Assembly: GCA_000004985.1 (NCBI GenBank)
Contig: GG738880.1
DNA length: 64,000 nucleotides
Source: Naegleria gruberi
Lineage: Eukaryota
Reading direction: 5' to 3' (one strand)
Part shown: one piece after another, positions 1-64,000 of the stretch
How the letters are laid out: every line of letters begins with the position of its first letter
How positions within the stretch are numbered: position 1 is the first letter of the stretch
Made by a program: the position numbers and the translations under genes
Notes under the pieces: model-generated
Told to the model about the DNA's origin: nothing
The model's input: the letters and a program-made list of their open reading frames with translations, nothing else
Database searches by the model: none

Positions 1-87
1 TCCAATCATGCCAACAATTTTGTTATTATGTATAAAAGGTAGTCCAAGAAAACTATTGAGGGGTGGGTGTCCTAATCCAATAATTAT

Positions 88-1254
88 TCAAAAAATATAA
101 TCAATCGATTCAATCAACCAATACTTGAACATACCTGGAGGAACATGATTAGGTGATGCAAAAGGATGAGTTTTTGGGTGATTAGTCAGTAAAGGTTGCC
201 CTGTCATCATTACATGACCAAAGAGACTGTTCATGTTATTGAACTTAAAGCCTACTTGTGTACATTTTTGAAATAGATCGAGTGCTTCTTGAGATAATTT
301 CGTTCTGGCGAAAGATATAGCATGTGAGTGTAGAAAAGGTTTTCCATCATCTGTGTACTTGACCTCACCAATGAAACTGTACTGGCAACGAATGAGAGAT
401 ATGACCTCATTCAGCAAGTCTAAGAAGAGTTTGGATGGATTTTCCATATGCAAGGCTGCACTCAGTTGTGCATTATAAATTGATCTTAGTAAGTCATGAG
501 AACGGCTAGCGTGTCCATCACTCTCCGGAGAATTTGGGGAGTGATTGGATTTGAAGGAACATTTACCAGAGTGTTTTCGGTTTATCTTGAGTTCATCCTT
601 AAATTCTAGATCAATGGCACATGCCTTTCTATTCATACTAATTCGTTCCAATGTTTGTGTTGATTGTTGAATTTCTGCAAGGAGGTGATGTTTTCTCAGA
701 AGTGAATCCAATTGTGATGTTGCAAATGATGTCGTTTCGTCGTCATCCATATTCGAGGATGAGGAAGACGAGGAAACACTAGATGAGGCTATTGAAAAAT
801 GTCGTCCTGTTGAACTTGGATCAGAAATACTTTCAGAAGAGAATGGACATGAAAATCCAAAATCACCTGAAATACTTTCTCTATGATGAGGAGGTGAGAA
901 TGCTTGCTGATGAGATGTAGGTGTGCAAACAACACTTTCCTTATGATGATTATGTTCGGTTATTAAATTAATGTCTGTTCTGTTTGTTTTATTTGTTGAG
1001 GAGGATGGAATAGAATCACCCTGTTGTTCCATTGCTCGCGTATTGTTGTTGTACAACTCTTGTTGAGAACAGCACTGTTGTTGAGTGACCATGCTGAGAA
1101 GAGTTTTGTTTTTTTTTTGGCTAATCGCTTTGGACATTTTAAGTGGTTTAACTACCGTAAAAGAGAGCGTTAAGAAAACAACAGTAGTTGTCACAATAAA
1201 GTCGTAAGGAAATTGTTGAGGATATGATTGAAAAATAATATGAGCGACAAACAT
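88..1254 (-). CDS. Ser-rich protein with C-terminal GAF-like domain; 3' end may continue past the window edge
   Basis: 388-aa ORF on the minus strand. The C-terminal ~130 aa (..LFLDLLNEVISLIRCQYSFIGEVKYTDDGKPF..FGHVMMTGQPLLTNHPKTHPF..) has GAF-fold-like spacing. The likely true start is the ATG at 1137 (MSKAISQKK), preceded by an A/T run. The frame stays open for all 84 nt between the TGA at 85-87 and the window edge (..IIIGLGHPPLNSFLGLPFIHNNKIVGMIG), so the annotated stop may be a sequencing error or splice-related. Confidence 0.45.
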   Translation of the reverse strand: MFVAHIIFQSYPQQFPYDFIVTTTVVFLTLSFTVVKPLKMSKAISQKKNKTLLSMVTQQQCCSQQELYNNNTRAMEQQGDSIPSSSTNKTNRTDINLITEHNHHKESVVCTPTSHQQAFSPPHHRESISGDFGFSCPFSSESISDPSSTGRHFSIASSSVSSSSSSSNMDDDETTSFATSQLDSLLRKHHLLAEIQQSTQTLERISMNRKACAIDLEFKDELKINRKHSGKCSFKSNHSPNSPESDGHASRSHDLLRSIYNAQLSAALHMENPSKLFLDLLNEVISLIRCQYSFIGEVKYTDDGKPFLHSHAISFARTKLSQEALDLFQKCTQVGFKFNNMNSLFGHVMMTGQPLLTNHPKTHPFASPNHVPPGMFKYWLIESIDYIF

Positions 1255-1885
1255 AGTTGTTCCCTTAATTATCCATAATGAAGGATTTATTGATATTAAT
1301 ATTATGAATATTTTGCAACTTTGATTGCTTAACGCAGAAAGATATCTATGGAGAAATAATACATGTTTGTTCAGAATAGTTATCTGTTAAGAATCTGGAC
1401 CCTATCAAGATATCAAATTAGAAAAATATCAAATTTATTTCAATTATCCATGTAACATTCAAGCTGCTATCAACCTTATTACGTTCCTTGAAACGTTGAG
1501 CCTTGTTTTTTTGCTGTTCAACTTTACAAACTTTTTAAAGTGTTAATTCAATAAACATCCTGTCCCTCTAGCCATGGAGAGTTTCATATTGTGAGTTACG
1601 ACTTCCGAGGTATTCTGTTGAGTCGTTATCAAATTTTAGTGCTGATTACAAGATTTAGATTTTTTTTCAAAATAGAATTAGATTTGATATTATTGCACAA
1701 GAAAAATACTAGACACTCCTTTCGCTAATTTATTATCACTACTTGTGGTCCTGCTTTTTTCTCAACTGTCTGTTACTCTTTTGATATTTTCAGTTAAGTG
1801 AAAACAACATCAGAGAAACTTGTTCTTCTTTCTGTACTCCATAATAGATCATATTATTATTGAGTAGATTAATATTTAAATAATC

Positions 1886-3648
1886 ATGGAATGGAATTGT
1901 TGTGGTATTAAACCATTGGCTCTTTTCCTAACGTTTTTTCTCGTGTTAGGATCAGGTTTAATATTGTTTGGAGTATTGTTTGGTGTTTTGGGACCTAGAA
2001 CACCATCCGATCCAAAGGATATTGCCCGATTTAATTCTCTAGCAAAGGTTTGTTAACATATTAATTCTATAGTATTAACAAGTAATATTCCGTATGGTTT
2101 AATTTTACATTGATGAATAATTACAATGTGGATTTTAATTTAATATTATACTGTATGGTTGACATTATAATTAATAATGCGGAATTATGATATACTATTG
2201 TGCTAATATTATGTAATGATTAAATTATTATCAATTAATTGGATTAATTAAATATGTAATGATTAAATTATTATTATTAATAATGATTCGGATAATATTG
2301 ACAGCAATGGCAAGCAACCAATAGAGAATTGTTTGCAGCCTTTAATTTCAACATGACTGCAACACTTGTAAATAATGCTCCTATTCCTCCTGCTCCTTCT
2401 GTATCTGCAGTTCCCTCTCCCTCCACTTCTACTTCAACACTTCCTCCTTCAGCAAAGAAAAAGAACACCAATTTTGTCAATCTTCATGAGCCAGGTGTTG
2501 TCATTCCTCCAAAACTAAACTCTATTTATTCTAGGTTAAACTATGAGAAACCTAAAGTGGAGACCCAAAAGGTCGTCAAAACAATCAAACAATCAACTAT
2601 TGTTAAGAATACTACATTGGATGAAAATCTCATACTTTTGGATAATGTCATAATGCAGAGCAATATGGATTCTGATGTTTTTCATCCTGGCGATCCATCC
2701 TTCTTACTCAAATATGACTCTCTTAAATATGAAGTTAAAAATCCGAATCCATCCCTCTTATTCAACAAACCAATCAAGACCAATTTTGACAAGGCACTCA
2801 ATATGACCATCTCATTTACCAATACATTAATGCTGTCAGTGAAACCAGAAGATAAGGAAGATGGAAAAAAGGGAGGTCTCACCCTCATGACAAATACTCC
2901 TAATACTACTCCTCACACAACACATATTGTGAATGGACCAGTCCTTACAGTACAAGCTCCTCTCGTATATTTGTTTTTGAAGACTGAATCTCCTATTTAT
3001 GATTCTGGATCATGTAGGTATGGATTTATGGAAGATGGAAAGTGTTACCTTGTCCATAGATTGAGAGAAATTTGCCTAAAGGTAAAAATTGTCAGTGGTG
3101 TCGCAGTATTAGATAATAGTTTGTAAGTACTTTAATTTTACAAAGTATTTTAATGAATTATGGAACTAATTTCATTCTCAATTAATAATTGATAATATTC
3201 TATGTGGACATGATTAAATAATTCAAGTGGAGGATATGGATGTGGACCAACAGATTTGCCATATGTACCAGCCATTCGATCAACATTTTCTGGATTGACC
3301 TATGTTTACAGTTTACTCAATACTGGTGAAGATGTCTACAATCATACAGTACTTTTCCAAGATTTAACCATTACACTGCGGTCATCCAATGACCCATTCG
3401 TGTATGCCGAGTACATTACCAATGGTACACTCAATTTCCAACCTTGGTATCACTATTATCAAAATATTGATGATGATATTGGCTTTGTGAGAGGATTTTT
3501 TGGATTTGGAAGTTTGGGATTGGGTGTTGTGATTGTCTTACCGAGCTTGCTATTTTGTTTATTATTTTGTTGTTGCAGTCCAACTCTTAGAAAGAAATTC
3601 ATGGTTGACGATCTAAGAGAGGAGCATGCACTCCTATTGAATATGTAA
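1886..3648 (+). CDS. Membrane protein with N-terminal signal-anchor and C-terminal TM helix; 3 exons (1886..2047, 2305..3122, 3228..3648)
   Basis: Exon 1 (ATG 1886) encodes MEWNCCGIKPLALFLTFFLVLGSGLILFGVLFGVLGPRTPSDPKDIARFNSLAK, ending at donor GTTTGT at 2048. A 257-nt AT-rich intron ends ..TTGACAG at 2304. An in-frame TGA at 2299-2301 forces the acceptor to lie after it. Exon 2 continues the 265-aa ORF (P/S/T-rich). Donor GTAAGT at 3123 and a 105-nt intron ending ..TTCAAG at 3227 give a phase-2 junction that reconstitutes TTT. The frame then runs into the 3256..3648 ORF (..GFGSLGLGVVIVLPSLLFCLLFCCCS..). Confidence 0.55.
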
Positions 3649-4292
3649 GGTTAAAAGTTCACCATTTCCTTACCTTTTGTTGCCTTTATTAATATCTATT
3701 TCCAAAACTATTTTTTCATTTGTGTTGGCCAACATTCCATTAGGACACAACAAGAACAAAGGGAAAGCAAAAATTTCAAACATCTTCTCTATCCAAACCG
3801 AAAGCAACCAGGTTATTAGAAACATGTTACTCGAGAATCAATTGATTATCCAAGCATGAAAGTTTGTTTACTTTAATGCAGTCCAAAACCCAAAAGGCTA
3901 GTGCACTTTCAAACAATAATGTTATCTCGTTATTGTTGATTAGCATGCTTTGACAGCCCCTTCCATAACAAATCCCTCTCAATACATAACAGACCAGACG
4001 TTTGAGTGCTGCAACACGTACTTCCAAATTTTAAAAAAAAAACCGCCCATAACCAGGTCTTGGCTGACACACTTACCTCTCAATAAAGTTCAGCAGCATC
4101 AAAACCTTGCTCTCTCTGTGTGTGTTCGTGTTCGTATTTTCGTTTGAACGGCAACAGTTTCTTCAAATTTGTTTTGCAATTTTCTTGTTGTTTGTAATCA
4201 ACAACGACAGGGAGAAAGAATTACTGATAGTAATAGGAGGATTCATAGAGAATCATCGTAAAAAGTAATATCATCACAAAATAGTATATCAA

Positions 4293-6833
4293 ATGATGAG
4301 AGAACTTGCCACTGATGATAATTCACATGCAATAGCATCAACGTTATCTTCTTCTTCTGAAAAGATGAAAAGGCCTCAACAACAACCAACCACAATCAAA
4401 ATGGTTGCTCGTACCAAGTCGGCAAGTGTGAGGGCTAAACAATTATTTGAACAAGAGCAAGCCTTAAAAAGACAGATGCAAGAACAAGAGCAGAATACTG
4501 AGGAGGATGATGGTGATGGTGATGAGAATGAGAAGGATGAATCAGATAATAGTAGTGATAATAGTAGTAGTTTGAGTAGTTATTCGATTTCTTCTGAGGG
4601 GAGTTTGGAAGAAGTTTGTGCAAAGAGTTTGATGGTTCTTAACAAACAAGAAGATAATAACATTGCAATAGTAGAAATAACGGATGATGAAAAGAGTAGT
4701 AATGGTAGTGGAAGCAGCAATGGTGGCGTTGTGGAAAATTCAAAATCCAATGAAACTACCACATCAAATTGTACTAATCAGAATTCCACTATAATTTCTG
4801 ACAATGAACAAGTATTGAGAGAACCCAAAGTCATTGAGGATGATGTATTGAACACATTGGTGGCAATGAAACATCAGCAGGATCAACCTCAGGTGCAATG
4901 CACGATAACCAATGTTGCATCATCACAACAAGATGGTTCTGTATCGTCACTGCCTGAGAAGAGGACAATCGAAAATGTTAATGAACGGATACAACCTTGT
5001 GACGATACAACAACTCGGGAGCATTCAAATATGAAAAATACTGAAATTGGAAATACTCAACACCTTAATCTTTCCTATAATCCTAATCATGCTGAGGCAA
5101 GATCAACAACTGATGTTTCAGACAATACAACACAACAATACTCCTCATCTGTTGATGGACAATTACAAATGCACACAACAGTCACTCCATCAATACATAC
5201 AACCCTGAAAAACAGTTCATTACCTCAAACACAGCAGCAGCAGCTGCAACCATCTCTTCCCCAAATTTATCATCACAAAGATGATCATCAATACTCATAT
5301 AGTACCTCAACAATTTCAACAATCGTTACTACAGCCAATGCATCTGTAACAAAGTCAGCATCTACTGCATATCATCAACACCAATACACTGTAAACTCGA
5401 GTCCATCAAACAAAACCACCTACCCAGAGTCTCACTACCTTAATTCGTATGGATCCTCTGGTGGACCAATACCAACAATAACAACTAGACATTCACCACC
5501 TCAAAGTCCTACCATTATTACTAATAGTATACCACCACAACAACCATCATCCTCATCATCACATTATAGTGGTAGTAGTAGCTCTGCATTTTCAAGTCAA
5601 GTATTCTCATCACCTCCAAGATATGATCCTTCTATTAGTAATAATACTGTCCCACCTGCATCTATTCATTCTACACCACCACCACCACCACAAAAGGTAT
5701 CTTCACATATCTATGATCATGGTGTTTATACCAAACACTATCACCAACCTCCAATGGTTTATCATTATCATCAACCTTATCTTCCTCCAATGTCTGTCCC
5801 TCCACCACCTCATCATCATGTTCCTTATATGCAACCCTATATGACCAATCCAATGATGAGCATTCCTCCACACAATCAAACATCTTCGTATAGTTCAATT
5901 CCTCAACAAGAGCAATATTATTATCAACAGCAAACAAGCAGCAGTTCTAAACCACCAATTCAAGGATCTTATCCTTCTTCTTCCACAACAACTTATGTAA
6001 ATAGCTCACCACATCATCAACCAGCTCTATCAAATCAAAGTTCAAGTTCAAAATCAACTAGTCCACAACCACTAACACCATCGCATGAAACTCTTGGAAA
6101 TTCATCCAATAATAATCAACCAAAAAACTCGTTTTTTCAAGATATTATTCAAATTCCAAAACCAATGGAATCTACCAAAAGAAAGCGAGAATATCTCAAA
6201 GATATTGTCTTGGATACTGCAAAATTAGGCCAATTAGAATATGAAACCTTTGTGGCTGAACAACAACGAAGACAGGAAGGAGCTATCACACCTAACAAGA
6301 AGAGTAAGCTTTTTAATATGGATTTTATGAATACAGTCGATCCAAATATCATGAGAGACAAGATTGAAATTACAAAAAGAAAGGAATTTTATGCTGATCC
6401 AGCTCCACCTAGAACAGAATATTTGGAAATTTTGCAAGGTGTTCGAGCCAATGCAGAATACAAGTTTGGAGATCCACTGCCTGATCATGTTGTCAAGGTA
6501 ACATTTGGTAGATATAGTGAAACTGCCAAGTCAGCTTCTGTTAGACTTTCAATTTATGGAAGAGGTCTTAGAGATGAACCAAAAAAGAGGAAGTTTATTC
6601 AAGCCATTGCAAATTTTGAGTTGGAGGTCATTAATGGAGCAGCAAAAGTCACCTTTTCAGATCTTGCAGCAAGACATGCTAGTCACAAATTTGGGAAAAT
6701 GTTGTTTTTGAGATTTGGATTATTGTGTGATGGTGTAGAAGTTTCTTCAGTTGAAACTGAAGGTTTTACCACCATCACCTTACGAGGTATTCAAAAGAGA
6801 CAACAACGACAGAATAAAGAAGTCAATCAATAA
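4293..6833 (+). CDS. Low-complexity (Q/S/T/P/H-rich) protein with a conserved non-repetitive ~230-aa C-terminal domain (unassigned; possibly a nuclear/DNA-binding factor)
   Basis: 846-aa ORF with the ATG preceded by an A-rich context. It has long S/T/Q/P tracts typical of dictyostelid nuclear proteins. The C-terminal block KRKREYLKDIVLDTAKLGQLEYETFVAEQQRRQEG..FGKMLFLRFGLLCDGVEVSSVETEGFTTITLRGIQKRQQRQ has compositionally normal sequence that I cannot assign to a family. The CudA-like idea could not be verified. Confidence 0.55.
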   Translation: MMRELATDDNSHAIASTLSSSSEKMKRPQQQPTTIKMVARTKSASVRAKQLFEQEQALKRQMQEQEQNTEEDDGDGDENEKDESDNSSDNSSSLSSYSISSEGSLEEVCAKSLMVLNKQEDNNIAIVEITDDEKSSNGSGSSNGGVVENSKSNETTTSNCTNQNSTIISDNEQVLREPKVIEDDVLNTLVAMKHQQDQPQVQCTITNVASSQQDGSVSSLPEKRTIENVNERIQPCDDTTTREHSNMKNTEIGNTQHLNLSYNPNHAEARSTTDVSDNTTQQYSSSVDGQLQMHTTVTPSIHTTLKNSSLPQTQQQQLQPSLPQIYHHKDDHQYSYSTSTISTIVTTANASVTKSASTAYHQHQYTVNSSPSNKTTYPESHYLNSYGSSGGPIPTITTRHSPPQSPTIITNSIPPQQPSSSSSHYSGSSSSAFSSQVFSSPPRYDPSISNNTVPPASIHSTPPPPPQKVSSHIYDHGVYTKHYHQPPMVYHYHQPYLPPMSVPPPPHHHVPYMQPYMTNPMMSIPPHNQTSSYSSIPQQEQYYYQQQTSSSSKPPIQGSYPSSSTTTYVNSSPHHQPALSNQSSSSKSTSPQPLTPSHETLGNSSNNNQPKNSFFQDIIQIPKPMESTKRKREYLKDIVLDTAKLGQLEYETFVAEQQRRQEGAITPNKKSKLFNMDFMNTVDPNIMRDKIEITKRKEFYADPAPPRTEYLEILQGVRANAEYKFGDPLPDHVVKVTFGRYSETAKSASVRLSIYGRGLRDEPKKRKFIQAIANFELEVINGAAKVTFSDLAARHASHKFGKMLFLRFGLLCDGVEVSSVETEGFTTITLRGIQKRQQRQNKEVNQ

Positions 6834-6874
6834 ATTGAAAGTTCTTTGTCTTAATATTAGTGGATTTTAATTTA

Positions 6875-8377
6875 TTAAAAACAAAGAGCAAGTGTTCCAC
6901 TTCTCAAAGCAAAGGAGGCTTCCATATTTGAACTCTCATCTTGTGAAGGAGATTGATTGAGCAGTGATCTCTCTAATTGTTTCAATTGAGAGACAAAACC
7001 TGAATTTGGTTGAACTAAACCTCTCTTTGCCTTGACAAACTCGAGAGCAGTTTCAAAAGACCACTCATTCTTTTTCATCAGATAGGATATCAATACAGAG
7101 GCAGATCTTGATTTTCCCTTCATGCAATGAACCAACACTGACGATCCAGAACTTATTGCCTTCTCTATAAACTCGTAAGATATTTGGAAAATATCAGAAA
7201 TATTTTGATCTTCCTCATCGTAGAGGTGCAGATTCAAATACTCGAATCCCTTCTCAGGGTAAATTGGCTCCAAGGATTTCACACAAGTGACAATGTGAGT
7301 AATTCCAAGTTGCTTTAAAACTGGTTCATTGAATGCATCATCAATATCACCTAGAAAGAGATTGTCCAAAATTCTTGTGGCTGCAAACTCTGACTTGGGT
7401 GTTCCATATCTTGCAATCTGACACAATTTGTAATAATATTTCAATGCCTTTCTCGATAAAAAGTGACTAAACTTTTCAGGTGATTGCAAATAGAGAATTG
7501 CCTTCTTGTTATGCTTAGCCTTATGTAGAATATCTATGGAATCATCAGGTGGACTATTCTGTGATTCTCTCTGAGATGTCACCATTCCAAGTTCAAGCAT
7601 TCTCAAAAACTTTTTCTTTACATTGACATATCTCTGTTTGATTTCTTCCTCTTGTTGAGATTTCTTCTCCAACTTTTCAATCTTTTGCAATTTATATTCC
7701 AATCTCTCTAGAACCACATCGAGAGGAGCACACGACTTGTTTTTACATATTTCCATAGCTTTCTGATCTCTATTCTCTATCTTTTCATTATATTTACAAC
7801 AGGATGAGGAAGAGCTATCATGCTCCTCAGTATTTACAAGAACAAACTCAAAAGTGTTTGTTTCAAATAATGAATTTCCAGCCTTATGATTGAGAAGGAA
7901 AGATGGAGAAGAAATTGACCTTTTGTAATTCCTCTTGTGATTATAGAAATGCTTGTTTGATTTTGGACTTGACAGATGGTGTACTTTTCTTGAATTGACA
8001 GCTGCTGTAGGACCATTCACAGGTGAGGCAATTGATGAAGCTGAATTTTGAATCATTGAGCAAGTTGACTCTATATATTCAAGATCATGAACAGCTTCAT
8101 CCAAAGATGAATCCTTACTTAATTCATCTTCATCGCAGTCATTACATTGTTCTATTCTTTGTTGTTGTTGATCATCTTCTATGTGATTCTTGGAATTCTC
8201 CAAAACATCTTCCCATTGATCATCCGAAGGACTTGGACAAGTAGCACACTTGAATACCAAACCCTCATCATATTCCTCATCATTTTCATTGATCTTATAT
8301 TGTTTCTCCATAGTAGTGCGGTTATGATTGAGCATGAGCAAAGCTTCGTTATTAGTGGCGAGACGCAAGGCTTTCAT
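6875..8377 (-). CDS. Dual-specificity protein phosphatase (DUSP) with an acidic/Ser-rich N-terminal extension
   Basis: 500-aa ORF. The C-terminal catalytic domain carries ILDNLFLGDIDDAF and the signature VHCMKGKSRSASVLISYLM (HCxxGxxRS P-loop). The ATG at 8377 is preceded by an A9 run. Confidence 0.85.
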   Translation of the reverse strand: MKALRLATNNEALLMLNHNRTTMEKQYKINENDEEYDEGLVFKCATCPSPSDDQWEDVLENSKNHIEDDQQQQRIEQCNDCDEDELSKDSSLDEAVHDLEYIESTCSMIQNSASSIASPVNGPTAAVNSRKVHHLSSPKSNKHFYNHKRNYKRSISSPSFLLNHKAGNSLFETNTFEFVLVNTEEHDSSSSSCCKYNEKIENRDQKAMEICKNKSCAPLDVVLERLEYKLQKIEKLEKKSQQEEEIKQRYVNVKKKFLRMLELGMVTSQRESQNSPPDDSIDILHKAKHNKKAILYLQSPEKFSHFLSRKALKYYYKLCQIARYGTPKSEFAATRILDNLFLGDIDDAFNEPVLKQLGITHIVTCVKSLEPIYPEKGFEYLNLHLYDEEDQNISDIFQISYEFIEKAISSGSSVLVHCMKGKSRSASVLISYLMKKNEWSFETALEFVKAKRGLVQPNSGFVSQLKQLERSLLNQSPSQDESSNMEASFALRSGTLALCF

Positions 8378-9183
8378 TTGCAGTCTTTTTTTTTATTGTA
8401 GATGAAAAAATCTCTCGTTTGCTGTTGTGCTGTTGTTGGAGCTGTTCAGTTCGGTCGTTGTTGTTTGTATCTCCAAATTACTTGTTTTGATTTATTTGGA
8501 AATTTAAATGATGATTTGAGTTTGGAGAGAGGTGCTAGTGGAATTATTTGTTATATGTTGGATTGAGAAGATTTGGTAAGAAAAATGATATTGAAAATTG
8601 GCGGTTTTTTTTCAAGATAAGAAATGATATCTCGTTAATGTTTGATGTTTTTATTTTGTGTTGTTATCAATTGTTTACAAATATTACATCTGAAAAGATG
8701 ATTGAGCGGAATTGCTCTCATCACACCTCAATATTTATAAGGGAATAAGGTAACGCGATTTTTTGCATTTTTATTGTTCGTTTGGTTGGGAATCGTCGGG
8801 GATTGAAGATATTATGAGAAGTTGTAGTTTGAGAAGATATTGTTATGAGGATTTTTGTTAATTATTGTTGTAGTGGTGCTGTGCTGATTTTGTATGATGG
8901 CTGCCGAAATCCAAGTTATTGTAATAATAGCTATAATAACTGAAATTTTGCAATTTTAAGATTTCGCCATTAATTTCGGAACGTTGATGATGATCATTAC
9001 ATAAAGTATATTACAAATTAATATTAAGGAAATATTAGAAAGATTGTATTATATTATGAAATATTGATCCAAATGATTTTCAAATTATCAGGTCTTGAGT
9101 TTCTCCAAAAGAAATAGTATATATGATGAAATAATTATCATGTTCATTGAATCTGCCTAGTAATAGTATCGGAATCATTATTA

Positions 9184-10907
9184 TTAACAAGTATATGAAC
9201 CATTCCAATTCAAAAATACATAGGCACTTTCCAAAATGGATGGATTTGCTGGAGTATACATGAATACAAACTTGATTGACATTTCTGCCAATTTACCTTC
9301 TTTCAGCTTGATCATGGCTCTGGCAGTTCTTTCAGCTCTGAGATGAGATTGTTGCAAAACAGCAAGTCCATTATCGACATGTGAAATTATTGTTTCTCTA
9401 GTTGCCTTGGCTTCACATAACAAATTGAGTTGAGTTTGAATGAAATCAGGGCCCATAATTGAATCCAATCGAGTCAATGGTTGCTCTTCAAACATGGTAG
9501 AGAGTGGATCGCTCACATACTGAACAGATGTAAAATCAGAACCAACAGCAACAACACCCAATGGCTTTTCAACAAGTTGTGATGGAGTAGTGGCATCATT
9601 CACTGGATAGACATTAGTTGATGTTGAAGTAAGTGTTGTAATAATTGATGGAGTTGTTGGAGCATGCGCAATATCAGAAGAAGTCATAATCTCAACCTTA
9701 GAGAGTTTTGGTTTGGTTTCAAAGTTTTGCTCTGCTTCATTTGGAGATGATTTTCTCTTCTTTGATTCGGCTGAGGTTTTAGCTTTGGTCTTTTTACCAG
9801 ATTTACCATTTTTATCCAATGCCACTGAGGTATTATTTGATTCGATATCTTGATTTGAACCCATTGTTGATCTTCCTCTCTTCTTGGTTGATTTCATTTC
9901 CACACATTCCAAACCCAATCTTACGCATCTTTCACATGGTCGTTCGAAACCACATCTTGTATGACGTTTCTGACATTCAACACATGCTTTGCTTGCTCTC
10001 TTTCTGCCATTAGGATAGGGTGAATTCTTTTCTTGACTATTGGTTGGAGAGCTAGTTCTTGTACTGCTCTTATCTCCAGTTGGAGTTGTATTGACATTGG
10101 CATGTCCACGTTGTTTTTGGCCATTTGAACTATTGCCAGAAGAATGAGATGGTGATTTAACATCATGTTGTTGATCTTGCTCATCCTCAGTTAAATGATC
10201 AAAATCATCATCTTCTTCCTCAGCATGCTTTCTATTCGAAACAGTTCGATTCTTCCTTGATTGTCTTTGTGGAGAAGTTGCAACAATAGTTGGATTGAAA
10301 GAATGATGATCTTCAATATCGAATGAAGTTAGTGGTTCTGAATTATCCAACAAGTGAATAAAATCTTCCTCTCCTTTCAAAATTGAAACCATGCCATCCA
10401 CATGTTCAGGTGAAAAGAAGCCCTGATGTGGCTGATGTTGTTGTGATGATGATTATTATTCATGTGAGTGGTATCTACATTATAGTGGTGGAAAGTTGTT
10501 GTTGCATTATTGTTTACATGTTGTTGGAATGCTTGTTGTGGATTGGAATGTTGTTGTGGATTGTTGTGATAGAAATGTTGGTCAGGGAGATTTGAGTCGT
10601 GATAGTAAGAAGGAAGCATCATATTCTGTTTCGAATTGTGATGTTGGGAAAGGATGGCTTGATTTCTCGAATAGATATCCATCAGGGATTGTTTAGTAAC
10701 TAATCCATTCATCATCATTGATTCCATAGTGTGGTCAATTTGTGCACCACCATGTTCCAAGTAAGGATGCTGACTTGGCATTGAATAATTGTTATTATTA
10801 TTCAATGGTGGCATATAGGATGGAAATGAATTCACGAGATTACCATTGTTAATAGTACTATTATTTGTTGCTGAATTATTTGCTGCTGACATGACACGTG
10901 TAGCCAT
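9184..10907 (-). CDS. Zn(II)2Cys6 (Gal4-type) binuclear-cluster transcription factor with N/Q/H-rich N-terminus; CDS interrupted by a 1-nt frame offset between ~10377 and ~10455
   Basis: Two overlapping minus-strand ORFs are involved. ORF 10377..10907 (176 aa) starts MATRVMSAANNS and is N/Q/H-rich. ORF 9184..10401 (405 aa) contains CVECQKRHTRCGFERPCERCVRLGLEC, which fits CX2CX6CX5CX2CX6C exactly. Both frames are open over ~78 nt around a T4 run and no AT-rich intron is present there. The cause is therefore an indel (sequencing error or a real pseudogenising mutation), not splicing. Confidence 0.6.
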
Positions 10908-12582
10908 CTATCAAAAGTATTGTTGCTGAAATATTTGCTTTTGCTACTTCTATAATGTGACAATATTCTCTCAGTTGTGTCGAATATATTGTTGATGTCA
11001 GCTGAGTGAGTATGAAAGAAATGGACTAATGCGCAATTAGAAAAATCAAAACTGATGTGTCAGGCAACAGTTGTTGGTTTTTTTTGGTGTGTTTTTGTTT
11101 TTAGAATTATTGTTTTTGGGTATTAGCTGATATTGTCGAACCATGAAAGATGGTGGAGCACTATCAAACAACGCAAACACAGTTGGATTCGCATCTGTCA
11201 GATGTTCTCAGCAAAACGCCATTAATTTACTGTCAGAAACGACATCATGCCTGTTGGCGTTATGCTTTGAATTTGAGGGTACCATCAAACAATTGGTCAT
11301 AGATCAATGGTTTTAATGTCCAATATTTTGTGTGCATACCGAAACATACCGATTATTTGAGTTGTTTCGAATATGAAAACAAACAAGTAGATGACAAACT
11401 TGTTTCCTACCTTATCACCATTTGGTTTAGATCCTCAAACCAAGGCAATCCACCTGATTTATCTAATCACCCAGATCTGCAACTTTTCCTATTGCATCAC
11501 TAGATGTTAAATCGAAACTTTCGCATAACACAATTAGTATGGAAAGTTGGTACTTTCAGGCAGTGCACTGTCTTGTCTCACCTTATCTTCTTGCCTTCAA
11601 TAATGTTTTGACACAAGTCGACAAGGTTTCAGACAACATTAAGAATTACAAATCAGAGGAGTCTGAGGAGGTTGACCATATTTGTCATGCATTGCACAAA
11701 CTGTTAAAATTTTCCATTACTTATTGCAAACTTCATTCCACAAGGAAATATTATCATTGGTTCATTATGGCGCACTGTGAAAGCTTGATAGATATCTGTT
11801 GGTTGTAATCCACCATCCAAATATTGTAATAATAACATTAATGTTGTTGTATAATAGAATACATGTTGTTGTGTGGTTGCAATTAGCAATGTTTCAAAGG
11901 TTGTTGATGTTTTCTCAGTCACCACAGTAAAGACCAACACAAATTGGCATAGACCGCCTTTTCGGTTTGAATATTTCTTTTAGGAAGAAAATTAATACGC
12001 AATCTCAAGAAACGAGGTATAAACAATTATGGCTATCCATCAAAATTTGGCAGATTTGATAACTATTATAAAATTCGGCGTTTGTAAACCACTTGATTGC
12101 TTGGGACATTGGCATGTAAGGAATGCTGTTCCTTTTGGGTTCCTTTGTATAATGTTCTTCTTTAGCAATTTTGCAAACCCTCCTTCAAAACTACAGTAAA
12201 GAACTACAGTTATTAGATTTGAAACAAAGTGTTGAAAATGTTAAATAATGAACTCATTGTTTGAGGAATTGGTGCACCTGAGCTCTGTAACACTGACTTT
12301 TGTGTGTAATAGGGTAAATTAAAGCGTTGACTATCAGCACTCCGAAACCGGTTAATATTCAATGCAATATTTGTTATGAGATATCCTAATATTGAGGCGG
12401 ATCACGTACCACATGTTAAATCAATAATAAGTTCAAATGGTAAATGGGTTCAAATCTTGGCTTATGTACATGAGACCATGCGAAAGTTAGAGCATTCCTT
12501 GTTACATCAAATTCGAAAGTCAATTATCTTGTTTATCTACAGATTCTGAGTCGATTTACAATTGTACATGGTCAGGAGTTGT

Positions 12583-13809
12583 TTAAATCTTAATATTCTT
12601 CGAGTATTTAAGGTGAAGAATGATTGCTGAATAGACAAGTAGACTGTGAGCATACTTGATGTCTGTGTTAGTGATTTCTACATAAAGACCTCCCTTCAAT
12701 TTGTCAAATGCCAACAGTTGAGCACGTTTTCTATACTTCCTTTCTTTTTCTGTTACAAGATCAGACTTGGTTCCAACTAATACCACTTCCATTGGATTGT
12801 GTTGTTCCAAATCTTTGATGTGCCTATCCAATCTATCCAAAGTTAGTGCACTATTACTTAAATCAAACATGGCAAATGCTACATGTCCTCCTCTGTAGTA
12901 TATTGGAGATAGTGTTGCAAATCTCTCTGGACCACTGTAATCCCACAATTGCAATTCAGAGATGGAATTGGGAATGAGTTTGTATCTTTGTTTCAAGAAG
13001 GAAGCTCCAATGGTCGGCATGTCTTCCTTTTGTCTACAATTAATATTCTTAATGGCACACTCCAAAGTGGATGTCTTTCCCACATAACAGTCACCAAGCA
13101 TGATTACTTTGAAAATTTGTGTCCCCTCAGTGATCATTGGTTTGTTTGGTTTCCTTTCAATTTGAATCGATGATGCTGAACTGTTATTTTTAAAGAATGA
13201 TGACAAGTAATGTAAAACTGAACTCATAACACCACTACTATTCTTTTCATCTGATTTCTTCTCAATTTCTACTTTGGAATTATTAGAAACAACTTGATCT
13301 GAATTAATAGGACTTTCCACCTTCCCAAAGAATTCACTATAACACTCTATCATTTCCAATTCAGTTCCAAACCATTCATATTCTTTCTTACAAAAATCCA
13401 TTGTAATCGTTGCATGCAAATTTTGTGTTCTAACCTCACCCATCTTGGTTACCCCAATCAATCGAGTCGCCAATTCATAAACATGTTCCTTAAACATCAT
13501 CTTGATGAAATTTCTTCCCATTCTACTTTGAAAAAGGCTTGAAAATGCTTCATCACCACCACTATTATTCGAATCATCATCAACCAATTGCGCATAATCT
13601 TGATAACGTTTCCAAATGATCGGAAGGGAAATCTCCCTCCACGACCTACAAACTCTCACCACGGAAAAGATCAAGTGGGTCATGGATAAATGTTGGAAAA
13701 TCTCTCCAGTGAGTTCATCCGGAAGGGTGGAAAATATTTCCTGGAAGGAATACTGCTTGGTTTTAGAGTTGAAAAACAGGCGAGTGAGGGCTGAATTGTT
13801 GTTGATCAT
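12583..13809 (-). CDS. F-box protein with C-terminal Rab-like small GTPase domain carrying degenerate G3/G4 motifs
   Basis: 408-aa ORF with the ATG after an A10 run. The N-terminal F-box is LPDELTGEIFQHLSMTHLIFSVVRVCRSWREIS. The C-terminal region has G1 KVIMLGDCYVGKTS and G3 WDYSGPERF (DTAGQE with Q replaced by P). It also has G4 VGTKSDL (NKxD replaced by TKSD) and a Rab-like tail. Confidence 0.7.
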   Translation of the reverse strand: MINNNSALTRLFFNSKTKQYSFQEIFSTLPDELTGEIFQHLSMTHLIFSVVRVCRSWREISLPIIWKRYQDYAQLVDDDSNNSGGDEAFSSLFQSRMGRNFIKMMFKEHVYELATRLIGVTKMGEVRTQNLHATITMDFCKKEYEWFGTELEMIECYSEFFGKVESPINSDQVVSNNSKVEIEKKSDEKNSSGVMSSVLHYLSSFFKNNSSASSIQIERKPNKPMITEGTQIFKVIMLGDCYVGKTSTLECAIKNINCRQKEDMPTIGASFLKQRYKLIPNSISELQLWDYSGPERFATLSPIYYRGGHVAFAMFDLSNSALTLDRLDRHIKDLEQHNPMEVVLVGTKSDLVTEKERKYRKRAQLLAFDKLKGGLYVEITNTDIKYAHSLLVYSAIILHLKYSKNIKI

Positions 13810-13934
13810 TTTTTTTTTAAAGATTTTTTATTGTAATCTCAATGAATAGTAAATAGTCTTAATATGGAAGGTGAAAAATTTCATCATTTGGGATAAATTG
13901 AATGAACCATCATGTGGAAAAGAGGCTAATTTCT

Positions 13935-14909
13935 CTAAGGAATGAGTAAAATCTTGCCAGTACTTTTACGTTGTTCCAAAAATTCATGAGCTAGAGCTCC
14001 CTCACTCAATTTGAAATTCTTCCACTCACTAATTGTAATCTTTTTTTGAGAAATCCATGAAAATAATTCAGTGGAACGTTTCAATCTCTCCTCCCTACTT
14101 GTTAGGACATTCCACAAGTCGCCACCAGTGAGTGTTTTTGAGCCATCCATTAACATTCGTGGATTGATGAGTGGAGGATCGCCACCTGCCATTCCATAGA
14201 ATACGACAGTTCCTCCAATTTTTGTAATTTTGAATGAGTCCATGATTGTTGAACCAACTGATTCGTAGACTACGTTAACACCTATTTGATTGGTCAATTG
14301 AAGTATTTGTTCAGTCCAATTATCCTTATATAGAAAAACATGATCTGCTCCAATTTGTTTTGCAATTTCTGCCTTTTCTTCACTTGAAGTCAGTCCAATA
14401 ACTGTTCCTCCCAATAATTTGATAATTTGGGTAAGCAATTGACCAACTCCACCTGCCACTGCATGCACCACTGCAACAGTTCCCTCCTTCACAACAAATG
14501 AATCTCTTGTCAAATAATGAGCTGTCAATCCTTGCAACAAGACAGCTGCTGCCATCTCTGATGAAATCTCATCTGGCAGAGGAATTGCCTTCTCCACAGT
14601 AACTTTCACCAATTGAGCATTGGCATGAGGCACATCAGCAAAACCAACTCTCATCCCCACTCGAATCAAATCAGAGTTCACCTCACTTCCAATCTCTTCT
14701 ACAATTCCAGCCCCTTCATATCCCAAAATATAGGGAGGTTCTCCCACCAAATGATAATTTCCATTCCTTCTGTAAATATCTGCAAAATTCAAGCCAATGG
14801 CCTGAGTCCTAACCAACACATCATTCTTTCCAATTTGTGGTTTTTCCAATTCTTTCATGTAGAGAACTTGAGAAGCTTCTCCGAATCGATCAAAAACAAG
14901 AGCTTGCAT
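13935..14909 (-). CDS. NADPH:quinone oxidoreductase / zeta-crystallin-like medium-chain dehydrogenase/reductase
   Basis: 324-aa ORF starting MQALVFDRFGEASQVLYMKELEKPQIGKNDVLVRTQAIGLNFADIY. It has GYEGAGIVEEIG and the nucleotide-binding VAGGVGQLLTQIIKLLGGTVIG (GxGxxG-type). This is canonical QOR/MDR architecture. Confidence 0.85.
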   Translation of the reverse strand: MQALVFDRFGEASQVLYMKELEKPQIGKNDVLVRTQAIGLNFADIYRRNGNYHLVGEPPYILGYEGAGIVEEIGSEVNSDLIRVGMRVGFADVPHANAQLVKVTVEKAIPLPDEISSEMAAAVLLQGLTAHYLTRDSFVVKEGTVAVVHAVAGGVGQLLTQIIKLLGGTVIGLTSSEEKAEIAKQIGADHVFLYKDNWTEQILQLTNQIGVNVVYESVGSTIMDSFKITKIGGTVVFYGMAGGDPPLINPRMLMDGSKTLTGGDLWNVLTSREERLKRSTELFSWISQKKITISEWKNFKLSEGALAHEFLEQRKSTGKILLIP

Positions 14910-15278
14910 GATACTTTAATTTGTTGTGTTGAGCTTTTTTTTAGAGATTATGCATGACGTCTCTTGTGTGATGAGGAGGAGAATTGTTCATTGGTAATTA
15001 CGGAATTAGAGTAATTAAAGCGTCCTTATTGATGGAAAGTTGCAATTGTTTTTACTGTTTTTTTTGGAGTTGATGTGAAAATGTCTGAACTCACTCTTCT
15101 AGTCTGTGAATCATGGCAACTTCTGCTGGATATTAAGCCATGCTGAACTCTTATTGTGAATCTACGAAGAGTTTCGTCTTGTTTTTTAGAAGAAATATGT
15201 TAAATTAATTAAAAATACACTATTTTATTTAAAACACAGCGCGTTAAGTATTGAAAAAAGACAAACTATTTTGATCAC

Positions 15279-16652
15279 TTATTGTTCAGTGTACTTTTTC
15301 AATTCTTGTTGGAGATTCCAATTTTCCTTTTCCAAAGCTTCAACACGTTGTCTCAATTCTTCATTTTGCTTGACCAATTCTTGTGGATTTGAAGTCTTGG
15401 CTGGCAAAACAGTCTTTGGTTGTTTGGCCTTAATTTCAACGTTTGGTTTGAAATCACGGAATTGAACATCAATTTCCTTATCTTCTGGATTCATGGAAAC
15501 CAAAGATAATTCAGCATCTTGACCAGAGAAGTAATCAGAAGCAGACAAGGCAGGAGATGGAGAAGCAGTCTTTGGATAGATATCAGATTGGAACAATTCA
15601 GACTTTCTTGGAACAGTGAATGAAATTGGAGTAATTTGATTAGCAGTCAACTTGAACAATCTGACAATTTCGTTAGAAGTAGTATCAACAGCAATCTTTG
15701 GAAGCATAGCCATACCCATTTGTGGATCAGTTGATCTAAATTCAGACAATGAGTGAATGTATGGTTCTTCATTAGTAACTTCAAAGAATCTAATGTTACC
15801 ATCACCCTTACCAGCCAAGAAGAGCAAATTAGTATCTGGATCATAGAATGGCATAATCAAACCAGAAGCCATATCAATATTAACAGTGTGCAATGGCTTT
15901 TCCAATGAACGTGGATCCCACATCATGTATTGTCTTTCAGAGGTCTTTGAGAAACCAACAGAGAACAATCTATCAGTATTGGTAATCCATTGAACACGAG
16001 ATCCCTTAGTACCACCATGACCTTCAACTTCAAGAGCAACTGCACCCTTTCTAGGATCAATAATTCTCAACTTTTTATCCTTTGAAGTGGAGGCAAACAA
16101 TGAACCATTCTTATTGAAAGAAATTGATTGAATATCTTTCCACAAATCTTTCATTTCAACTTGGCTCTTACCAGTTTCAATATCCCACAAAACAACTTTG
16201 TGATCTTGACCAGCAGTCAACAAGACATTGTTAGCAGTTGGATGGAATTCCAACAAACCAACCTTCTTCATGTGACCTTCCAATGTAACTGATGGTTCAG
16301 TAACAGTGCTTGTCAAACCATCTTGTGGAATTGACCAAATCTTGGCAGTAGCATCAACTGAACCAGTTGCCAAAATATATTGATTGAATGGATGGAACTT
16401 TAAATCCAAAACAGCACCAGTGTGGCCAGATAAAAGTGGCAAATCAGCAGCTTGTTTACCTGGAGTCTTTTGGTTCAAAACAGCAACTGAACCACCACCA
16501 CCTTGCCATGGAACAGCAACGAACAAGGCATTAGCAGCAAGCCAATTAGAATCCCAAGCACCAACATTTGGACGAATGTTTTGGAAGGCGAATTCTGCCT
16601 TGTATGGTTCACCGAAAACGTGACGATAGAGTGATGATCTGACAATGGACAT
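15279..16652 (-). CDS. corA: Coronin (actin-binding WD40 propeller with C-terminal coiled coil)
   Basis: 457-aa ORF starting MSIVRSSLYRHVFGEPYKAEF..WDSN. It contains the LLSGHTGAVLDLKFHPFN WD repeats and FSKTSERQYMMWDPRS..GLIMPFYDPDTNLLFLAGKGDGNIRFFEV. The coiled-coil tail is ELVKQNEELRQRVEALEKENWNLQQELKK. It is collinear with Dictyostelium coronin as I recall that sequence. Confidence 0.9.
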   Translation of the reverse strand: MSIVRSSLYRHVFGEPYKAEFAFQNIRPNVGAWDSNWLAANALFVAVPWQGGGGSVAVLNQKTPGKQAADLPLLSGHTGAVLDLKFHPFNQYILATGSVDATAKIWSIPQDGLTSTVTEPSVTLEGHMKKVGLLEFHPTANNVLLTAGQDHKVVLWDIETGKSQVEMKDLWKDIQSISFNKNGSLFASTSKDKKLRIIDPRKGAVALEVEGHGGTKGSRVQWITNTDRLFSVGFSKTSERQYMMWDPRSLEKPLHTVNIDMASGLIMPFYDPDTNLLFLAGKGDGNIRFFEVTNEEPYIHSLSEFRSTDPQMGMAMLPKIAVDTTSNEIVRLFKLTANQITPISFTVPRKSELFQSDIYPKTASPSPALSASDYFSGQDAELSLVSMNPEDKEIDVQFRDFKPNVEIKAKQPKTVLPAKTSNPQELVKQNEELRQRVEALEKENWNLQQELKKYTEQ

Positions 16653-17389
16653 TTTTCTATTTAATTTATATTGTATAAATGTAAAAGGTGTATAGATTTT
16701 TCAAAACGTGTGGATTAAACATAGAGTTTCGAATAAAAAGTGTGTGAAAGCATGTTAAAAAAAAATTAAAGAGAGAAATTAGCTACGTACGGTTTTTGTG
16801 TATTTTTTTGATTTGTTTGCTGGTGCCTTCGCTTACGTATTATGATGATAATTTGCTAGTTGATGTGCATGTCAATCAAACATGTCCAACTGTCAAAAAA
16901 AATCAACCAATCAATGTTGATGGACATTAATCGTTGAAAGATAGGTACGTGTGAGTATTCGATATTGTTGGCACAATGTTCCATAAGGTCTGAGAGCGTT
17001 GGGGGAAATAGTTCAATTTTAGAAAGTAATACTACCTTGTTTAATACTTTACAATAAAATGTTTAATTAAAATAATTGTTGACATGTTTGGAAACAATTG
17101 AATCTCTTTCTTTTGTAAGAGAAGTATTCGTAGAAGGTTACATTGAAATTTAACATTTTTGAATAATAATGAGAATTCGAAACCTTTCTAATACCAGTTG
17201 AGATAAAGAAAATGATGAGAGAATTGTTTTGCAGGAAAATAGGGTGCAATTGATCTTTCTTTATCTCATATAAAAATAAATTTTAAAAAAAATTATTAAT
17301 AATAACATTTTTATTTTCCAAATAAACCACTTCCATTTTAAGAAATACTATATATTAAGCAATTATTCAACAACAATTCTAAAAAAAAA

Positions 17390-17674
17390 ATGAACGAACA
17401 AGAAGAAAAGGCAATCAGAGAACACGACAAACAAGAAGAAAACACTCGACTCTATTATTTAGCACAGGTGCCATTTGTCAGTTCTTATGGAGGTTTGATG
17501 GGAGATTGCATGTTTTATGGACACGGCGATGTTGGAGAATCTTCTGGAAAGTATAAGGGAGCAAAGATTGAACACAAGATTCGAACGGAAGAAACTAAAC
17601 TATTTGATGATAAAGGAGAGGAAATTAAATATGATCAAGAAGAGGAGGTTGAAGAAAAACAAGTGAATCCTTAA
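17390..17674 (+). CDS. Small acidic/Lys-rich hypothetical protein (94 aa)
   Basis: The ATG is preceded by A10. The sequence has normal coding composition (MNEQEEKAIREHDKQEENTRLYYLAQVPFVSSYGG..). There is no family assignment, so this could be a genuine small gene or noise. Confidence 0.3.
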   Translation: MNEQEEKAIREHDKQEENTRLYYLAQVPFVSSYGGLMGDCMFYGHGDVGESSGKYKGAKIEHKIRTEETKLFDDKGEEIKYDQEEEVEEKQVNP

Positions 17675-17833
17675 TGAAAACCTTTCAGTTTATGACCGTT
17701 TGGGATTGTGGACATCTTTCGTCCGAACTTTCAGTGACACATCCAAGTTTCGAATAAAAAATCCAAAACTAATTGACCTAAACCAACAAAAAAATCAGAG
17801 AAGGTTCACCATCACTCTGCTGAAGGTGTCAAA

Positions 17834-20800
17834 ATGTCATCAACCCGATCAATTTTCCTTCAAATTTTCATCACTTCCTTCATTGTTTTGTTTTTTTCAT
17901 CATTTAATTGTTTTTTATTATTATCAGATAATGAACATGATAATAATGATGGAATAATCATACAATCGACAAGAGAATCAGGATTAAGTTTCGGATTGGT
18001 GGAAGCTAGTCTATTTTATGGAAATATTACACTTTCGAATATGAATTATTTGACCTCTCTTAGGTATAATCCAATTTATTATGATTATCCGAATGGAATT
18101 TTATATGCTTTTGGAGGAAATGATAGTAAGAAACGAGTTACAAAATCAGTGGCTGCTACTAAATCTTTAAGAGAAATTAGAAAAAGTAATGGAAACGTTT
18201 ACAATACAACTGTTCATTCAGATTTTGGAGATTTTCAACAAATTTCAACTCTCACCACTGCTATGGTCAATTATGCTGTTTATTCGATTAATAATCCAAC
18301 TGGTGGAAGATTAGTTTATTTATTTGGTGGAGATTCAACATTTGGAATTATTCAGGCCTCTAACTCAATTACTAATCTAAATTATTATTCACCAAATTTG
18401 GCAAATATTCCACCAACCTATTTTGCACACTTCATTACTGAACAATATATTTATTTAATTGGTGGTATTTCGAATGGTGGTGTTTATGATAATGGAATTT
18501 TCAGAGCTAATCTTTCAAGTTTATTAACTCAATGGGAAAGATTTGCTGATTTTCCAGTAACTATTGCAAAGGCAAATGCATTTCTATTGAATGGAGATGT
18601 TTATGTCATTGGTGGAAAGAATAATGAGACTGATGATAATCGGATTGTTTATTCTGTTCCATTGAATGATTTGGAAACACTTTCTGCTAATTTTATTGAG
18701 ATTGCTACCTTGAGCCGACCAACAGTTGGTTCTTCACTCGTATTGACAAGGGATTATGGTTTCCTATTTGGAGATGAGAATGCTGGTTCTGGAGTAGGTA
18801 TTGATACTGTCCTTGTTTTTCCCACAAGTGATGTTTCACAAATATTCGAAATTGGTATCAATGATTATTATTTCTCTTATGGTGTTCCAGTTGTGGTTTC
18901 TGGAACTATTGCTAGTTTCTTTGAGAGCACTCGTTCAGAACTTGTTGAAATTGAATTGGCATCAGATGCAGTTCCATATTGTTTCGGATTGGATGCAACG
19001 AATCCAGTTGCATGTTCGGGACATGGAAATTGTGTTGCCAATGAATACTGCAGCTGCAAGAGAGGATATTATGGCATGGATTGTTCAGTCACCTTTCTAT
19101 GCAATGGAACCATTTCCTATTCTCAGAATGTGTGCAGTGGCTACGGTTCTTGTGTCAATACGGATGAATGTTCCTGTAGAGCCAATAGAGATGGAAAGTT
19201 TTGTCAATTCAGTTATTGTAGTGGTATTCTTAATACTGATCCAACAGTTTGTAATGGAAAGGGATCTTGTGTGAATTCAGTTTGTCAGTGTGAGCAGGGA
19301 TTTTATGGAAGTGAGTGTAAGAATTATTCGTGTTACGAAATACCTTCCACTAATTCTTCAGCTGCATGTTCAGGACATGGCACTTGCAATTCACCAAATA
19401 ATTGCACTTGTTATGGACCTTATTCTGGAGACATGTGTCAGAGATTTTATTGTGGAATTTTCTCGAATGAAGATGCCGATATGGCTTGTAGTGGGAATGG
19501 AAAGTGTACTGAACCTGGCAAATGCACATGTAACAGTGGATTTTATGGAGCCAATTGTGAATCTTTTAATTGTTATGGTGAAATATTCAATAGTTCAAGA
19601 GTGTGTAATGGAAACGGTTCATGTATTTCACCAGATCACTGCACATGTCGAAATGGCTATACTGGATCAAACTGCTCAATTCCAACTTGTTTTGGAGAGA
19701 ATGGCACCTTGGCTTGTGATTCACACGGAATTTGTACAGCTCCTGATACATGTAATTGTACAGGAGGATACTATGGCAGTAGATGTTCAATGTTTACGTG
19801 TTTTGGAGTCGATTACAAGGAACCATCTGTTTGTTCTTCTGAAGGTTCTTGTGTAGCTCCAGATACTTGTGAATGTAATCAATTCTATACAGGAAATAAC
19901 TGTTCTCATTACACATGTTTTGATGTGAGAGATGACAATTCAACTTTAGTTTGTTCAGGAAATGGAAAATGTACCAAACCTAATGTTTGTTCATGTAAGG
20001 AGGGATACACTTCTGCCAATTGCTCTGCGTATTCTTGTAATGGTATTGGACATGATAATTCAAAGGTCTGTAACTCTGTTGGTGTTTGCACATCACCAAA
20101 TAATTGTACCTGTCAATCAGGTTACTATGGTTCTGATTGCCAAGTTTCAGAGTGTTTTGGAATTAGAAGTGATAATCAAAGTGTTTGTTCTGGAAGAGGT
20201 GAATGTAGTGGAAGAAATGCTTGCAACTGCTCTCAAAATTATTTAGGATCCCAATGTGAATTGACATCTTGTTTCGGCATTCTTTCGAATATATCCAATG
20301 TCTGTAATGGAAATGGAAAATGCATAGACTTTGATCAATGCTCTTGTAAGGAGGGATATTCAAGTCCCCAATGCACAGATTTCTATTGTGGAACTTTTCA
20401 TTTTAATAATTCTGCAACTTGCTCCGGAAAGGGAAGTTGTGTTTCGCCTAATTCATGCAACTGCTCAATTCCCTACTTTGGAAAGTATTGTGAAAACTTT
20501 AATTGTTTCAATATTTTGAATAACCAATCAACAGTTTGCTCTTCACATGGATCTTGCATAGCTCCCGATACTTGCAAATGTGAAGAAGGTTATTTGGGAC
20601 AAAATTGTTCCTCCTTTTCATGTTTCAACAAGACAGCTGATAGTGATGATGTTTGTTCTGGAAGAGGTTTATGTATTTCACCAAATACATGCATGTGTAC
20701 TGTGGAAGGGTTCCTTGGAATGGATTGCAACTTGTCATTGCCATTTGATATTTATTTGAATGTTTCGAATAGTATTGTTATTTATAGTGATGATAATCCA

Positions 20801-23800
20801 ATTATTGGATTCAAAGTTTTATCAAATTATAACGAATCTGATTTCTTTGGATACAGATTAACATCTTCTGGAATTGCTCCTGTCAATCAAAAGAGCAATG
20901 AATTTACTCTTGACACTAGTCAACTTTCTATTGGCCTTACCAATTATTTCCTAATTGCCAGATTGAAGAACAGCAGAACTTCCTCATCTCTAAAACTTTC
21001 TGTTGTGAAATTACAAAAATCCAGACCATCAATTGCAATTTCCAAGTTTGTATCTGTCAATGTTCCTGAATTTATTGTTTCTAGAAATGCCACAACATTT
21101 GACTTTTATTTATTGAACTTGACAATTAGTGGGCAGTCTGTTTCTTCATTATTTGGATGTAATTCTAAATGTTTAGCCGATTATTCTTATTAATATTTAC
21201 TTGACAGGTGATTCTTTGGATTCAGTTTACAATATTTCCTCTTTACAAAGTTCTTCCTATGTTCTTATCAGTGATGCAAGCAATTCTATTGGATTTAGTC
21301 CAATTCTTCAAATTCCATCCTTTACTCTAACTAAATCTCAATTGGAACAAGCAACATTTTTACAATTTGATTTTACAATTGGATCTGCAATTGGTTCCAA
21401 GAGAATTCCAATCATTTCTGCACCAAAACCAAAGAATGGTGTACTCACAGCTAGTAGCTCAATTTCAAGAGGAGTTGCCCTGACAGATGCCTACAACATT
21501 GCATCAGTTGAGTTTTCAGCTGCCACTCAATTGTTACCTCTCAGTTATGCTTATGCATTCTATGAGCCATCACAAGGCAGAGTTCTTAGAATGAGTTCAT
21601 TCTCTACTAGCTCAGTTGCCTCCATTTATTTACCATTCATTGCAAGCAGTGGAAACGTCAGTTCAGTTGACATTTATTTACTTGTTAAGGATGATTTGGA
21701 TTTTATTGATCAGTATTACATTTTCACTCTAGAAGTCACACCATATTTAGGAAATACTGATTCATTGTTCAATCAAACTCTTCCAGATTCTATCAAGACA
21801 GTTTTTGCGTATGATAATTCCATCAAACAGTCGAATTCTGTTGCAGATCAAGTTGTGAAAAACATTGAAATTCCAACAAATTCACCAGAAGCATCTCTCT
21901 CTGTCATTCAACAAATTCTTCCACAAAATGCCAATACTCCATCAGTAGTTAAGGAAGTTCAATCAAAAGTTCAATCATTCCTTGGCAGTGTCCAAACAAG
22001 TCAATCAGAGGAAATGAAAAAGTATGGTTTCGTAAAGAATCCACTCAGTAGTACTGCACTCCAATCGACTTTGAATCTCATTTCGGATTTATTCTCATCC
22101 AATAGGAAATATCCAGCTACTGGAAACACTTCAACAACAGAATCTCTAGTTTTATCATTTAGTAAGATTTTACTTTCGAATGCTTTACCGAAAGTTGTCA
22201 ATTCCAAAGATTCAGACCTACCAAATGTTAATTATCATTCCAGTGAAATGAATGTCACTGTCTCTTCACTAATTTTCGGCTCAACCACTGACAATGCAAT
22301 TCAACAAACTCTTCATGGAACAAACTCACAACTTTCATTGAATTTAAAGAAAGTTGCCAAACAATTTGGTGGAGAATCAACAAATATTGGATTATCATTG
22401 ATAACCTATTCTCAAAATGTTAAATCGGATAATTATTCTGCAAGTGTTCAATCTGGATCAACTCTGGTTGAATTTAAATATTATCAAGATGCACAAGTAG
22501 TGACATTGAAGGATTTGGATTCACCATTTACTTTGATATTCACACCACTCAATGATCAAATCAAACAAAATTTAACACTCAACACTACGAATGTTAAATG
22601 TATGTATTGGAATGAGGAAGTGTCAATGTGGAAATCAGATGGCTGTCAATATTCAAATTCCTCAAAAGATTCTATCATTTGTCAATGCACTCACACAACC
22701 AAATTCTCCACTTTTATTGAGTATACTTCATCCTATTCGAACACAACTAAATTGACCGAAACTGAACTATTGTACATTGCCAGCGTGTACAGTGCAGAGA
22801 TTAGTTTTGGAATAATGTTTGCAATCTGCTCTGCCATCATTCTCATTGTCTTGATTATTTACAGGAAGGAACAACCATTACTTTCAAGATTCTTGACTCC
22901 ATTCTTGGGAATGCTTGCTCTATTAGTGGAAAGTGTTTTAATTTCAATTGTGCAAAGATCTGTACTTGTTAGTCAACTCTTACCAAGTCAATCTAAAATG
23001 TGGGAATCTGGAGGCGAAACTGCCACTAATATTGTTGGAAATGTCACTATGATTATTGTAAACACATTGAATTTGACAGCCATCTTGGCATATGTCATCC
23101 AAGTTATTAGATTCCAGCTCCTCAAATATTTATATGATGTGATAGCTCAGAAGAATAATGGTCAATCATTCATGATGAAAGTATTGAGATTCGTCACTTC
23201 TAAAAAGCTTTTCGTCACTCTGATTGTCATTTCATTAATCTTTAATTTGTGCTATTGGTTAATGTGGGTCTTGTTAGTGAGATTGAGTGTTATTACTGCA
23301 TCTGTTTATACTGAGGCAGTTTCCATTTCGTATACAGTTATTATATTCGGATATAGTGTGATTATTAGTATTATAGCAATTGTGGATATTATTTCTAGTA
23401 CAAGACAAAAGAAGATTAAGAGGAGAAGAAGGTCAACTGTCAATTCATTGTCTTCAACTAGCTCAACAAAATCATCCCAGTCACTTATTCCATCAAAATC
23501 TACTCGAAGATTCTTTTATTTGGATGCTCCTTTATTTTTCAGATCTGAAATGTTCATGTATTTGGTCTGTTTTGCACTCATGATTATTCAACAAGTTATT
23601 GGATTAGTTTCTAATAATTTCAGATTTATTGATGCAAATGCTTATGAAATTGCAATTTATTTTGATGGAATTCGATTTGCATTTGAAGTATTGTACACTT
23701 GTGTGTATTTACTTGTATTTGGAGGTTTTGCTATTCTTGTACTAATTGTCTACAAGGTAAAAATTAACAAGAGAAGAAAACAACTGGTCAACCAAGATTT

Positions 23801-24281
23801 ACAAGATACTGAAATGATTGAAACCATCTCGGATGACAGAGGTTACGACCTCTTTGAACAATTCTGCATCCAAGAATTAGCTACAGAAAATCTCTACCTC
23901 TTGGAATTACTGAGATACAATCCAGAGTTTGTGGAAGGAAGAAGTATGAATGAATTGCCAAACTTTTTAGAAACCATTCATGATTTGTTCATCAAGACTG
24001 GAGCCGTTTCTGAAGTGAATATTCCATCAACAACTAGAAAGAGATTCCTGCAAATGATGAAACTTGTAAAGGAGGAAAAGAAAATGTCAGTTGAAAAGAT
24101 AACTCTTGAAGTTCAGCAATGTTTTGAAGAATTGCATGATCAAGTTTCTGTTAATTTGGGAGATACCTTTTCAAGATTTGTTCTAACAGAAATTTATGAG
24201 CAATACAGGAATCAACGTGCTTTGAAAATGGAATTGGTCAAACAAGCCAATATTGATATTGAATTGGAAAATTTGAAATAA
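17834..24281 (+). CDS. Giant adhesion-GPCR-like receptor: signal peptide, Kelch-like beta-propeller, ~25 tenascin-type EGF-like repeats, GPS/GAIN motif, 7TM domain and C-terminal RGS domain; 2 exons (17834..21158, 21208..24281)
   Basis: ORF 17834..21193 (1119 aa) has an N-terminal hydrophobic signal sequence. It has Kelch-like blades (YAFGGNDS, YLFGGDST, YLIGGISNGGVYDNGIFRAN, VYVIGGKNNETDDNRIVYSVPLNDLE). From ~18990 to ~20740 there are repeated CSGxGxCxxxxxCxCxxGYxGxxC EGF modules. ORF 21201..24281 (1026 aa) is in the +1 frame. The join is made by a short intron: donor GTAATT at 21159 (49 nt) or GTTTAG at 21171 (37 nt), with acceptor ..TTGACAG at 21207. Both options are in frame and give ..LFGC|DSLD... 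Exon 2 carries the GPS motif CMYWNEEVSMWKSDGCQYSNSSKDSIICQCTHTTKFS (~22591..22710). Seven hydrophobic helices follow (~22790..23760). Then comes an RGS domain DRGYDLFEQFCIQELATENLYLLELLRYNPEF..FSRFVLTEIYEQY (~23836..24220). Confidence 0.8.
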
Positions 24282-24411
24282 ATTTATTACCTTTTTCAGA
24301 ACAATCGACAATAAGAGTATTGTGATAATTATTAATACTTGAAGAATATTAATCTAATTGAGGTTTTAGAAAGAAATGAAGATACACTAAAAATTGTCTT
24401 GGTTTTGACCT

Positions 24412-27400
24412 TTAAAAAAGATCATCTTCTCTTGCTTGTTCAGCTACAAAAATCTTCATCTTCTCCATTACTCTCCTAGAAATATAGAACAAGTGTGTAT
24501 CAGAAAGTCTTTCAAAGAGTGGGGAATTGTACAAGTGTTCCAATAACATGCAAGTTTCTGGGAGAATGCCTTCACCATGTAATTCTTCCAAGCAATATTC
24601 TGTTAATCTGAATATCGAAGTGGCCATGGCAATCTTCTCCTCATCCAAATCTTCATTACTATCAGAAATTACATGTTCAATGAAACTAGAACTGAAGGAC
24701 ATGTATTCAGGGGCAACAAGATCAATATCAATCAAACTAATATAAGCAATAGTAATGCAAACATTTGATAAATATCCAGTAATGTCATCAATAACCTCTT
24801 CAGTTGTGTAAAAGTCCTTATTGGCAAATAATTTCAAAACTCGAATCAATTTTGGAGCCATCTCCTTCATGAACTTGTAAAATCTTTCATCTTTAACACC
24901 CTTTCTACCAGCAGATAGAATAACTCTTCCCAAAGACCATACTGCATTGTGATAGACAATAATCTTCTTTTTCATGATGGAATCATCTTCAAGAGTAGTC
25001 TCCTCATAAAATCTGTCACCTACAACGGCTTCCTTTTTCAAAACCTGAAAGACAAAATCATATAAAAAGTCGTGGGTTGCATCTTGTGGAGTAACCTTGC
25101 CAGTTTCCTTATCAACATCGAATGGACACAAATGGAACAAGTCAGCATTACTCATATTACCAATGGTGTGAACAGCACAATCTCTGGCTCTGTAATTACA
25201 ATGGTTATGGCAAACTCTGACGAATTGTGTGAGGAAGGTGAACATGTCGTGTTTCTGGAAGAGTTCTACAAGAACCTTGCCATCAATATTTCTCATAACA
25301 GCATTAATTGTTGTAGAAAAGGCAGAAATTAAATCTTCAGTCTTGTCAACTTCCTTCAATGTGAAAATATTTTGCATAATTTGCTTCTTTCCATAATCGA
25401 GGAATTTCTCAATAAGATTGGTATCTGAAAAGTGCCTTGTAAATTCCAACGAGTCGTAGAATGAGTCAAAGAGACAAACCACAACAAGGTGATGTTGTCT
25501 CTTCTTTTCTTCTTCAGTGAGATTTTCCAAATCTTCAGGATAAATCAACTCTCCACTTTCACATATCTTTTCAAACAAGTTGGAATATAACTTGTTAAAA
25601 TGTGGTGTGAATCTAGTGTAGGTTCCCTTAGAGTATGATGTTTTGGTAGTGACTATTGGTTGATTGTCATCATCTACGAGAGTAATCTTTCCACTCTCGA
25701 GCTTGTCTGTAACAGCTGTAATAATGACACTGAATTTCACAAAGTTCTGTACAAAGGTCTCGCAAGTTTTCAGAATTTCTAAAATAAAACTCTCCTTCAA
25801 GACTTTCATTTCTGAAATGTAGCTGGCAAGTGAGACACAGGCAGCTTCTCTAATGCTATAGTGACTATCTACAAGCTTTTTAGGCAGCAATTCCATAATT
25901 TCCTTTCTGAAAACATGAATAAACTCAATAATCTCTTTGATTTCATCAGAGGTATCAGCTTGATTGCTAATATGTTCAATTAGACCCCAATTATTCGAGG
26001 CCTCTCCTTCTCTGTTGGTATACAGCTTACTGAAGGCAAATGTGACCAAAATGGCGGTTTGCTTTACTATAATGTCATGAATATCCACTGGTGCTTGTTT
26101 CATTTCTTCCAAAGCATAACGACAGAATGGATCCACAAAATTTTCAATAACAAATTCAACAATTTCATAACTTGGAACAACATTTCCAGTTACTCCACCT
26201 TTTTTCAAGACATCATTAATTATTCAAATTTGTAATTTAACAATATTAAATGAAATATTAAATATGAAATTAACATCAAATGATAAAATTTCTCACATAC
26301 CTCCTAGAGTAATATTAGTTGTGAGCATTTCTCTCACTAGAATACCCACACAATTGTAGGCCTTTTGACGAACAGTCCAACTGACTTTTCCTCTATTTCT
26401 TCCCTCCGTCAGTCGTAAAAGAGGATTTGACACACCGGTTACTTTCAAGTCCTCTAAAAGCATTGGTAACAGAGCTATACAAAGTGGCTTACCAAAGCAA
26501 TTGCACAAGGCTCCTACTACTGTTTGTGAGTGAGCTCGTATGCTGTCCATATTTCTAAGTAGACCCTCTCGAATGTGAGATTGAGTACTCTCATATTCAC
26601 TAAACTCGTAAATTAAAGGAAGGAATGGTTCGAACATATAATCCTTGATGATGTGAGCAATGAATCTCTTCATGTCCTTGATTTGTGCAATTGTAAGATT
26701 GGTTTTGAGTGGATCCGAGAAGGTTGAATGTTGCATTGTTGATGATGGTGTTGTTGTTGTTCTTATTTCATCTAGCTCGTTTGCTCCAACAGTTCTGAAA
26801 CCTCTTCCGTCAAATACATCCTCAAGTTCATCTTCTTCATCTTCGTCGTCTTCATCCTCTTCGTCTTCCTCATCGAGAGCCATTTGTTGATCTTCTCTGT
26901 GAGTTGAAGTAATTGAAGAGATGAATACTCCCCAATAAATTAAGCATTCCTTCAATAGTCTTTCTTCAATGATATTTCTATTCCATTGAGTAATTTCCGA
27001 AGAGGTGGCATTATCGAGAGTGTGTTTTACCTTTCTATCATAGAAATACTTGAGTAGAATGAATTGGAAGAAGGGTAAACTTTGGAAAGTCGATCCCTTC
27101 AATTCTGGTGCTTTCTTCTTCTTGATTGCATTCAAAATTCGCTGTCTATCTGTTAATTTTGGTTTTGGACCAAATTCATGTAAGTATTTAATTCCCCAAG
27201 GTAATAACTCTGTTAAAAAACTAGTAAGGAAATAATACATGAGCATTACCCAATTGGGTATTGAATCATTCTCATTAGTATAAATAACTGTAGCAGCATG
27301 TGTCCTCCACGGAAGAACCTTAAAAGTATTATCCTCTTCCTCTGCCCACTTTTCATAATCATACTCCTTGTAATTATCCATGAATATCTGATAGGATTTT

Positions 27401-27855
27401 TCATATAATTTATAAATCTTACTGTGCAATAGCAAGACATGATTAAATAATGGTTCAAAGAATTCAAAGTCAATATCTTGTCCAAGCTTTATATGATAAA
27501 TAAGATACCTAAAAGATAAAATCATTGTTCTAATATTCAGTACTATTTCATCATCACTCGATTGAAAAAGATTGTCGGTTATTATCAACTCTCTATACTT
27601 TCCTTCCACCTCCAAAAACGACTCCAAAATATTCATTGTCCTTTTTTGTGTCTCATCGACAGACATTTCTTCATGCTTTGAATAGGTCTTATCCTTTTCA
27701 AAAGATACTAGATTTGTTACAAACATCCGATGCTTCTCACTCGGAATGTTGGCTTGCAAATGCTTCACCAGCTTATCAAAAAAGCTTTTAATATCAAACG
27801 TCGTTGATGATGGTGTTGAAGCTTCTTGTTGTTGAGGCATTTTTTTTGTGTTCAT
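24412..27855 (-). CDS. Large alpha-helical (ARM/HEAT-like) protein with internal poly-acidic tract, unassigned family; 2 exons (26293..27855, 24412..26198)
   Basis: The minus-strand ORFs 26293..27939 (548 aa) and 24412..26208 (598 aa) are joined by a 94-nt AT-rich intron (26199..26292). The donor is GTATGT and the acceptor is ..AAAAAAG. The phase-1 junction reconstitutes GGT (..NITLGG-G-GVTGNVVPSYE..). Likely ATGs are at 27855 or 27840, both after A-runs. The ORF caller's 27939 start is a TTG. There is a DEEDEEDEDDEDEEDELED acidic block. I cannot assign the family. Confidence 0.6.
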
Positions 27856-28361
27856 CTTCAAATTTTCATATTTTTGAAACGGAAATTTTTTTGTTGAACA
27901 AATATTGCAACAATTTTGAGCGGAATGATTAAATCTCAAAGAAAAAATCTCATCCTATTTACAAAGTTTATTGTATTTGATATTAAATTTTTCTTGGAAT
28001 GTTTTAGAAGCCATTAAAGAAGATGTTGTTATTGGCGCACTTTTTTTGGTAACGCTTCCAAATAGCAGTTCGATGTCGCATTTTTCAATTTTTAAAAAAA
28101 TTTATTAAAAAAAATTGATCGAACACATCATCAATAATTTCTCTTTGTTGTTGGAAAATCTTCTTTTTTGATTGTGGCCACAATACACCGACAAACAATA
28201 GCAACAGCAATAGTATATTTAGTAAATTGCAGAGGCTTATAGAAGAATACAACATTATAAGAACAACAACAACAATTTTGGATCTGAAAGAAACAATCTT
28301 TGGATACCAATTATACTAGTAGTAGAATAGATAGTAATTTATTTACATTTTAATCGGAAAG

Positions 28362-31300
28362 ATGAATGATTACGTAGCCAACTATTTAATCAAGAATAAT
28401 TTCATGCTCACTGCATTGGAATTCTATCAAGAACTTTTGGAAGAAGGACAAGAATTAAAACTTTTGAGAGATTACTTTGAAAACAAGGAATATAAGAATG
28501 AACAAGCATCATCATCCAACAGCAATGGTATGATGATTCAAGTCGATTCACAACATACAAAAGCTCTCGAAGAACAATTAAAAAAGAAGGATGAAACCAT
28601 TTCAATGATGGAATACGAAATTAGACTTCTCCAATCAGATATTGCCAAATTAAAAGGTCAAGCAAAGGAAAGTTTTGTTATACCAACAGTAAACAAAACA
28701 GCTAAAGCAAATGAAAACACTGAAGGTAATGAAGATGAAAATGCCGAAGGAAATGATGAACCTACAACACCAAATGTAGATCACAAGATGGCCTCCGAAC
28801 CATTAACAGTACACGAAAAGCAAGTTGTAAATTATCTTGTTAAAGATTACTTGGTTAAACAAGGATATAAAATCAGTGCTATTAGTTTCACTGATGAAGT
28901 ACACGAAATGGACATGTTCAATTTAGATGAAGTTTTATCAAATAGTGATGAAAATGAATTGCCAATAGGTTTGTCATATCTGTATAGACACTATTATAGT
29001 GGAGGTGATAAGACCAAACAAAATATGAAGGACACAAAGGCACTCAGAGAAGCTCTTGCTCAATTGGAACAAAAGGATAAATTGATTCAATCTTTGGAAA
29101 AGTCAATTCAACGTCAAGATAAAGCAATAGAAAAGCTCAAGTCTCAACTTGAATCTAATGCAACATCAGCAACTACTTCAGATGAAACACCACTAAATTC
29201 AAGCACTGATGAATCTAACTCAGTTGTTTCACAAGATGTTATGGTACTTCAAGCCAAACTTAGAGAATTTGAAAATCAAGAATCGAGTATTATTCAAATT
29301 TTGGGTGAAAAACTCCCTGCTCTTTTGGAAACAGCCAAATCAAACAAGAGACAAGAATTCATGCCAATTCTTGTTGCAACCCTCCAATCACACCCAGATG
29401 CCGAAGTGAGAGAAACACTCTCCGAATCTCTATTCAATCTCATCAAGAAACCTGATGATCAACAACGTCAAATGATCATTAATGGATGTATTAGTTTAGC
29501 TAGACGTATTTCTCCAGATAGATTTGAAAAGGAACTTCTCCCTCAATGTTGGAAACAAATTACTCACAAGTATACTGAAAGAAAAATACTGGTTGCTGAG
29601 GCCTGTGGTGAATTATCTCACTACGTAAAGGCCTCTCTGAGACCAACAATGCTCTTGACAACTCTCTTCAAACTCATGGAAGATAAAACTGATGAAGTGA
29701 GAGCTTCAGTTGTTATCAACTTGGCCAAATTAGTCAAGACTTTCACAGAGGAAGAAGATGTTGAAAGTAAGAGTAAATATTTCCAAATCGAAGAAATGAC
29801 ACTCAAATTCCTGTACGATAAGTCAGAAGCTGTTGAAGATGCTGCAACAACACAACTTGTACCATCTCTCATAACATGGTGCTTTACCTTTGATTATTTA
29901 TTTGAAAAGTTTGCTCCAACCCTGTTGAGTAACATTGAGAATTTGATTAAGAAGAGACTCAAGAGTGGATCAAATGCCAGTAGCTCCAAGATTGTTGTCC
30001 TTTTGAGATGTTTCAGTGGTGTCATACCATACATTCTCAAATTAATGACCAAGACAATGCCAGCAGAAATTCACAACTCTGAAAATACCAAGGATGAACA
30101 ATCCATGAAAAAGATTATGGATAAGTATATTGGAGAAACTTCTCTTTCGGATTTGGAAAAGACCAAGTCTGCATCTTGGAAGGGTCTTTACTGGTTACTC
30201 AATGTTTGCACCAGAAGACTCTTATCTGTTGCTGCCTCTGTAAACATTGAACATACCAATGTAAGTATATGGATTTTAATTGTTAATATCAACAATATTT
30301 AAAGATTTCTAAAGAAATTTACACAATTTTCAATGGATTATGTGAAGCATTTGGAGAACCTGTTATTTCAAAGATTTTCGAACAAAAGATTGTTTCCCTC
30401 TTGGAAACAAGCTCAGACACCATCATTGACGGAACTATTGAAGTTGTAAAGAAGGAAAAGGACACTGAAAGAACCAGTGTAACTATTGTAAAGGAAAGAC
30501 TCTTACCAGTGTATATTTGTGGTGTATTACCATTCAGTCCTAAGGAAAGAATTTCTGAAGTACTGAGAACACTCATTATCAATGTATCCATCTCAGAGAG
30601 AACATGGGAAAGCTCACATATGCCATTCTTGTACAATGCCCTTATTAGCGGTGTAACCATGAATGAAAAGCTGAGAAATGACATTCTTACTGTTGTATGC
30701 AAACTTGCTGTTAATCCTTCCAAGGTTGTTCGTTCATCAGTTGCTGATATTTTAACTGAATTAATTGAACCATTGGAATCTGAAATTTTGGCAGCTCAAA
30801 TCTTGCCTGCACTCATTACAGTTGCCTCTGATATGGAATCTGACATTAAGATGAAGGCTGTTAGAGGTTTGGGAATTTTGGCATGTAGTTTGAGTGAAGT
30901 AGCAGATTTTAACAAGCTCTCCACTCAATTTGACATGCTTTTAGATTCTAGAGATAGAAGTATGTTCAAGGAAGTGTTGAACGTTTTTTCAGAAATTATT
31001 CCTCAAGTTGATCCATACTTCCGTGATAGTTTCATGATTAAGAAATTAGTCTGGCTAGGTAAACAAAATAACCAAAATAGTGATTTGAGAGATCGTAGAG
31101 ATACTGCCAATTTATTATTGGACAATTATCGTGCTCTTAATGGATGTATTATGACCGATGAAATTATTTCTGACATTATTGAAGGATTGAAACTCTTGTC
31201 GAATGATTGTGAACTCATTACTGACTCTTCTGTAGCATCATTTGTTTCACAAATGAAAGAAGAATTGGAAGCCATTGTCCAACAACATGCCAAGGAACAA

Positions 31301-31603
31301 ACAAAGGGCTCAACTCTTATTTCATTCTCTGCACTCATTGACAAGATGAAACCAAACATGGAAGGAGGAAGTGGAGCCATGAGTTCTCTTGCCTCTTCCA
31401 CTGCCAGTATTTTAGGATCCAAGGAAAATAATTCTCCAAACAATGCCACATCAACAGCCTCTACAACAGCCAACAATAATCCTTCAAACAACTCGACCAA
31501 TTGGCAAGGTATTGGAAGTGGTAATCCTGGTAAATCAAATGAAGAAGTTAAGGAAAATCTTAAAAAGATCTTTACTTTTGGTTTGGCAGGCAAGAAGCAA
31601 TAA
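28362..31603 (+). CDS. LisH + coiled-coil + HEAT-repeat protein (RELCH/KIAA1468-like architecture); 2 exons (28362..30260, 30305..31603)
   Basis: The N-terminus has two LisH-like motifs (MNDYVANYLIKNNFMLTALEFYQELLEEG; HEKQVVNYLVKDYLVKQGYKISAISFTDEV) flanking coiled-coil segments. HEAT-like repeats follow. Donor GTAAGT at 30261 and acceptor ..TTTAAAG at 30304 define a 44-nt, phase-0 intron. The downstream frame is open from 30305 (ISKEIYTIFNGLCEAFGEPVISKIFEQKIVSLLETSSDT..), well before the ORF caller's alternative start at 30401. Confidence 0.6.
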
Positions 31604-31690
31604 ACTTTGTTTACTTTCTTCCCAAATCTTGCTTCAAAAAATGTATATTCGGTGCAGATCATTTATGAGAAAGTTTCAATAGTTGTTTTA

Positions 31691-32707
31691 TTATGGCTTG
31701 TCAATTTTAATCTTGTACAATTCCTTGCCATTCTTATCCATTGCAATCATGTAAATGAATGATTTTTGAATTTCCACAGCAAAGAATCCAGAGTCATTGT
31801 AAACATTACTCGAATACTTGTTGTAAACTGTTGGTCTAGTATTCCCAGCTCCTCCTCCAGAGATGACATAGTTTGTAACTTCATTTGGATCCTTAAGCCA
31901 ATTCAAAAAGTGGTCATGTCCTGAAAGATAGAGTGGAAGCTTGTACTTTTTAAAGAGAGGCAAATAATTCTCAATGAGAGTGGTAGTATCTCCGTGTATT
32001 CCGGCTGAATAAACAGGATGATGTCCTAAAACTATACTCCAAGTATTTGTCTTTCCATAATTTTCCTTCAACACGCTCTCAATCATATTCAATTGATCTT
32101 GCTTAAATGCTGATTGTTCCTTTACATATTGTTGATTCATGAGTGAATCTGGTTGAAATGTATTTGTATCAGTCACAACGAATGATACATTAAATCCTCC
32201 CAAAGTTGATGTCTTGTTAAATATGTAATAATATGCTGGCAAATCCCATAGTGAGCTCTTGTATTGAATTTGAGCATTTGGATTATTTCTATAATCATGA
32301 TTTCCCAGCATTAATTTCCAAGGTAAATTCTTTGTTCCATTATATTGAGAATAGATATTTTCAAATTTAGTTGCAAACTGTTCATCAGTGGCACTTCCAA
32401 CTCCATAATCATAAATATTATCCCCCACTCCAATAACAAATGAACACTTCTTCACTCGGTCACAGTAGTCTCCCATACTCTTTGCCACACTCACTTGGTC
32501 AGCATTGGCTCTTCCCTGATCCCCAACTACTAGAAAATGTAAATAATCATCCGAAGCTGTATACACTGGATCTGGATAGATATTGATATTTTGTCTGCCA
32601 AATATCACTGAAGGCACAATAATTATTACCAAACAAACAGCAAAGCATGCCAACAAGAATAACGCCAAGATGAAGAGTATAATACCCAACCTCAGCTTTC
32701 TATTCAT
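31691..32707 (-). CDS. Purple/tartrate-resistant acid phosphatase-like metallophosphoesterase (ACP5-like), N-terminal signal anchor
   Basis: 338-aa ORF. It carries the metallophosphatase motifs GDQG, GDNIYDYG, GNHDY, GHHPVYS and GHDH in canonical order, plus an N-terminal hydrophobic stretch. Confidence 0.8.
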   Translation of the reverse strand: MNRKLRLGIILFILALFLLACFAVCLVIIIVPSVIFGRQNINIYPDPVYTASDDYLHFLVVGDQGRANADQVSVAKSMGDYCDRVKKCSFVIGVGDNIYDYGVGSATDEQFATKFENIYSQYNGTKNLPWKLMLGNHDYRNNPNAQIQYKSSLWDLPAYYYIFNKTSTLGGFNVSFVVTDTNTFQPDSLMNQQYVKEQSAFKQDQLNMIESVLKENYGKTNTWSIVLGHHPVYSAGIHGDTTTLIENYLPLFKKYKLPLYLSGHDHFLNWLKDPNEVTNYVISGGGAGNTRPTVYNKYSSNVYNDSGFFAVEIQKSFIYMIAMDKNGKELYKIKIDKP

Positions 32708-33071
32708 TTTTTTGAATTTGAATCATCAGAATCATTGAAAGTTGAATGTCATCCAAGTTCATTAATGGAAACCAGCATCACAAATATTCGGAGAAAAGAA
32801 TAAACATTTCACAAAAGTTCCAAATATTGTTATTATCCAATAGTTGAATAAATTTTTCATTCGTATCTACTTGAATATAGATTGTATTAAACTCACCCCG
32901 AATACTTTTCATTTACTTCCATTGGTGTGGTGGCGCCTTCATCACGTAGTTCCATTTTTTTTCTGTAATTTCTTAGTGAAATTTGCCGCCAAAATTATTT
33001 TGGAATACTTTGATGATTCTCGAACTCTTAAATATTGAAATAAGATGCTGATTAAGGAATATATTTATATT

Positions 33072-34344
33072 TTACAATTCATCTTTGAGAGATTTGAAAG
33101 CTTGATCACCACCAATGACTCTATCCAAAAGGAGAGAAGCTTCAGAGAGTTCAGTAATGGATTGTTTGAGGGCAAACTTCTTCTTGCTTGCTCTATAGAC
33201 GACAATTTGCCATCCTTCTTGAGAATCAATTGAGAAGAGTCCTCTCAATGAAGTATCAACATCAGAACCAGAGTTGACTTGGAGAATGGTATTTTCTGGA
33301 TACTTTTCAGCAAGTTGCTTGAGTTGTGATTCAGTTTGAGAATCAACAAAGCCAATAACACACATTCTTTCACACTTCTTATTCAAAGTTTCCTTATCTT
33401 CAACAATGGTGATTGGAGCTGCCTTCTTTTTTCTTGGAACAGGAACTGGAGCAGAACGGTCACCCTTTGGAATGTTTGCTTCAACAAATTGAACCATAGA
33501 ACCCTTCTTCAATTGACCATCATATTTAACATAATCTTCCAATGATTGACCATTCTTAAAGACAAGCAATGCTGGTGTCTTTTCAATGCCAAACTTTTCA
33601 ATTAATTTATCACCTCCAACAAAGGCAAAATCAACCTTTCTGCTTGTAAATTCAACAGCAATTGATTTGAATAAATTAGGATTTGCAGTCTTACTGCTGA
33701 ACAAGACAACTTTAGCATTTTGAGATGAATTTTCATCGAGAATCCATGAATCCAAATCTTCATCAATCTTTTTAACTGGATCCTTAACTGCATTCAACAA
33801 GGAGAGAGCAGCACTGACAATACTTGATGATTCTCTAGCTCCTTGATAATCTTCTGGCTTGGCCTTGGATGATTTATAGGCAGGGAAGATTTTAATAGTT
33901 GGGAAGCCACGAATTCCGAATCTTTGGGCCAATCCCTTTTCATTATCACAATTAATACGTCCAATATTTACAACACCTCCAAGTGATTTAGCAGCCTTAT
34001 CATATTCTGTTGTTTTAAACCATTGAATTTAACAAGGATGATAATTTCCACACACAATTTTAAAATTCCAAAGATTGTGTGCAAGATTGTGAAAGATTGT
34101 TGGATGATAATATAAGAGGAAGAAAAGAAAGGAATAACCTACCTGGATGAAGTCTTTGACAATGTCCACACCAAGGAGCAACAAAGGCAACAATCCAAGG
34201 AGCATCACTATTAGTGACCAATCTATCAAAATTCATATCAGTCAAATCAACAACCTCTGGTGAAGAGGATGATGATGCCATCACAGCAACAGCAGCAAAG
34301 GCCACCATCAAGGCAGCCACAACAAACAACTTCCTCGAGTACAT
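33072..34344 (-). CDS. Protein disulfide isomerase family member (one CGHC thioredoxin domain) with C-terminal KDEL; 2 exons (34143..34344, 33072..34006)
   Basis: Exon 1 encodes a signal peptide and ..[12 protein letters not shown], then donor GTAGGT. The 136-nt intron (34007..34142) ends ..AACAG. The phase-1 join gives ..[48 protein letters not shown], a classic thioredoxin-fold continuation. The protein ends ..KSLKDEL followed by a stop. Confidence 0.8.
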
Positions 34345-34525
34345 CTCGTTATCGGAATAATTTTATAAAAATTTGATGAAAGTAATTTTTTTTCAACTTG
34401 ACCATTCCAAAATTCCAAAACACGTGTTTTTTCAAAGCCCTTCGGAATTTGCCTTCTTTCTTCCTCATCATTAGATGATGAATTAATTACATAGAAATTG
34501 AAAAAGATGATGCTAAATAATCATT

Positions 34526-36118
34526 TTACCAAGAAAACATTTTTTTACTTGTTTTTTTCTTTGTTGTTGAAGCTCTTCTGGAACTTCCGAGCTTTCTCTT
34601 CTTTTCTTCGGTGAGGGTAACACCTTTGGATCTTTGATTTTGAGAGATTTTTGATGGAGAAGTTGGTGGAATGACATAGATTGGTAACTTTTTACCACCT
34701 ACATTAGGTGCAGCTCCATTCAAATCGACAACAATCTTGGTTGATTCTGGAGAATCAAGTTTTGGTGTCGATTGGTGATACTTGATTTGTGTCAGGACCT
34801 TTTCATTTCCATGTGGAACATCTGATTTGAATTTGAAGAGATTGAATTGTTTCCCTCCACGAGGGCGTGGTTGTATTGACTTGTTGGCAGTTATCAAAAC
34901 ATCAATATCCTTATCTTGTTCTTCAGGGACAATGGCTGGTCTATTCTTCTTTTTAAGGATGAGATCACTTCGAGAACTGTTATTTATAGTTCTGAACACG
35001 TCGAGTGGAGAGATTGCTCTGCAGTTTCCATGGACTTCCTTGAGATCCTTATTTGTTTCCTTAATTGTCGTCGGGACAGCATTCATTGGACAGCTGTGAG
35101 ATGTGGATTTTGGTATTGTAATTTTGGCCAATGGTTGTTTGTAATGTGGAACACTTATGGCAAAGTCAATTTCCTTTTCATTGCTGGCATTTGTTGGTGA
35201 GCTGTTAATATTTTCACTATTATTTGCAGTTGTTATTGTTACAGTTGTTGCATTACTAATTGTTGAAGAACCATTAGTATTGGTAAAACCAATCACTACA
35301 ACACCGTCCTCTTCATTGATCATCTTCTTTGGGGAGTTTTTGAGTGGAGGAAGATTTGATTTTTCCTCGTCACTATCCGAATGAGAACCATTGGTTCTAA
35401 CTCTATTCACCCTTGAAACATATTCCTTGCTATCAAGAGATTTACAAGTAGGATTTGCTCCTGTCATATTCTTGTTAGGTTGCGGTGATGATCTTGATCT
35501 ACTTCTTGTGTCTTGTTTGAGTTTTTCCAAATCGGTGACACTTTCTTCACGACCTGGTGTTGAACCACGTCTTGTTCTATTCCTAGCCACACCCAACGTA
35601 GGATTTTGAGGTGGTGGATCTCTCTTACTTGGTGTTGTGAATAATCTTGAATTTCCAGTCACAGAAGTAGGTGATGAATTACAATCAGAGTTTAAGGCAC
35701 TATTGAAAATCTTGACAGGATTGGGAATGGAAAATGTGAGCTTCTTAGGGGTTTTACTTGATTTTGGGGAACTAACTTCCTCGAAATGATGATGAGGCGG
35801 TGTTTGAATTGGTGGAGGAGATGATGAATTTATCTTTCTCTTGTGACATGTTTTACAAATAGAAATTTCAGGAGCGGTTATTGGAGTTGTAATGGTAGGA
35901 TTGGTTGTAGATATGGTTCTTCTTCGTTGTGTAAGTTTATAACAATCAAATTGGTCTTGCTGAGTATTAGTCAGTGGATAAATAGTGTTATCACACTCAT
36001 CAAATGAATTACTCTTTGGAATCAGGATTTTCATCTCTTCCGAGTCGAGTGAGTTGAATTCACAGAGAGGATTCTTTGCTTGACATTCACAATGGGATGA
36101 TGAAGCAGAAATTCCCAT
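34526..36118 (-). CDS. S/T/P/K-rich low-complexity protein with N-terminal MGxxxS myristoylation-type motif
   Basis: 530-aa ORF starting MGISASSSHCECQAKNPLCEF... The composition is basic, Ser/Thr/Pro-rich and largely low-complexity. No domain is recognisable. Confidence 0.5.
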   Translation of the reverse strand: MGISASSSHCECQAKNPLCEFNSLDSEEMKILIPKSNSFDECDNTIYPLTNTQQDQFDCYKLTQRRRTISTTNPTITTPITAPEISICKTCHKRKINSSSPPPIQTPPHHHFEEVSSPKSSKTPKKLTFSIPNPVKIFNSALNSDCNSSPTSVTGNSRLFTTPSKRDPPPQNPTLGVARNRTRRGSTPGREESVTDLEKLKQDTRSRSRSSPQPNKNMTGANPTCKSLDSKEYVSRVNRVRTNGSHSDSDEEKSNLPPLKNSPKKMINEEDGVVVIGFTNTNGSSTISNATTVTITTANNSENINSSPTNASNEKEIDFAISVPHYKQPLAKITIPKSTSHSCPMNAVPTTIKETNKDLKEVHGNCRAISPLDVFRTINNSSRSDLILKKKNRPAIVPEEQDKDIDVLITANKSIQPRPRGGKQFNLFKFKSDVPHGNEKVLTQIKYHQSTPKLDSPESTKIVVDLNGAAPNVGGKKLPIYVIPPTSPSKISQNQRSKGVTLTEEKKRKLGSSRRASTTKKKTSKKMFSW

Positions 36119-37459
36119 CTTGTTGTTGTTAAATATATTATTTAAGGTTATTAGTTGTTGTTGGATTAATACAATGCTGTTTGGATATTGTTAATAAATA
36201 GAGAAATGATGAAGGTTATTAACAATTATATATTTAGGAAGGGTATTATATGAAGGGGTGGAATATATAATAATGGATGATGAGAATGATGGTAGAATAT
36301 TAAGCGTTTGTACACCAATATTAAGCAATATCAAACTATTGAAAAGTGTATACAAAGAGGATTACCTTCTTCTGTATATTTAGAGTCGAGTTTGGTAAGG
36401 ATTCACCTTTGAAGAGATGAGGTGTAATGGTGGTGGTTGTTGTTGCTCTATTTTATTTTGTTGTTGCTTGATTGCAAGTGAACCTGGGAGCCAATGCCTT
36501 AATAAAGAGCGAAGAATACATCCCTGGCAAATTCAAGGTTTGTCTCTCCCATCAAGAGACCATTTGGAAACATGTTCTTCTTAATGTTCAATAAAAACTC
36601 AGTAAAAACAATTTGTTTATATTATTAAGCTTCCTTAATAGATTCCGACAATGACCTAAAATTGTCAGTTGGTTCTGAAATAGTACTTTGATTTATCAAT
36701 TCCAAATTATATATTGGAATGGAGTACTTAGGCTGTATACTTATTTAGAAAAGAATTCCATCGAAACAGTTGTGGAAGATCCTCCATTTGTTAAGCTGAG
36801 AGTGTACAATGTTTCATCCTTGGACCCTTTCTTCCAAACAGCAACTGATATATCTTCCCGCTTAATTGATTCTTGATCAATGGCAGTTATTAAAGTCAGG
36901 TGCTAATCTCTTATAAAAATCCAGTACTATTGTGTGTACTGTGGGAATGTTCAGCAACCATTCATTTCCATTCCTGTTGAAAATTTAGATTTCAATGGTT
37001 AATATTGCCATTTATAGATATGTTTCTCCATAGTTTTTGTTAGTTGCCCATCAATATCTTTTGTGCAAAATCTAAGAAATTGGTGGCAAACAAATAAATT
37101 TACCTTAATAAAAAATCAATCAGAAATGACAATATTCAGTGATCATACTTGTTTAAAACCTAATTGGATGAATACTACTTAATTTTAGTTTTTAAATACT
37201 AATATTTTTTTGTAAATATTCAATAAAATTGAACCTTGAAATTGTTGGATAAAAATAACCTCCTTTCTCTTGTCGGCTGCAGTCCTAAAACAGCCAACAA
37301 TAATTTCGCCGCCATCAAGATTCGCCTTTGTCTATTAATTTCTCGATGATCATCATTAAAACCAATAAATTTCACCCGAGCCAGGATTTGAGCTGTTTTC
37401 CAATATTAAAACAAATACCTCAACAACTCTAGTAAATATTTAAACATAAAGTCAAAAAG

Positions 37460-38137
37460 ATGATGAAACAAATTAGCTCTTCCTCAAACAAGAAATTGCT
37501 CACCTCCCTCACTTGTTCAACTTTGAGAAACTTTTCGACCCGATCATTGTGTGCCTTTAAGGAAGTTGAATTTTTGGATATTCGTGAATCATTGGAAGGT
37601 GCCTCTGCCAAGCATGTTCAAGTTGTCGATGTCAGAACTCAACAAGAATTTGAAACAGCTGAACACAAATTCAATATTGGTTTCAATTTACCAGTCCAAA
37701 CTCTTTCTTCCAATATTTCCCTTCTAGATACTTCCAAGCCAGTTTATGTCGTTTGTCAATCTGGTTTGAGAGCTAAACGTGCTGCTGAAATGTTGGATAA
37801 CAGTGGATTCAAAGATGTCTATTGCATTAAGGGAGGTTTCAATGATATCAAAAATAAGGCCACCTCCAATGATCCAATTGTTGCCAAGAGAGACACCAAT
37901 GCTTCTCAAGTCTGGTCATTGGAAAGACAAGTCAGATTCACAGCTGGTATGTTCGTTGCAGCTGGTGTTGCTGGTTTCCTCGCTAGTGGAAATCCATACT
38001 TTTTGGCAGTGCCTGGATTTGTTGGTTGTGGTCTAATGTTTGCCTCCATTACCAATACGTGTGCTATGGGTGCAGTCTTACTCAAAATGCCATGGAACAA
38101 GGTTAACCCAAATGTATGTCCTGTAATAAAGAAATAA
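37460..38137 (+). CDS. Rhodanese-domain protein with C-terminal YgaP/DUF2892-like hydrophobic module; N-terminal presequence-like region
   Basis: 225-aa ORF. The rhodanese active-site loop is VYVVCQSGLRAKRAAEML..CIKGGF. The C-terminal module is QVRFTAGMFVAAGVAGFLASGNPYFLAVPGFVGCGLMFASITNTCAMGAVLLKMPW. This resembles the bacterial YgaP membrane-rhodanese arrangement. The N-terminus is S/T/R-rich without acidic residues. Confidence 0.7.
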   Translation: MMKQISSSSNKKLLTSLTCSTLRNFSTRSLCAFKEVEFLDIRESLEGASAKHVQVVDVRTQQEFETAEHKFNIGFNLPVQTLSSNISLLDTSKPVYVVCQSGLRAKRAAEMLDNSGFKDVYCIKGGFNDIKNKATSNDPIVAKRDTNASQVWSLERQVRFTAGMFVAAGVAGFLASGNPYFLAVPGFVGCGLMFASITNTCAMGAVLLKMPWNKVNPNVCPVIKK

Positions 38138-38856
38138 TACTTTATCTTGTTCCTATTTTATAATGACTCGTGATATTAAGTGAATAAGGACAAGGTTACT
38201 CAACTTTCAAGGTATTCTTCTTTAACATGGTATTGAATACAACACAATTATTTTACAAAACCAATTTCAGTTCCTTAATGTCTCTTCCCCATGATTTTGT
38301 ATGTTGACCAAACAAGGTCAAGTTGAACTCTAAAATTAAAATAATTCGGTCAAACTTTCCATATTTTAAAAAAATAACGAAAAATACTCTTGTGGCGTTG
38401 TGGCTCATTTTGGAAGAAAAGCCACCATCGCAACAACAGAGAGATTTTGTACAAAATCCTCACATTCAATCTAAAACAAATAACCACTACATCATACAAT
38501 TATTTATTTATTAATATTCGGCATCATCAGGAAGCACTTTAATAACTACGCACCGAGGCCGAAAGATAGTCAGAGGCATCAATCAATTAACCTCCCAAAA
38601 ATCCCTTGTTGTGCTGCTTTGAGTTTGTGAGGATCTCTCTCATTGTACACAATTAACAATTGCTAATTCAACTCTAATTTATATTATCAAATTCTCAGAG
38701 AAAAAGACATTAAAACCTCTGTTTGTCCTCTCTCTGACAACAAACCAACCACCATACCAATTTACAAACATACTAATCGATCCTCCTCTCATTCTCTTGG
38801 TGTGATCCTACAACAACAATAATAATACTCAACCAGTACAAGAGAAGATTTTCAAT

Positions 38857-40689
38857 ATGGGAAATACAAAGTCCAACAATAAGATACCTGCCATTCTTTG
38901 TGAACCTACCTATCACATCTATTCTGATACTGGTGCTTGGGATGTGGCCACATTGAAAAAGTTGGTCATTGATGGTCGACTTGCTCCATTCTATCCACCT
39001 GTTTCTGAAGTACCACCAATTCCTACAACTAATACCAACAACAATACAATAATTACTACTACTGCCAATCATTCTCATCATCATACTAACAATAACTCAA
39101 CTACCACCACAACTTCACAAGAACAAAACCGTGGGAGAAAACGATCAACAAATTCATCAACTCCTGATCGTAAATCATCCATTCTCTCCCGATTCCATAC
39201 CATTCTTCATGTAAATAATAATAACAATGAAAATAACAATCATTCAACAGCTGTTGAACAAACTTCCTCTGCTGAACCACAAGCACCAAGACCTCTCGAT
39301 GAATTTTACGATGAGTGTCCTATCTGTATGATGTACTATCAGGGAGGAATGAACGTTGCCAAATGTTGTTCCCAACGAATTTGTTCAGAGTGTGTTATTC
39401 AAATATGTAAACAAGGACCAAAGCATGCAGAGACTAGCTCAGTTTGTCCCTTCTGTAAATCTTGTCCTTTCAAGATTGACTACAAGGGACCAAAGCCATG
39501 GTCTCAACGTTGTAGAGAATTAGAAGAAGAACAAGCTGTCATTCAATTGAAAATTAAACATCAACAAGAGGAAGACAAGCAACAGGAAGAGGAAAGAAAG
39601 AAACGTTTAGAATCTTCCAACTCTCTCAATAACTCTCAACAAGATGCTTCCATACTGAGTAATTTAACAAGAAACAACAATACTAATACCAGTTTCACAA
39701 GTACTACAACCACCACTACCACTAACACCTTGTCTAATAATAATAGCTTTTCTTCACCAACCATTTCTACTCCTTCCACCAATTTGGTCAATCCTGCTTC
39801 TGGTATTTCATTCCTGGAGACATACTTTGCCAATAGACGTATGAATGAACATCAACATCAACAACAACAACAACAAACTGAAGAAAGTTTAACCACCACT
39901 ACTAACAATTCTACCACACCTACCTCCTCTACCTATTCCACACAAAATCAAGACAATGATGATTCTTACTTTAGATATATTTTCGGAACAGACAGAGCTC
40001 CTTCATCACCAACAAGAACATTGCAACATGCTCTCATCTCTCGTCTTCAGAATCGATTCTTCATAGAGGATGATACTGCTGATGAGGATGAAGAAGAGGA
40101 TGAACACGACTATTTGGGTTACTATTTGGCAGGTAATCGTTCGCCAATCAGAAGACCTGCTGGTCCAATTTATAATAACACTAACAACAATACTAGAGTT
40201 GGTACACCAAATAGAGCTACTAATAACAATGCTGCAATGAGTTCTTCTACTGTCACTCCAACAACAAACAATATCTCTTCAACACCAGCCAATGACCACA
40301 TTGAAGGATTGCCAACCTTTTCTGATTTCATTCCAAATTCCATTGATGTCACTAACGTGTCGGCTGATGACGAAATGTTGAATGAGGCCATTCGTCTCTC
40401 ACTGTTGGAACAAGGAACCACTCACCATGAGTCTGTGATTTTGGATTTTAATATTCCTATTAATCATACAAATACTAGTAATAATATCAGTAATAATATC
40501 AGTGTAGGAATTAACACCACAACAACTCAACAATCAATTTCCATCTCACCAATCATTTCATCACCACTCTCAACTCTTCCAAATCATTCGGCAAATACAA
40601 ATCAGACAATCAGTAATAGTTCTGTCACTTTTGAAGAAAATGATGAGGAACTTCAAATGGTTCTCAGATTGAGTTTGTTGGATAAGTAA
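38857..40689 (+). CDS. GW2/DA2-like RING-type E3 ubiquitin ligase; N-myristoylation motif, two C-terminal UIMs
   Basis: 610-aa ORF beginning MGNTKSNN. The block LKKLVIDGRLAPFYPPV..CPICMMYYQGGMNVAKCCSQRICSECVIQICKQGP..CPFCKSCPFKIDYKGP is collinear with the unusual RING of plant GW2/DA2 as I recall it ([35 protein letters not shown]). The C-terminus has two UIM-like motifs (DDEMLNEAIRLSLLEQ; NDEELQMVLRLSLLDK). The middle is N/T/S/Q-rich. Confidence 0.6.
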   Translation: MGNTKSNNKIPAILCEPTYHIYSDTGAWDVATLKKLVIDGRLAPFYPPVSEVPPIPTTNTNNNTIITTTANHSHHHTNNNSTTTTTSQEQNRGRKRSTNSSTPDRKSSILSRFHTILHVNNNNNENNNHSTAVEQTSSAEPQAPRPLDEFYDECPICMMYYQGGMNVAKCCSQRICSECVIQICKQGPKHAETSSVCPFCKSCPFKIDYKGPKPWSQRCRELEEEQAVIQLKIKHQQEEDKQQEEERKKRLESSNSLNNSQQDASILSNLTRNNNTNTSFTSTTTTTTTNTLSNNNSFSSPTISTPSTNLVNPASGISFLETYFANRRMNEHQHQQQQQQTEESLTTTTNNSTTPTSSTYSTQNQDNDDSYFRYIFGTDRAPSSPTRTLQHALISRLQNRFFIEDDTADEDEEEDEHDYLGYYLAGNRSPIRRPAGPIYNNTNNNTRVGTPNRATNNNAAMSSSTVTPTTNNISSTPANDHIEGLPTFSDFIPNSIDVTNVSADDEMLNEAIRLSLLEQGTTHHESVILDFNIPINHTNTSNNISNNISVGINTTTTQQSISISPIISSPLSTLPNHSANTNQTISNSSVTFEENDEELQMVLRLSLLDK

Positions 40690-41621
40690 TGTACAAAAAA
40701 AACAAAACACATTAAAGAATTCTATTTTATCTTCTTGTTTTTTTCAATCATTTCTCTGGAGAGGTACAGATTTCCTTCTCCCTTAATTGAATTATTTCAA
40801 TAAGCTTCGAACTGGTTGATTCAAATTACTTCTTTTGAATCAACCCGTGGTTGGATGTTAGTACCGAGAGTGCCTTGACAATCACCTCATTGATATTGCT
40901 AAGTTCCAGATCAAGCTGGGATCATCCGTGGTGATGGCATCAGGAAGTTTCTCCTTGGTCAAATTTGATCATTTATTAGATGGATCTCCTTCAGCCAATA
41001 TATTTGGGTTGGCGTTATTTCAAATGGTGAATTAGCTCTACTAGGATGCTACAATTTATCCTAATTTTAAAATTGTTCATGGAGTGAAGGATTTAAAATT
41101 TGGTTTGGCTACTATTGAATATAATGATGAACAGTTACATGCACAAGGATTTGATTTTAGAGACAATCTACAAGTTTGGTGGAAGATTTTGCTATTGCTC
41201 AGGGGCTGTGGATATTTGGAAAGCTATTTGACAATGCATTTGAAATTAGATAGACAGAATTACACACATGATGCTAATGTTTGATAGATTGATTAGATGG
41301 AAAAATGATTGGTGCTGAGGTGAAAAAAGTAATGTCATGGTTTCTCTAAACTACAGTATTGCATCATGTCATTTAATACTATGAAAAAACAATAATTTGT
41401 AATGATGGTTGCTATTTCTAGCTATTTCACTGCTTTTAACCCTCTTAGTGATGCACCCATCAAAAACATTAAGCACTACTTCAATTTTAGACATCTTTAA
41501 ACGCTATTTATCCAAGGTATTTTTTTCGAAATGGGTTTTGATGTTGAAATCTATTGAGAGCAAATTGTAGTTGAAGGAAAAATCAATGAATAGTAGCTGG
41601 TGATGTTTCTACAAGAAAAAA

Positions 41622-44111
41622 ATGACAAAAGTCACTCCTGTTACTACTACAACAACTGATAAGAGACAAAACTATGGAGCCAATGATTCAGTTTCAGATA
41701 TTTTCCAAGAAGAAGAAGAAGAAGAAAATGCTCAATTGATTCAATCAAAAACTCAACCAAAACGAACCATTAATTGTCCCCTCCGTTTATTTCTCATGAC
41801 AACATTGAGTATACTTATCATTGTCTGTGCCATAACTGTTTATTTAGCAGTATTTGTTGGCATGTATTCATCAGTGGACGAATTGACCAACAAGATGATC
41901 CAAACAGTTCAAGGACAAGTCACCAATTACATTGACAGATTTCTAGGAGAGTTGAAAATGTCAAGCAAACTAGCTGCTGGCCACTATAACAATGGACTCG
42001 TTGCCAAGAAAGATTACAGACAATATCTCTATCAAGGATTCAATAATTCAGGAGTTTTTGTTGGCTACTTTTTACAGGTGAATAATCATTCTGAGAGATT
42101 TTCCTATGTGATTATAAATGGAAATTTCTTGTATACCTATCAGGATAATGGATTTCCAGGACTGATTAGAGATCGAGTTAATATCTCAACTGCACAAGTA
42201 ATCAAGTATAATTTTACAGTTTCGTCTGCTCCTCAAAATTTGGAAACGACAGAGTTTTATACTTCAGCCATTTCAGAATCGAATAGTTTGGGAGTTGAGG
42301 GCGTTTTTGGAAAACCGTTTTATGTGGTTGGAGGAGCCATTAGTTTGCCATATGCTACCAAACTTTATTCCACAATGTATCCAGTTAAAAGCTTGATTGG
42401 AATTTGTAGAGCTACCATTCCATTGTACTTGTTGTCAGAATATTTGAGTGGTGTCAAAGTTTTTCAAAAAGGATATGTCATTTTGACAGAATTGAATAGC
42501 ACAATTGCAGTTGCTGGAAGTATCAAGACCACCACCGATGATGGGAGTAACAATTTGAGTATTTTCAATTTGACACAAAATAATGCTGGTCAACTCATGA
42601 ATGACATTTCAATCAATTTTAGAGGATTAGATAATATTCCTTCTAAATTTTCAATTTACAGTATTGATACCAAGTATATTGTATCAGTTTCTAATTACAA
42701 GTTTGATAATGTGTGGAGAATGTTTATTATTGCATACGATGAAGATGTGAGCTTGACAACTAATTTGAGTATTGGAATTTCAATTGGTGTCTCGATTCTT
42801 ATAATAATTATTGGAATGGTATATAGTTTGATATTGAGCAAAATGATTACTCGAACTGTTAACTATTTAGAGGAGCAATTAATGTTTGTGAAGGTGTTTG
42901 ATTTGGAGAAGGTTACACTTTCGTCCAGTATCTTCAAAGAAATGAATCAGATTATAGATAATTTACACACGACAGTATTGTGGTTGAAACAGGTAAAGCC
43001 ATTTATTCCAGCCACTGTGTTTTATCACATTCAGAGCCAAAATGATGAAAACCTTGCTGAAGATAATGAAAAAGCTCAAGATTCGAATAAGCAAACAATT
43101 CATGATAAGAATGGTGATTCAAAGAATATAGATGTGCGTGGCTCCTCTTCACTAGATTCCAAAACGAAAAGCTCTTCACTTTCACTCAATAAGGATGCCA
43201 ATTCATTATTTAAAATGGGATTGTCAAGGAAAACCTGTGCCATTCTTCATATCACATTCAATAAGTTTGAATTACAAACAACACATTCGGATATTTCAGT
43301 CACTCTGTCTAAGGTTTCGACCATGATTAGAAACATTGCCAATATTCATCAAGCTCACTTTCAAATCAACTCTTCTGAAGATATCATTATTGTAATCGAT
43401 CAGAAATCAAATAAGAAACATCCATCAGAAATTGCACTTGAATGTGCTCTCAAAATTACTAATATCATTCATTCCACTAACAATTTACTGAAAGAAAATG
43501 ATTTAAATGGTTTGGATTTCTTTATTGGAATTTCAACAAGTGATAATTCACATGTTGGAAATATTGGATCTAATTCGTTCAGATTCTTCTCTTTCATATC
43601 AAATTCTAGAAAGATTGCAATGAATTTGGCTATTTTGGCAAGCTCACTTGGAGTTAGAATTCTCCTCGATGAAGAGACATTCAACAATACCAAGCAGAAG
43701 TTTATTACAAAACCAGTAGATAGAATATTATTGGAAGGTTCCATTCATTCTTCACAGACAAGTAACATTGCAAATGTTTATGAATTGGTCAAGGAAAAAG
43801 CTGTTGCCCAAGATGAATGGCTTTATGAGCTCGATAATTTGAATTCGAATAAGGAACTTGAAAGTTTGAATGGTGTATTCTCGATATTTAAGGAGATTCC
43901 ACAAGAGAAAATAATTCCAGAATTGGATAGTAATTTGGCATTGATTAATTCGTACCTTGAAAAATCTCCCAATGATGTTGCTGTCAGTAATTTATTGAAC
44001 ATTTTGGAGTATTATAAGCATGTGTGTGGAGGTGATGGTTTTGGAGAAGTGCTGACTCGTATTAGAAACTATTGCAAAAAAGTGAATTATCAGATAACAA
44101 CCATGCAATAA
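41622..44111 (+). CDS. Receptor-like 2-TM membrane protein with large extracytoplasmic sensor region and cytoplasmic class-III nucleotidyl-cyclase-homology-like domain (paralog 1)
   Basis: 829-aa ORF. TM1 is ~LFLMTTLSILIIVCAITVYLAVFVGMY and TM2 is ~ISIGVSILIIIIGMVYSLIL, with a ~330-aa loop between them. The cytoplasmic segment ..IGISTSDNSHVGNIGSNSFRFFSFISNSRKIAMNLA..RILLDEETF has the G.xxGxxxxGxxGxxxxRxxxxGxxVNxAxR spacing of cyclase catalytic domains. One metal-binding Asp position appears lost, so this is tentative and possibly degenerate. It is collinear along its whole length with the gene at 51639..54202. Confidence 0.5.
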   Translation: MTKVTPVTTTTTDKRQNYGANDSVSDIFQEEEEEENAQLIQSKTQPKRTINCPLRLFLMTTLSILIIVCAITVYLAVFVGMYSSVDELTNKMIQTVQGQVTNYIDRFLGELKMSSKLAAGHYNNGLVAKKDYRQYLYQGFNNSGVFVGYFLQVNNHSERFSYVIINGNFLYTYQDNGFPGLIRDRVNISTAQVIKYNFTVSSAPQNLETTEFYTSAISESNSLGVEGVFGKPFYVVGGAISLPYATKLYSTMYPVKSLIGICRATIPLYLLSEYLSGVKVFQKGYVILTELNSTIAVAGSIKTTTDDGSNNLSIFNLTQNNAGQLMNDISINFRGLDNIPSKFSIYSIDTKYIVSVSNYKFDNVWRMFIIAYDEDVSLTTNLSIGISIGVSILIIIIGMVYSLILSKMITRTVNYLEEQLMFVKVFDLEKVTLSSSIFKEMNQIIDNLHTTVLWLKQVKPFIPATVFYHIQSQNDENLAEDNEKAQDSNKQTIHDKNGDSKNIDVRGSSSLDSKTKSSSLSLNKDANSLFKMGLSRKTCAILHITFNKFELQTTHSDISVTLSKVSTMIRNIANIHQAHFQINSSEDIIIVIDQKSNKKHPSEIALECALKITNIIHSTNNLLKENDLNGLDFFIGISTSDNSHVGNIGSNSFRFFSFISNSRKIAMNLAILASSLGVRILLDEETFNNTKQKFITKPVDRILLEGSIHSSQTSNIANVYELVKEKAVAQDEWLYELDNLNSNKELESLNGVFSIFKEIPQEKIIPELDSNLALINSYLEKSPNDVAVSNLLNILEYYKHVCGGDGFGEVLTRIRNYCKKVNYQITTMQ

Positions 44112-44223
44112 ATATTTACTTATTACTCCCTGGATTGATGATGAAATAAAAACAGGCACATGCCACTACAATACAAGATTGGAAAAGATGGTCAAACAAA
44201 AGAATAATGCTGTTGAAAATCAT

Positions 44224-46090
44224 TTAATTTACAGTTTGATATAATGGTTCTGATTCCTTTGTCTCAGTAGTGGCAACACCTCTAATCAATCTGGATAATC
44301 TTGATCTGCTTACTGCCATCACGCAGAAGAGAGAACATGTTAATAACAAGACACCCAAAAGAATTGCCAACAAGATCCAAAAGATTGTTGTCAAACTTCT
44401 TTGCTCATTGTAATTGTCCCTAATGCAAATATCAGCTTCATAATTCTTGCATTCCCTGCACCAATTTACAGGAATGGCATCTCTTTCACAAATCGATTTA
44501 AAGCTAGTGAATGTGCAATTAAAGTCGGTGTCCTTTCCTGGTTGACATCCCTTTCCACCCAAAGATTTCAAAGTATATTCAGCGAATCTGTTATCACTAT
44601 ATCCTCTATTGTAAACAATCTTGATGTAAAAATCGTTAATGGTTGGTTTTTGTCCTTGGGGAACTGAATCACTTAGGTGCAATTCAACTAAAATTTGAGA
44701 TCCATATGGAGGATTTTTTTGAAGCTCAACATAATCATCTGACAACTTTAAGGCAGCCATGAGTGAGAGAATACTCACATCGTGAGCACTGTAATGAATA
44801 TACTTGTATGGTATTGTCTTACTGGCTCCCAGATCAGCTCCATAATTATTTGGTGGCTTTGGGGTTGATAATCCAGTCAATTTATCAATCATCTTGTTCA
44901 TTTCGACAATCATGTTTTGAACAAGTGGTCCACCTCCAAGTTTACCTTGAACTTTTCTATTGAATACCATAAATGTTGCGACGTCTCCCAATTCTTGGAT
45001 CATATCCCAAATCTTGACAAGTTCTTGCAATTTCAATTGCTTGTGGGAGTATTGAACATTTAAAAGATCATAGACCATATAAAAGTTGGCAAAATCAATA
45101 GTCTTCCAAGCAGGATACTTGAATCCAGCTTCACTCCTCAATGCTCTAAAGTATTCATCAGCAAATTTTCTATCGGAAAGTAATTTGTAGAAAGGAATTT
45201 GCTTTTGATTTTCATATGGACTGATGAATGAATTGATCATGTTCATAACATGATTGCCTGATCCTTCCTTGAGACTATTATCAAACGGAATTTCAGTAAC
45301 ATTGGAAATGAAAGCCAAGGTTGGCTTGTACTTGTCAAGAATCTTGAAAAATTCTGAACTTTGTTGATAATTTTCATTATTCAAATCAATAGTTGGACAC
45401 TTTCCATAAGCACTCATCCAAATTTCATTGACATTTTCCTTAGTATTAATTGGAATTGGTTGCATTTGATTTGGAAGAGCTCTCGCTTGTCCAGTAATTG
45501 AAATATCAGCAACTGGTCCATTTCCAGCAGGGAACATTGCTTGTGAAATACTAAAAACTGAAAAGAGAGTTCTATCATAATCGGTAGCATAAAATCTAAA
45601 ATCTCTTGGATTCCAATGAGCTGTCGTTTTCACATCACTATTTTCTGGATAAATTAAATCGGCAATGACATTTGGATTTGGTGCTATTTTTCAATATCAA
45701 TATGTAATGATAATTGATGATTAATAATAATCATGCAAACAAACCTCCAGTCTCATTAATAACTCTCGATAAATATCTTGCATTAAAATGTTGTCCAACA
45801 ATATTACATTGTTGAAGACCCAATCCAGTGAGTTGTCCCTCACCAAATTCAATAGGACCCGATGCATCAAATCCTGCTGTATACGAATACTTGGCCAAAT
45901 CTGTTTGCCAGTCCCACGGATCTGTCGGAACTTGATAAATAGTCACTGGAGATCGATCACAATGTCTCGACAAGACTTGTACCTGAACAATTTTACCCTC
46001 AGCGACCATCATCGTCATACTAAGGGTAGATGCCAGCAAGAGCAGCACAATAAAGGAAAATAAATTTCCCCTCATTTTGAGTTGTTGCAT
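44224..46090 (-). CDS. Histidine acid phosphatase (lysosomal/prostatic acid phosphatase-like) with signal peptide and C-terminal TM anchor; 2 exons (45745..46090, 44224..45683)
   Basis: Exon 1 has the ATG at 46090 after an A-run, the signal peptide MQQLKMRGNLFSFIVLLLLASTLS and the catalytic RHCDRSP (RHGxRxP). It ends ..VINETGGLF, then donor GTTTGT. The 61-nt intron (45684..45744) ends ..AAAAATAG. The phase-1 join gives ..APNPNVIADLIYPENSDVKTTAHWNPRDF... The second catalytic motif is YSAHDVSILSLM. The C-terminus is hydrophobic (IFWILLAILLGVLLLTCSLFCVMAV). Confidence 0.8.
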
Positions 46091-46649
46091 TTTTTCAAAA
46101 AGGTCTAATAGCTTACTCAATGAAATTATAGTACTACCTTAATAGTGGAATTCAGTAAGGAACCAATTTAAGAACAGATTTGTTCTCAATTAATAATGAT
46201 TCTATAAAATGAATTTATTCTTATGTTTAAGGAAATAAGGTCAATCGTTAGATTTTAGGTGAAAGAAATGAAATCTAAAGAAAAAACAAGATTTTTAAGG
46301 TTTTAAAATCATTGGAGAAAGATGTCTAGCCAGCAGGAATTTCCAGACTTCTTTTTCAAGGTAGTTCAACTCCAGCTATTTTGATATGAGCTGATGAAAT
46401 ATCTTCTATCTCAATTAATTTAACAGATATTGAAATAATAAATTGTGTAGAGAGAGAATATATCACTGGGAATCTATCTTCTTCTAAAGAATGTTTCTCA
46501 TCCCTTATTCATTGAATATAATAGTAAAGTATCACAAATATTAAATGCAAAATGTCCAATTGTGAAAATTACAGGAAAAGATAATTCTCTGGTAGAGAAT
46601 GGATGAATGACATGCTGTTCGTGATGTTTTAGTGAGAAGTCAATATCCA

Positions 46650-48690
46650 CATCATGTGAAAAACAATAAAAACATGAAAATATAAGATATCCACGATTTT
46701 CACAAATTATGCTACAAGACTCGAAATTATACATTCAACAACATAATAAACATTATGAATTGTTGTTTTATTGTTGTTTGATTTGTAATTGGGCTATGAA
46801 TCAACTCTGTAGCATGAAATATCGGAACTTGGTAAATTGACAACATGATGAAAATCTGATAATAAATACCTCTCCTACCTACTATTGACCATTCCGAACA
46901 ATAATACATTGACACTTTTCCAACTTGTCCAGTAGATCCAGCAGTGATGATGAATTTAGTGAAAATTTTGACATTTCACCAAAATTACATTGCTAAAAAT
47001 TAATTTCCACAAATACTATTATTATATTGATGGAAAACAATAATGATGATGGTTGGTGAATGATCCGATGATGGAACACCAACTTGGGATTTTCCAGCAT
47101 GAAAAATAAATTCCAATTTCATGATGATAATGAACCAATAAAAATTACTATTATTATTACTATATAGATCATGTTGAGATGATGATGTGAAAGTTTGGTG
47201 GTTTCATGATGTAAAACCACTCCGAAAATCATGATGTCCTCCTTGAGTAGAAGAATGTTGAATATTTTTTTATGAAGTTTTTGTGAGAATGGCGTAGCAG
47301 TTGTATTATTGGTGAAGTTATGGTCTATGTCTTTCAAAATTAAGTCCATCATGATGATAATCCACTAATAAAATTACTACTATTCAGATCATGTTGAGGG
47401 GTTCGATTTATCTCTTGTTTTACTGTAACAAGTATTGCGCCCAAAATTGTTAAGGTACTTCCCGTGTGCTAAACTCAAGCTCCAAAAAAATGTTTGAAAA
47501 TAAGCCACTAACAAACATGCAAGATATTAACTCTGGAAAAGATTATTTAGCGAGTAAAAGAAGGAAGGAATGATGTTATCGGAGAAGGAATTTATCAGTG
47601 ATGATATTGAAATTAATGATAACACAAAAGCTACATCTTCAAAAACACTTTTCAATATTTCATCACCTTCGTTTAGGAAGAGATTGGAACTGGGAGAGGA
47701 TGTGCCATTCTCCAATAATTTTAATAATAATGTAAATAATTCAAACAATATTGAAAAACAACAAACGGAAACAAGTTCATCATCAACTACAACAACACCG
47801 AGACCATCATTCATCAAAGCACCTTCATTACCTTCATTATCTTTTCCTATTAAGAAAAGTTCATCAGTTTCTGATGATGTTAAAGAGATTGAATCTAAAT
47901 TGAATGCTAATTGCAAGAATGGTGTGGAAAGGGCAATGTTATACATGTTGGCAAACCGATTGAATGTCAAGTTGTTGATTGGAGTTCTATTTGTGTTATC
48001 TTTTTTAAATAGCCTTAAAACATTAAGTTTTAATCAGAATATTTTGAGTATTGTCCTATTTCTTGTTCAATTATATACTAACTATCATAGGAAGAATATT
48101 GATATGGCCATGTCCTATGAGGAGACTTTTAAAAGATTGGATGGGCAGGAAATGCAGAGAATGGTTGTTTCCTTGGTTCTCTACACAACCAGAATACTAT
48201 TCCTTCCCGAACATAACATGATGTTTATTCCAGTTCTTTTCCTTTGGTTTGCTGGAGCTAACAAGTTGTACATTTACTCAACTTTTCATGGGCTATTCCC
48301 AACATTTTACACAAGCTTTCTCTACATTATGTGTGCTTGCTACCATTCGTACCATGAGTATATTTTGAATGGATACTCTGCTCGATTCATTGGAATCATT
48401 GAGCAATATACAGTTATGACTGGCTGTGTTTGGATGTTCTCCTATTATTTTATTAATGTGACTGGTTATTTGAAACACAAGGTAGATAAATTGCAAGACA
48501 CTAGAAAAAGGTTGGAATCAGCATTAGACGCTCGTAGTCGTTTCATGGCCCATATTTCACACGAGTTTAGATGTCCAATAATGTCAAGTATAGGGTGCTT
48601 GGAGTTGTTAAAAGAAACTCCATTGAATGAAAAACAAAATGATTTGGTTGACACAATTGTTTCTTCAAATAGTGTTCTTTTGCTTTGATG
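46650..48690. repeat. Segmental duplication unit A (HK promoter region + 5' CDS); paralogous to 48741..50184
   Basis: Direct alignment by eye shows 46650.. matching 48741.. at a roughly constant offset of 2091 nt. After a ~145-bp insertion unique to copy B (48958..49105) the offset becomes 2235 nt. The identity is ~98-99%, with 2-nt and 6-nt indels in the CDS. Confidence 0.8.
47490..48688 (+). CDS. Hybrid histidine kinase, copy A, 5' part (sensor/TM region + HisKA), truncated by scaffold gap
   Basis: ORF 47570..48688 has hydrophobic helices, then ..RSRFMAHISHEFRCPIMSSIGCLELLKETPLNEKQNDLVDTIVSSNSVLL. This is a HisKA H-box with the phospho-accepting His. The sequence runs into the N-gap at 48691. 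The upstream ATG at 47490 (MFENKPLTNMQD..) is put out of frame by a 2-nt indel relative to copy B. Confidence 0.6.
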
Positions 48691-48740
48691 NNNNNNNNNN
48701 NNNNNNNNNNNNNNNNNNNNNNNNNNNNNNNNNNNNNNNN
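48691..48740. other. Assembly gap (50 N) between duplication units A and B
   Basis: Run of N. Confidence 1.
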
Positions 48741-50184
48741 CATCATGTGAAAACAATAAAAACATGAAAATATAAGATATCCACGATTTTCACAAATTTT
48801 GTTACAAGACTCGAAATTATACATTCAACAACATAATAAACATTATGAATTGTTGTTTTATTGTTGTTTGATTTGTAATTGGGCTATGAATCAACTCTGG
48901 TAGCATCAAATATCGGAACTTGGTAAATTGACAACATGATGAAAATCTGATAATAAATATGATGTTTATTATCTATTTAAATAGTAGTACTAAAAGACAT
49001 GATTCAAGTTGGTGAAGTACATGTTGAGTTATGGTCCATGTACTTTTTAAAAATTCACATGTACCTATCCCTATCATAACTTGACCAAAATTGATAAGAG
49101 AAAGTTCTCCTACCTACTATTGACCATTCCGAACAATAATACATTGACACTTTTCCAACTTGTCCAGTAGATCCAGCAGTGATGATGAATTTAGTGAAAA
49201 TTTTGACATTTCACCAAAATTACATTGCTAAAAATTAATTTCCACAAATACTATTATTATATTGATGGAAAACAATAATGATGATGGTTGGTGAATGATC
49301 CGATGATGGAACACCAACTTGGGATTTTCCAGCATGAAAAATAAATTCCAATTTCATGATGATAATGAACCAATAAAAATTACTATTATTATTACTATAT
49401 AGATCATGTTGAGATGATGATGTGAAAGTTTGGTGGTTTCATGATGTAAAACCACTCCGAAAATCATGATGTCCTCCTTGAGTAGAAGAATGTTGAATAT
49501 TTTTTTATGAAGTTTTTGTGAGAATGGCGTAGCAGTTGTATTATTGGTGAAGTTATGGTCTATGTCTTTCAAAATTAAGTCCATCATGATGATAATCCAC
49601 TAATAAAATTACTACTATTCAGATCATGTTGAGGGGTTCGATTTATCTCTTGTTTTACTGTAACAAGTATTGCGCCCAAAATTGTTAAGGTACTTCCCGT
49701 GTGCTAAACTCAAGCTCCAAAAAAATGTTTGAAAATAAGCCACTAACAAACATGCAAGATATTAACTCTGGAAAAGATTATTTAGCGAGTAAGAAGGAAG
49801 GAATGATGTTATCGGAGAAGGAATTTATCAGTGATGATATTGAAATTAATGATAACACAAAAGCTACTTCTTCAAAAACACTTTTCAATATTTCATCACC
49901 TTCGTTTAGGAAGAGATTGGAACTGGGAGAGGATGTACATGTGCCATTCTCCAATAATTTTAATAATAATGTAAATAATTCAAACAATATTGAAAAACAA
50001 CAAACGGAAACAAGTTCATCATCAACTACAACAACACCGAGACCATCATTCATCAAAGCACCATCATTACCTTCATTATCTTTTCCTATTAAGAAAAGTT
50101 CATCAGTTTCTGATGATGTTAAAGAGATTGAATCCAAATTGAATGCTAATTGCAAGAATGGTGTGGAAAGGGCAATGTTATACA
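48741..50184. repeat. Segmental duplication unit B (bounded by N-gaps on both sides)
   Basis: See unit A. The identical small ORFs 47119..47352 and 49354..49587 are part of this duplication. Confidence 0.8.
49725..50184 (+). CDS. Hybrid histidine kinase, copy B, N-terminal fragment, truncated by scaffold gap
   Basis: This fragment is ~98-99% identical to 47490..47950. The ATG at 49725 follows an A7 run and is in frame through MMLSEKEF... It has a 6-nt insertion (..EDVHVPFS..) relative to copy A and ends at the N-gap at 50185. Confidence 0.55.
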
Positions 50185-50569
50185 NNNNNNNNNNNNNNNN
50201 NNNNNNNNNNNNNNNNNNNNNNNNNNNNNNNNNNNNNNNNNNNNNNNNNNNNNNNNNNNNNNNNNNNNNNNNNNNNNNNNNNNNNNNNNNNNNNNNNNNN
50301 NNNNNNNNNNNNNNNNNNNNNNNNNNNNNNNNNNNNNNNNNNNNNNNNNNNNNNNNNNNNNNNNNNNNNNNNNNNNNNNNNNNNNNNNNNNNNNNNNNNN
50401 NNNNNNNNNNNNNNNNNNNNNNNNNNNNNNNNNNNNNNNNNNNNNNNNNNNNNNNNNNNNNNNNNNNNNNNNNNNNNNNNNNNNNNNNNNNNNNNNNNNN
50501 NNNNNNNNNNNNNNNNNNNNNNNNNNNNNNNNNNNNNNNNNNNNNNNNNNNNNNNNNNNNNNNNNNNNN
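50185..50569. other. Assembly gap (385 N) inside HK copy B
   Basis: Run of N. Confidence 1.
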
Positions 50570-51492
50570 ATGGCAAGTGTCAAGACCTGTCACATTGATG
50601 AAAAAAATGAATAGAGAAGATGTTCTTCTAATGTTGCATGATAAACCGAATGAAAATGCAAATAGCTTGTTTGAACTATTGAAAATTAGAATGATGACAA
50701 GCAAAACCTCTAAAATTTCAAATCAATTTACAAAAGCAATTCGTATTGATAATTGTAAACATGTGGAAACGCTTGGAACGCCAAATAAGTATGGAAAGCC
50801 TGCACGAGGACTCAACAACAAATTCTTCTTCAATATTCCGATGGATATTACTATTTCATACAGGCACGAAACAATTTATGTTTGCGACTACAAAAATTAC
50901 AAAATTCAAACATTTGATTTGGCTACCAAACAATTTATCACTTCAATTTCGACAATTCCGACGTGCTTTATCTACATTCAAGTGGACGATCAATTTGATC
51001 AATTATTTGGATTAGGATTTGATCGTTCCTTATATGTGGGAAAATTTGAGAAACCAAGTAAGGGAAGAGGTGGATTAAGTTTTGCAAGTTTGGAACGATT
51101 GAAAATGTCAGTAATGGAAGAATGTGGTCAATTTTCAAAGATTTGTTTGGATAGAGAAATGGGGAGATTATACTTTATGGAAAATTCAAGGCAATTCAGA
51201 ATTGGAGTATTGAGAACGATGGATTTGAGTATTGTAAATTTGATGCAAGTTGATTTTGATGAACAAGATCCAAGTGATGGGGACAAAATATTGTATTTGG
51301 ATGGAAGAGGCAATTTATGTATTCTTTCGTTCCCTCTTGTTAAAAGCATTCCCTTGTCAATTGTGAATTCAAGGAAACAAGCTCACTTTGGCCAATTTGA
51401 AACATTATTGAGTTTACAGAAAAGATTTCCAATGTGTTCAAGATAGTAACTGAGAAATCATCTGGGAATATATTAATTTCTATACCAATTCC
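50570..51492. repeat. Duplicated block carrying the NHL-propeller gene (copy 1); paralogous to 62455..63382
   Basis: tggcaagtgtcaagacctgtca[c/a]attgatgaaaaaaatgaatagagaagatg.. is shared between the two copies. Identity is ~97% apart from the inverted segment. Confidence 0.8.
50607..51446 (+). CDS. NHL-repeat-like beta-propeller protein (copy 1, intact)
   Basis: 279-aa ORF with the ATG after A7. It has repeated blade-like motifs (ETIYVCDYKNYKIQTFDL, RLYFMENSRQFRIGVLRTMDL, ILYLDGRGNLCILSFPL). It lies immediately 3' of the histidine-kinase block in both duplicated copies. Confidence 0.5.
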   Translation: MNREDVLLMLHDKPNENANSLFELLKIRMMTSKTSKISNQFTKAIRIDNCKHVETLGTPNKYGKPARGLNNKFFFNIPMDITISYRHETIYVCDYKNYKIQTFDLATKQFITSISTIPTCFIYIQVDDQFDQLFGLGFDRSLYVGKFEKPSKGRGGLSFASLERLKMSVMEECGQFSKICLDREMGRLYFMENSRQFRIGVLRTMDLSIVNLMQVDFDEQDPSDGDKILYLDGRGNLCILSFPLVKSIPLSIVNSRKQAHFGQFETLLSLQKRFPMCSR

Positions 51493-51638
51493 TTTAACAT
51501 CAACTCCTATTACCATTCAAAAAGGTCATCATCAAACATGGATCTTTCATTCTGCTTCTGGAATGGAAATTAATGAAATTGAAGGTGAATTATTAATTGT
51601 AGAAAAGAAATCCTTCACTATTAAAATATTCAAATAAT

Positions 51639-54202
51639 TTACATGTAATCTACAACAGTTGTATGAGGTGGATAAACTTCCTGAACTTGATTGTTGACAG
51701 TTGAATAATATTGCTTGAACAATTCAAATCTGGTGTTCTTTCCAGAAGATTCCAATATGTGAGCAAAATACCCAATGCTCTTAATCAATTTTCTGGCAGG
51801 ATACGATTTGATGTATTCATCATTTTGAACAACAGCTGTCAAATTAGCTTCATAATCTCTGAGCATGTTAATAATTTCATCATTATTCAACCCTTCAAAG
51901 TTCTTGTCATAGAAGAAATATTTTCCAAACTCTGAGAATTTCTGATTTGCCTTTTGCTGTTCCAACTCGTACATCCATTCTTGAAATTTTGTTACAATTT
52001 TTGTAAACCTTTCAACTTACCATCACCTTCAATAGTATTTTCCTTTTCAACTTCATAAACAACCGAAACTTTTCCTTCTTGTGAATTTTCAACAACTTCC
52101 ATCAACTTGTCAACTGGTCTGGATACAAACTTTTTCAGAGTTGACTCATCCATTGTTCCCTCATCAGCCAACACATCACATCTCAAGTCGTCTGCCAAAA
52201 AAGCAAGTTTTTCAGCATTGATAGGAACTGAACCAACAACAGAAAATGTTCTAAATGAACTAGTTCCCAAATTTCCTGCATAGCACTTTCCACTACTGAC
52301 TCCAATGGCACATCTGATATGGGTTTTCGATGTTTCATTGATTGTTACTAATAATTTTCTCAATTTCAAAGCAGCTTCCAAAGCCAAAACATTTGACGAT
52401 TTTCGACCATTTCCTTCCACAGACGAAACATAAATCTGATAATCATCCACAGTAATAACTTGAAAATCACCTTGTATAGATTTAGAAACAGCACTCAACC
52501 CAGAAACAATCTTTGAAAATATGTGTCCAATATCAGCAACATTCAAATCTGTTGAAAAATCAATTAATTTGATTCTTACAACTGCTCCTTGTTTACAATT
52601 CAGACCAATTTTGAAAAGAGAATTTCCCACTTCTTGAACTTTGGATGCCATTGAGGAAGTTCTTGAACTATTGTTACTAAAATGACGACTTCCATGAGAT
52701 TCCAAATCTATTGAGGCAGCATCACTATTCGAAACTGGGTGATTCTTATGTTTCTTTGATTTGGTGTTGGCTTGGGATTCATCTGTTTTTTTGGTATTTT
52801 CTTCTTTCATATTTCTCAATTGTAAAAATACACTTTCTGGAATAAATGTCTTAATTTCGTTTAACCATACTGTCATTTCATATAAATAAAGGTAAATCAA
52901 ATCGACTTCTTTAAACTTGCTTGCAGTAATATTCACCTGATCTAGTTCCATAGTTTTGATTTTCATAAATTCTCTTTCTAAAATTGTAAATGGATTTGTG
53001 ACAATGTGTCCAATAGTGATAGACATGATTACACCAACAATGATAATCAAAATGGTAATACCAACAGATACTCCAGTTGTAATATTTGTTACCATTTCAA
53101 CTTCTTGCTTATCAACCACAATGAAAACATTCCATTCCAAGTTGACCAATGTGAAATTTGACTTTACAATGAAAAAACCATCAAAGTCAATAAAAATTGG
53201 TGTGTTAGTCCACCCCTTATAATTCTGATAAACCCTGTTCAATAAACTTCCAGAACCCTTATCAATCAAGTCAAATAACGAAACTCTAGAACTTCCATCC
53301 AAAGCAGTAGTATTGATATTTCCACCAATGACAAGATTATTGGTTTCTGCCACAATCACATAACCACTAGTGAGTACTTGTACTGTTTTCAAAAAGCTTT
53401 CAATAATTCTCAATGAAATATTCGTTTTTGTAATGCCAACTACCTTTTTAATTCCATTGCTATAATAGGTAGGATCATATAATTTGGCACAATAGTAAGT
53501 TGTATAACTTGGATTGCCAGGAATTGCATAAGGAATGCCGAATACACCATCTAATCCCAAAGAGGAATAAAAACCAAAAGTAGTTTTCCAATAACTTTGA
53601 GCATTCACTTCATAATTAGGAGATGCCTTGACCAGTGACTTGGCAGTTGTGTTAGGAGTTGAAGTATCCAATGAAATTGCATATAACATAAATTCAGTCG
53701 TTGGTGTATGATACCAAACAACAATTTCATTGGGTGGAGCTCCGTAAACATTGACACTGTCAAGACTGTCATTAAAAAATAAACCAATTCCGTATGGCTT
53801 GAAAGTGTTGTAATATTTGTAAAGATAGGCAAGCGATGGTTGACGAGGAACAAGTCCTAAATTGTAATCCTCAGCCATTGACTCAGTTGCTGAAATATAA
53901 GGTTTCAGTTGACCGTTCATATAGTTCAGTACTGAACCACTGATGGTATGCATCAATTGAGTTGATAAGGAACTCAGGGCTTCTCGAGATCCTATGAAAG
54001 AAGATAACCAAATTAAAATTGAACAGCAAACTAATAGAGAAGTGATTAGAATAATGATAAATGTTCTAACCGAAATGATTCCACCACATGTTGTTGGTTT
54101 GATTGGAGCTATTTTGGTTTTCTCCTCGGTTTCGTCTTCGTTGAGGAGAGGATTTTGTTCTTTGAGACTGTCTAGGGATGCTGTGAATGGTTGTATTTTC
54201 AT
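51639..54202 (-). CDS. Receptor-like 2-TM membrane protein with cyclase-homology-like cytoplasmic domain (paralog 2); 2 exons (52021..54202, 51639..51979)
   Basis: 736-aa ORF plus a 111-aa ORF joined by a 41-nt intron (51980..52020). The donor is GTAAGT and the acceptor is ..TTTCAAG, at phase 1. The junction ..TIEGDG-E-WMYELEQQKAN.. aligns with the contiguous ..VAQDEWLYELDNLNSN.. of paralog 1. The cytoplasmic region is ..VVRIKLIDFSTDL..ITVDDYQIYV..IRCAIGVSSGKCYAGNLGTSSFRTFSVVGSVPINAEKLAFLADDL. Both putative metal-binding Asp positions appear retained. Confidence 0.55.
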
Positions 54203-55452
54203 GATTAGTTTTGAATAGTTTTTTTAAAAATTTGAAATCATTTGAAAGGTAGTTTGATTCAATCTCGTTTGAAAATTTAGAAATCTCACCACATATGCGT
54301 TTATGGTGGAGATAACAACAATTACCTGTTTGAATATTTCCTTAACTTCTCCATTCTATTCACAACCCATCATATACTGTTAACTTTAAACGAAAATTTA
54401 CAGCGCTCATTTAGAATGATTCAACTCTGTTCCCATCACTTGATGTTAAACAACCAAATGTTTTTTCTACTTTGAAAGAGAATCTTCCTTAAAATTCGAT
54501 AGGTGACAGAAATAAAAGGGTGTAGGTGTAAAAACGTCTCTTGTATCAATAACGACCTGAGAGAACAATAGGTGACAGAAAAGAAAAAGATGTTGTTGCA
54601 TTTCAGCTATCTCCCTTGATTTTTTTTGCTATAGTAAATTCGTTTATTTAAACATAGTTGTTTGGTAAATTACTTAGTGAAGATTCATATCATTGATTAT
54701 ATTTCTTATCGTCTATTAATGATGTAAATATGATGTTTTCATTTCTTATATCTGTGGTCAGGTTCTCGGCGCATTTTTGTGATGCTTCCAAAAAACATGG
54801 AATGCTCCCAAAGCTGATTTACCTGTAGGGGTAATTGGATGCGCCAATAACACCGATTTATTACTTAAGCAAATTCACTCAACTTCAACAAAGCGTATCT
54901 CAATAACAACACTGGATGTTAGAGAAACATACCGTATGGTCATTATTAATTATGTTAACAATCATAATATCAAGTTTGTTACAGATTTGGCTCTTTACTT
55001 ATCGAGAAAAGTGATTTCAAAATTTTCATATGTGGTAGTAAGACGAGCATGTTTTCTTGGTTAATACAAATAACTGATATTCAATAAAACAGAATCTTGT
55101 AGAAAACATCAATTAGAACAAGAATAATAAATAATATTTTTATTTCACTAAGTATTAAATTTAATATTTCCTTTTTTGTAAGGAGCATTGCAAAAATACG
55201 GGAAAAACATTTCCACAGATATTGATAGATATTTAAAGGTTAAGGATAACGGTCAAATTGAGTTGAATGGAAGTGAATATTGAGATATGTATACTACTGT
55301 TGAAGAAGTATCACCTTCACTATAATTACTGACATGAGTATAACAATTGAACATATGATTCCTGTATCAATAATTCATTATTCAATGATTTTGATATGAT
55401 GGGGTTGGATTAGATATCCACTTTTGGGTTTGGATCCCATGTCAACCCCTAT

Positions 55453-58400
55453 NNNNNNNNNNNNNNNNNNNNNNNNNNNNNNNNNNNNNNNNNNNNNNNN
55501 NNNNNNNNNNNNNNNNNNNNNNNNNNNNNNNNNNNNNNNNNNNNNNNNNNNNNNNNNNNNNNNNNNNNNNNNNNNNNNNNNNNNNNNNNNNNNNNNNNNN
55601 NNNNNNNNNNNNNNNNNNNNNNNNNNNNNNNNNNNNNNNNNNNNNNNNNNNNNNNNNNNNNNNNNNNNNNNNNNNNNNNNNNNNNNNNNNNNNNNNNNNN
55701 NNNNNNNNNNNNNNNNNNNNNNNNNNNNNNNNNNNNNNNNNNNNNNNNNNNNNNNNNNNNNNNNNNNNNNNNNNNNNNNNNNNNNNNNNNNNNNNNNNNN
55801 NNNNNNNNNNNNNNNNNNNNNNNNNNNNNNNNNNNNNNNNNNNNNNNNNNNNNNNNNNNNNNNNNNNNNNNNNNNNNNNNNNNNNNNNNNNNNNNNNNNN
55901 NNNNNNNNNNNNNNNNNNNNNNNNNNNNNNNNNNNNNNNNNNNNNNNNNNNNNNNNNNNNNNNNNNNNNNNNNNNNNNNNNNNNNNNNNNNNNNNNNNNN
56001 NNNNNNNNNNNNNNNNNNNNNNNNNNNNNNNNNNNNNNNNNNNNNNNNNNNNNNNNNNNNNNNNNNNNNNNNNNNNNNNNNNNNNNNNNNNNNNNNNNNN
56101 NNNNNNNNNNNNNNNNNNNNNNNNNNNNNNNNNNNNNNNNNNNNNNNNNNNNNNNNNNNNNNNNNNNNNNNNNNNNNNNNNNNNNNNNNNNNNNNNNNNN
56201 NNNNNNNNNNNNNNNNNNNNNNNNNNNNNNNNNNNNNNNNNNNNNNNNNNNNNNNNNNNNNNNNNNNNNNNNNNNNNNNNNNNNNNNNNNNNNNNNNNNN
56301 NNNNNNNNNNNNNNNNNNNNNNNNNNNNNNNNNNNNNNNNNNNNNNNNNNNNNNNNNNNNNNNNNNNNNNNNNNNNNNNNNNNNNNNNNNNNNNNNNNNN
56401 NNNNNNNNNNNNNNNNNNNNNNNNNNNNNNNNNNNNNNNNNNNNNNNNNNNNNNNNNNNNNNNNNNNNNNNNNNNNNNNNNNNNNNNNNNNNNNNNNNNN
56501 NNNNNNNNNNNNNNNNNNNNNNNNNNNNNNNNNNNNNNNNNNNNNNNNNNNNNNNNNNNNNNNNNNNNNNNNNNNNNNNNNNNNNNNNNNNNNNNNNNNN
56601 NNNNNNNNNNNNNNNNNNNNNNNNNNNNNNNNNNNNNNNNNNNNNNNNNNNNNNNNNNNNNNNNNNNNNNNNNNNNNNNNNNNNNNNNNNNNNNNNNNNN
56701 NNNNNNNNNNNNNNNNNNNNNNNNNNNNNNNNNNNNNNNNNNNNNNNNNNNNNNNNNNNNNNNNNNNNNNNNNNNNNNNNNNNNNNNNNNNNNNNNNNNN
56801 NNNNNNNNNNNNNNNNNNNNNNNNNNNNNNNNNNNNNNNNNNNNNNNNNNNNNNNNNNNNNNNNNNNNNNNNNNNNNNNNNNNNNNNNNNNNNNNNNNNN
56901 NNNNNNNNNNNNNNNNNNNNNNNNNNNNNNNNNNNNNNNNNNNNNNNNNNNNNNNNNNNNNNNNNNNNNNNNNNNNNNNNNNNNNNNNNNNNNNNNNNNN
57001 NNNNNNNNNNNNNNNNNNNNNNNNNNNNNNNNNNNNNNNNNNNNNNNNNNNNNNNNNNNNNNNNNNNNNNNNNNNNNNNNNNNNNNNNNNNNNNNNNNNN
57101 NNNNNNNNNNNNNNNNNNNNNNNNNNNNNNNNNNNNNNNNNNNNNNNNNNNNNNNNNNNNNNNNNNNNNNNNNNNNNNNNNNNNNNNNNNNNNNNNNNNN
57201 NNNNNNNNNNNNNNNNNNNNNNNNNNNNNNNNNNNNNNNNNNNNNNNNNNNNNNNNNNNNNNNNNNNNNNNNNNNNNNNNNNNNNNNNNNNNNNNNNNNN
57301 NNNNNNNNNNNNNNNNNNNNNNNNNNNNNNNNNNNNNNNNNNNNNNNNNNNNNNNNNNNNNNNNNNNNNNNNNNNNNNNNNNNNNNNNNNNNNNNNNNNN
57401 NNNNNNNNNNNNNNNNNNNNNNNNNNNNNNNNNNNNNNNNNNNNNNNNNNNNNNNNNNNNNNNNNNNNNNNNNNNNNNNNNNNNNNNNNNNNNNNNNNNN
57501 NNNNNNNNNNNNNNNNNNNNNNNNNNNNNNNNNNNNNNNNNNNNNNNNNNNNNNNNNNNNNNNNNNNNNNNNNNNNNNNNNNNNNNNNNNNNNNNNNNNN
57601 NNNNNNNNNNNNNNNNNNNNNNNNNNNNNNNNNNNNNNNNNNNNNNNNNNNNNNNNNNNNNNNNNNNNNNNNNNNNNNNNNNNNNNNNNNNNNNNNNNNN
57701 NNNNNNNNNNNNNNNNNNNNNNNNNNNNNNNNNNNNNNNNNNNNNNNNNNNNNNNNNNNNNNNNNNNNNNNNNNNNNNNNNNNNNNNNNNNNNNNNNNNN
57801 NNNNNNNNNNNNNNNNNNNNNNNNNNNNNNNNNNNNNNNNNNNNNNNNNNNNNNNNNNNNNNNNNNNNNNNNNNNNNNNNNNNNNNNNNNNNNNNNNNNN
57901 NNNNNNNNNNNNNNNNNNNNNNNNNNNNNNNNNNNNNNNNNNNNNNNNNNNNNNNNNNNNNNNNNNNNNNNNNNNNNNNNNNNNNNNNNNNNNNNNNNNN
58001 NNNNNNNNNNNNNNNNNNNNNNNNNNNNNNNNNNNNNNNNNNNNNNNNNNNNNNNNNNNNNNNNNNNNNNNNNNNNNNNNNNNNNNNNNNNNNNNNNNNN
58101 NNNNNNNNNNNNNNNNNNNNNNNNNNNNNNNNNNNNNNNNNNNNNNNNNNNNNNNNNNNNNNNNNNNNNNNNNNNNNNNNNNNNNNNNNNNNNNNNNNNN
58201 NNNNNNNNNNNNNNNNNNNNNNNNNNNNNNNNNNNNNNNNNNNNNNNNNNNNNNNNNNNNNNNNNNNNNNNNNNNNNNNNNNNNNNNNNNNNNNNNNNNN
58301 NNNNNNNNNNNNNNNNNNNNNNNNNNNNNNNNNNNNNNNNNNNNNNNNNNNNNNNNNNNNNNNNNNNNNNNNNNNNNNNNNNNNNNNNNNNNNNNNNNNN

Positions 58401-60125
58401 NNNNNNNNNNNNNNNNNNNNNNNNNNNNNNNNNNNNNNNNNNNNNNNNNNNNNNNNNNNNNNNNNNNNNNNNNNNNNNNNNNNNNNNNNNNNNNNNNNNN
58501 NNNNNNNNNNNNNNNNNNNNNNNNNNNNNNNNNNNNNNNNNNNNNNNNNNNNNNNNNNNNNNNNNNNNNNNNNNNNNNNNNNNNNNNNNNNNNNNNNNNN
58601 NNNNNNNNNNNNNNNNNNNNNNNNNNNNNNNNNNNNNNNNNNNNNNNNNNNNNNNNNNNNNNNNNNNNNNNNNNNNNNNNNNNNNNNNNNNNNNNNNNNN
58701 NNNNNNNNNNNNNNNNNNNNNNNNNNNNNNNNNNNNNNNNNNNNNNNNNNNNNNNNNNNNNNNNNNNNNNNNNNNNNNNNNNNNNNNNNNNNNNNNNNNN
58801 NNNNNNNNNNNNNNNNNNNNNNNNNNNNNNNNNNNNNNNNNNNNNNNNNNNNNNNNNNNNNNNNNNNNNNNNNNNNNNNNNNNNNNNNNNNNNNNNNNNN
58901 NNNNNNNNNNNNNNNNNNNNNNNNNNNNNNNNNNNNNNNNNNNNNNNNNNNNNNNNNNNNNNNNNNNNNNNNNNNNNNNNNNNNNNNNNNNNNNNNNNNN
59001 NNNNNNNNNNNNNNNNNNNNNNNNNNNNNNNNNNNNNNNNNNNNNNNNNNNNNNNNNNNNNNNNNNNNNNNNNNNNNNNNNNNNNNNNNNNNNNNNNNNN
59101 NNNNNNNNNNNNNNNNNNNNNNNNNNNNNNNNNNNNNNNNNNNNNNNNNNNNNNNNNNNNNNNNNNNNNNNNNNNNNNNNNNNNNNNNNNNNNNNNNNNN
59201 NNNNNNNNNNNNNNNNNNNNNNNNNNNNNNNNNNNNNNNNNNNNNNNNNNNNNNNNNNNNNNNNNNNNNNNNNNNNNNNNNNNNNNNNNNNNNNNNNNNN
59301 NNNNNNNNNNNNNNNNNNNNNNNNNNNNNNNNNNNNNNNNNNNNNNNNNNNNNNNNNNNNNNNNNNNNNNNNNNNNNNNNNNNNNNNNNNNNNNNNNNNN
59401 NNNNNNNNNNNNNNNNNNNNNNNNNNNNNNNNNNNNNNNNNNNNNNNNNNNNNNNNNNNNNNNNNNNNNNNNNNNNNNNNNNNNNNNNNNNNNNNNNNNN
59501 NNNNNNNNNNNNNNNNNNNNNNNNNNNNNNNNNNNNNNNNNNNNNNNNNNNNNNNNNNNNNNNNNNNNNNNNNNNNNNNNNNNNNNNNNNNNNNNNNNNN
59601 NNNNNNNNNNNNNNNNNNNNNNNNNNNNNNNNNNNNNNNNNNNNNNNNNNNNNNNNNNNNNNNNNNNNNNNNNNNNNNNNNNNNNNNNNNNNNNNNNNNN
59701 NNNNNNNNNNNNNNNNNNNNNNNNNNNNNNNNNNNNNNNNNNNNNNNNNNNNNNNNNNNNNNNNNNNNNNNNNNNNNNNNNNNNNNNNNNNNNNNNNNNN
59801 NNNNNNNNNNNNNNNNNNNNNNNNNNNNNNNNNNNNNNNNNNNNNNNNNNNNNNNNNNNNNNNNNNNNNNNNNNNNNNNNNNNNNNNNNNNNNNNNNNNN
59901 NNNNNNNNNNNNNNNNNNNNNNNNNNNNNNNNNNNNNNNNNNNNNNNNNNNNNNNNNNNNNNNNNNNNNNNNNNNNNNNNNNNNNNNNNNNNNNNNNNNN
60001 NNNNNNNNNNNNNNNNNNNNNNNNNNNNNNNNNNNNNNNNNNNNNNNNNNNNNNNNNNNNNNNNNNNNNNNNNNNNNNNNNNNNNNNNNNNNNNNNNNNN
60101 NNNNNNNNNNNNNNNNNNNNNNNNN
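55453..60125. other. Assembly gap (4673 N)
   Basis: This is a run of N. The long poly-X ORFs across it are artefacts. Confidence 1.
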
Positions 60126-61057
60126 ATAAAATGAGCGAGTTGGAGCATAATCTTTGATTTTATGTCAAAGGTCTATAGTAAAATGATAGAGTTGACAACT
60201 CAATATCTACTGAACCAAAATTAATGAAATTGATATTATATGCTAATTAGAGTGTCTACATATCATGGTATTAATTTCAGTGAAAATGGAGTTGTTTCTA
60301 TATCTTTCAGATTTCCAGCCATTCTCTTGAAATATCACCATGTACTATCTACTGAATGCATTTGTTGAAATGAAATTATATAATTTGATGAAATTACACT
60401 TTATTTGAGATGTAGAACACGATATTATCATTTATTTTGAGATTGGTAACTTTTCCTATAGTGTCATCCTTAATTGTCTTAATTGACTAAAAAAGGTCAA
60501 GGAGATATTTCAAAATATAAAATAAATTATATTTTCGAGATGTACTATTGATTTCCAATCGATTGATATGTATTTTGTTGATTGACGAAGTGGTTCTCTA
60601 TTTGAAGATTTCCTCCTTGATCTTTAAAGACAACCTTGAAATTTCACCCTTTACCTTACTGAAAGATAGAATATTCTCCAAAATGTCTGAAAATTGAACC
60701 ATATACATTATTTGAGATGTTGAACATGGTGGTAAAGTTGCATAGAGTGGTCATTTTCCAGATTTTCATCCATGTCCACAGTTGACTAATTGGTATGATA
60801 GAGTTGAAATCATGAACATGAAAGTGAAAATAAACTTGATTTTCTATCTCTACTCGTAGAGTGAAGCATTTTCATGTATATATTGTTGGTTGAAGTGATG
60901 TATTTGATAGAGTTAGTGTGACTTGTCTTTCCTTAAAGTCAACCATAAAATATCAACATTTACCTTCCCATTATACCATTTCTGATTATTAAGACATGAA
61001 ATTGAATTCTATATCATTATATATCATGTACATCATTTTGGTAAAGTTTTAATAGGT

Positions 61058-61356
61058 GGTTTGGGTTTGGGTTTGGGTTTGGGTTTGGGTTTGGGTTTGG
61101 GTTTGGGTTTGGGTTTGGGTTTGGGTTTGGGTTTGGGTTTGGGTTTGGGTTTGGGTTTGGGTTTGGGTTTGGGTTTGGGTTTGGGTTTGGGTTTGGGTTT
61201 GGGTTTGGGTTTGGGTTTGGGTTTGGGTTTGGGTTTGGGTTTGGGTTTGGGTTTGGGTTTGGGTTTGGGTTTGGGTTGGGTTTGGGTTTGGGTTTGGGTT
61301 TGGGTTTGGGTTTGGGTTTGGGTTTGGGTTTGGGTTTGGGTTTGGGTTTGGGTTAA
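61058..61356. repeat. (GGGTTT)n hexanucleotide microsatellite, ~50 units, one imperfection; telomere-repeat-like
   Basis: The array is a direct read of ggtttgggtttggg... from ~61058 to the N-gap at 61357. The six-frame ORFs across it (VWVW.., GLGL/GFGF.., KPKP.., TQTQ..) are artefacts of the repeat. Confidence 0.9.
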
Positions 61357-61406
61357 NNNNNNNNNNNNNNNNNNNNNNNNNNNNNNNNNNNNNNNNNNNN
61401 NNNNNN
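61357..61406. other. Assembly gap (50 N) between the (GGGTTT)n array and the HK HATPase exon
   Basis: Run of N. Confidence 1.
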
Positions 61407-62445
61407 AAGGATGAGGATCCAAATGTAACAACCTTTAATTTGTTCGAATCGTTGAAGGCCATGACGAACATTATTTCAGGTTACGCTTCCACATTTAAGG
61501 TAAATTTGAAATTGGAAATTGATTCCAAGATTAAGGACATGTTCGTTCACTCAAATTCTTCCAAACTCCACCAAATATTATTAAATTTATTGACAAACGC
61601 TGTAAAGGCTTCAAAGCAAGGTGATTCTGTATGGTTAAAAAGTAGACTATTGGAAGATTATGGAGATTCTGTAACTGTCAGATTTATTTGTGAAGATACT
61701 GGATGCGGAATTCCACAAAATTTGATTTCTTCTATTTTTGAACCATTCGTGCAATTACAAAACAGCTCACAATCCAAAGTGCCAAGTTCTGGACTCGGAC
61801 TCACTACTGTTTCACATCTAATCAAATCGATGGATGGTCAAATTAGCGTTCTCTCTCAAGTCGGAAAAGGAAGTATTTTCACAGTTGATTTGCCATTCAA
61901 ATTAAAACCAAGCAAGTTCCAAGAAAATAGTGATCGTAATGGTAATCCAGAAGATAGGCGATCAAAACTTCACCTTAGCGTTCATAAGAGCTATTTAACA
62001 ATGATGACAGACTTGGAAAAGAATGAAAAAGAAAAGGAGAAAAAGTCAAAGTTTAATTCTAAAATATTGATTGCAGAAGATAATCCTATTAACAGAAAAG
62101 TTATTGTCAAGATGATAAATAGTTTAGGGCACGAAACAGATTATGTTTGTGATGGAAAGGAACTGGTTGAGAACTTTAATCCAAAAACTCACAAGGTTGT
62201 AATTACAGATATGGTATGTTGAAAAATCAATATTTAATGTATGCTCATCTAATTAGAATATGCCAAATATGAATGGATTGGAAGCTACTAAGGTTCTAAG
62301 AGAAAAATATGGAGATTCATTCAAGATTTATTTATTAACAGGTAATGTGACAGTCTCTTTGACAGATGTTGATGATATGGGTTTATTGGATGGCATTCTA
62401 ACAAAGCCCTGTTCTAAACAAGAGCTTGAGAAATGTATTACGTAA
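61407..62445 (+). CDS. Hybrid histidine kinase, copy C, 3' part: HATPase_c + receiver domain; exons 61407..62213 and 62257..62445 (5' end lost in gap)
   Basis: The N-box is LHQILLNLLTNAVKAS, with G1 ICEDTGCGIPQ and G2 SGLGLTTVSHLI. The receiver domain is KILIAEDNPINRKVIVKMINSLGHETDYVCDGKELVENF..KVVITDM. Donor GTATGT follows, with a 43-nt intron (62214..62256) ending AATTAG. Translation then continues NMPNMNGLEATKVLREKYGDSFKIYLLTGN..LDGILTKPCSKQELEKCIT. The conserved D and MPxMxG/KP motifs are present. Confidence 0.75.
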
Positions 62446-62454
62446 AGTGAATTT

Positions 62455-63382
62455 GGCAAGTGTCAAGACCTGTCAAATTGATGAAAAAAAATGAATAGAG
62501 AAGATGTTCTTCTAATGTTGCATGATAAACCGAATGAAAATGCAAATAGCTTGTTTGAACTATTGAAAATTAGAATGATGACAAGCAAAACCTCTAAAAT
62601 TTCAAATCAATTTACAAAAGTAATTCGTATTGATAATTGTAAACATGTGGAAACGCTTGGAACGCCAAATAAATATGGAAAGCCTGCACGAGGACTCAAC
62701 AACAAATTCTTCTTCAATATTCCGATGGATATTACTATTTCATACAGGCACGAAACAATTTATGTTTGCGACTACAAAAATTACAAAATTCAAACATTTG
62801 ATTTGGCTACCAAACAATTTATCACTTCAATTTCGACAATTCCGACGTGCTTTATCTACATTCAAGTGGATGATCAATTTGATCAATTATTTGGATTAGG
62901 ATTTGATCGTTCCTTATATGTGGGAAAATTTGAGAAACCAAGTAAGGGAAGAGGTGGATTAAGTTTTGCAAGTTTGGAAAGTATAATCTTCCCATTTCTC
63001 TATCCATACAAATCTTTGAAAATTGACCACATTCTTCCATTAGTGACATTTTCAATCGTTTATGGAAAATTCAAGGCAATTCAGAATTGGAGTATTGAGA
63101 ACGATGGATTTGAATATTGTAAATTTGATGCAAGTTGATTTTGATGAACAAGATCCAAGTGATGGGGACAAAGTATTGTATTTGGATGGAAGAGGCAATT
63201 TATGTATTCTTTCATTCCCTCTTGTTAAAAGTATACCCTTGTCAATTGTGAATTCAAGGAAACAAGCTCACTTTGGCCAATTTGAAACATTATTTGAGTT
63301 TACAGAAAAGATTTCAAATGTGTTCAAGATAGCAACTGAGCAATCGTCTGGGAATATATTAATTTCCATACCAATTCCTTTG
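62455..63382. repeat. Duplicated block carrying the NHL-propeller pseudo-copy (copy 2), ending in an N-gap
   Basis: See 50570..51492. Confidence 0.8.
62491..63382 (+). pseudogene. NHL-repeat-like beta-propeller gene, copy 2, disrupted by an ~82-bp internal inversion and truncated by a gap
   Basis: This copy is ~97% identical to 50607..51470. The segment 62980..63063 is the reverse complement of 51096..51177, which breaks the ORF into 62491..63138 and 63062..63382+. Confidence 0.5.
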
Positions 63383-63432
63383 NNNNNNNNNNNNNNNNNN
63401 NNNNNNNNNNNNNNNNNNNNNNNNNNNNNNNN
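63383..63432. other. Assembly gap (50 N)
   Basis: Run of N. Confidence 1.
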
Positions 63433-64000
63433 TTATTGAAATACCATGATTAACTGATCCATTATAACACATTATAATTGAAAGATTTTAAAATTAATAT
63501 GATTTGACAATCTTGACATTTATAATTCCCATGATTACACTCCTGACATGTTGAATGATTTCAAATTGTCATGAAACTGATACAGTAGTGTTTATTCACC
63601 TTCACTAAGGTCCTATATCAGTTTCATGATGATCTGTATAGTGGATGTGATTGTCACATCCCTATAGGTGTCAAGTAGATCAGCCATGTAGCATGTATGA
63701 TATGGATGAATGTCAAAATGATATTAATGTATTTCATTATCATGTATAGATGTATTGGAAGTGAATTGAAGTGGTATAGATTTCTATCTTCAATGTTAGT
63801 ATAGGTGAGTTGACAAGTTGAATATTAAATATCCTGATATGATACCTAAGTATTTGAAATTGATATATATTGTTATTAACATGATTTGCAAGGTGATATA
63901 TTGATATGAAATGATTTTGAAATGTTTTCATTGATATTCTAATTGTCTAATCTATTATATGAAATTAACTTATATAAGTCATTATAATGATGTAATATTA

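What the first reader, a model, noticed from the sequence alone, without database searches (positions are those of the whole stretch)
9184..10907. Gal4-type Zn2Cys6 transcription factor outside fungi, split by a single-nucleotide frame offset
The cysteine spacing CX2CX6CX5CX2CX6C is exact, and a basic linker follows it. The fold is near-exclusive to fungi, with a few amoebozoan members. Here an N/Q/H-rich activation-like N-terminus (176-aa ORF) and the DNA-binding part (405-aa ORF) are in frames offset by one base. Both frames are open over ~78 nt around a T4 run (~10377..10455). No AT-rich intron is available, so this is either an assembly indel or a true recent pseudogene.
Basis: seen in the sequence. 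Interest (0 to 1): 0.5.

Follow-up and report, generated by a model that had tools for sequence, protein, structure and literature searches.

The report
Frame-broken Naegleria zinc-cluster PAS regulator
This is an already annotated Naegleria gruberi gene for a Gal4-type zinc-cluster DNA-binding protein that also carries a PAS sensor-like domain. Its reading frame is broken by one missing base, which the public annotation hides behind an invented intron, so the finding is real but largely ordinary.

Summary
The window is Naegleria gruberi NEG-M, a heterolobosean and not an amoebozoan. On the minus strand, 10907..9184 holds one intronless gene (NAEGRDRAFT_69827, EFC42412.1).

The exact Zn2Cys6 motif lies at 9984..9904. 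It passes Pfam Zn_clus (34.8 bits against a cut-off of 21) and matches the solved Put3, Pho7, Lac9, Ppr1 and Leu3 domains.

The two ORFs (176 and 405 aa) are offset as described. A ~99% identical environmental contig carries an uninterrupted 571-aa ORF. The only frame-changing difference is one extra A at window 10450/10451, not at the T4 run.

The public 545-aa model bridges the break with an 86-nt "intron" (10517..10432). That segment has coding-like composition, stays open in frame and starts with GTAAAC. Three real introns in the window are 17-25% GC.

Reads are needed to tell a consensus error from a real frameshift allele. I lean to consensus error. The 9 synonymous and 8 non-synonymous differences, none changing the folded domains, argue against an old pseudogene.

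The parts
9184..10907 (-). Whole gene (NAEGRDRAFT_69827 / EFC42412.1 / D2VLL8). It is one intronless coding region of about 574 codons once the missing base is restored.
   Evidence: The intact 571-aa ORF in the ~99% identical contig L001 is. The N. fowleri orthologue is a single 2445-nt ORF.
10451..10907 (-). N-terminal N/Q/H-rich disordered region, read in the upstream frame (the part of ORF-A that is really coding). It contains one weakly predicted helix.
   Evidence: 35.5% N+Q+H. The chance that 152 codons stay open at this base composition is about 1e-5. The region is colinear with L001. AF2 pLDDT is below 50 apart from a helix at residues 71-93.
10450..10451 (-). Site of the frame break. 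One A is absent relative to the intact relative: window AATC-ATCATCA, L001 AATCAATCATCA.
   Evidence: DNA alignment. Inserting an A gives a 574-aa ORF.
10377..10455 (-). Stretch open in both frames, bounded by TAA 10455-10453 of the downstream frame and TGA 10379-10377 of the upstream frame.
10432..10517 (-). The 86-nt 'intron' (GTAAAC...CAG) used by the public 545-aa gene model to bridge the frame break. Judged spurious.
   Evidence: P0017 equals exon 10907..10518 plus exon 10431..9187. The segment is 32.6% GC and open in the upstream frame. It is present and in frame, as 87 nt, in L001. Real introns are 17-25% GC and start GTAAGT, GTATGT or GTAATT.
10366..10416 (-). Conserved short helical motif FSPEHVDGMVSILKGEE, in the downstream frame. 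It starts upstream of that frame's first ATG (10392) and runs across it.
   Evidence: Matches FTPDHVDHLVSSLKGED of P0046 (E=2e-4). It aligns with VDHLVSFLKGEGF of N. fowleri and VDHLISFLKGDGF of N. lovaniensis. AF2 predicts a helix at 166-176 with pLDDT about 60-67.
9868..10017 (-). Conserved DNA-binding block YPNGRKRASKAC...KKRGRS. It contains the Zn2Cys6 binuclear cluster (six Cys at 9984..9904).
   Evidence: Pfam Zn_clus 34.8 bits. The block is invariant across 8 family members. Among 14 members, five Cys are invariant and the first is conserved in at least 90%. The profile hits Put3, Pho7, Lac9, Ppr1 and Leu3 in the PDB. AF2 pLDDT is 83-95.
9565..9867 (-). Basic K/S-rich disordered linker between the Zn cluster and the PAS domain. 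No coiled coil is predicted.
   Evidence: 18 K/R in the first 70 residues after the cluster. pLDDT is below 50 and there is no helix at residues 348-442.
9187..9564 (-). C-terminal PAS-fold domain of about 125 aa, ending ...YVFLNW. The stop codon is at 9186..9184.

Best explanation
The region 10907..9184 (minus strand) is a single intronless Naegleria gruberi gene for a transcription regulator.

The protein has four parts in order:
- a long disordered N/Q/H-rich N-terminus with a short conserved helical motif;
- a Gal4-type Zn2Cys6 binuclear-cluster DNA-binding domain;
- a basic disordered linker;
- a C-terminal PAS-fold domain.

By analogy with zinc-cluster proteins, the Zn cluster reads short CGG-containing sites. 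The PAS domain most likely provides dimerisation, ligand or partner sensing, or both. The N-terminus would act as an activation or interaction region. All of this mechanism is inferred.

In this assembly the frame is broken because one A is missing at 10450/10451 relative to an otherwise ~99% identical sequence that keeps one open frame. This is shown directly. The public annotation compensates with a spurious 86-nt intron that deletes 29 codons.

I judge the missing base most likely to be a consensus error of the draft Sanger assembly of a heterozygous genome. It sits in a short-repeat context, (AAT)3 followed by CA(A)TCATCA. The next most likely option is a real frameshift on one allele. The gene as such is functional.
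For: - **Organism and locus:** exact matches of neighbouring ORFs to N. gruberi proteins on a 416,450-bp contig.
- **Public model:** it is 545 aa and equals the two ORFs joined across 10517..10432.
- **Intact relative:** L001 is a 2,496-bp contig of an ENA metagenome assembly with an uninterrupted 571-aa ORF.
  - Its 5' and 3' flanks are near-identical to the window.
  - Its other coding indels are 6, 3, 3 and 3 nt.
  - The only frame-changing difference is +1 A at 10450/10451.
- **Substitutions:** 9 synonymous against 8 non-synonymous differences, with only synonymous ones in the Zn cluster and PAS domain.
- **Upstream coding:** ORF-A is unlikely to be open by chance (about 1e-5).
- **Motif across the ATG:** the conserved motif FSPEHVDGMVSILKGEE lies in the downstream frame and begins before its first ATG. 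Coding must therefore continue upstream.
- **Orthologue:** the N. fowleri gene is one 2445-nt ORF.
- **Introns:** real introns in the window are 44-102 nt, 17-25% GC and carry stops in every frame. The bridging 'intron' is 32.6% GC and open in the upstream frame.
- **Assembly quality:** near-identical duplicates around gaps elsewhere in the window look like uncollapsed haplotypes. Naegleria is described as a heterozygous diploid (PMC9928731).
Against: - No reads or transcripts were available, so an error and a real allele cannot be separated.
- Dropping a non-homopolymer base is not a typical Sanger error.
- No second N. gruberi NEG-M sequence of this locus was found in the protein collections.
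- N-terminal similarity to the N. fowleri and N. lovaniensis orthologues is not significant by BLAST (E=0.35). The evidence that ORF-A belongs to the gene therefore rests on L001, on ORF length and on adjacency.
- L001 comes from a metagenome of unknown origin.
- DNA-binding specificity, dimerisation and any ligand are wholly inferred.
Confidence: 0.55

Rival explanations
1. The one-base deletion is real in strain NEG-M, on one or both alleles. This allele would then be a very recent frameshift. It would make either a null or an N-terminally truncated 402-aa protein from Met 10392 that still has the Zn cluster and PAS domain.
For: - The assembly reads a clean deletion in a short-repeat context where replication slippage is plausible.
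- The gene shows several other indel polymorphisms against L001.
- Naegleria is a heterozygous diploid (PMC9928731), and NEG-M is a long-cultured laboratory strain (my own knowledge).
- No independent NEG-M sequence contradicts the deletion.
Against: - All the other coding indels keep the frame.
- The substitution pattern is that of a constrained gene.
- The folded domains carry only synonymous changes.
- A draft assembly of mixed haplotypes is prone to consensus errors of exactly this kind, and haplotype artefacts are seen at 46.6-51.4 kb and 62.5-63.3 kb.
Confidence: 0.35
2. The public gene model is right. An 86-nt GT-AG intron (10517..10432) is spliced out, and the 545-aa protein is the true product.
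For: - GT...AG borders exist, and removal restores the frame.
- In L001 the same segment is 87 nt, so removing it there would also keep the frame.
- The length lies within the range of real introns in the window, 44-102 nt.
Against: - The segment is 32.6% GC, like the exons (36.7-37.6%), against 17-25% GC for three real introns.
- It starts GTAAAC rather than GTAAGT, GTATGT or GTAATT.
- It stays open in the upstream frame and encodes the same N/H/T/Q-rich sequence as its surroundings.
- Dozens of other GT/GC-AG pairs restore the frame equally well by chance.
- The N. fowleri orthologue has no intron.
Confidence: 0.06
3. The two ORFs are separate genes, or they are joined during translation by programmed -1 ribosomal frameshifting.
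For: There is a 73-nt overlap of the two open frames.
Against: - No X XXY YYZ slippery heptamer occurs anywhere in ORF-A.
- The intact relative encodes one ORF.
- A conserved motif in the downstream frame starts before its first ATG and runs across it.
- ORF-A alone has no Pfam domain.
Confidence: 0.02

Closest known systems
Fungal Zn2Cys6 (Gal4-type) zinc-cluster DNA-binding domains with solved structures: Put3, Pho7, Lac9, Ppr1, Leu3
   Same: - The CX2CX6CX5CX2CX6C spacing is the same.
- Pfam Zn_clus is above its cut-off.
- The family profile aligns to Put3 (E=5.7e-6), Pho7 (7.9e-6), Lac9, Ppr1 and Leu3.
- A basic stretch follows the cluster.
   Different: - The host is a heterolobosean.
- No coiled-coil dimerisation element is predicted after the cluster.
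- There is no Fungal_trans 'middle homology' domain.
- A PAS-fold domain sits at the C-terminus.
- In Naegleria the cluster lies about 300 residues from the N-terminus.
Fungal AcuK/AcuM subfamily (Ert1/Rds2/Gsm1, Aod2/Aod5, Rse2/Rse3, Cwt1/Zcf11, Pas2): Zn2Cys6 plus PAS regulators of gluconeogenesis, alternative oxidase and hypoxia responses (PMC12719309)
   Same: The two-domain architecture is the same: a Zn2Cys6 DNA-binding domain followed by a C-terminal PAS domain. In the fungal family the PAS domain is proposed to mediate partner interaction. This is the best functional analogy.
   Different: - Sequence-level relatedness could not be tested because no fungal member could be retrieved.
- The fungal PAS domain is recognised by sequence methods. 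This one is seen only by fold.
- The fungal proteins act as heterodimers of two paralogues. Only one family member was found for N. gruberi.
- N. gruberi lacks the 'LG[YFH]' glycine that most other family members keep. Whether it corresponds to the glycine mutated in the fungal PAS domains was not tested.
Zinc-cluster transcription factors of Amoebozoa (22 in Acanthamoeba castellanii, 3 in Dictyostelium discoideum; PMC4053784)
   Same: These are non-fungal Zn2Cys6 proteins, which shows that the domain is not strictly fungal.
   Different: They belong to a different eukaryotic supergroup. No Amoebozoan protein appeared among the 24 relatives of the C-terminal domain.
Other DNA-binding-domain plus PAS regulators (bHLH-PAS proteins AHR, ARNT, NPAS, HIF)
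   Different: The DNA-binding domain is unrelated and there is no detectable sequence similarity. These have two PAS repeats in tandem, whereas this protein has one PAS domain.

Membership tests
Zn2Cys6 binuclear cluster (Gal4-type) DNA-binding domain, Pfam PF00172 | Six cysteines spaced CX2CX6CX5-12CX2CX6-8C | tested here: met
   CVECQKRHTRCGFERPCERCVRLGLEC lies at 9984..9904 and is the only match in six frames of the window. Across 14 relatives, five Cys are invariant and the first is conserved in at least 90%.
Zn2Cys6 binuclear cluster (Gal4-type) DNA-binding domain, Pfam PF00172 | Profile match above the curated gathering score | tested here: met
   34.8 bits against a cut-off of 21, E=1.8e-8, covering profile positions 1-38 of 39. 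All 14 family members match.
Zn2Cys6 binuclear cluster (Gal4-type) DNA-binding domain, Pfam PF00172 | Sequence relationship to experimentally solved Zn2Cys6 domains | tested here: met
   The family profile hits Put3 1ajy (5.7e-6), Pho7 6o19 (7.9e-6), Lac9, Ppr1 and Leu3.
Zn2Cys6 binuclear cluster (Gal4-type) DNA-binding domain, Pfam PF00172 | Binds two Zn(II) ions and CGG-type DNA half-sites | not testable with these tools
   This needs metal analysis and a DNA-binding assay.
Classical fungal zinc-cluster regulators (Gal4/Ppr1/Leu3 type) | Coiled-coil dimerisation element directly after the linker | tested here: not met
   In the AF2 full-length model, residues 348-442 have pLDDT below 50 and no helix. 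A prediction cannot fully exclude such an element.
Classical fungal zinc-cluster regulators (Gal4/Ppr1/Leu3 type) | Fungal_trans (PF04082 or PF11951) middle homology region | tested here: not met
   No such Pfam hit at E<=1 in the window protein or in any of the 14 family members.
PAS domain superfamily | Five-stranded antiparallel beta-sheet with flanking helices (PAS fold) | tested here: met
PAS domain superfamily | Sequence-profile match to a Pfam PAS family | tested here: not met
   There is no PAS hit for the window protein. One of 14 relatives reaches PAS_9 at E=0.098. The PDB sequence profile gives nothing significant.
Fungal AcuK/AcuM (Ert1/Rds2) Zn2Cys6-PAS subfamily | Zn2Cys6 domain followed by a C-terminal PAS domain | tested here: met
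   Architecture shown. The family definition comes from PMC12719309.
Fungal AcuK/AcuM (Ert1/Rds2) Zn2Cys6-PAS subfamily | Specific sequence relationship (orthology or sister group) to AcuK/AcuM over other zinc-cluster proteins | not tested
   No fungal AcuK/AcuM sequence could be retrieved.
Fungal AcuK/AcuM (Ert1/Rds2) Zn2Cys6-PAS subfamily | Two paralogues acting as an obligate heterodimer | tested here: inconclusive
   Only one N. gruberi protein (P0017) appears among the relatives of the C-terminal domain in 1.84 billion representatives and in the profile search. Dimerisation itself cannot be tested here.

The most novel reading that the evidence does not exclude
The heterolobosean Zn2Cys6+PAS proteins (Naegleria, Willaertia, Acrasis, Pharyngomonas) could be specifically related to the fungal AcuK/AcuM (Ert1/Rds2) regulators. 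If so, this 'fungal' metabolic-switch architecture either predates fungi or moved between fungi and Heterolobosea. It might then control respiration, gluconeogenesis or alternative oxidase in Naegleria as it does in fungi.
Probability: 0.3. Interest if true: 0.5.

Novelty: new member of a known kind. Interest (0 to 1): 0.27.

Why it matters
**Practical.** The public protein D2VLL8 / XP_002675156.1 is probably wrong. It lacks 29 residues because a spurious intron hides a one-base frame break. The locus should be re-checked against reads.

**Biological.**
- Zinc-cluster regulators are still widely called fungus-specific (for example in PMC12719309).
- This gene belongs to a small family conserved across Heterolobosea.
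- The family couples the Zn2Cys6 domain to a PAS-fold domain that sequence methods miss.
- The fungal AcuK/AcuM metabolic regulators have the same layout.
- If the two families are related, that bears on the origin of the largest fungal transcription-factor family. It would also give a testable candidate regulator of metabolic switching in Naegleria, a genus that includes the pathogen N. fowleri.

None of this is very surprising to a specialist, because non-fungal Zn2Cys6 proteins are documented in Amoebozoa and the Naegleria orthologues are already labelled by InterPro-derived names.

Tried and rejected
- **Intron enumeration:** listing every GT/GC-AG pair that restores one ORF gave dozens of chance solutions, so frame logic alone cannot pick an intron.
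- **Exact look-ups:** the 176-aa, 405-aa and 402-aa ORFs are not in the protein collection, so there is no independent N. gruberi contig of this locus. No gene with exactly the product P0017 is on record.
- **N-terminal BLAST:** ORF-A against the N. fowleri and N. lovaniensis orthologues is not significant. I do not use N-terminal homology as evidence.
- **C-terminal sequence searches:**
  - The PDB sequence profile gave only noise.
  - The word-indexed protein search with the C-terminal alignment returned nothing, not even the family itself (unexplained).
  - Pfam found no PAS domain.
- **Literature:**
  - No paper pairs Naegleria with Zn2Cys6 or Zn_clus.
  - The eukaryote-wide transcription-factor survey I remembered (de Mendoza et al. 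2013, PNAS) is not held.
- **Programmed -1 frameshifting:** rejected, because ORF-A has no slippery heptamer.
- **T4 run as the indel site:** rejected, because both T4 runs are identical in L001.
Full report
**Origin of the window.** Four complete ORFs near the finding are exact matches to Naegleria gruberi proteins that all lie on one 416,450-bp contig. They include coronin EFC42415.1 (window 15279-16652, minus strand), EFC42414.1, EFC42417.1 and EFC42333.1. The window is therefore N. gruberi strain NEG-M, a heterolobosean (Discoba). It is neither a fungus nor an amoebozoan. GC content is about 34%. Surrounding genes are ordinary Naegleria genes: a dual-specificity phosphatase, an F-box/Ras fusion, a zinc-type dehydrogenase and a hybrid histidine kinase.

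**Checking the observation.**
- The minus strand carries ORF-A (10907..10377, 176 aa) and ORF-B (10401..9184, 405 aa from a GTG).
- The ORF-B frame is open from 10452, after TAA at 10455-10453. ORF-A ends with TGA at 10379-10377. Both frames are therefore open over 10377..10455, as reported.
- Passing from frame A to frame B needs one extra base, two fewer bases, or an intron whose length is 2 mod 3.
- ORF-B contains CVECQKRHTRCGFERPCERCVRLGLEC, which is exactly CX2CX6CX5CX2CX6C, at 9984..9904. It is the only such pattern in all six frames of the window, even though Cys-rich EGF-like ORFs lie elsewhere.
- Pfam Zn_clus scores 34.8 bits against a cut-off of 21, E=1.8e-8.
- The next 70 residues contain 18 K/R, and the N-terminal 152 residues are 35.5% N+Q+H.

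**What the public annotation does.** A protein search returned the NCBI/UniProt model of this gene: P0017 = EFC42412.1 = XP_002675156.1 = D2VLL8 = NAEGRDRAFT_69827, 'predicted protein', 545 aa. Its sequence reads ...QQAFQQH|PHQGFFSPEH.... That equals exon 10907..10518 joined to exon 10431..9187. The annotators therefore bridged the frame break with an 86-nt GTAAAC...CAG intron at 10517..10432, one of many GT-AG pairs that restore the frame.

**The intact relative.** The same search found P0016, a 571-aa protein encoded as one uninterrupted ORF on a 2,496-bp contig of an ENA metagenome assembly (L001). L001 aligns to window 11394..8896 at about 99% identity, including almost identical 5' and 3' intergenic flanks.
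- Within the coding region there are 17 substitutions and four indels of 6, 3, 3 and 3 nt.
- There is exactly one frame-changing difference. L001 reads AATAATAATCAATCATCA where the window reads AATAATAATC-ATCATCA, at window 10450/10451.
- Inserting that A gives a 574-aa ORF in the window.
- Both T4 runs in the overlap (10416-10413 and 10382-10379) are identical in the two sequences.

**Evidence for one intronless gene.**
1. ORF-A is unlikely to be open by chance. The probability is about 1e-5 for 152 codons at this base composition.
2. The motif FSPEHVDGMVSILKGEE (10416..10366) lies in the ORF-B frame, and its first eight residues lie upstream of that frame's first ATG (10392). It is conserved as FTPDHVDHLVSSLKGED in a related metagenomic protein (E=2e-4). 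It appears as VDHLVSFLKGEGF in N. fowleri and VDHLISFLKGDGF in N. lovaniensis. Coding must therefore continue upstream in that frame, which confines the break to 10452..10417.
3. The N. fowleri orthologue (814 aa) is a single 2445-nt ORF.
4. Three real introns in the window are 44, 102 and 49 nt (30261..30304; 26300..26199 on the minus strand; 21159..21207). They are 17-25% GC, begin GTAAGT, GTATGT or GTAATT, and the one translated here (30261..30304) has a stop in every frame.
5. The annotated 86-nt 'intron' is 32.6% GC, against 36.7-37.6% for the exons. It begins GTAAAC and stays open in the upstream frame, encoding VNNNATTTFHHYNVDTTHMNNN... in the same style as its surroundings.

I rate a genuine intron at about 6%. 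One caveat applies. In L001 the segment is 87 nt, so frame logic alone cannot exclude splicing there. N-terminal similarity to the N. fowleri and N. lovaniensis proteins is not significant, and I do not rely on it.

**Error or real allele?** This cannot be decided without reads.
- *Against an old pseudogene:* there are 9 synonymous and 8 non-synonymous differences to L001. All non-synonymous ones lie in disordered regions, and only synonymous ones fall in the Zn cluster and PAS domain. Every other indel keeps the frame.
- *For a consensus artefact:*
  - The assembly is a draft of a heterozygous diploid (PMC9928731).
  - The window holds 98-99% identical duplicates around N-gaps that look like uncollapsed haplotypes.
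  - The break sits in a short-repeat context in a gene with several indel polymorphisms.
- *For a real allele:* a clean single-base deletion outside a homopolymer is not a typical Sanger error, and slippage in this context is plausible.
- *My split:* about 55% consensus error, 35% real and probably heterozygous frameshift, 6% intron, and 2% other readings.
- Programmed -1 frameshifting has no slippery heptamer to support it.
- Even a real frameshift would leave a 402-aa ORF from Met 10392 that still carries both folded domains.

**The protein.** A full-length AF2 model of the intact version shows only two confidently folded parts.
- The Zn cluster, residues about 300-345, has pLDDT 83-95.
- A C-terminal domain, residues about 445-568, has pLDDT 82-97.
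- Two weak helices lie at 71-93 and at 166-176. The second is the conserved motif.
- Everything else is disordered, including the basic linker at 348-442, where no coiled coil is predicted.

A family profile matches the solved Zn2Cys6 domains of Put3 (E=5.7e-6), Pho7, Lac9, Ppr1 and Leu3.

**Distribution.**
- A profile of the C-terminal domain, searched against 1.84 billion representative proteins, finds only 24 proteins at E<=1e-3.
- The named ones are N. gruberi, N. fowleri, N. lovaniensis, Willaertia magna, Acrasis kona and Pharyngomonas kirbyi. All are Heterolobosea.
- The rest are unnamed metagenome or SRA-assembly proteins.
- Seven of the distant members (P0032-P0037 and P0045) also start with a Zn2Cys6 motif.
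- The block YPNGRKRASKAC.ECQ.RHTRCGF.RPC.RC..LG..C......KKRGR is almost invariant in the closer family members.
- Only one member was found per Naegleria genome.
- UniProt already names the N. fowleri and N. lovaniensis proteins 'Zn(2)-C6 fungal-type domain-containing protein'. NCBI names the Acrasis protein 'GAL4-like DNA-binding domain'.

**Likely mechanism (inferred).** The Zn cluster binds short CGG-type sites, as in its solved relatives. No coiled coil follows it, so dimerisation or partner and ligand sensing most probably resides in the PAS domain. The disordered N/Q/H-rich N-terminus and its conserved helix would serve activation or cofactor binding.

**Comparison with what is known.**
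- Non-fungal zinc-cluster factors are documented in Amoebozoa, with 22 in Acanthamoeba and 3 in Dictyostelium (PMC4053784).
- The closest architectural match is the fungal AcuK/AcuM subfamily (Ert1/Rds2/Gsm1, Aod2/Aod5, Pas2). These are Zn2Cys6+PAS proteins that work as heterodimers and control gluconeogenesis, alternative oxidase and hypoxia responses. Their PAS domain is required for function (PMC12719309).
- I could not test sequence-level relatedness to that subfamily. My recollection that their Zn clusters look similar is a lead only.
- I therefore file this gene as a member of the Zn2Cys6 superfamily with a PAS-fold domain. It works like AcuK/AcuM in layout, but membership of that subfamily is untested.

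**Verdict.**
- The 'split' is a one-base deficit at 10450/10451, masked in the public annotation by a spurious intron. It is most likely a draft-assembly error or one allele, not an old pseudogene.
- A zinc-cluster gene in Naegleria is already visible in databases.
- The modest new content is the PAS-fold domain and the Heterolobosea-wide Zn2Cys6+PAS family.
- Interest is about 0.27.

Noticed in passing
window 46660-48000 vs 48750-50184; 50601-51409 vs 62485-63294: These are direct duplicates at 98-99% identity, spaced about 2.2 kb and 11.9 kb apart, next to N-gaps (about 50.2-50.6 kb and 55.4-60.1 kb). They repeat the 5' part of a hybrid histidine-kinase gene and a 215-aa ORF, and the copies differ by small indels (GEDVPFSNNF vs GEDVHVPFSNNF). 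This looks like uncollapsed haplotypes or a mis-join in the draft assembly.
   Followed up: partly
window 47570-48688 (+) and 61407-62222 (+): A hybrid histidine kinase appears split across the gapped and duplicated region. HisKA is in the first piece, and HATPase_c plus a response-regulator receiver are in the second.
   Followed up: partly
window ~61056-61350 (+): A long GT-rich hexanucleotide-type microsatellite translates as VWVWVW... and then GFGFGF..., directly before a short N-gap.
   Followed up: no
window 12583-13809 (-): A single 408-aa ORF combines an N-terminal F-box with a C-terminal Ras/Roc-type small GTPase domain, which is an unusual fusion.
   Followed up: no
window 41622-44111 (+) and 51992-54202 (-): Two paralogous membrane proteins of 736-829 aa have similar N-terminal extracellular-like regions and no Pfam hit at E<=1e-3. 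By eye their C-termini resemble nucleotide cyclase domains. This was not tested.
   Followed up: no
window 17834-21193 and 21201-24281 (+): A giant protein of more than 2,100 aa has many EGF-like Cys-rich repeats followed by a multi-pass membrane region. The two ORFs are joined by a 49-nt AT-rich intron at 21159-21207.
   Followed up: partly
P0024 (N. fowleri FDP41_006869) vs P0020; P0023/P0026 (N. lovaniensis C9374_014312/014313) vs P0025: Public models of the orthologues are also inconsistent. P0024 replaces the conserved C-terminal ...YVFLFW with unrelated sequence. One N. lovaniensis assembly splits the gene into a 547-aa protein and a 238-aa protein. This family seems prone to mis-annotation.
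   Followed up: no
window 9480-9520 (-), PAS domain of the N. gruberi protein: N. gruberi (both the window and L001) has ...PLSTMFEEQPL... where most other family members (11 of the 12 others seen) have the conserved ...L..(K/R)LG(Y/F/H)... segment, so it lacks that glycine.
   Followed up: no
(tool behaviour): The word-indexed protein search with the C-terminal domain alignment returned no hit at E<=1e-3, not even the family members themselves. The exhaustive HMM search with the same alignment found them at E down to 1e-61. This is unexplained.
   Followed up: no

Follow-up and report, generated by a model that had tools for sequence, protein, structure and literature searches.

The minus-strand reading frame at 12583..13809 of the window, by which we mean the whole stretch of 64,000 nucleotides of Naegleria gruberi DNA that was analysed, encodes an F-box joined to a Rab-like G-domain, and its product is a member of a Naegleria/heterolobosean-specific F-box–Rab-like GTPase family that has expanded by birth and death. 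The gene, the family, the architecture, and the mechanistic suggestion are all already known, so that the observation is correct yet not new; and, with the gene, the family, and the mechanistic idea having been published, it matters little as a discovery. What is added here is a GPERF/TKxD/ITNT signature, a bulky P-loop, the conservation of a linker helix, and the absence of a lipid anchor from XP_002675157.1. That signature, together with a strictly conserved pocket, leads to a testable idea: such proteins might be GTP-binding, hydrolysis-poor recognition modules on SCF ligases. With identification and mechanism blended into a single account, this is the overall explanation toward which we lean. 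The account is built on the following features:

12583..13809, minus strand: CDS of the F-box–Rab-like GTPase; complete, single exon, 408 codons plus stop in the ORF listing
13684..13809, minus strand: codons 1-42, absent from the RefSeq/GenBank model and holding the first half of the F-box
13606..13734, minus strand: F-box, aa 26-68, matched by Pfam PF12937 and PF00646
13318..13542, minus strand: helical linker, aa ~90-164, family-conserved (GRxFxKxLLR...ELxxLKxYFxxF)
13192..13233, minus strand: short amphipathic helix, aa ~193-206, conserved
12595..13122, minus strand: Rab-like G-domain, aa ~230-405, matched by Pfam Ras
13069..13095, minus strand: G1 P-loop, G239-DCYVGKTS-247, which fits GxxxxGK[ST]
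12919..12945, minus strand: G3 / switch II, W289-DYSGPERF-297, with DxxG intact and Pro294 in place of the catalytic Gln
12760..12771, minus strand: G4, T347-KSD-350, a TKxD variant of NKxD
12664..12678, minus strand: G5, E378-ITNT-382, versus the canonical ETSAK

Gene model and previous description

In the ORF listing the frame runs through its 408 codons without interruption. The gene is that of XP_002675157.1 / EFC42413.1 / D2VLL9_NAEGR of Naegleria gruberi, with the N-terminus corrected here: the deposited protein (P0001) is 100% identical to the window ORF over aa 43-408, but the deposited model starts at Met43 (N-terminus MTHLIFSVV...), and half of the F-box is therefore lost from it. 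The frame is closed by a TAA 7 codons before Met1, and the next gene on that side, which is ADH-like, ends just 125 bp from the ORF. The paralogues align from aa ~24 onward, with P30 invariant, codons 1-42 being conserved in paralogues of four species; an environmental Naegleria contig, L001, carries an independent 408-aa gene call with an intact ORF. In view of the conservation of aa 24-42 and of that independent call, Met43 was rejected as the true start, and we identify the locus, together with a start at Met1, 42 codons upstream of the deposited one, with a confidence that approaches certainty for a judgement based on sequence. The F-box thus belongs to the same gene as the G-domain, as the earlier note had supposed: a separate upstream exon or gene was rejected upon consideration of the continuous, single-exon ORF, the in-frame stop upstream of it, and the 125-bp spacer. 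A tandem paralogue array was likewise rejected, since a tblastn search of the whole window with the 408-aa protein returned the self match only and no second copy.

The RefSeq/UniProt model of XP_002675157.1 is accordingly truncated and hides the F-box, for which reason automated annotation still says just 'small GTPase'. As to the host, which the earlier note had taken for a dictyostelid, the 100% match is to N. gruberi, a member of the Heterolobosea, and the GC content of the window is ~35%; a dictyostelid origin was accordingly rejected.

The identical corrected 408-aa sequence had been printed, as XP_002675157.1*, in Table S8 of Herman et al. (2021; BMC Biol 19:142), where the accession occurs once only; that table prints corrected models only, and signature-motif counts in it are uninformative. 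Additional files 4 and 10 of the same article list the protein as 'Rab' with the extra domain 'F-box'. In Table S8 the gene carries no pseudogene flag and no orthologue outside Heterolobosea is given; the text of the article describes three Rab-like clades that are specific to Naegleria and carry F-box extensions, within which birth-and-death dynamics and disrupted members are reported. The window gene is a listed member of those clades, with the conserved N-terminal extension and with no difference in kind. Its authors suggest a 'GTPase-dependent ubiquitination' for the family, hold a specific functional prediction to be impossible, and guess at a role 'at the organism–environment interface'; the state of the G motifs is not discussed in the parts of the article and supplement consulted. 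The F-box is, moreover, cited there as the commonest extra domain on Naegleria Ras-superfamily GTPases, so that the pairing, described in the earlier note as uncommon, is indeed so across eukaryotes generally, but not within Naegleria.

The F-box and the linker

The F-box segment (FSTLPDELTGEIFQHLSMTHLIFSVVRVCRSWREISLPIIWKR) was matched over aa 26-68 by PF12937 (F-box-like; E=9e-9, 35.4 bits versus a gathering cut-off of 24.3) and by PF00646 (F-box; E=7e-6, 26.2 bits versus 20.5). As read from the ORF, the string is L29-P30-DELTGEIFQHLS...VCRSWREIS, in which P30, V53, and W57 are invariant across the paralogues of four species; the PF00646 match recurs in 11 of 12 family members. When compared alone with the PDB sequences, the segment matched only F-box proteins—FBXO44, FBXL17, FBXO6, FBH1, and Skp2—all of them in register (E=0.017-0.66). 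AF2 placed helices at 31-39, 43-52, and 55-76 (pLDDT ~70-82); a low-confidence model of the N-terminal part only (pLDDT 58) yielded no significant fold match, FBXO42 appearing at E=6. C-terminal to the F-box there follows a further domain, as in SCF receptors, here the Rab-like G-domain of aa 230-405. A literature search on the Skp1 and Cul1 of N. gruberi returned nothing specific.

Between the two domains, AF2 predicted linker helices at 96-120 and 141-164; in the family alignment Y157 and F161 are invariant there, and E150 and F158 nearly so. For aa ~90-164 no Pfam match was found, and the fold search with the low-confidence model of the N-terminal half gave nothing significant. The short helix at aa ~193-206 (GVMSSVLHYLSSFF) sits within an otherwise disordered Ser/Asn-rich stretch (aa 165-228) and conforms in the alignment to the clade-wide pattern G-[LFI]-[FL]-x-x-h-h-x-[FY]-h-[GSA]-S-h-F; AF2 placed a helix at 194-203 with low pLDDT.

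The G-domain

The Ras profile (PF00071) matched aa 234-367 with E=6e-20 and the Roc profile (PF08477) with E=2e-18; the Pfam matches for the F-box, Ras, and Roc domains all exceed their gathering cut-offs, and the scores of both the F-box and the G-domain are, as judged by these profiles, far past chance. The claim of the earlier note that an F-box is joined to a complete small-GTPase fold was thereby upheld. Against the PDB sequences, the best 60 matches were all Rab/Ypt proteins (Ypt51, Rab5, Rab22, Rab11, and others), and the top 40 Foldseek matches were all Rabs, with a TM-score (target) of 0.69-0.79. The secondary structure in the AF2 model, which is of moderate confidence (pLDDT 64) and stems from a shallow alignment of 12 sequences, is that of the full G-fold, with six strands and five helices.

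The motifs noticed in the earlier note are present as it described them: the intact P-loop at 239-247, DYSGPE for DTAGQE, with Pro294 at the position of the catalytic Gln, and TKSD for NKxD at 347-350. The positions equivalent to G12 and G13 of Ras are occupied by the bulky Cys241 and Tyr242, and the G2 motif is intact; the canonical Rab G1-G5 set is not fully matched, in that G3 has Pro294 for Gln, G4 is TKSD, and G5 carries ITNT. The definitions of the RabF motifs follow Pereira-Leal and Seabra, and in the window protein these motifs read IGASF, LQLWD, RFATLS (a partial match), and YYRGG. The effector hydrophobic triad Phe271/Trp289/Tyr304 is likewise present, with W289 invariant and Y304 nearly invariant in the family. 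The C-terminus (...AIILHLKYSKNIKI, ending in ...LHLKYSKNIKI) contains no Cys and no CC, CXC, or CaaX prenylation motif, and the window protein is for that reason best called 'Rab-like'.

Conservation within the family

The invariant or nearly invariant columns of the family comprise G239, G244, K245, T246, S247, I267, G268, W289, D290, and D350, of which G239, G244, and D350 are fully invariant and K245, T246, and S247 nearly so; in this alignment the residues expected to contact the nucleotide are the best-conserved positions of the family. GPERF is common to the paralogues P0032, P0035, P0036, P0039, P0060 (as GPGRF), P0100, and XP_002670359, its carriers being N. gruberi, N. fowleri, N. lovaniensis, and environmental relatives; aromatic P-loop residues recur in those same organisms. 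According to the motif table, TKxD occurs in most clade members and the G5 form E/D-[IVT]-T-N-[TSK] is kept across the clade. GPERF, TKxD, and ITNT, as aligned, therefore constitute a conserved clade signature and no one-off, and the sharing of the deviant motifs across species points to a selected state rather than to drift. The substitution of TKxD for NKxD, one of the two on which the earlier note's prediction was based, is not a disabling change: TKxD is the norm of the clade, Asp350 is invariant, and Rac1 natively has TKLD as its G4 motif, so that TKxD is no defect. Certain family members, namely P0159 and P0095, have degenerate G3 motifs.

The full-length relatives all come from N. gruberi, N. 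fowleri, N. lovaniensis, Willaertia magna, or environmental contigs; the closest are ~33-36% identical to the window protein, and N. fowleri has no 1:1 counterpart of it. Between the window protein and that of the L001 strain 404 of 408 residues are identical, the four replacements being all in the linker with none in the F-box or the G-domain; the dN/dS of the gene pair is 0.33 overall, a value derived from just 7 differences, which are too few to infer selection from. An exact-sequence contig look-up of the window protein gave no record, and a 99%-identical protein, P0181, was found. In a 5.8-billion-protein collection, the family-alignment profile recovered P0001 and two proteins of Willaertia, all the rest being fungal Rab5-like proteins.

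Proposed function and alternatives

We propose tentatively, as a reading that may well be wrong, that this is a GTP-binding protein of poor hydrolytic activity that serves as a receptor module of an SCF ligase. The N-terminal F-box would dock the protein on Skp1–Cul1–Rbx1, and the C-terminal Rab-like domain would take the place of the WD40 or LRR domain of ordinary F-box proteins, recognising partners via the preserved Rab effector surface, that is, switch I Thr266 and the triad Phe271/Trp289/Tyr304. The substrate-recognition role within an SCF ligase put forward in the earlier note is in this respect a reasonable inference, the same as that published by Herman et al. (2021). Binding of guanine nucleotide and Mg2+ by the G-domain is still to be expected, given that Lys245/Thr246, Thr266, Asp290/Gly293, and Lys348/Asp350 are intact and the most conserved; the non-canonical G5, with TNT for SAK, could nevertheless alter the nucleotide affinity or specificity. 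With Pro in place of the catalytic Gln, and with Cys/Tyr where Ras has small residues at 12/13, the domain is probably a poor GTPase—substitutions of Gln61 and Gly12 in Ras lower hydrolysis, and Rnd, RhoH, and RhoBTB are GTPase-deficient—and would reside mostly in the GTP form, like atypical GTPases of the Rnd, RhoH, or RhoBTB type, in which circumstance its activity would be set by abundance and turnover and not by a fast GTP/GDP cycle. TBC RabGAPs, however, supply a Gln finger in trans, so that the missing cis-Gln need not abolish GAP-stimulated hydrolysis. The earlier note's idea of a GTPase locked in, or insensitive to, the nucleotide cycle is thus sustained as regards poor hydrolysis, for which the missing Gln and the bulky residues argue, while being a prediction that leaves room for GAP-driven cycling. 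In lacking a prenyl anchor, the protein would be soluble, or else brought to membranes by other means.

Four other explanations were considered. If the Rab-like domain itself signalled, the F-box could serve mainly to couple a constitutively 'on' GTPase to SCF autoubiquitination and rapid degradation, with protein level replacing GTP hydrolysis as the off-switch. We consider this unlikely, though deserving of attention: Pro294 and the bulky P-loop fit GTPases regulated by abundance, F-box proteins are often unstable through autoubiquitination, and a like role was suggested for the F-box in TbFRP of Euglenozoa, a protein subject to rapid proteolysis (PMC3593210); the explanation is, at the same time, compatible with the receptor model, and the conserved Rab effector triad would be expected under either. 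That the G-domain has lost nucleotide binding altogether, leaving the F-box protein with no more than a rigid scaffold for protein binding, appears improbable; this corresponds to the 'insensitive' half of the earlier note's prediction. Three of the five G-motifs are indeed off consensus (Q to P, N to T, SAK to TNT), but the GK[T], the switch-I Thr, the Asp and Gly of DxxG, and the Lys and Asp of [NT]KxD have all been retained and rank with the best-conserved columns, Rac1 is a native bearer of TKxD, and G5 touches guanine mainly by its backbone and varies among bona fide GTPases.

We give still somewhat less weight to an F-box that recruits Skp1 as a structural partner, outside any SCF ligase, for a Rab-like function in membrane traffic. 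The yeast F-box protein Rcy1, which acts in endosome–Golgi recycling, engages Skp1 apart from the cullin core and cooperates with Ypt31/32, a precedent that by analogy might extend to a G-domain so clearly of the Rab type; the window protein, though, has neither a prenylation motif nor a membrane anchor, which absence makes a classical Rab-type membrane role doubtful. Finally, a decaying paralogue, with little or no function left, in a fast-turnover family, its motif changes reflecting relaxed constraint, would be in keeping with the disrupted members and the birth-and-death dynamics reported by Herman et al. (2021), with the lack of a 1:1 N. fowleri orthologue and the low identity of the nearest relatives, and with the degenerate G3 of P0159 and P0095. 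This we regard as very improbable, since two strains keep the 408-codon ORF whole and neither domain has a replacement, Herman et al. (2021) do not flag the gene as a pseudogene, and the 'deviant' motifs are conserved across species.

A separate conjecture, to which we attach scant probability, is that the family members are candidate SCF-coupled 'Rab decoys', namely soluble look-alikes, constitutively in a GTP-like conformation, that would capture Rab-targeting proteins and pass them to the ubiquitin–proteasome system. Examples of such targets would be the effectors of intracellular bacteria, Legionella among them, or of giant viruses preying on Naegleria. Such decoys would fit the birth-and-death evolution, the lineage-specific expansion, and the preserved Rab effector surface, as well as the signature expected to impair hydrolysis, the missing membrane anchor, and the interface guess of Herman et al. 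(2021); and, if the conjecture were true, the innate-immunity logic would be analogous to that of the integrated decoys of plant NLRs.

Comparison with known systems

The endosomal Rabs Ypt51/Rab5, Rab22, and Rab11 match the G-domain best in both sequence and fold and share with it IGxxF, LQLWD, RF..., YYRG, and the hydrophobic triad; the window protein differs from them in the missing prenylation Cys, in the change of Gln to Pro, in the TNT for SAK of G5, and in an F-box-bearing N-terminal extension of 230 aa. Rnd and RhoH are substituted at Ras positions 12 and 61, constitutively GTP-bound, and controlled by expression and degradation. The equivalent positions of the window protein are Cys241/Tyr242 and Pro294; Rnd and RhoH, in contrast, belong to the Rho family, are lipid-anchored, and have no F-box, and the GTPase deficiency of the window protein is a predicted one.

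RhoBTB combines an atypical, hydrolysis-deficient Rho domain with BTB domains, which are Cul3 adaptors. In both instances an atypical Ras-superfamily domain is fused to an adaptor domain of a cullin-RING ligase, with the hydrolysis deficiency being predicted in the window protein; but RhoBTB employs BTB and Cul3 instead of an F-box with Skp1 and Cul1, and its G-domain is of the Rho type and N-terminal, whereas that of the window protein is of the Rab type and C-terminal, so that no homology past the G-fold is implied. RhoBTB is mentioned beside the F-box–Rab-like family by Herman et al. (2021).

TbFRP, a FYVE–F-box–Ras-like GTPase of another discoban lineage, the Euglenozoa, whose authors did not find an orthologue of it in N. 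gruberi (Exp Parasitol 2013; PMC3593210), likewise has its F-box N-terminal to a Rab-related G-domain. Its N-terminal, PI3P-binding FYVE domain is nevertheless absent from the window protein (no match at E<=1), for which reason membership in the TbFRP family was rejected; and the G-domain of TbFRP is reported to be nearest to Rab18/Ypt6 (PMC3593210), whereas that of the window protein is of the Rab5/Ypt51 type. The pairing of an F-box with a Rab/Ras domain is found also in Paratrimastix pyriformis KAJ4456396.1, in which it forms three tandem units, in a Protostelium nocturnum transcript, and in Legionella Rab-like effectors; all of these fusions, unlike the window protein, have canonical or near-canonical G3, G4, and G5 motifs (e.g., WDTAGSERF, NKxD, ETSA[KR]). 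Fusions of a GTPase to a cullin adaptor, by means of an F-box here and of BTB domains in RhoBTB, seem to have arisen repeatedly, and that recurrence constitutes a small natural experiment in the coupling of G-protein state to ubiquitination.

Gene structure and identity

The F-box–Rab-like protein is encoded by one unbroken ORF, seven codons 5' of whose Met1 lies an in-frame TAA, and an A-rich spacer of 125 bp separates the start of that ORF from the end of its upstream neighbour. That leaves no space for an F-box on an exon or gene of its own, the possibility that might have undone the domain fusion claimed in the earlier note.

12583..13809, minus strand: F-box–Rab-like CDS, 408 codons, ATG start
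13684-13809, minus strand: 42 conserved codons missing from the deposited protein model, among them those for the LPxE half of the F-box
13935..14909, minus strand: upstream neighbour, a 324-aa ORF resembling zinc-type alcohol dehydrogenases/quinone oxidoreductases (ADH), with Pfam ADH_N and ADH_zinc_N on its copy in the environmental contig L001

No paralogue was found elsewhere within the window. Large ORFs (176-1119 aa) surround the locus at high gene density, at 4293-6833 (+), 6875-8377 (-), 9184-10907 (-), 15279-16652 (-), 17834-21193 (+), and 21201-24281 (+); the final quarter of the window contains N runs, or assembly gaps (48691-48740, 50185-50569, 55453-60125, 61357-61406, and 63383-63432), near which the GC content falls to 0.22-0.31.

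Residues 43-408 are 100% identical to EFC42413.1/XP_002675157.1/D2VLL9_NAEGR, labelled 'small GTPase [Naegleria gruberi]', so that the dictyostelid origin guessed earlier must be abandoned; the identification of the gene we regard as practically certain. The deposited model (XP_002675157.1/D2VLL9_NAEGR, 366 aa) begins at Met43 (MTHLIFSVV...) and thereby drops the LPxE half of the F-box, which truncation accounts for that label and for a precomputed Pfam annotation confined to Ras/Roc. Four lines of evidence favour Met1 over Met43 as the real initiation codon: in Pfam the F-box match already begins at residue 26; full-length relatives align from residue ~24, with P30, V53, and W57 invariant; the copy in L001, an independent contig, is called at 408 aa and has the ADH neighbour as well; and the manual re-annotation of all N. 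gruberi Ras-superfamily genes (Herman et al., 2021; BMC Biol 19:142, PMC8296547) uses the same start.

Additional file 10 (Table S8) of that paper holds the identical corrected sequence ('MINNNSALTRLFFNSKTKQYSF...') as XP_002675157.1*—we found the corrected model solely in this supplement—annotated as 'Rab' with 'F-box' as the additional domain, and with blanks under 'putative pseudogene' and 'orthologs outside Heterolobosea'. The accession appears only once in Table S8, which table accordingly pairs it with no N. fowleri gene in one-to-one orthology. As the supplementary text, which proposes GTPase-dependent ubiquitination, indicates, the core idea of the earlier note had already been published for exactly this gene; a literature search found no later experimental work on the gene or its family. 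The gene and its architecture are thus already known, and what is added here is the clade-wide motif signature, the truncation of the public model, and a conserved linker helix.

Domain architecture

All the strings on which the domain call had been based are present in the ORF:

aa 29-61: F-box, LPDELTGEIFQHLS...VCRSWREIS
aa 239-247 (13069-13095, minus strand): P-loop (G1), GDCYVGKTS
aa 289-295: G3, WDYSGPE
aa 347-350: G4, TKSD

Four of four Pfam matches exceeded their gathering scores: F-box-like PF12937 (aa 26-68, E=9e-9, 35.4 bits against a cut-off of 24.3), F-box PF00646 (E=7e-6), Ras PF00071 (aa 234-367, E=6e-20), and Roc PF08477 (E=2e-18), the last two dispelling the doubt that the GTPase region might miss the Ras-family profiles. 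The best 60 PDB sequence matches were Rab/Ypt throughout, with Ypt51 at the top (5e-18), followed by Rab5A/B/C, Rab22, Rab31, Rab11, Rab25, Rab2, Rab8, and Rab1. The F-box segment as the sole query retrieved only F-box proteins (FBXO44, FBXL17, FBXO6, FBH1, and Skp2), in register, at E-values (0.017-0.66) that are marginal, as expected at ~45 residues.

From a family alignment of 12 sequences AlphaFold2 produced a model (mean pLDDT 64, pTM 0.69) with three F-box helices (31-39, 43-52, and 55-76) and two long linker helices (96-120 and 141-164). A Ser/Asn-rich region, at about 163-221, is disordered, and the alpha/beta G-domain (aa 230-405) is complete. In Foldseek against the PDB, ranks 1-40 were Rabs only (target-normalised TM-score 0.69-0.79), Ran appearing earliest at rank 41. 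The C-terminal Cys is absent, so the protein is not prenylated; in the supplement of Herman et al. (2021; PMC8296547) a CaaX motif is noted in just one of three clades.

Relatives and motif signature

Among 1.84 billion representatives, searched exhaustively with HMMER, there were full-length relatives 22-36% identical to the query across F-box, linker, and G-domain:

N. gruberi: P0032, P0035, P0095
N. fowleri: P0036
N. lovaniensis: P0067, P0060
Willaertia magna: P0143 (KAL9657252.1)
Environmental contigs: P0039, P0063, P0159, P0100

Among the aligned family members Pfam detected the F-box in 11 of 12 and Ras in 12 of 12. Another W. magna protein, P0189 (KAL9643663.1, 271 aa), carries an F-box only and is related to the N-terminal extension.

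Human Rab5A, Rac1, and H-Ras served as references in an alignment of the family; as judged from this alignment, the G-motif deviations are a conserved clade signature and not peculiar to one protein. G3 reads WDxxGPERF in the query, P0032, P0035/P0182, P0036/P0183 (N. fowleri), P0039/P0188, P0100, and XP_002670359; GPGRF in P0060 (N. lovaniensis); has Leu or Asn in a few members; and is degenerate in two. The Willaertia relative retains the canonical WDTAGQERF and a G5 of the SSK type, which suggests that the Gln-to-Pro/ITNT state arose inside the Naegleria lineage; across the clade G5 is E/D-[IVT]-T-N-[TSK] in place of ETSAK. G4 is TKxD in most members and NKTD in P0032. The earlier note had read both the catalytic Gln and NKxD as substituted, and both substitutions are present; Rac1, however, natively has TKLD, so the Asn-to-Thr change is no sign of lost nucleotide binding. 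The P-loop keeps GxxxxGK[T]S, but the equivalents of Ras Gly12/Gly13 are bulky and often aromatic (CY, SF, YA, WG, YG), a second feature, missing from that note, that by sequence would impair hydrolysis. The invariant or near-invariant columns of the whole-protein alignment—G239, G244, K245, T246, S247, I267, G268, W289, D290, Y304, and D350—belong mostly to the nucleotide pocket and the Rab surface.

Linker and environmental copy

The 160 residues between F-box and G-domain are family-specific. Their helical part is conserved (GRxFxKxLLR...ELxxLKxYFxxF, with Y157 and F161 invariant), as is a short helix set in disordered Ser/Asn-rich low-complexity sequence just N-terminal to the G-domain:

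13192-13233, minus strand (aa 193-206): amphipathic helix GVMSSVLHYLSSFF, family pattern G-[LFI]-[FL]-x-x-h-h-x-[FY]-h-[GSA]-S-h-F

The linker-bearing half modelled alone (low confidence, pLDDT 58) had no significant fold match. The linker might serve as a rigid spacer, as linker helices do in other F-box proteins, or else be autoinhibitory or bind membranes, which latter two roles might fall to the aa 193-206 helix.

On L001 (ENA ERZ929261/ERR1078381, a metagenome contig from a Naegleria strain) a copy at 1324-2550 is 99% identical (404/408 aa), with the ADH neighbour and gene order kept and a spacer of 124 bp. The two copies differ by three synonymous and four non-synonymous changes, all four replacements lying in the linker (aa 123, 126, 199, and 200) and none in the F-box or G-domain, a pattern consistent with constraint on those domains, although seven differences are far too few for a selection test.

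Proposed mechanism and alternatives

Since the nucleotide pocket is under constraint, the G-domain has very probably kept its binding of guanine nucleotide and Mg2+, with an affinity or specificity that could differ in view of the unusual G5. The conserved changes at the Gln61 and Gly12/13 equivalents predict that intrinsic GTP hydrolysis is poor, as it is in Rnd, RhoH, and RhoBTB, the "locked" state being a prediction only; TBC-type RabGAPs contribute a catalytic Gln of their own in trans, and hydrolysis driven by a GAP may therefore still occur.

The observed gene structure, domains, family, motif states, and conservation pattern are on balance best explained by an F-box–Rab-like SCF protein with a GTP-binding, hydrolysis-poor recognition module. 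As a mechanism, which we put forward only tentatively, the F-box would engage Skp1/Cul1, and a soluble, slowly hydrolysing Rab-like domain would present its effector surface to partners that would then be ubiquitinated. The earlier note's domain call stands, as does its SCF idea to the extent that Skp1/Cul1 engagement may be presumed; its organism and its view of TKxD as a defect do not.

Two rivals would employ the same domains otherwise: a constitutively active GTPase might be degraded via its own F-box, a self-turnover likewise suggested for the euglenozoan TbFRP, or the protein might bind Skp1 only, outside SCF, in an Rcy1-type role. Less favoured are a nucleotide-free pseudo-GTPase scaffold, against which the conserved nucleotide pocket speaks, and a decaying paralogue, which would scarcely retain an intact ORF in two strains and motifs common to its relatives.

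The pairing of F-box and Ras-family GTPase, called uncommon beforehand, is indeed unusual in model organisms, but is recurrent among protists and neither new nor rare in Naegleria. Outside Heterolobosea, KAJ4456396.1 of the metamonad Paratrimastix pyriformis (P0059, 732 aa) contains three Ras-family domains, at least two of which are preceded by an F-box (Pfam: two F-box and three Ras stretches), and an F-box accompanies a near-canonical Rab-like domain in P0121, which is a transcript of Protostelium nocturnum, and in the metagenomic protein P0160. TbFRP, a FYVE–F-box–GTPase protein, has the same pairing (PMC3593210), and some Legionella Rab-like effectors also combine an F-box with a Rab-like domain (bioRxiv 10.1101/350777).

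What the first reader, a model, noticed from the sequence alone, without database searches (positions are those of the whole stretch)
17834..24281. Adhesion-GPCR-like receptor fused to its own RGS domain, with a Kelch + ~25xEGF ectodomain
One ~2,140-aa reading frame, made of two ORFs joined by a 37- or 49-nt in-frame intron, combines six elements. These are a cleavable signal sequence, Kelch-like propeller blades, a long array of tenascin-type EGF modules, a textbook GPS motif (CxxW..W..GCx..CxC-THTT-KFS), seven hydrophobic helices and a C-terminal RGS box (FEQFCIQELATENLYLL..FSRFVLTEIYEQY). A 7TM + RGS arrangement is the logic of plant AtRGS1, a receptor-GAP that keeps G-alpha off until a ligand arrives. 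Here it is grafted onto an adhesion-GPCR-type ectodomain. The GPS has HTT instead of HL|T, so autoproteolysis may be lost. This is the most unusual architecture in the window.
Basis: partly seen in the sequence, partly recalled or inferred. Interest (0 to 1): 0.8.

Follow-up and report, generated by a model that had tools for sequence, protein, structure and literature searches.

The report
Naegleria seven-helix receptor with built-in RGS
This is a real, intact gene of the amoeba Naegleria gruberi for a giant surface receptor whose cytoplasmic tail carries its own G-protein "off switch" (an RGS domain), but the gene model is already public and this receptor class was described in the sister species N. 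fowleri in 2022.

Summary
The two ORFs (17834..21193 and 21201..24281, + strand) are one gene. It is Naegleria gruberi NAEGRDRAFT_80461 (XP_002675075.1, UniProt D2VLM2, "predicted protein"). The public model is 100% identical to my spliced product from Met70 onward and uses the 37-nt intron 21171..21207.

An intronless N. fowleri homologue aligns across the junction, so the fusion is not an artefact.

The seven-helix domain defines a family of only 107 clusters at 50% identity. It has no sequence-level link to adhesion/secretin GPCRs or to any solved GPCR chain. Named members are all Naegleria.

The H-T|T cleavage-site variant is conserved across the family (His 76/77, +1 Thr 76/77). This argues against simple decay of autoproteolysis.

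Bosch et al. 2022 described 28 N. fowleri "7TM RGS" proteins with GPS, EGF and lectin ectodomains and showed GAP activity. The most likely function is therefore a ligand- or contact-regulated receptor-GAP. It is real and interesting biology, but already known. The increments are the REJ domain, the corrected start and the conserved HTT site.

The parts
17834..21170 (+). Exon 1, from ATG 17834 to the preferred donor. The alternative exon end is 21158.
   Evidence: ORF. In-frame stop upstream at 17774. The public model XP_002675075.1 starts at Met70 (window 18041) in the same frame.
21171..21207 (+). Intron of 37 nt (GTTTAG...ACAG). The alternative donor at 21159 (GTAATT) gives 49 nt.
   Evidence: Both restore the frame. 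The 37-nt form keeps FG-C-NSK-C, which matches the family motif [FL]G-C-x3-C about 500 aa upstream of the GPS, and it is used in the public model. Other candidate short introns (41-44 nt) exist in the window.
21208..24281 (+). Exon 2, through stop codon TAA 24279..24281.
17834..17926 (+). N-terminal hydrophobic signal sequence or signal anchor (residues 1-31).
   Evidence: Kyte-Doolittle peak 2.2 at residues 3-31. Cleavage was not tested.
18086..18958 (+). Kelch-type beta-propeller-like region (residues about 85-375). The boundaries and a blade count of about six are my reading of the motif spacing; the Pfam matches cover only residues 158-329.
   Evidence: Kelch_1 25.9 bits (gathering 20.1); Kelch_KLHDC2 E = 3e-6, Kelch_6 and NANM below cut-off. 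Repeated hhhhGG motifs are visible. The AlphaFold model has pLDDT 38 and gave no significant fold match.
18980..20728 (+). Array of 15 tenascin/teneurin-type six-cysteine EGF modules (residues 383-965, period about 39 aa).
   Evidence: Regex count of 15 with 90 Cys. EGF_2 165 bits, EGF_TEN 156 bits, EGF_Teneurin 134 bits.
20873..21761 (+). REJ domain (residues 1014-1293), interrupted by the intron.
   Evidence: PF02010 30.7 bits (gathering 25), one stretch covering profile positions 153-420 of 452. REJ was found in 5 of 23 family members, best E = 2e-30, and is precomputed for P0004.
21756..22724 (+). GAIN domain: helical subdomain A (21756..22181) and beta-sandwich subdomain B (22191..22724). 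The GPS motif is at 22596..22721.
22692..22700 (+). Equivalent of the GPS cleavage triad, His-Thr|Thr, followed by the Stachel-like T-K-F-S-T-F-I-E.
   Evidence: Family-wide conservation: H 76/77, P1 T 73/77, P1' T 76/77, +6 F 74/77. Invariant H and T in A5.
22791..23762 (+). Seven-transmembrane domain. Approximate helices: 22791-22862, 22893-22964, 23037-23108, 23205-23282, 23322-23396, 23544-23612, 23688-23762.
23397..23543 (+). Third intracellular loop, basic and Ser/Thr-rich (KKIKRRRRSTVNSLSSTSSTKSS...). Candidate phosphorylation or regulatory loop.
   Evidence: 13 K+R in 49 residues. Low pLDDT in the model. The regulatory role is inferred.
23823..24206 (+). RGS box (residues 1981-2108), R4-like.

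Best explanation
The locus is Naegleria gruberi gene NAEGRDRAFT_80461. It has two exons and encodes a surface glycoprotein of about 2136 aa from the heterolobosean '7TM RGS' family.

Its outside part consists of a Kelch-type region, 15 EGF modules, a REJ domain and a GAIN/GPS domain. This part is placed to bind a matrix, prey or cell-surface ligand, or to sense force. The GAIN domain sits directly on a seven-helix bundle. The cytoplasmic tail ends in an RGS box that accelerates GTP hydrolysis on G-alpha subunits.

By analogy with AtRGS1 and the N. fowleri proteins tested biochemically, the resting receptor holds fast-exchanging ('self-activating') G-alpha proteins in the GDP state. Engagement of the ectodomain would relieve or redirect this GAP activity. 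That could happen through the conserved H-T|T GPS site and its Stachel-like strand, and/or through phosphorylation and endocytosis via the basic Ser-rich third loop.

Shown here: gene structure, domain composition, topology, family membership and conservation of the RGS contact residues and GPS triad.

Inferred: GAP activity of this particular protein, its G-alpha partners, the ligand, GPS cleavage and the coupling mechanism.
For: - Identity: the product is 100% identical to XP_002675075.1 / D2VLM2 apart from the start and intron choice.
- One gene: a single HSP to N. fowleri FDP41_006917 (query 848-2066, E = 1e-154) crosses the junction. That homologue is one intronless ORF of 6384 nt. The REJ Pfam match spans the junction.
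- Domains: (EGF, REJ, GPS, RGS above gathering scores; Kelch_1 marginal).
- Topology: positive-inside rule, and 41 of 43 N-x-S/T sequons lie in the ectodomain.
- Family: the seven-helix profile finds 107 clusters, nearly all 1200-2700 aa with the helices about 200 aa from the C-terminus. Of 23 scanned, 22 have RGS, 18 EGF and 13 GPS.
- RGS competence: equivalents of RGS4 E83, E87, N88, N128, D163 and R167 are conserved here and invariant or near-invariant in the family.
- Literature: N. fowleri has 28 7TM RGS proteins, several with GPS, EGF and lectin ectodomains. Their RGS domains bind G-alpha subunits and act as GAPs on them, including self-activating ones (PMC9283941). N. gruberi has about 44 G-alpha genes (PMC8584482).
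Against: - There are no transcript or protein data for this gene, and no paper cites the locus tag.
- GAP activity was measured only for three N. fowleri RGS domains. Their orthology to this protein is not established, and the closest N. fowleri homologue is only 29-33% identical and not syntenic.
- The model of the GAIN-7TM-RGS part has only moderate confidence (pLDDT 62.6, pTM 0.38, five-sequence alignment).
- P1 of the GPS is Thr rather than the canonical Leu, so cleavage is uncertain.
- Nothing shows that ligand binding changes GAP activity in any Naegleria 7TM RGS protein. PMC9283941 states that this is undetermined.
Confidence: 0.75

Rival explanations
1. It is a conventional activating (GEF-type) adhesion-like GPCR. 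GPS cleavage or force exposes the Stachel-like T-K-F-S-T-F-I-E peptide, which activates the seven-helix bundle to load GTP on G-alpha. The tethered RGS would serve only as a built-in terminator or kinetic scaffold that sharpens the signal.
For: - A GAIN domain sits directly on a GPCR-fold bundle, and the best structural hit is full-length CD97.
- The H(-2)/T(+1) pair and the F+3, F+6, [ILV]+7 pattern of tethered agonists are conserved family-wide.
- PMC9283941 reports only one clear classical GPCR candidate in N. fowleri, so another GEF source would be useful.
Against: - The seven-helix domain has no sequence similarity to any GPCR class with known GEF activity.
- Several Naegleria G-alpha subunits self-activate and need no GEF (PMC9283941).
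- The conserved strand is also the last beta-strand of the GAIN fold, so its conservation may be purely structural.
Confidence: 0.15
2. It is a polycystin-1-like sensor. The REJ-GAIN module marks it as a relative of PKD1/PKDREJ/suREJ, working with a TRP-type channel partner. The RGS box would be a G-alpha docking site rather than a catalytic GAP.
For: - REJ is above the gathering score and is followed by GAIN/GPS, as in polycystin-1.
- REJ recurs in family members at E down to 2e-30.
Against: - There are seven, not eleven, hydrophobic segments.
- The first cytoplasmic loop is 10 residues, so there is no PLAT domain.
- There is no PKD-channel Pfam hit.
- The structural hits for the helices are GPCRs, not polycystin.
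- The RGS contact residues are fully conserved, which argues for catalysis.
Confidence: 0.05
3. Gene-model artefact. The two ORFs are separate genes, or one gene broken by a sequencing frameshift, or a pseudogene, rather than exons joined by a very short intron.
For: - The two frames overlap by 14 nt (21177..21190), so a single-base assembly error could also join them.
- The 37-nt donor GTTTAG is weak.
- The scaffold is a draft with several N gaps.
Against: - Homology is continuous across the junction in an intronless N. fowleri gene and within a single REJ match.
- ORF 2 begins with TTG and has no signal sequence, although it encodes extracellular domains.
- Both ORFs are long and intact.
- Short GT..AG introns of 41-44 nt are plausible elsewhere in the window.
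- A frameshift repair would still give one fused protein.
Confidence: 0.03

Closest known systems
Naegleria fowleri '7TM RGS' proteins (Bosch et al. 2022, J Biol Chem, PMC9283941), e.g. FDP41_006917 and FDP41_004429
   Same: Same family by sequence: the seven-helix profile gives E of 1e-147 or lower. The order is the same: ectodomain with EGF repeats, GPS, seven helices, C-terminal RGS. The GPS has the same H-T-T site.
   Different: - This is the N. gruberi copy, only 29-33% identical to the nearest N. fowleri protein and not syntenic.
- It has 15 EGF modules against about 4-5 in FDP41_006917.
- It has one short intron where the N. fowleri gene has none.
- REJ and Kelch are not mentioned in the paper.
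- No biochemistry exists for this protein.
Arabidopsis AtRGS1 (plant 7TM-RGS receptor-GAP)
   Same: The design logic is the same: seven helices followed by a cytoplasmic RGS box that would act on self-activating G-alpha (PMC9283941, PMC8584482). A Ser/Thr-rich cytoplasmic region could mediate phosphorylation-dependent regulation (inferred).
   Different: - AtRGS1 has a short N-terminus with no GAIN/GPS, EGF, REJ or Kelch (own knowledge).
- No member of the hit list that was looked up by name (20 of the 107 clusters) is a plant protein, and the seven-helix profile hits nothing outside this one family.
- Common ancestry of the helices is therefore not shown. The fusion may be convergent.
Adhesion (class B2) GPCRs such as CD97/ADGRE5, latrophilin, BAI3, CELSR
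   Same: A large adhesive ectodomain with EGF modules, and a GAIN domain with GPS immediately before the first helix. The GAIN fold is confirmed structurally. The Stachel-like conserved strand is present.
   Different: - The helices do not match 7tm_2 or any solved adhesion GPCR by sequence.
- P1 of the triad is Thr rather than Leu.
- The tail carries an RGS box, which no animal adhesion GPCR has.
- The predicted effect on G proteins is the opposite one (off rather than on).
Polycystin-1 family (PKD1, PKDREJ, sea-urchin suREJ)
   Same: The tandem REJ domain followed by GAIN/GPS next to the membrane.
   Different: Seven rather than eleven helices, no PLAT domain and no channel-like C-terminal half. 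It has an RGS box instead of the polycystin-1 coiled-coil tail.
Fungal class VI GPCRs (Aspergillus GprK, Magnaporthe MoRgs7) and other protist 7TM-RGS proteins (Trichomonas, chytrids, filastereans)
   Same: Seven helices plus a C-terminal RGS (PMC3971589, PMC10794492, PMC6405168).
   Different: Those proteins lack the GAIN/GPS and the giant ectodomain. They did not appear among the seven-helix profile hits that carry names.

Membership tests
Heterolobosean 7TM RGS family (as in N. fowleri, PMC9283941) | Seven-helix domain homologous to that of the Naegleria 7TM RGS proteins | tested here: met
   36-48% identity to four Naegleria homologues over the helices. The profile retrieves 107 clusters, 54 of them at E <= 1e-30.
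Heterolobosean 7TM RGS family (as in N. fowleri, PMC9283941) | RGS domain C-terminal to the seventh helix, on the cytoplasmic side | tested here: met
   PF00615 36 bits at residues 1981-2108. The positive-inside rule places the C-terminus inside. RGS is present in 22 of 23 family members.
Heterolobosean 7TM RGS family (as in N. fowleri, PMC9283941) | GAP activity of the RGS box on Naegleria G-alpha | not testable with these tools
   Only the contact residues could be checked. The E87/N88/N128/D163/R167 equivalents are conserved.
Adhesion GPCR (class B2) | GAIN domain with GPS immediately N-terminal to the first helix | tested here: met
Adhesion GPCR (class B2) | Seven-helix domain of the secretin/adhesion type (Pfam 7tm_2) | tested here: not met
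Adhesion GPCR (class B2) | Canonical H-L|T/S autoproteolytic triad and actual cleavage | tested here: inconclusive
   His(-2) and Thr(+1) are present and conserved in 76/77. P1 is Thr (73/77) instead of Leu. Cleavage cannot be tested by computation.
AtRGS1-type plant 7TM-RGS | Seven helices plus a C-terminal RGS box in one polypeptide | tested here: met
AtRGS1-type plant 7TM-RGS | Sequence homology of the seven-helix domain to AtRGS1 | tested here: inconclusive
   An exhaustive profile search of 1.84 billion representatives gave only 107 hits. Of the 20 clusters looked up by name, the named ones are all Naegleria and the rest are unnamed metagenome or run-assembly contigs.
Polycystin-1 / PKDREJ family | REJ domain followed by GPS | tested here: met
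   REJ 30.7 bits (gathering 25) at residues 1014-1293. GPS at 1572-1613.
Polycystin-1 / PKDREJ family | Eleven helices with a PLAT domain after the first, and a channel-like C-terminal six-helix unit | tested here: not met
   Seven hydrophobic segments only. The first cytoplasmic loop is 10 residues. No PLAT or PKD_channel hit.
Kelch beta-propeller | Repeated Kelch motifs forming a six-bladed propeller | tested here: inconclusive
   Kelch_1 25.9 bits (gathering 20.1) on the isolated N-terminal piece. Other Kelch models reach E = 3e-6 to 2e-4 but fall below their cut-offs. The model has pLDDT 38 and no fold hit at E <= 0.001, although many of the weak hits are Kelch propellers.

The most novel reading that the evidence does not exclude
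The family could be an 'inverse adhesion GPCR'. In this reading a polycystin-type REJ-GAIN sensor, with a conserved non-canonical H-T|T self-cleavage site and a tethered Stachel-like peptide, mechanically gates a G-protein OFF switch (the receptor-GAP) instead of an ON switch.

The GAIN-seven-helix coupling would then exist in Discoba, far outside the animal/amoebozoan lineages where it is usually discussed. That would imply either a very ancient origin of GAIN-controlled seven-helix receptors or independent assembly of the same module.
Probability: 0.15. Interest if true: 0.65.

Novelty: already known. Interest (0 to 1): 0.3.

Why it matters
The finding confirms that free-living Naegleria builds giant adhesion-type ectodomains onto a seven-helix receptor that carries its own RGS "off switch". 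This is the organisation proposed to control self-activating G proteins without classical GPCRs. That was already reported for the pathogen N. fowleri, and the N. gruberi gene model is already public, so the main claim adds no new kind of system.

The useful increments are:
- a corrected start that restores the signal sequence missing from the public model;
- comparative support for the 37-nt intron;
- recognition of a REJ-GAIN (polycystin-like) tandem in this family;
- the observation that the unusual H-T|T site and the following F-x-x-F-[ILV] strand are almost invariant across about 77 divergent family members.

The last point makes GPS cleavage and tethered-peptide control of a receptor-GAP a concrete question. 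It is testable in a non-pathogenic, culturable amoeba.

Tried and rejected
- Word-index protein searches returned only 2, 4 and 0 hits and missed the identical public protein. The exhaustive representative search was needed to find it. The N-terminal Kelch region found nothing at all, and a local phmmer against 113 family proteins found only itself.
- Exact look-ups of the coronin neighbour, the downstream ORF and my 2132-aa product failed, because public models differ in start or intron choice. The contig look-ups for P0001 and P0006 also failed, so N. gruberi paralogue gene structures could not be compared.
- The AlphaFold model of the Kelch region (two-sequence alignment) was too poor to use (pLDDT 38) and its Foldseek hits are not significant.
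- The afdb50 fold library was unavailable.
- I preferred the 49-nt intron at first because its donor is better (GTAATT against GTTTAG). It was demoted after the family C-x3-C motif was found.
- An upstream exon from ORF 17390..17674 was considered and rejected. ATG 17834 is followed directly by a signal-like hydrophobic stretch, and the upstream ORF encodes an unrelated acidic peptide.
- Polycystin-1 membership was rejected (seven helices, no PLAT).
- Adhesion-GPCR membership was rejected on the seven-helix criterion.
- The papers by Anantharaman 2011 and Bradford 2013 could not be read. A search for intron statistics of N. gruberi was unproductive.
Full report
**Residue numbering.** Residue numbers are those of the 2132-aa product of the 49-nt splice, which I used in all computations. 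For the preferred 37-nt splice (2136 aa), add 4 to every residue after 1109. Window coordinates do not depend on this choice.

**1. The observation.** The + strand carries ORF 17834..21193 (1119 aa, ATG) and ORF 21201..24281 (1026 aa), in frames that differ by +1.
- Two GT..AG introns, 21159..21207 (49 nt) and 21171..21207 (37 nt), each restore a single frame. They give 2132 or 2136 aa with one terminal stop.
- ATG 17834 is the first start after an in-frame TGA at 17774. It is followed by a 24-residue hydrophobic stretch.

**2. One gene, and which gene.** An exhaustive profile search (section 5) returned P0006. This protein is identical to my product from Met70 to the end, except that it keeps the four residues NSKC, meaning it uses the 37-nt intron.
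- P0006 is Naegleria gruberi NAEGRDRAFT_80461 = XP_002675075.1 = EFC42331.1 = UniProt D2VLM2, named only "predicted protein". The window is therefore N. gruberi, and the fused model is already public.
- Independent support for the fusion:
  - BLASTP against N. fowleri FDP41_006917 (P0003, 2127 aa) gives one HSP, query 848-2066, E = 1e-154. It runs straight across the junction at residue 1109.
  - That N. fowleri gene is a single uninterrupted ORF of 6384 nt.
  - One Pfam REJ match covers residues 1014-1293, with 95 residues in exon 1 and 184 in exon 2.
- The N. fowleri neighbours differ from those in the window, so strict orthology is not established.

**3. Which intron.** The 49-nt donor (GTAATT) looks more like the GTAAGT donors of other candidate short introns in the window, for example 30261..30304 and 52020..51980.
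- Close family members, however, share a motif [FL]-G-C-x3-C about 500 residues upstream of the GPS. Examples are SFLG-CEGNC, YFLG-CGKNC and, in the N. fowleri homologue, GN-CSFSC.
- Only the 37-nt splice reproduces it (LFG-CNSKC). The 49-nt splice leaves a single unpaired cysteine.
- I therefore prefer 21171..21207, in agreement with the public model. Transcript data are needed to settle it.
- The public model starts at Met70 and so lacks the hydrophobic N-terminus. A start at 17834 makes better biological sense for a protein with a 1600-residue ectodomain.

**4. Domains.**
- *Whole-protein Pfam scan.* EGF_2 165 bits, EGF_TEN 156, EGF_Teneurin 134 and RGS 28.7 (gathering 23.9).
- *Piecewise scan.* Kelch_1 25.9 bits (gathering 20.1) plus four sub-threshold Kelch-type models in residues 158-329. 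REJ 30.7 bits (gathering 25). GPS 40.5-44.1 bits (gathering 22.5). RGS 36.1 bits. Nothing for the helices even at E <= 10.
- *EGF array.* It has exactly 15 six-cysteine modules (residues 383-965), not about 25.
- *GPS.* It has the canonical four cysteines and two tryptophans: C1573-x2-W...W-x4-C1588...C1600-x-C1602.
- *Helices and topology.* Seven hydrophobic segments follow (1637-1960). The loops obey the positive-inside rule: K+R of 3, 6 and 13 on the inside against 1, 0 and 2 on the outside. 41 of 43 N-x-S/T sequons lie before the first helix. The ectodomain is therefore outside and the RGS box inside.
- *AlphaFold model of residues 1262-2132* (five-sequence alignment, pLDDT 62.6). It shows a helical subdomain, a beta-sandwich, seven long helices and a nine-helix bundle.
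  - Foldseek puts full-length inactive CD97 first (E = 1.3e-9, 727 columns). The GAIN domains of BAI3, CELSR1 and latrophilin follow at E about 1e-7, then RGS1/8/4/16 with target-normalised TM-scores of 0.7-0.83.
  - The GAIN and RGS folds are therefore supported. The helices have a generic GPCR fold with no class preference.
- *Kelch model.* It was unusable (pLDDT 38).

**5. The family.** A profile of the helices alone, built from five Naegleria sequences, was searched against 1.84 billion representatives.
- It found only 107 proteins at E <= 0.001, 54 of them at E <= 1e-30. Almost all are 1200-2700 aa, with the helices about 200 residues from the C-terminus.
- Of 23 members scanned with Pfam, 22 have RGS, 18 EGF_2, 13 GPS, 5 REJ, 5 RCC1, 4 NHL, 1 C-type lectin and 1 Kelch. 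The ectodomains are shuffled, but the GPS-7TM-RGS core is constant.
- I looked up 20 of the 107 clusters by name. The named ones are N. gruberi or N. fowleri (one further member, P0005, is labelled N. lovaniensis). The others, including all the weak hits checked, come from unnamed metagenome or run-assembly contigs. Eight of the ten weakest hits scanned with Pfam also match RGS at E <= 0.01, four above the gathering score.
- The same profile hits no PDB chain at E <= 10.
- The seven-helix domain is thus a family of its own. No sequence-level link to adhesion/secretin GPCRs, or to any solved GPCR, was detectable.

**6. Functional residues.** The family RGS profile matches the R4 subfamily (RGS5, RGS16, RGS4) at E about 1e-10.
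- I aligned to rat RGS4, whose sequence I supplied from memory. Its numbering is self-consistent with the known S85/E87/N88/N128/D163/R167.
- The G-alpha contact residues map as follows: E83>E1998, E87>E2002, N88>N2003, N128>N2046, D163>D2094, S164>T2095, R167>R2098.
- The E, E-N and N positions are invariant, and D-T..R-F nearly invariant, across the 23 aligned members. The box looks catalytically competent.
- At the GPS, 77 distinct family segments read C-x-C-x-H-T-T-x-F-x-x-F-[ILV]. His is present in 76, P1 is Thr in 73 (Ala 3, Val 1), +1 is Thr in 76 and +6 is Phe in 74. The +3 Phe was required by the search pattern.
- Mean identity across these proteins is only about 19%. The catalytic base and nucleophile of the canonical H-L|T triad (PMC13197933) are nevertheless kept almost without exception, while P1 is a family-specific Thr.
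- This argues against decay of the site. It cannot show cleavage, and the strand is also a structural element of the GAIN fold.

**7. What is known.** Bosch et al. 2022 (PMC9283941) reported the following for N. fowleri.
- There are 28 seven-transmembrane proteins with C-terminal RGS domains.
- A number of them have GPS motifs, and several have EGF repeats and lectin domains "reminiscent of the adhesion GPCRs".
- RGS domains of three of them bind G-alpha subunits and act as GAPs on them, including self-activating ones.
- The authors compare them with AtRGS1. They state that receptor function and the effect of extracellular cues remain undetermined. They do not mention REJ, Kelch or polycystin.

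De Mendoza et al. 2014 (PMC3971589) found 7TM-RGS architectures in many bikonts, chytrids, filastereans and ichthyosporeans. N. gruberi is reported to have about 44 G-alpha genes (PMC8584482). No paper in the library cites this locus tag or its accessions.

**8. Most likely mechanism.** The protein is most likely a receptor-GAP.
- The ectodomain binds a surface, prey or matrix ligand, or senses force.
- The GAIN domain couples it to the helices.
- The cytoplasmic RGS box keeps fast-exchanging G-alpha subunits in the GDP state until engagement relieves or relocates it.
- The domain layout, topology, family membership and residue conservation are shown here. Activity, partners, ligand, cleavage and coupling are inferred from AtRGS1 and the N. 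fowleri biochemistry.
- Rivals:
  - An activating adhesion-type GPCR with a built-in terminator. This is not excluded.
  - A polycystin-1-like sensor. It fails on helix number and the missing PLAT domain.
  - A gene-model artefact. This is contradicted by sections 2 and 3.

**9. Verdict.**
- It is wrong to treat the architecture as exceptional. It is one of a large Naegleria family that is already published, and the gene model is already public.
- The suggestion that autoproteolysis is lost is not favoured by the family-wide conservation.
- Novelty: already known. Interest is modest (0.3), mainly for the REJ-GAIN pairing and the conserved H-T|T site, which make a tethered-peptide-gated GAP testable.

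Noticed in passing
window 61058-61354: About 50 tandem copies of the hexamer GGTTTG at 99% identity, directly abutting a 50-nt N gap at 61357-61406. It could be a telomere-like or satellite repeat at an assembly join.
   Followed up: no
window 55453-60125, 50185-50569, 48691-48740, 61357-61406, 63383-63432: Runs of N (assembly gaps), the largest 4.7 kb. GC drops to 22-31% in the flanking windows. The right-hand quarter of the window is poorly assembled draft scaffold.
   Followed up: no
window 15279-16652 (- strand): An intact 457-aa ORF that reads like a coronin-type WD-repeat protein with a C-terminal coiled coil lies 1.2 kb upstream of the receptor gene. This is my reading of the translation; no domain search was run. 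The exact sequence is not in the protein collection, so the public model probably differs in start or splicing.
   Followed up: partly
window 18041 versus 17834: The public model XP_002675075.1 starts at Met70 (18041) and omits the signal-like hydrophobic N-terminus encoded from ATG 17834 in the same open frame. This is probably a mis-called start. The N. gruberi paralogue model XP_002680023.1 (P0001) likewise starts exactly at the GPS site (MFSTFIE...), so it is probably truncated.
   Followed up: partly
window 30261-30304 (+), 52020-51980 (-), 3123-3227 (+), 26300-26199 (-): Candidate short GT..AG introns with GTAAGT or GTATGT donors join adjacent long ORFs of neighbouring genes. This suggests that 40-105-nt introns are normal in this genome region.
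   Followed up: no
family members P0006-P0108 (not in the window): Ectodomains of the same GPS-7TM-RGS core are shuffled between paralogues: RCC1 propellers (5 of 23), NHL/teneurin-type propellers (4 of 23), a C-type lectin, a beta-helix and K319L-like PKD domains. This points to rapid diversification of ligand-binding modules on a constant signalling core.
   Followed up: partly
window 17390-17674 (+): A small 94-aa acidic ORF (MNEQEEKAIREHDKQEE...) lies immediately upstream of the receptor gene on the same strand. It could in principle be spliced to the frame opening at 17777, but it looks like a separate small gene.
   Followed up: no

What the first reader, a model, noticed from the sequence alone, without database searches (positions are those of the whole stretch)
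41622..54202. Inverted pair of receptor-like cyclase-homology paralogs bracketing the duplicated HK/NHL region
Genes 41622..44111 (+) and 51639..54202 (-) are collinear over their whole length. Both have an N-terminal TM, a ~330-aa extracytoplasmic region, a second TM and a membrane-proximal helix (..VWLNEIKTFIPESVF / TVLWLKQVKPFIPATVF). Both also have a cytoplasmic domain with cyclase-catalytic-domain spacing and the shared tail motif DEW[LM]YEL. Paralog 2 needs a 41-nt GTAAGT..AG intron to recover the tail, and alignment to paralog 1 corroborates that splice. Paralog 1 seems to have lost one metal-binding Asp (possible pseudo-cyclase) while paralog 2 keeps both. Their head-to-head, ~8-kb-apart arrangement flanks exactly the unstable duplicated block, which suggests an inverted-repeat-mediated rearrangement hotspot.
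Basis: partly seen in the sequence, partly recalled or inferred. Interest (0 to 1): 0.55.

Follow-up and report, generated by a model that had tools for sequence, protein, structure and literature searches.

The report
Two diverged receptor pseudo-cyclase genes in Naegleria
The two genes are real but anciently diverged members of a large amoeba (Heterolobosea) family of membrane sensor proteins whose cyclase-like output domain lacks nearly all the residues needed to make cAMP or cGMP. They share no DNA similarity, so they cannot act as an inverted repeat, and the "unstable duplicated block" between them is most likely an assembly artefact.

Summary
The window is Naegleria gruberi. Gene 1 (41622-44111, +, 829 aa) and gene 2 (51639-54202, -, 840 aa once the 41-nt intron at 51980-52020 is removed) are collinear full-length paralogs: 28% identity, E 2e-101.

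Both have the same layout: TM, a roughly 300-aa dCache-like ectodomain, TM, a helical HAMP-like/transducer segment, a disordered linker, a class III cyclase-homology domain (CHD), an invariant DEW[LM]YEL motif and a four-helix tail. CHD homology is solid at profile level (sAC C2 E 6.5e-10, CyaB 5.5e-6) and at fold level (TM 0.7-0.8). Pfam PF00211 stays below its gathering score.

Both paralogs are catalytically degenerate. The first metal Asp is T in gene 1 and K in gene 2, the substrate Lys is I/V, the transition-state Asn is K/I and the Arg is N/K. So are 115 of 117 family representatives, and every named relative is heterolobosean.

The rearrangement idea fails. The genes share no nucleotide similarity, fall in different subclades that predate the Naegleria species split, and are convergent rather than head-to-head. 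The 98% "duplicated block" is an entire small contig lying between two N gaps. The result is an ordinary locus in a mildly interesting pseudo-cyclase receptor family.

The parts
41622..44111 (+). Paralog 1: intronless gene of 829 aa plus stop, identical to the N. gruberi 'predicted protein' P0001
   Evidence: ORF; 100% identity and 100% coverage to P0001
41784..41867 (+). Paralog 1 TM1 (residues ~55-82)
   Evidence: Kyte-Doolittle window maximum 2.73; helix in the AF2 model
41868..42755 (+). Paralog 1 extracytoplasmic dCache-like sensor domain (residues ~83-378)
   Evidence: AF2 alpha/beta double-module with pLDDT 70-87. Foldseek hits to dCache ectodomains 3li8 and 9hvj at E ~1e-7. Sub-threshold Pfam dCache_1 hits in 5 of 11 homologues. 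Carries 7 of the protein's 11 NxS/T sequons.
42756..42842 (+). Paralog 1 TM2 (residues ~379-407)
   Evidence: Hydropathy maximum 2.65
42843..43031 (+). Paralog 1 HAMP-like helices plus transducer-like motif TVLWLKQVKPFIPATVF (residues 408-470)
   Evidence: Helices 373-423, 439-458 and 464-484 in the model. hhalign to the equivalent segment of bacterial dCache-cyclase P0014. The Pfam HAMP model gives no hit.
43032..43199 (+). Paralog 1 low-complexity, predicted-disordered linker (residues 471-526)
   Evidence: pLDDT below 50 over residues 454-531; length-variable and unconserved in alignment A1
43200..43802 (+). Paralog 1 degenerate class III cyclase-homology domain (residues 527-727). Its residues at the six canonical positions (metal Asp 1, substrate Lys, metal Asp 2, specificity Asp/Thr, Asn, Arg) are T, I, E, S, K, N.
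   Evidence: Profile hits to solved cyclases; Foldseek TM 0.70-0.81; residue mapping
43812..44108 (+). Paralog 1 DEWLYEL motif (43812-43832) and four-helix C-terminal tail (residues 731-829)
   Evidence: Invariant E, W, Y, E, L columns; helices 733-827
52021..54202 (-). Paralog 2 exon 1 (codons 1-727 plus 1 nt). The public model NAEGRDRAFT_80465 starts 108 codons downstream and lacks TM1.
   Evidence: the N-terminus and TM1 align with homologues
51980..52020 (-). Paralog 2 41-nt intron, GTAAGT..AG
   Evidence: Sequence. Removing it gives an 840-aa protein collinear with paralog 1 and restores the invariant DEWMYEL. The same splice is present in P0004.
51639..51979 (-). Paralog 2 exon 2: tail helices plus stop
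53090..53989 (-). Paralog 2 dCache-like ectodomain (residues 72-371), flanked by TM1 (53990-54070) and TM2 (53003-53089)
   Evidence: Hydropathy; Pfam dCache_1 sub-threshold at E 0.012; homology to paralog 1
52037..52624 (-). Paralog 2 degenerate cyclase-homology domain (residues 527-722). Its residues at the six canonical positions (metal Asp 1, substrate Lys, metal Asp 2, specificity Asp/Thr, Asn, Arg) are K, V, D, S, I, K.
   Evidence: PF00211 at 21.5 bits against a 21.9 cut-off; residue mapping
44224..46120 (-). Intervening gene, not part of the family: histidine acid phosphatase with a 61-nt intron at 45684-45744
   Evidence: Pfam His_Phos_2 at 3e-14 and 6.6e-6 on the two exons; intron read from the sequence
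46650..47945 (.). Copy 1 of the ~98% direct repeat (upstream region and 5' part of a histidine-kinase gene)
   Evidence: BLASTN
48741..50184 (.). Copy 2: the whole contig between N runs 48691-48740 and 50185-50569. Probably a redundant or allelic contig, i.e. an assembly artefact.
   Evidence: It aligns end to end with copy 1 except for a 118-nt insertion, and its limits coincide with the gap edges

Best explanation
These are two anciently diverged members of a large family, found so far only in Heterolobosea, of two-pass membrane receptors. The family descends from a bacterial-type dCache-(HAMP-like)-class IIIb cyclase.

Shown:
- An extracytoplasmic double-Cache-like fold lies between two TM helices.
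- It is followed by a helical HAMP-like segment ending in the W-L-x-E-I-K-x-F-x-P-E-x-V-F motif, which corresponds to the cyclase transducer helix of real cyclases.
- Then come a 40-100 aa disordered linker, a cyclase-homology domain, the invariant DEW[LM]YEL motif and a ~100-aa helical tail.
- The cyclase-homology domain keeps the fold and the class IIIb G-N-x-G hairpin with a following Arg/Lys. It has lost the first metal Asp, the substrate Lys and the transition-state Asn and Arg in both paralogs and in nearly the whole family.

Inferred:
- The proteins most likely bind a small extracellular ligand.
- They most likely signal through a non-catalytic dimeric CHD-plus-tail module acting as a regulatory, scaffolding or nucleotide-binding pseudo-enzyme, possibly by pairing with catalytically competent cyclases. 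They probably do not make cAMP or cGMP themselves.
- Their convergent neighbourhood in N. gruberi is either a relic of an old local duplication or chance. It has no mechanistic link to the sequence between them, and the 'duplication' there is most likely a scaffolding artefact.
For: - Organism and gene identity.
- Full-length collinearity, E 2e-101.
- Family profile against solved cyclases: sAC C2 6.5e-10, CyaB 5.5e-6, bPAC/OaPAC ~1e-5, RhGC 5e-5.
- AF2 model with the CHD at pLDDT 70-90. Foldseek to Rv1625c, Cya2, CyaB, CyaC and RhGC at E 1e-8 to 6e-10 with target TM 0.70-0.81, plus dCache ectodomain hits.
- hhalign at 98% probability over 404 columns (TM2 to tail) to P0014. P0014 is a bona fide dCache_1 + PF00211 (79 bits) protein on a prokaryote-type contig.
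- Catalytic-site mapping is concordant in the MAFFT, sAC and CyaB alignments and with the model's secondary structure.
- 115 of 117 family representatives keep at most 2 of the 6 canonical residues, and the first metal Asp is present in 1 of 117.
- Exhaustive search: 128 proteins at E<=1e-30. Every one that carries an organism name is Naegleria, Willaertia or Pharyngomonas.
- No DNA similarity between the paralogs. They fall in separate subclades. The loci of the three closest N. lovaniensis relatives have no paralog within 10 kb.
- The repeat limits coincide with the gap edges.
Against: - Loss of activity is inferred from residues only. The second acidic position is kept (D or E in 61 of 117), often as a D-E/D-D/E-D pair, and a basic residue follows the hairpin in 115 of 117, so unusual chemistry or nucleotide binding is not excluded.
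- Pfam does not recognise dCache_1, HAMP or PF00211 at curated thresholds in these two proteins. The domain calls therefore rest on profile and fold evidence and on a moderate-confidence model (mean pLDDT 66, pTM 0.39, 13-sequence alignment).
- The NJ tree has no support values.
- The artefact reading of the repeat cannot be proven without reads.
Confidence: 0.75

Rival explanations
1. Paralog 2 is an active receptor cyclase and paralog 1 a pseudo-cyclase. The two genes act as an inverted repeat that drives rearrangement and duplication of the region between them.
For: The two genes are in inverted orientation ~7.5 kb apart. A ~98% repeat lies between them. Paralog 2 scores just under the PF00211 cut-off.
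Against: There is no nucleotide similarity to support homologous recombination. The duplication predates the Naegleria species split. Paralog 2 lacks the first metal Asp, Lys, Asn and Arg. The repeat is direct, not inverted, and is bounded exactly by assembly gaps. A phosphatase gene lies between paralog 1 and the repeat.
Confidence: 0.03
2. The two neighbouring paralogs form an obligate heterodimer with one composite active site, like mammalian C1/C2, sGC alpha/beta or the fungal NeoR/RGC pairs that are also encoded as inverted neighbours.
For: Class III cyclases act as dimers. Fungal heterodimeric RGC/NeoR pairs arose by duplication and reverse reintegration, and one partner is inactive alone (PMC10622942). 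The pair here is adjacent and inverted.
Against: A composite site needs both metal Asp residues from one chain and Lys, Asp/Thr, Asn and Arg from the other. Paralog 1 offers T/E and I/S/K/N; paralog 2 offers K/D and V/S/I/K. Neither combination is complete. The closest N. lovaniensis relatives are not paired.
Confidence: 0.05
3. The domain is still an enzyme with non-canonical chemistry. Examples would be metal binding through the conserved D-E/D-D pair at the beta2-beta3 turn, or a different nucleotide substrate or product.
For: Strong family-wide conservation of the G-N-x-G hairpin, a following Arg/Lys (115 of 117), an acidic residue at the second metal position (61 of 117) and the LFKxGL and DEWxYEL motifs indicates purifying selection on the domain.
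Against: Conservation is equally expected for a structural or dimerisation role. G-N-x-G is inherited from class IIIb cyclases such as CyaB and P0014. No single canonical catalytic position other than the second acidic one is kept.
Confidence: 0.15

Closest known systems
Bacterial dCache_1-linked class IIIb adenylyl cyclases (example found here: P0014, 697 aa, on a metagenomic prokaryote-type contig)
   Same: Same order of parts: TM, dCache, TM, a ~70-aa helical HAMP-like segment ending in ...F/Y-x-P-[DE]-x-[LV]..., CHD with a V-G-N-[FL]-G hairpin, and a helical tail. hhalign gives 98% probability over 404 columns.
   Different: P0014 keeps every catalytic residue (FSD, K..GD, T, N, R) and scores 79 bits on PF00211. 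The Naegleria proteins have lost five of the six, carry a 40-100 aa disordered insert between the transducer helix and strand beta1, and have the invariant LFKxGL and DEWxYEL motifs.
C2 domain of mammalian soluble adenylyl cyclase (ADCY10), PDB 4clf and others
   Same: Best sequence match among solved structures (E 6.5e-10). Like the family, sAC C2 has no Asp at the first metal position (FVNLMF).
   Different: sAC C2 keeps the Asn and Arg (VNLAARMM) and is fused to a metal-binding C1 partner. The Naegleria domain has neither residue and no fused partner.
Fungal heterodimeric rhodopsin-guanylyl cyclases (NeoR/RGC), PMC10622942
   Same: Receptor-linked CHD paralogs encoded as inverted neighbours. 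One partner's cyclase is inactive on its own, and one member (CcNeoR4) lacks the metal- and base-binding residues and a canonical transducer element.
   Different: The sensor is a rhodopsin, not dCache. The partner subunit there is fully competent, whereas here both neighbours are degenerate. The lineages are unrelated.
Receptor-type adenylyl cyclases of protists (Dictyostelium ACG, trypanosomatid receptor ACs). This comparison is from my own knowledge and was not tested here.
   Same: An extracellular sensor domain, a membrane anchor and a cytosolic class III CHD in a single polypeptide.
   Different: Those are active enzymes with different sensor domains.

Membership tests
Class III nucleotidyl cyclase catalytic domain (Pfam PF00211, Guanylate_cyc) | Single-sequence match at or above the Pfam gathering score (21.9 bits) | tested here: not met
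   Paralog 1 gives no hit. Paralog 2 gives 18.6 bits as the full protein and 21.5 bits as the domain alone. Only 3 of 11 homologues give sub-threshold hits.
Class III nucleotidyl cyclase catalytic domain (Pfam PF00211, Guanylate_cyc) | Homology to solved class III cyclase domains at profile level | tested here: met
   Family profile against PDB: ADCY10 6.5e-10, CyaB 5.5e-6, OaPAC 1.2e-5, RhGC 4.6e-5, Cya2 4.6e-4
Class III nucleotidyl cyclase catalytic domain (Pfam PF00211, Guanylate_cyc) | CHD fold | tested here: met
   Foldseek hits to Rv1625c, Cya2, CyaB, CyaC and RhGC at E 6e-10 to 1e-7, target TM 0.70-0.81 and rmsd 3-5 A over ~200 columns. The model's CHD pLDDT is 70-90.
Class III nucleotidyl cyclase catalytic domain (Pfam PF00211, Guanylate_cyc) | Two metal-binding Asp residues (end of beta1; beta2-beta3 turn) | tested here: not met
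   The first is T in paralog 1 and K in paralog 2, and Asp in 1 of 117 family representatives. The second is E in paralog 1 and D in paralog 2.
Class III nucleotidyl cyclase catalytic domain (Pfam PF00211, Guanylate_cyc) | Substrate-specifying Lys (or Glu) four residues before the second Asp, and Asp/Thr (or Cys) before the hairpin Gly | tested here: not met
   The Lys position is I in paralog 1 and V in paralog 2. The Asp/Thr position is S in both.
Class III nucleotidyl cyclase catalytic domain (Pfam PF00211, Guanylate_cyc) | Transition-state Asn and Arg in the alpha4 motif N-x-A-x-R | tested here: not met
   Asn is replaced by K (paralog 1) and I (paralog 2); Arg by N and K. In the family, Asn is kept in 13 of 117 and Arg in 6 of 117.
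Class III nucleotidyl cyclase catalytic domain (Pfam PF00211, Guanylate_cyc) | Cyclase activity | not testable with these tools
   Needs an enzyme assay
dCache_1 extracellular sensor (PF02743) | Pfam match at gathering score (45 bits) | tested here: not met
   Best score is 20.7 bits in a homologue. Paralog 2's ectodomain gives 15.6 bits and paralog 1's gives none.
dCache_1 extracellular sensor (PF02743) | Double PDC/Cache fold between two TM helices | tested here: met
   Long N-terminal helix plus two alpha/beta modules in the model. Foldseek hits to 3li8/3li9 (TMt 0.61, E 1e-7), the 9hvj dCache chemoreceptor and MCP models. Flanking hydrophobic segments.
HAMP domain (PF00672) | Pfam match / two amphipathic helices with a connector directly after TM2 | tested here: inconclusive
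   No Pfam HAMP hit even at E<=10, and the model's pLDDT is below 50 at residues 418-442. Position, length and helices fit, and the segment aligns with the equivalent segment of P0014.
Inverted repeat able to mediate homologous rearrangement | Extended nucleotide identity between the two arms | tested here: not met
   megablast finds nothing. blastn with words of 7 or 11 finds only a 53-nt match at 73.6% (E 0.002).
Recent local (segmental) gene duplication | The paralogs are each other's closest relatives | tested here: not met
   Paralog 1 is closer to N. lovaniensis P0002/P0003 (36-37% identity). Paralog 2 is closer to N. gruberi P0006 (47%) and to N. lovaniensis, N. fowleri and Willaertia proteins (40%) than to paralog 1 (28%). 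They fall in separate NJ subclades.

The most novel reading that the evidence does not exclude
Heterolobosean amoebae carry a large, previously uncharacterised clade of eukaryotic dCache receptors. At least 117 clusters at 50% identity were examined, and many are annotated only as 'predicted protein'. Their cyclase-homology domain appears to have been converted, once and early, into a conserved non-catalytic or non-canonically catalytic output module marked by LFKxGL, G-N-x-G-...-R/K and DEWxYEL. If so, part of Naegleria's famous 'cyclase' expansion would be pseudo-enzymes that regulate or scaffold signalling, and the convergent pair here could be co-acting partners.
Probability: 0.3. Interest if true: 0.5.

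Novelty: new variant of a known kind. Interest (0 to 1): 0.3.

Why it matters
- For the locus: it removes a false lead. There is no inverted-repeat hotspot and probably no real duplication.
- For annotation: it corrects a public gene model. NAEGRDRAFT_80465 lacks its first 108 codons, including TM1.
- For biology: Naegleria is cited for having ~80-108 cyclases (PMC9928731). If a whole dCache-linked branch of that expansion is catalytically dead, cyclase counts overstate cAMP/cGMP-producing capacity.
- The family would also be a tractable example of a receptor pseudo-enzyme, and of Cache-type extracellular sensing in a eukaryote.

Tried and rejected
- Dictyostelid origin, suggested by the AT-rich, Asn-rich look of the sequence: rejected, because there are exact matches to N. 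gruberi proteins.
- GGDEF-like reading of the V-D-E-Y turn: rejected. All sequence and fold hits are to class III cyclases, and the beta1 Asp that GGDEF also needs is absent.
- Word-indexed homologue search with the family profile: returned only 5 proteins. The exhaustive profile search was needed instead.
- Pfam scans of isolated HAMP-like, ectodomain and CHD segments: nothing at curated thresholds.
- Synteny with N. lovaniensis: tblastx of the L001 and L002 loci against the window found only the family genes themselves, plus one distant phosphatase match (L002 22107-22310 to window 6950-7153). L003 returned no hits in that script, but its file may not yet have been in /data when it ran, so that comparison is unverified.
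- Exact-sequence look-up of P0001 to retrieve the public gene table: not on record.
- Foldseek against afdb50: the library was unavailable.
A bona fide bacterial dCache-cyclase (P0014), sAC and CyaB served as references instead.

Full report
**Identity of the window and of the two genes**

The 829-aa ORF at 41622-44111 (+) is 100% identical over its full length to an N. gruberi 'predicted protein' (P0001). The minus-strand gene matches NAEGRDRAFT_80465 (P0004). The window is therefore Naegleria gruberi (Heterolobosea), about 34% G+C, and contains five N runs.

**Check of the observation**

- BLASTP of the two products gives 29% identity over 736 residues (E 2e-94).
- Removing the proposed 41-nt intron (GTAAGT...AG, window 51980-52020; sequence) gives an 840-aa product. 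The alignment then extends to the C-terminus: 28% identity over 855 columns, E 2e-101.
- The splice restores DEWMYEL. The E, W, Y, E and L of this motif are invariant in an 11-sequence alignment of homologues from N. gruberi, N. lovaniensis, N. fowleri and Willaertia magna.
- The same splice is present in the public model P0004. That model, however, starts at an internal Met and lacks the first 108 residues, including TM1.
- A second short intron in the window (61 nt, 45684-45744, in the phosphatase gene) shows that very short introns are normal here.
- Each protein has exactly two strongly hydrophobic segments enclosing about 300 residues that carry most of the NxS/T sequons.

**Domain architecture**

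Pfam alone is nearly silent. Paralog 1 gives nothing, and paralog 2 gives PF00211 at 18.6 bits (21.5 bits for the isolated domain) against a cut-off of 21.9.

A profile of the family is unambiguous. Against all PDB sequences, its cytoplasmic domain hits only class III cyclases: ADCY10 6.5e-10, CyaB 5.5e-6, OaPAC about 1e-5, rhodopsin-GCs 5e-5 and Cya2 5e-4.

An AlphaFold2 model of paralog 1 was built from a 13-sequence alignment (mean pLDDT 66; the two globular domains are mostly at 70-90).

- By Foldseek, residues ~530-727 superpose on Rv1625c, Cya2, CyaB, CyaC and RhGC with target TM-scores of 0.70-0.81 (E 6e-10 to 1e-7).
- The ectodomain matches double-Cache sensor domains (3li8/3li9, 9hvj, chemoreceptor models). 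Five of 11 homologues also give sub-threshold dCache_1 hits.

The most informative relative is P0014, a 697-aa protein on a prokaryote-type contig with compact, overlapping, intronless genes.

- It carries dCache_1 (76 bits) and PF00211 (79 bits).
- hhalign matches the family profile to it with 98% probability over 404 columns, from the end of the sensor through TM2, the helical linker, the CHD and the C-terminal helical tail.

The architecture is therefore TM, dCache-like sensor, TM, HAMP-like helices, transducer-like motif (W-L-x-E-I-K-x-F-x-P-E-x-V-F), a disordered 40-100 aa linker (pLDDT below 50), CHD, DEW[LM]YEL and a four-helix tail. The HAMP call is positional only, because the Pfam HAMP model gives no hit.

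**Catalytic residues**

I mapped the six canonical class III positions using three sources, and checked them against the model's strand and helix boundaries:

- a MAFFT alignment of 117 family CHDs plus P0014;
- the HMMER alignment to sAC C2;
- the HMMER alignment to CyaB.

The sources agree:

| Position | Canonical residue | Paralog 1 | Paralog 2 |
|---|---|---|---|
| First metal site (FSD in P0014) | Asp | T | K |
| Substrate-specifying | Lys | I | V |
| Second metal site | Asp | E | D |
| Specificity | Asp/Thr | S | S |
| Transition state | Asn | K | I |
| Transition state | Arg | N | K |

That column is N, G or D across the family.
- Across the 117 representatives, the first metal Asp occurs once, and 115 keep at most two of the six residues.
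- What is conserved instead is the LFKxGL motif before beta1, the G-N-x-G hairpin (also present in CyaB and P0014, so inherited from class IIIb), a following Arg/Lys (115 of 117), and DEWxYEL.
- Neither paralog could supply either half of a composite heterodimeric site.

**Family size and distribution**

The exhaustive HMMER search of 1.84 billion representatives found 7541 proteins at E<=1e-3, 1422 at E<=1e-10 and 128 at E<=1e-30. Every hit for which a source gives an organism is Naegleria, Willaertia or Pharyngomonas. Two JGI metagenome proteins carry the label 'ankyrin repeat protein/class 3 adenylate cyclase'.

UniProt labels several members automatically as 'Guanylate cyclase domain-containing protein'; others are plain 'predicted protein'. 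The Naegleria pangenome paper counts at least 81 cyclases in Naegleria (PMC9928731). I found no paper noting that this branch is catalytically degenerate, but my literature search was limited.

**Age of the duplication and the hotspot idea**

- megablast finds nothing between the two genes. blastn with words of 7 or 11 finds one collinear 53-nt match at 73.6% (E 0.002), located in the W-L-x-x-[IV]-K-x-F-I-P motif.
- Paralog 1 is closer to N. lovaniensis P0002/P0003 (36-37% identity). Paralog 2 is closer to N. gruberi P0006 (47%) and to N. lovaniensis, N. fowleri and Willaertia proteins (about 40%) than the two are to each other (28%).
- In an NJ tree of 51 full-length members they fall in different subclades (no support values were computed).
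- The loci of the three closest N. lovaniensis relatives contain no second family member, no histidine kinase and no histidine phosphatase within 10 kb. tblastx of L001 and L002 found no flanking synteny.

**The 'duplicated block'**

- Self-BLASTN shows a direct repeat, 46650-47945 against 48741-50184, at about 98% identity.
- Copy 2 is exactly the whole contig between the N runs 48691-48740 and 50185-50569. It aligns end to end with copy 1 apart from a 118-nt insertion.
- The histidine-kinase ORF of copy 1 (HisKA, 2e-10) is cut at its H-box by the first gap. No ATPase domain is assembled afterwards.
- Repeat limits that coincide with contig ends on both sides are what a redundant or allelic contig inserted during scaffolding produces. 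A genuine, very recent tandem duplication cannot be excluded without reads. I put the artefact reading at about 0.7.
- A histidine acid phosphatase gene (44224-46120, -) lies between paralog 1 and the repeat, so the paralogs do not bracket the repeat 'exactly'.

**Mechanism**

Shown: the sensor fold, the topology, the CHD fold, the loss of canonical catalytic residues, and the family-wide conservation of alternative motifs.

Inferred:

- Ligand binding happens at the dCache domain.
- The signal passes through TM2 and the helical segment to a dimeric CHD-plus-tail output that is non-catalytic.
- The long disordered linker between the transducer-like helix and beta1 is absent from P0014. It argues against the rigid coiled-coil coupling used by real cyclases.

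Alternatives are a heterodimer of the two paralogs (no complete site can be assembled) and non-canonical catalysis using the conserved D-E/D-D pair (not excluded). The fungal NeoR/RGC system is a useful analogue: inverted neighbouring paralogs with one inactive partner (PMC10622942). There, however, the other partner is fully competent.

**Verdict**

The locus itself is ordinary: two old paralogs that happen to be neighbours in a poorly assembled stretch. The residual interest lies in the family, a large heterolobosean clade of dCache receptor pseudo-cyclases.

Noticed in passing
window 53879-54202 (-): The public gene model NAEGRDRAFT_80465 (P0004, 732 aa) starts at an internal Met. It omits the first 108 codons, including the N-terminal TM helix, although these are conserved in homologues.
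   Followed up: yes
window 48691-48740, 50185-50569, 55453-60125, 61357-61406, 63383-63432: There are five N runs (assembly gaps), one of them 4673 nt long. The right-hand third of the window is poorly assembled. The long ORFs listed across these runs are artefacts of translating N.
   Followed up: partly
window 47570-48688 (+) and 49701-50184 (+): This is the N-terminal part of a membrane histidine kinase (HisKA, 2e-10), present twice because of the repeated contig. It is cut at the H-box by a gap, and no HATPase_c domain is assembled downstream. The 291-aa ORF after the second gap (50571-51443) has no Pfam match, so the 'NHL' label was not confirmed.
   Followed up: partly
window 44224-46120 (-), intron 45684-45744: A histidine acid phosphatase gene (His_Phos_2) is split by a 61-nt GTTTGT..AG intron and has a C-terminal TM segment. 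It shows that very short introns are typical in this genome.
   Followed up: partly
window 38857-40689 (+): A 610-aa protein rich in Asn/Thr/Ser low-complexity sequence gives a weak RING-finger hit (zf-RING_2, E 6e-4, below the cut-off). It lies ~0.9 kb upstream of paralog 1.
   Followed up: no
window 6950-7153 (-) vs L002 22107-22310: This was the only flanking tblastx match between the N. lovaniensis P0002 locus and the window. It is to a dual-specificity phosphatase gene ~35 kb from paralog 1, which may be a remnant of synteny.
   Followed up: no
L003 14482-20963 (N. lovaniensis): A reverse-transcriptase/RNase H gene and a DDE_Tnp_1_7 (piggyBac-type) transposase gene lie just downstream of the paralog-1-like gene P0003.
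   Followed up: no
family alignment, paralog 1 residues 527-534 and 646-654: The family has invariant LFKxGL immediately before strand beta1 and a basic residue one position after the site of the canonical phosphate-binding Arg. These family-specific motifs have no assigned role.
   Followed up: partly

What the first reader, a model, noticed from the sequence alone, without database searches (positions are those of the whole stretch)
46650..63382. Hybrid histidine kinase + NHL-propeller cassette present in 2-3 near-identical pieces scattered across five scaffold gaps
The HK parts cannot be a single contiguous gene as drawn. The 5' part is present twice (copy A 47490..48688, copy B 49725..50184). 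The HisKA exon abuts a gap at 48691. The 3' part (HATPase_c + REC, 61407..62445) lies 13 kb away behind a 4.7-kb gap and a (GGGTTT)n array. The NHL-type gene is present twice (50607..51446 and 62491..63382), and in both places it lies 3' of HK sequence. In copy C only ~45 nt separate the REC stop codon from the NHL ATG. The likeliest reading is a recent tandem duplication (>=2 copies, 98-99% identical with small indels) that the assembler collapsed or mis-scaffolded. The alternative is that some of the 'copies' are assembly chimeras. Either way the local annotation will be wrong without long reads. The 45-nt spacing between HK and NHL is also odd for independent promoters.
Basis: seen in the sequence. 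Interest (0 to 1): 0.6.

Follow-up and report, generated by a model that had tools for sequence, protein, structure and literature searches.

The report
Mis-scaffolded two-copy kinase locus near telomere
A single ordinary sensor-kinase gene and its small neighbour in the amoeba Naegleria gruberi appear cut up and duplicated because two near-identical versions, probably the two parental alleles, were interleaved wrongly in a draft assembly beside a chromosome end.

Summary
In detail: gaps, coordinates, domains and repeats are as described. The window is Naegleria gruberi draft sequence.

There are exactly two copies of each duplicated piece, not three. Cassette 1 is contig ..48690 plus contig 61407-63382. 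Comparison with three related kinases shows only 17-19 codons (about 50 nt) missing between them. The 12.7 kb drawn between them is therefore misplaced, and the kinase is one ordinary multi-pass-membrane hybrid histidine kinase of about 750 aa.

Cassette 2 is 48741-50184 plus 50570-55452, and about 1.84 kb should lie in the gap drawn as 385 N. The (GGGTTT)n array is the published candidate N. gruberi telomere repeat, so contigs placed after it are suspect.

The copies differ by 0.5-3%, a 144-bp indel, an 83-bp inversion and small indels. Coding changes are biased to synonymous sites.

I favour uncollapsed alleles of a heterozygous diploid (about 0.55) over a true duplication (about 0.35). Only read depth or long reads can decide.

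The public gene models are wrong: one truncated, one chimeric, none for the kinase 3' half. "NHL" is only partly supported. The tight kinase-to-NHL spacing is conserved in one environmental relative. Interest is low.

The parts
46650..48690 (+). Cassette 1, left part (end of the long gap-free contig). It holds 840 nt of upstream non-coding DNA and the HK 5' coding part. The ATG at 47490 is put out of frame by an extra AA at 47556-47557. The next in-frame ATG is at 47570. The part encodes about six hydrophobic segments and the HisKA H-box, and ends ...SVLLL.
48686..48688 (+). TGA stop used by public model P0001, 2 nt from the contig end. Related kinases continue ...LLLLIEDILQIV here, so it is probably a contig-end error (inference).
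48691..48740 (.). 50-N gap. The true neighbour of 48690 is 61407, with about 17-19 codons missing.
48741..50184 (+). Cassette 2, left part: a 1444-bp contig with the same upstream DNA and the HK 5' coding part. The ATG at 49725 has an intact frame.
48959..49105 (.). About 144 nt (125 + 19) present in copy B and absent from copy A, in the upstream non-coding DNA.
50185..50569 (.). Gap drawn as 385 N. If cassette 2 is collinear with cassette 1, about 1.84 kb belongs here (745 + about 50 + 1046 nt): the rest of HisKA, HATPase_c and REC.
   Evidence: arithmetic
50607..51637 (+). NHL-like gene of cassette 2. The ORF as drawn ends at 51446 because one T is missing at 51408 relative to copy C. Read in the copy-C frame it continues to the stop at 51635-51637, giving 343 aa.
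51094..51176 (.). 83-bp block that is inverted in the other copy.
51992..54202 (-). 736-aa neighbour with a weak adenylate/guanylate cyclase match. It is unique sequence downstream of cassette 2.
55453..60125 (.). 4673-N gap.
60126..61057 (.). Non-coding DNA next to the telomere array, with a degenerate repeat of about 309 bp (60326-61060, 62% identity).
61058..61354 (+). (GGGTTT)49.7. This is the candidate N. gruberi telomere repeat TTTGGG. The G-rich strand runs 5'->3' to the right and the array reaches the contig end.
61407..62445 (+). Cassette 1, HK 3' coding part: exon 61407-62213, 43-nt GT..AG intron 62214-62256, exon 62257-62445. It encodes HATPase_c (N, G1, F and G2 boxes) and REC (ED, D of ITDMNMP, T, K). 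No public gene model covers it.
62446..62490 (+). 45-nt spacer between the HK stop and the NHL-like ATG. Its proximal part belongs to a 37-nt block (62454-62490) that is 92% identical to an environmental relative.
62491..63382 (+). NHL-like gene of cassette 1. It is interrupted by the inverted 83-bp block at 62978-63060 plus one extra T, which shifts the frame. It runs into the gap.
63433..64000 (.). Non-coding contig with no similarity to anything else in the window. Its placement is unverified.

Best explanation
The locus holds one ordinary gene pair near a chromosome end of Naegleria gruberi. The first gene is a multi-pass-membrane hybrid histidine kinase of about 750 aa: sensor region, HisKA, HATPase_c and a receiver domain, with one 43-nt intron. 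A small, divergent NHL-repeat-like gene follows 45 nt downstream.

The draft Sanger assembly holds two versions of this roughly 5-kb stretch. They are most likely the two alleles of a heterozygous diploid that were too different to merge. They differ by a 144-bp indel, an 83-bp inversion and 0.5-3% substitutions.

The scaffolder then had contigs that occupy the same coordinates and laid them out in one line. As a result, allele 2 and everything downstream to the telomere (48741-61356) sits inside what is really a gap of about 50 nt in the kinase gene of allele 1 (48690 | 61407).

Status of each step:
- Shown: the two-copy structure, the fit of the 5' and 3' kinase halves, the telomere repeat and the wrong gene models.
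- Inferred: allelic rather than paralogous origin, and that the stop at 48686 and some 1-nt indels are sequencing errors.
- From family knowledge, not tested: the kinase autophosphorylates on the H-box histidine (HISHEFR) and passes the phosphate to the Asp in ITDMNMP of its own receiver.
For: - Organism: P0001 is 100% identical, from an N. gruberi 416,450-bp scaffold.
- Fit of the halves: paralogue P0002 and the environmental relatives P0003 and P0007 read ...SS N(S/G)(V/I)LLLLIEDILQI(V/I)...(17-19 more residues)...FNL(F/Y)ESL. The window has ...SSNSVLLL | gap | KDEDPNVTTFNLFESL.
- Copy number: each duplicated block occurs exactly twice, and the two sets are complementary.
- Telomere: TTTGGG is the reported candidate N. 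gruberi telomere repeat (PMC3622300). The array of 49.7 units ends a contig with the G strand pointing outward, yet two more contigs follow it.
- Fragmentation: five gaps fall in 17 kb after 48.7 kb without any, and the extra contigs are only 1.2-2 kb. This is as expected if coverage is split between haplotypes (inference).
- Gap sizes: the 385-N gap is incompatible with the 1.84 kb needed. The drawn distance from 48690 to 50570 (1.9 kb) is near the allelic expectation (1.1 kb) and far from the tandem expectation (at least 5.3 kb). This is arithmetic.
- Ploidy: Naegleria is described as mainly a heterozygous diploid (PMC9928731).
- Selection: differences are 12 synonymous to 7 non-synonymous in coding DNA, so both versions evolved under selection and are not error copies.
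- Native gene: the intron position is shared with P0007 (read-through 'TDMVC'), which shows a native eukaryotic gene.
Against: - No read depth, mate-pair or long-read data could be reached, so allelic and paralogous origin are separated only by indirect arguments.
- I could not retrieve a number for N. gruberi heterozygosity to compare with the 0.5-3% seen here.
- The contig after cassette 1 (63433-64000) does not match the sequence after cassette 2 (51496-55452). Under the allelic model this needs a larger gap than drawn, a misplaced contig, or a structural difference between the haplotypes.
- Each version carries a frame-disrupting lesion: AA at 47556 and the inversion in cassette 1, and a 1-nt deletion at 51408 in cassette 2. 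This is also what decaying duplicates would show.
Confidence: 0.55

Rival explanations
1. A real, recent tandem duplication of a unit of about 5 kb or more (upstream DNA + HK + NHL-like gene) next to the telomere. The true order would be contig ..48690, 61407-63382, junction, 48741-50184, about 1.84 kb, 50570-55452, gap, telomere. The scaffolder displaced the 61407-63382 contig.
For: - There are two copies at 96.6-99% identity with private indels.
- A linear order ending in the telomere can be written with all contigs except 63433-64000.
- Each copy has its own frame-disrupting lesion, as in young redundant duplicates.
- Subtelomeres are duplication-prone (general knowledge).
Against: - No junction (unit end joined to unit start) is present in any contig.
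- A consistent linear solution existed, but the scaffolder did not find it.
- The drawn distances (385 N, and 1.9 kb from 48690 to 50570) contradict the tandem layout by more than 3 kb.
- The extra contigs are short and fragmentary, although each copy of a duplication should have full coverage.
Confidence: 0.2
2. A dispersed segmental duplication. Cassette 1 continues into chromosome-internal sequence (63433 onward). Cassette 2, the cyclase-like gene and the telomere belong to another chromosome end, and were pulled into this scaffold by mate pairs that cross-matched between near-identical copies.
For: - Sequence after cassette 1 (63433-64000) is unrelated to sequence after cassette 2.
- A telomere array lies in the interior of the scaffold as drawn.
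Against: - The left end of the cassette-2 contig (48741) carries no foreign flank, so nothing shows a second locus.
- The cyclase-like gene has a paralogue just upstream at 41622-44111, which fits a local gene family at one locus.
- I could not see beyond base 64000, so it is unknown whether the scaffold continues.
Confidence: 0.15
3. A pure artefact: only one version exists, and the second set of contigs consists of error-rich or chimeric reads of the same DNA.
For: - Several differences are 1-nt indels in homopolymer runs or lie within 1-10 nt of contig ends: 48750, 50570, 50601 and 63382.
- The stop at 48686 is best explained as a contig-end error.
Against: - A clean 144-bp indel and a clean 83-bp inversion are not what Sanger base-calling errors produce.
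- 19 codon differences with a 12:7 bias toward synonymous changes are also not expected from such errors.
Confidence: 0.05

Closest known systems
Naegleria gruberi transmembrane hybrid histidine kinases (the 24 HKs catalogued by Kabbara et al. 2019, PMC6324907, Excavata groups II-IV); closest paralogue P0002
   Same: The N-terminal region has several hydrophobic helices and no known sensor domain, followed by HisKA, HATPase_c and REC. It is 58% identical (5' part) and 66% identical (3' part) to P0002. The H, N, G1, F and G2 boxes and the receiver Asp are all present.
   Different: In the public record this gene is split. There is a truncated model (P0001), a chimeric model (P0004) and an unannotated 3' half. 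It may therefore be missing from HK catalogues, which I did not check. About 18 codons are unsequenced.
NHL-repeat six-bladed beta-propeller proteins (Pfam PF01436)
   Same: One canonical repeat lies at aa 62-116 (FFFNIPMDITISYRHETIYVCDYKNYKIQTFD). A phmmer search of 1.84 billion representatives finds 307 hits at E<=0.001. The eight non-self hits checked in Pfam (P0128-P0144) all score strongly as NHL. hhalign against 12 such proteins gives 96.8% probability over aa 51-149. The length fits about six blades of roughly 45 aa after a 60-70 aa leader (my reading).
   Different: Pfam scores it 14.5 bits, below the 20-bit cut-off. The other blades are barely detectable (E 0.05-0.12). The single-sequence AlphaFold model is uninformative, with pLDDT 31. 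Apart from its own public gene model (P0004), the only close homologue among 5.8 billion clusters is one environmental fragment, P0127.
Uncollapsed haplotypes (haplotigs or heterozygous bubbles) flattened into one scaffold in draft assemblies of heterozygous diploids
   Same: There are exactly two versions, 0.5-3% apart with indels and an inversion. The extra contigs are short. The order is interleaved with inconsistent gap sizes, and gaps are dense only in this stretch.
   Different: This is not verified with read depth or phased reads. The downstream contig 63433-64000 has no allelic partner in the window.
N. gruberi candidate telomere repeat TTTGGG (Fulneckova et al. 2013, PMC3622300)
   Same: The unit is identical, the array is near-perfect at 49.7 units, it lies at a contig end, and the G strand points outward.
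   Different: In the scaffold as drawn it is internal, followed by two more contigs. I read this as mis-scaffolding rather than an interstitial array (inference).

Membership tests
Hybrid histidine kinase (two-component sensor with fused receiver) | HisKA dimerisation/phospho-acceptor domain with the conserved His | tested here: met
   Pfam HisKA E=2.1e-10, 40.9 bits against a cut-off of 26.9. Profile positions 1-48 of 66 match; the rest lies in the gap. H-box FMAHISHEFRCP is present.
Hybrid histidine kinase (two-component sensor with fused receiver) | HATPase_c catalytic domain with N, G1, F and G2 boxes | tested here: met
   Pfam HATPase_c E=2.4e-24, profile positions 3-110 of 111. The motifs LLTNAVKAS, DTGCGI, FEPF and GLGLT are found.
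Hybrid histidine kinase (two-component sensor with fused receiver) | C-terminal receiver domain with the phospho-acceptor Asp | tested here: met
   Pfam Response_reg E=5.2e-19, profile positions 1-110 of 111 across the spliced junction. ED, D (ITDMNMP), T and K are present.
Hybrid histidine kinase (two-component sensor with fused receiver) | All domains in one continuous reading frame of one gene | tested here: inconclusive
   The two halves fit paralogues with 17-19 codons missing. The joining sequence is not in the window, and the halves lie 12.7 kb apart as drawn.
Hybrid histidine kinase (two-component sensor with fused receiver) | Autophosphorylation and His-to-Asp phosphotransfer | not testable with these tools
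   This needs biochemistry.
NHL repeat beta-propeller (PF01436) | Reaches the Pfam gathering score | tested here: not met
   14.5 bits against 20, E=0.036, one repeat at aa 75-103. There was no hit at E<=0.01.
NHL repeat beta-propeller (PF01436) | Significant profile similarity to bona fide NHL proteins | tested here: met
   phmmer finds 307 hits at E<=0.001; the eight non-self hits checked in Pfam score strongly as NHL. hhalign gives 96.8% probability, E=2.5e-10, over aa 51-149.
NHL repeat beta-propeller (PF01436) | Five to six repeats forming a closed propeller | tested here: inconclusive
   A repeat HMM finds one strong repeat and two marginal ones, at aa 178-190 and 311-342. The AlphaFold model has pLDDT 31.
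Telomere | Array of the species' telomeric unit | tested here: met
   TTTGGG was reported for N. gruberi. The window has 49.7 units at 99%.
Telomere | G-rich strand 5'->3' toward a physical chromosome end | tested here: inconclusive
   The orientation is correct and the array ends its contig. The scaffold, however, continues with two more contigs, and the physical end is not testable here.
Tandem duplication | A junction joining the end of one unit to the start of the next | tested here: not met
   No such junction occurs in any contig. All copy boundaries coincide with contig ends or gaps.
Tandem duplication | Full (1x each) read depth on both copies, or 2x where collapsed | not testable with these tools
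   No reads are available.
Allelic haplotigs | Exactly two versions, collinear, differing by SNPs and indels | tested here: met
   They are collinear except for the 83-bp inversion.
Allelic haplotigs | Half depth on each version, and one cassette per long read | not testable with these tools
   Nanopore data for NEG-M exist but cannot be reached here.

The most novel reading that the evidence does not exclude
The histidine kinase and the NHL-like gene may form a conserved, functionally coupled unit in Naegleria. They could be co-transcribed, or the second gene could be driven or controlled by the 37-nt element just upstream of its ATG. That element is better conserved (92%) than the flanking coding DNA (76-81%) in the one relative available. 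This would point to operon-like or tightly coupled expression of a two-component sensor and a propeller partner in a heterolobosean. Separately, the 83-bp inversion and the 144-bp indel would be genuine structural heterozygosity at a chromosome end.
Probability: 0.12. Interest if true: 0.4.

Novelty: not a real feature. Interest (0 to 1): 0.12.

Why it matters
The value is mainly for curation.

- A complete hybrid histidine kinase of N. gruberi can be restored from one truncated model, one chimeric model and an unannotated half. Counts of two-component genes in this reference protist may be off by one, and one 'predicted protein' (P0004) is an artefact.
- The locus flags a scaffold join after a telomere array.
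- If the two versions are alleles, the locus gives a small, well-defined example of structural heterozygosity (an indel, an inversion and frame-disrupting variants) next to a Naegleria chromosome end.

No new kind of biological system is indicated.

Tried and rejected
- Independent assemblies of the locus: exact-protein look-ups of P0002, P0004 and the 736-aa neighbour found nothing on record. I could not see beyond base 64000 or locate the window in the scaffold.
The 279-aa window ORF gave a useless AlphaFold model, pLDDT 31, so no fold search was run.
- Wider conservation of the HK-to-NHL pairing: three more distant HK relatives (L001, L003, L004) have no NHL-like gene downstream. A scan of JGI metagenomes for the conserved spacer motif gave one contig (L005) with no HK or NHL homologue, which is a chance match.
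- The Cell 2010 genome paper is not held, so I have no heterozygosity figure.
- The environmental contig L002 loses similarity after codon 95 of the NHL-like gene. From memory its tail looked like a copia-type element, but Pfam finds nothing. This is left open.
- There are no tRNA genes and no Rfam families in the window.
- 'Three copies' is rejected: pieces A, B and C reduce to two complementary cassettes.
- Bacterial contamination as the source of the HK is rejected. The gene has a spliceosomal intron at a position shared with relatives, and it has Naegleria paralogues.


Full report
**What the window is.** The 372-aa ORF at 47570-48688 is 100% identical to a 'predicted protein' of Naegleria gruberi on a 416,450-bp scaffold. 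G+C is about 35%. The sequence has five N runs, all between 48.7 and 63.4 kb, after 48.7 kb with none. This is a draft eukaryotic scaffold, and the finding concerns how its contigs were ordered.

Self-BLASTN and base-level alignment give two duplicated blocks.

- Block 1 is 46650-47945 = 48741-50184.
  - It has 6 substitutions in 1293 aligned bases and six indel events.
  - The indels include about 144 extra bases in the second copy (125 + 19 nt, 48959-49105).
  - An extra AA at 47556 puts the first ATG (47490) of copy A out of frame. Translation then has to start at 47570.
  - An in-frame 6-nt indel lies at 47700.
- Block 2 is 50570-51495 = 62453-63382.
  - It has 5 substitutions in the first 526 bases.
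  - An 83-bp block follows (51094-51176) that is present in reverse orientation in the other copy (62978-63060), with three substitutions and one extra T.
  - Then come 10 substitutions in 322 bases and a 1-nt indel (51408/63293).

Pfam confirms three domains:

- HisKA, cut by the gap, in the 5' ORF.
- HATPase_c in 61407-62445.
- Response_reg in 61407-62445. This match is continuous only after a 43-nt GT..AG intron (62214-62256) is removed.

The stop of the receiver domain (62443-62445) and the next ATG (62491) are 45 nt apart.

**There are two cassettes, not three.**

- The HK 5' part and its upstream DNA occur twice (A, B).
- The NHL-like gene occurs twice (after B, and in C).
- The HK middle (47946-48690) and the HK 3' half (61407-62452) occur once each.

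The pieces are complementary. Contig ..48690 plus contig 61407-63382 make one cassette. Contig 48741-50184 plus contig 50570-55452 make the other.

**The key test: do the two halves of cassette 1 fit?** The N. gruberi paralogue P0002 and the environmental relatives P0003 and P0007 all read ...SSN(S/G)(V/I)LLLLIEDILQI..., then a short variable linker, then ...FNL(F/Y)ESL. The window has ...SSNSVLLL at 48685 and KDEDPNVTTFNLFESL from 61407. Counting residues gives 17-19 missing codons, about 50 nt.

So base 48690 and base 61407 are neighbours across a small sequencing gap. The 12.7 kb drawn between them is misplaced. That stretch holds cassette 2, a cyclase-like gene, a 4.7-kb gap and a telomere-bearing contig.

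The TGA at 48686-48688 ends the public model P0001. It sits 2 nt from the contig end, at the point where all relatives continue. I infer a contig-end error.

For cassette 2, collinearity requires about 1.84 kb in the gap drawn as 385 N.

**The telomere.** The array at 61058-61354 is 49.7 units of GGGTTT at 99% and is unique in the window. TTTGGG is the candidate telomeric repeat reported for N. gruberi from genome data (PMC3622300). The G-rich strand runs 5'->3' to the right and the array reaches the end of its contig, as at a right-hand chromosome end. It is preceded by non-coding DNA with a degenerate repeat of about 309 bp. Two more contigs are drawn after it. One of them is the 3' half of the kinase, which belongs 12.7 kb to the left. 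This independently shows that the scaffold order is unreliable here.

**The genes themselves.** The reconstructed kinase is about 750 aa (398 + about 18 + 331).

- It has about six hydrophobic segments between residues 160 and 320, by crude hydropathy.
- It carries the H-box HISHEFR and the N, G1, F and G2 boxes.
- Its receiver domain has the ED pair, the Asp of ITDMNMP, and the T and K residues.

This is the architecture described for most of the 24 catalogued N. gruberi HKs (PMC6324907). From family knowledge, it would autophosphorylate on the histidine and pass the phosphate to its own receiver Asp. That was not tested. The intron position is shared with P0007, whose unspliced prediction reads through as 'TDMVC'.

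The downstream ORF is only loosely 'NHL'.

- Pfam gives 14.5 bits, below the 20-bit cut-off.
- A word-indexed search of 5.8 billion clusters found only its own gene model.
- A full phmmer scan of 1.84 billion representatives found 307 hits at E<=0.001. The eight non-self hits I checked in Pfam all score strongly as NHL-repeat proteins. The listed best stretches mostly match its residues about 65-118.
- hhalign against twelve such proteins gives 96.8% probability over residues 51-149.
- A repeat HMM detects two further marginal repeats. One (311-342) lies in the part of the ORF that is open only when the 1-nt indel at 51408 is read as in copy C.

Differences between the two copies are 9 synonymous to 7 non-synonymous in this gene, including 3:2 after that indel. 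They are 3:0 in the HK 5' part. So this is a real gene under purifying selection. Its true length is probably 343 aa, ending at 51637. Each copy, as recorded, carries a different frame-disrupting lesion.

**Alleles or duplication?** No tool here gives read depth, mate pairs or an independent assembly, so this step is inference. I favour uncollapsed alleles for six reasons.

- (i) There are exactly two versions, and they are collinear apart from the small inversion.
- (ii) No contig contains a duplication junction. Every copy boundary is a contig end.
- (iii) The extra contigs are 1.2-2 kb fragments. Gaps are dense only here, as expected if coverage is split between two haplotypes.
- (iv) A tandem array would have offered the scaffolder a consistent linear order (..48690, 61407-63382, 48741-50184, 50570-..).
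  - The drawn layout is inconsistent in just that way. A gap of about 50 nt was expanded to 12.7 kb, and a 1.84-kb gap was drawn as 385 N.
  - The drawn distance from 48690 to 50570 is 1.9 kb. The allelic model expects 1.1 kb and the tandem model at least 5.3 kb.
- (v) Naegleria is described as mainly a heterozygous diploid (PMC9928731).
- (vi) The synonymous bias fits old allelic lineages, although functional paralogues would show it too.

Three points count against the allelic reading.

- The contig after cassette 1 (63433-64000) matches nothing after cassette 2.
- Both versions carry lesions.
- I have no heterozygosity figure for this strain, because the genome paper was not held.

I put alleles at about 0.55, tandem duplication at 0.2, a dispersed subtelomeric duplicate at 0.15 and pure error at 0.05. 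Pure error is hard to reconcile with a clean 144-bp indel, a clean 83-bp inversion and the 12:7 codon pattern.

- P0001 is the truncated 5' half.
- P0004 (402 aa) joins residues 1-152 from 49725-50180 (HK N-terminus) to the NHL-like ORF across the 385-N gap.
- The best N. gruberi match to the HATPase_c + REC half is the 66%-identical paralogue. That half therefore has no gene model.

**The 45-nt spacer.** A 623-bp environmental contig (L002) encodes the last 22 residues of an orthologous receiver domain (91% identical). A 51-nt spacer follows, then an NHL-like ORF 72% identical over 89 residues. The tight head-to-tail arrangement is therefore conserved in at least one relative.

The 37 nt before the ATG are 34/37 identical, against 81% and 76% for the flanking coding DNA. 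This hints at a constrained promoter, 5' leader or processing element, from a single comparison. More distant HK relatives lack the NHL-like neighbour, and a metagenome scan for the motif gave only a chance hit.

Elsewhere in the window, long ORFs on the same strand lie 84-126 nt apart. A convergent ORF ends 1 nt from the corrected NHL-like stop. Short spacers are therefore normal in this genome.

**Verdict.** What looks like a scattered, multi-copy kinase cassette is one ordinary hybrid histidine kinase gene and one divergent NHL-like gene at a chromosome end. They are recorded in two near-identical versions that a draft scaffolder interleaved. The scattered arrangement is not a biological feature. 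Interest is low (0.12). The only mildly novel lead is the conserved tight linkage and spacer element between the two genes.

Noticed in passing
window 62978-63060 versus 51094-51176: A clean 83-bp inversion (3 substitutions, plus one extra T at its right edge) lies inside the NHL-like ORF of one copy and shifts the frame. No obvious inverted repeats flank it. It is probably a real structural variant rather than an assembly error.
   Followed up: partly
window 62454-62490 and 50570-50606; L002 92-127: The 37 nt just upstream of the NHL-like ATG (TGGCAAGTGTCAAGACCTGTCAAATTGATGAAAAAAA) are 92% identical to an environmental Naegleria-like contig. The flanking coding DNA is 76-81% identical. In copy B and in L002 the block begins with an ATG that opens a short upstream ORF out of frame with the main ATG; copy C has TTG there.
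   Followed up: partly
L002 413-623: In the environmental contig, similarity to the NHL-like gene stops abruptly after codon 95. The remaining sequence is unrelated. From memory it resembled a copia-type element, but Pfam finds nothing. It could be an insertion or a chimeric metagenome contig.
   Followed up: partly
window 51992-54202 (-) and 41622-44111 (+): Two paralogous large ORFs lie in opposite orientation, 58-61% identical at the DNA level. The downstream one has a weak adenylate/guanylate cyclase catalytic-domain match (E=0.0015, below the Pfam cut-off).
   Followed up: no
window 60326-61060: A degenerate direct repeat of about 309 bp (62% identity) lies in the non-coding DNA immediately inside the telomere array. 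It may be a subtelomeric repeat.
   Followed up: no
window 51639-51974 (-): A 111-aa ORF on the opposite strand ends 1 nt from the frame-corrected stop of the NHL-like gene (51637). It may be a separate small gene or the last exon of the cyclase-like gene. It has only sub-threshold Pfam hits.
   Followed up: partly
window 47714-47757 and 49953-49996: A short 21-nt tandem repeat (2.1 copies) encodes the Asn-rich low-complexity stretch (NNFNNNVNNSNN) in the HK N-terminal region. It is present in both copies.
   Followed up: no
whole window: ARAGORN finds no tRNA genes and no Rfam family reaches its gathering score in the 64 kb.
   Followed up: yes
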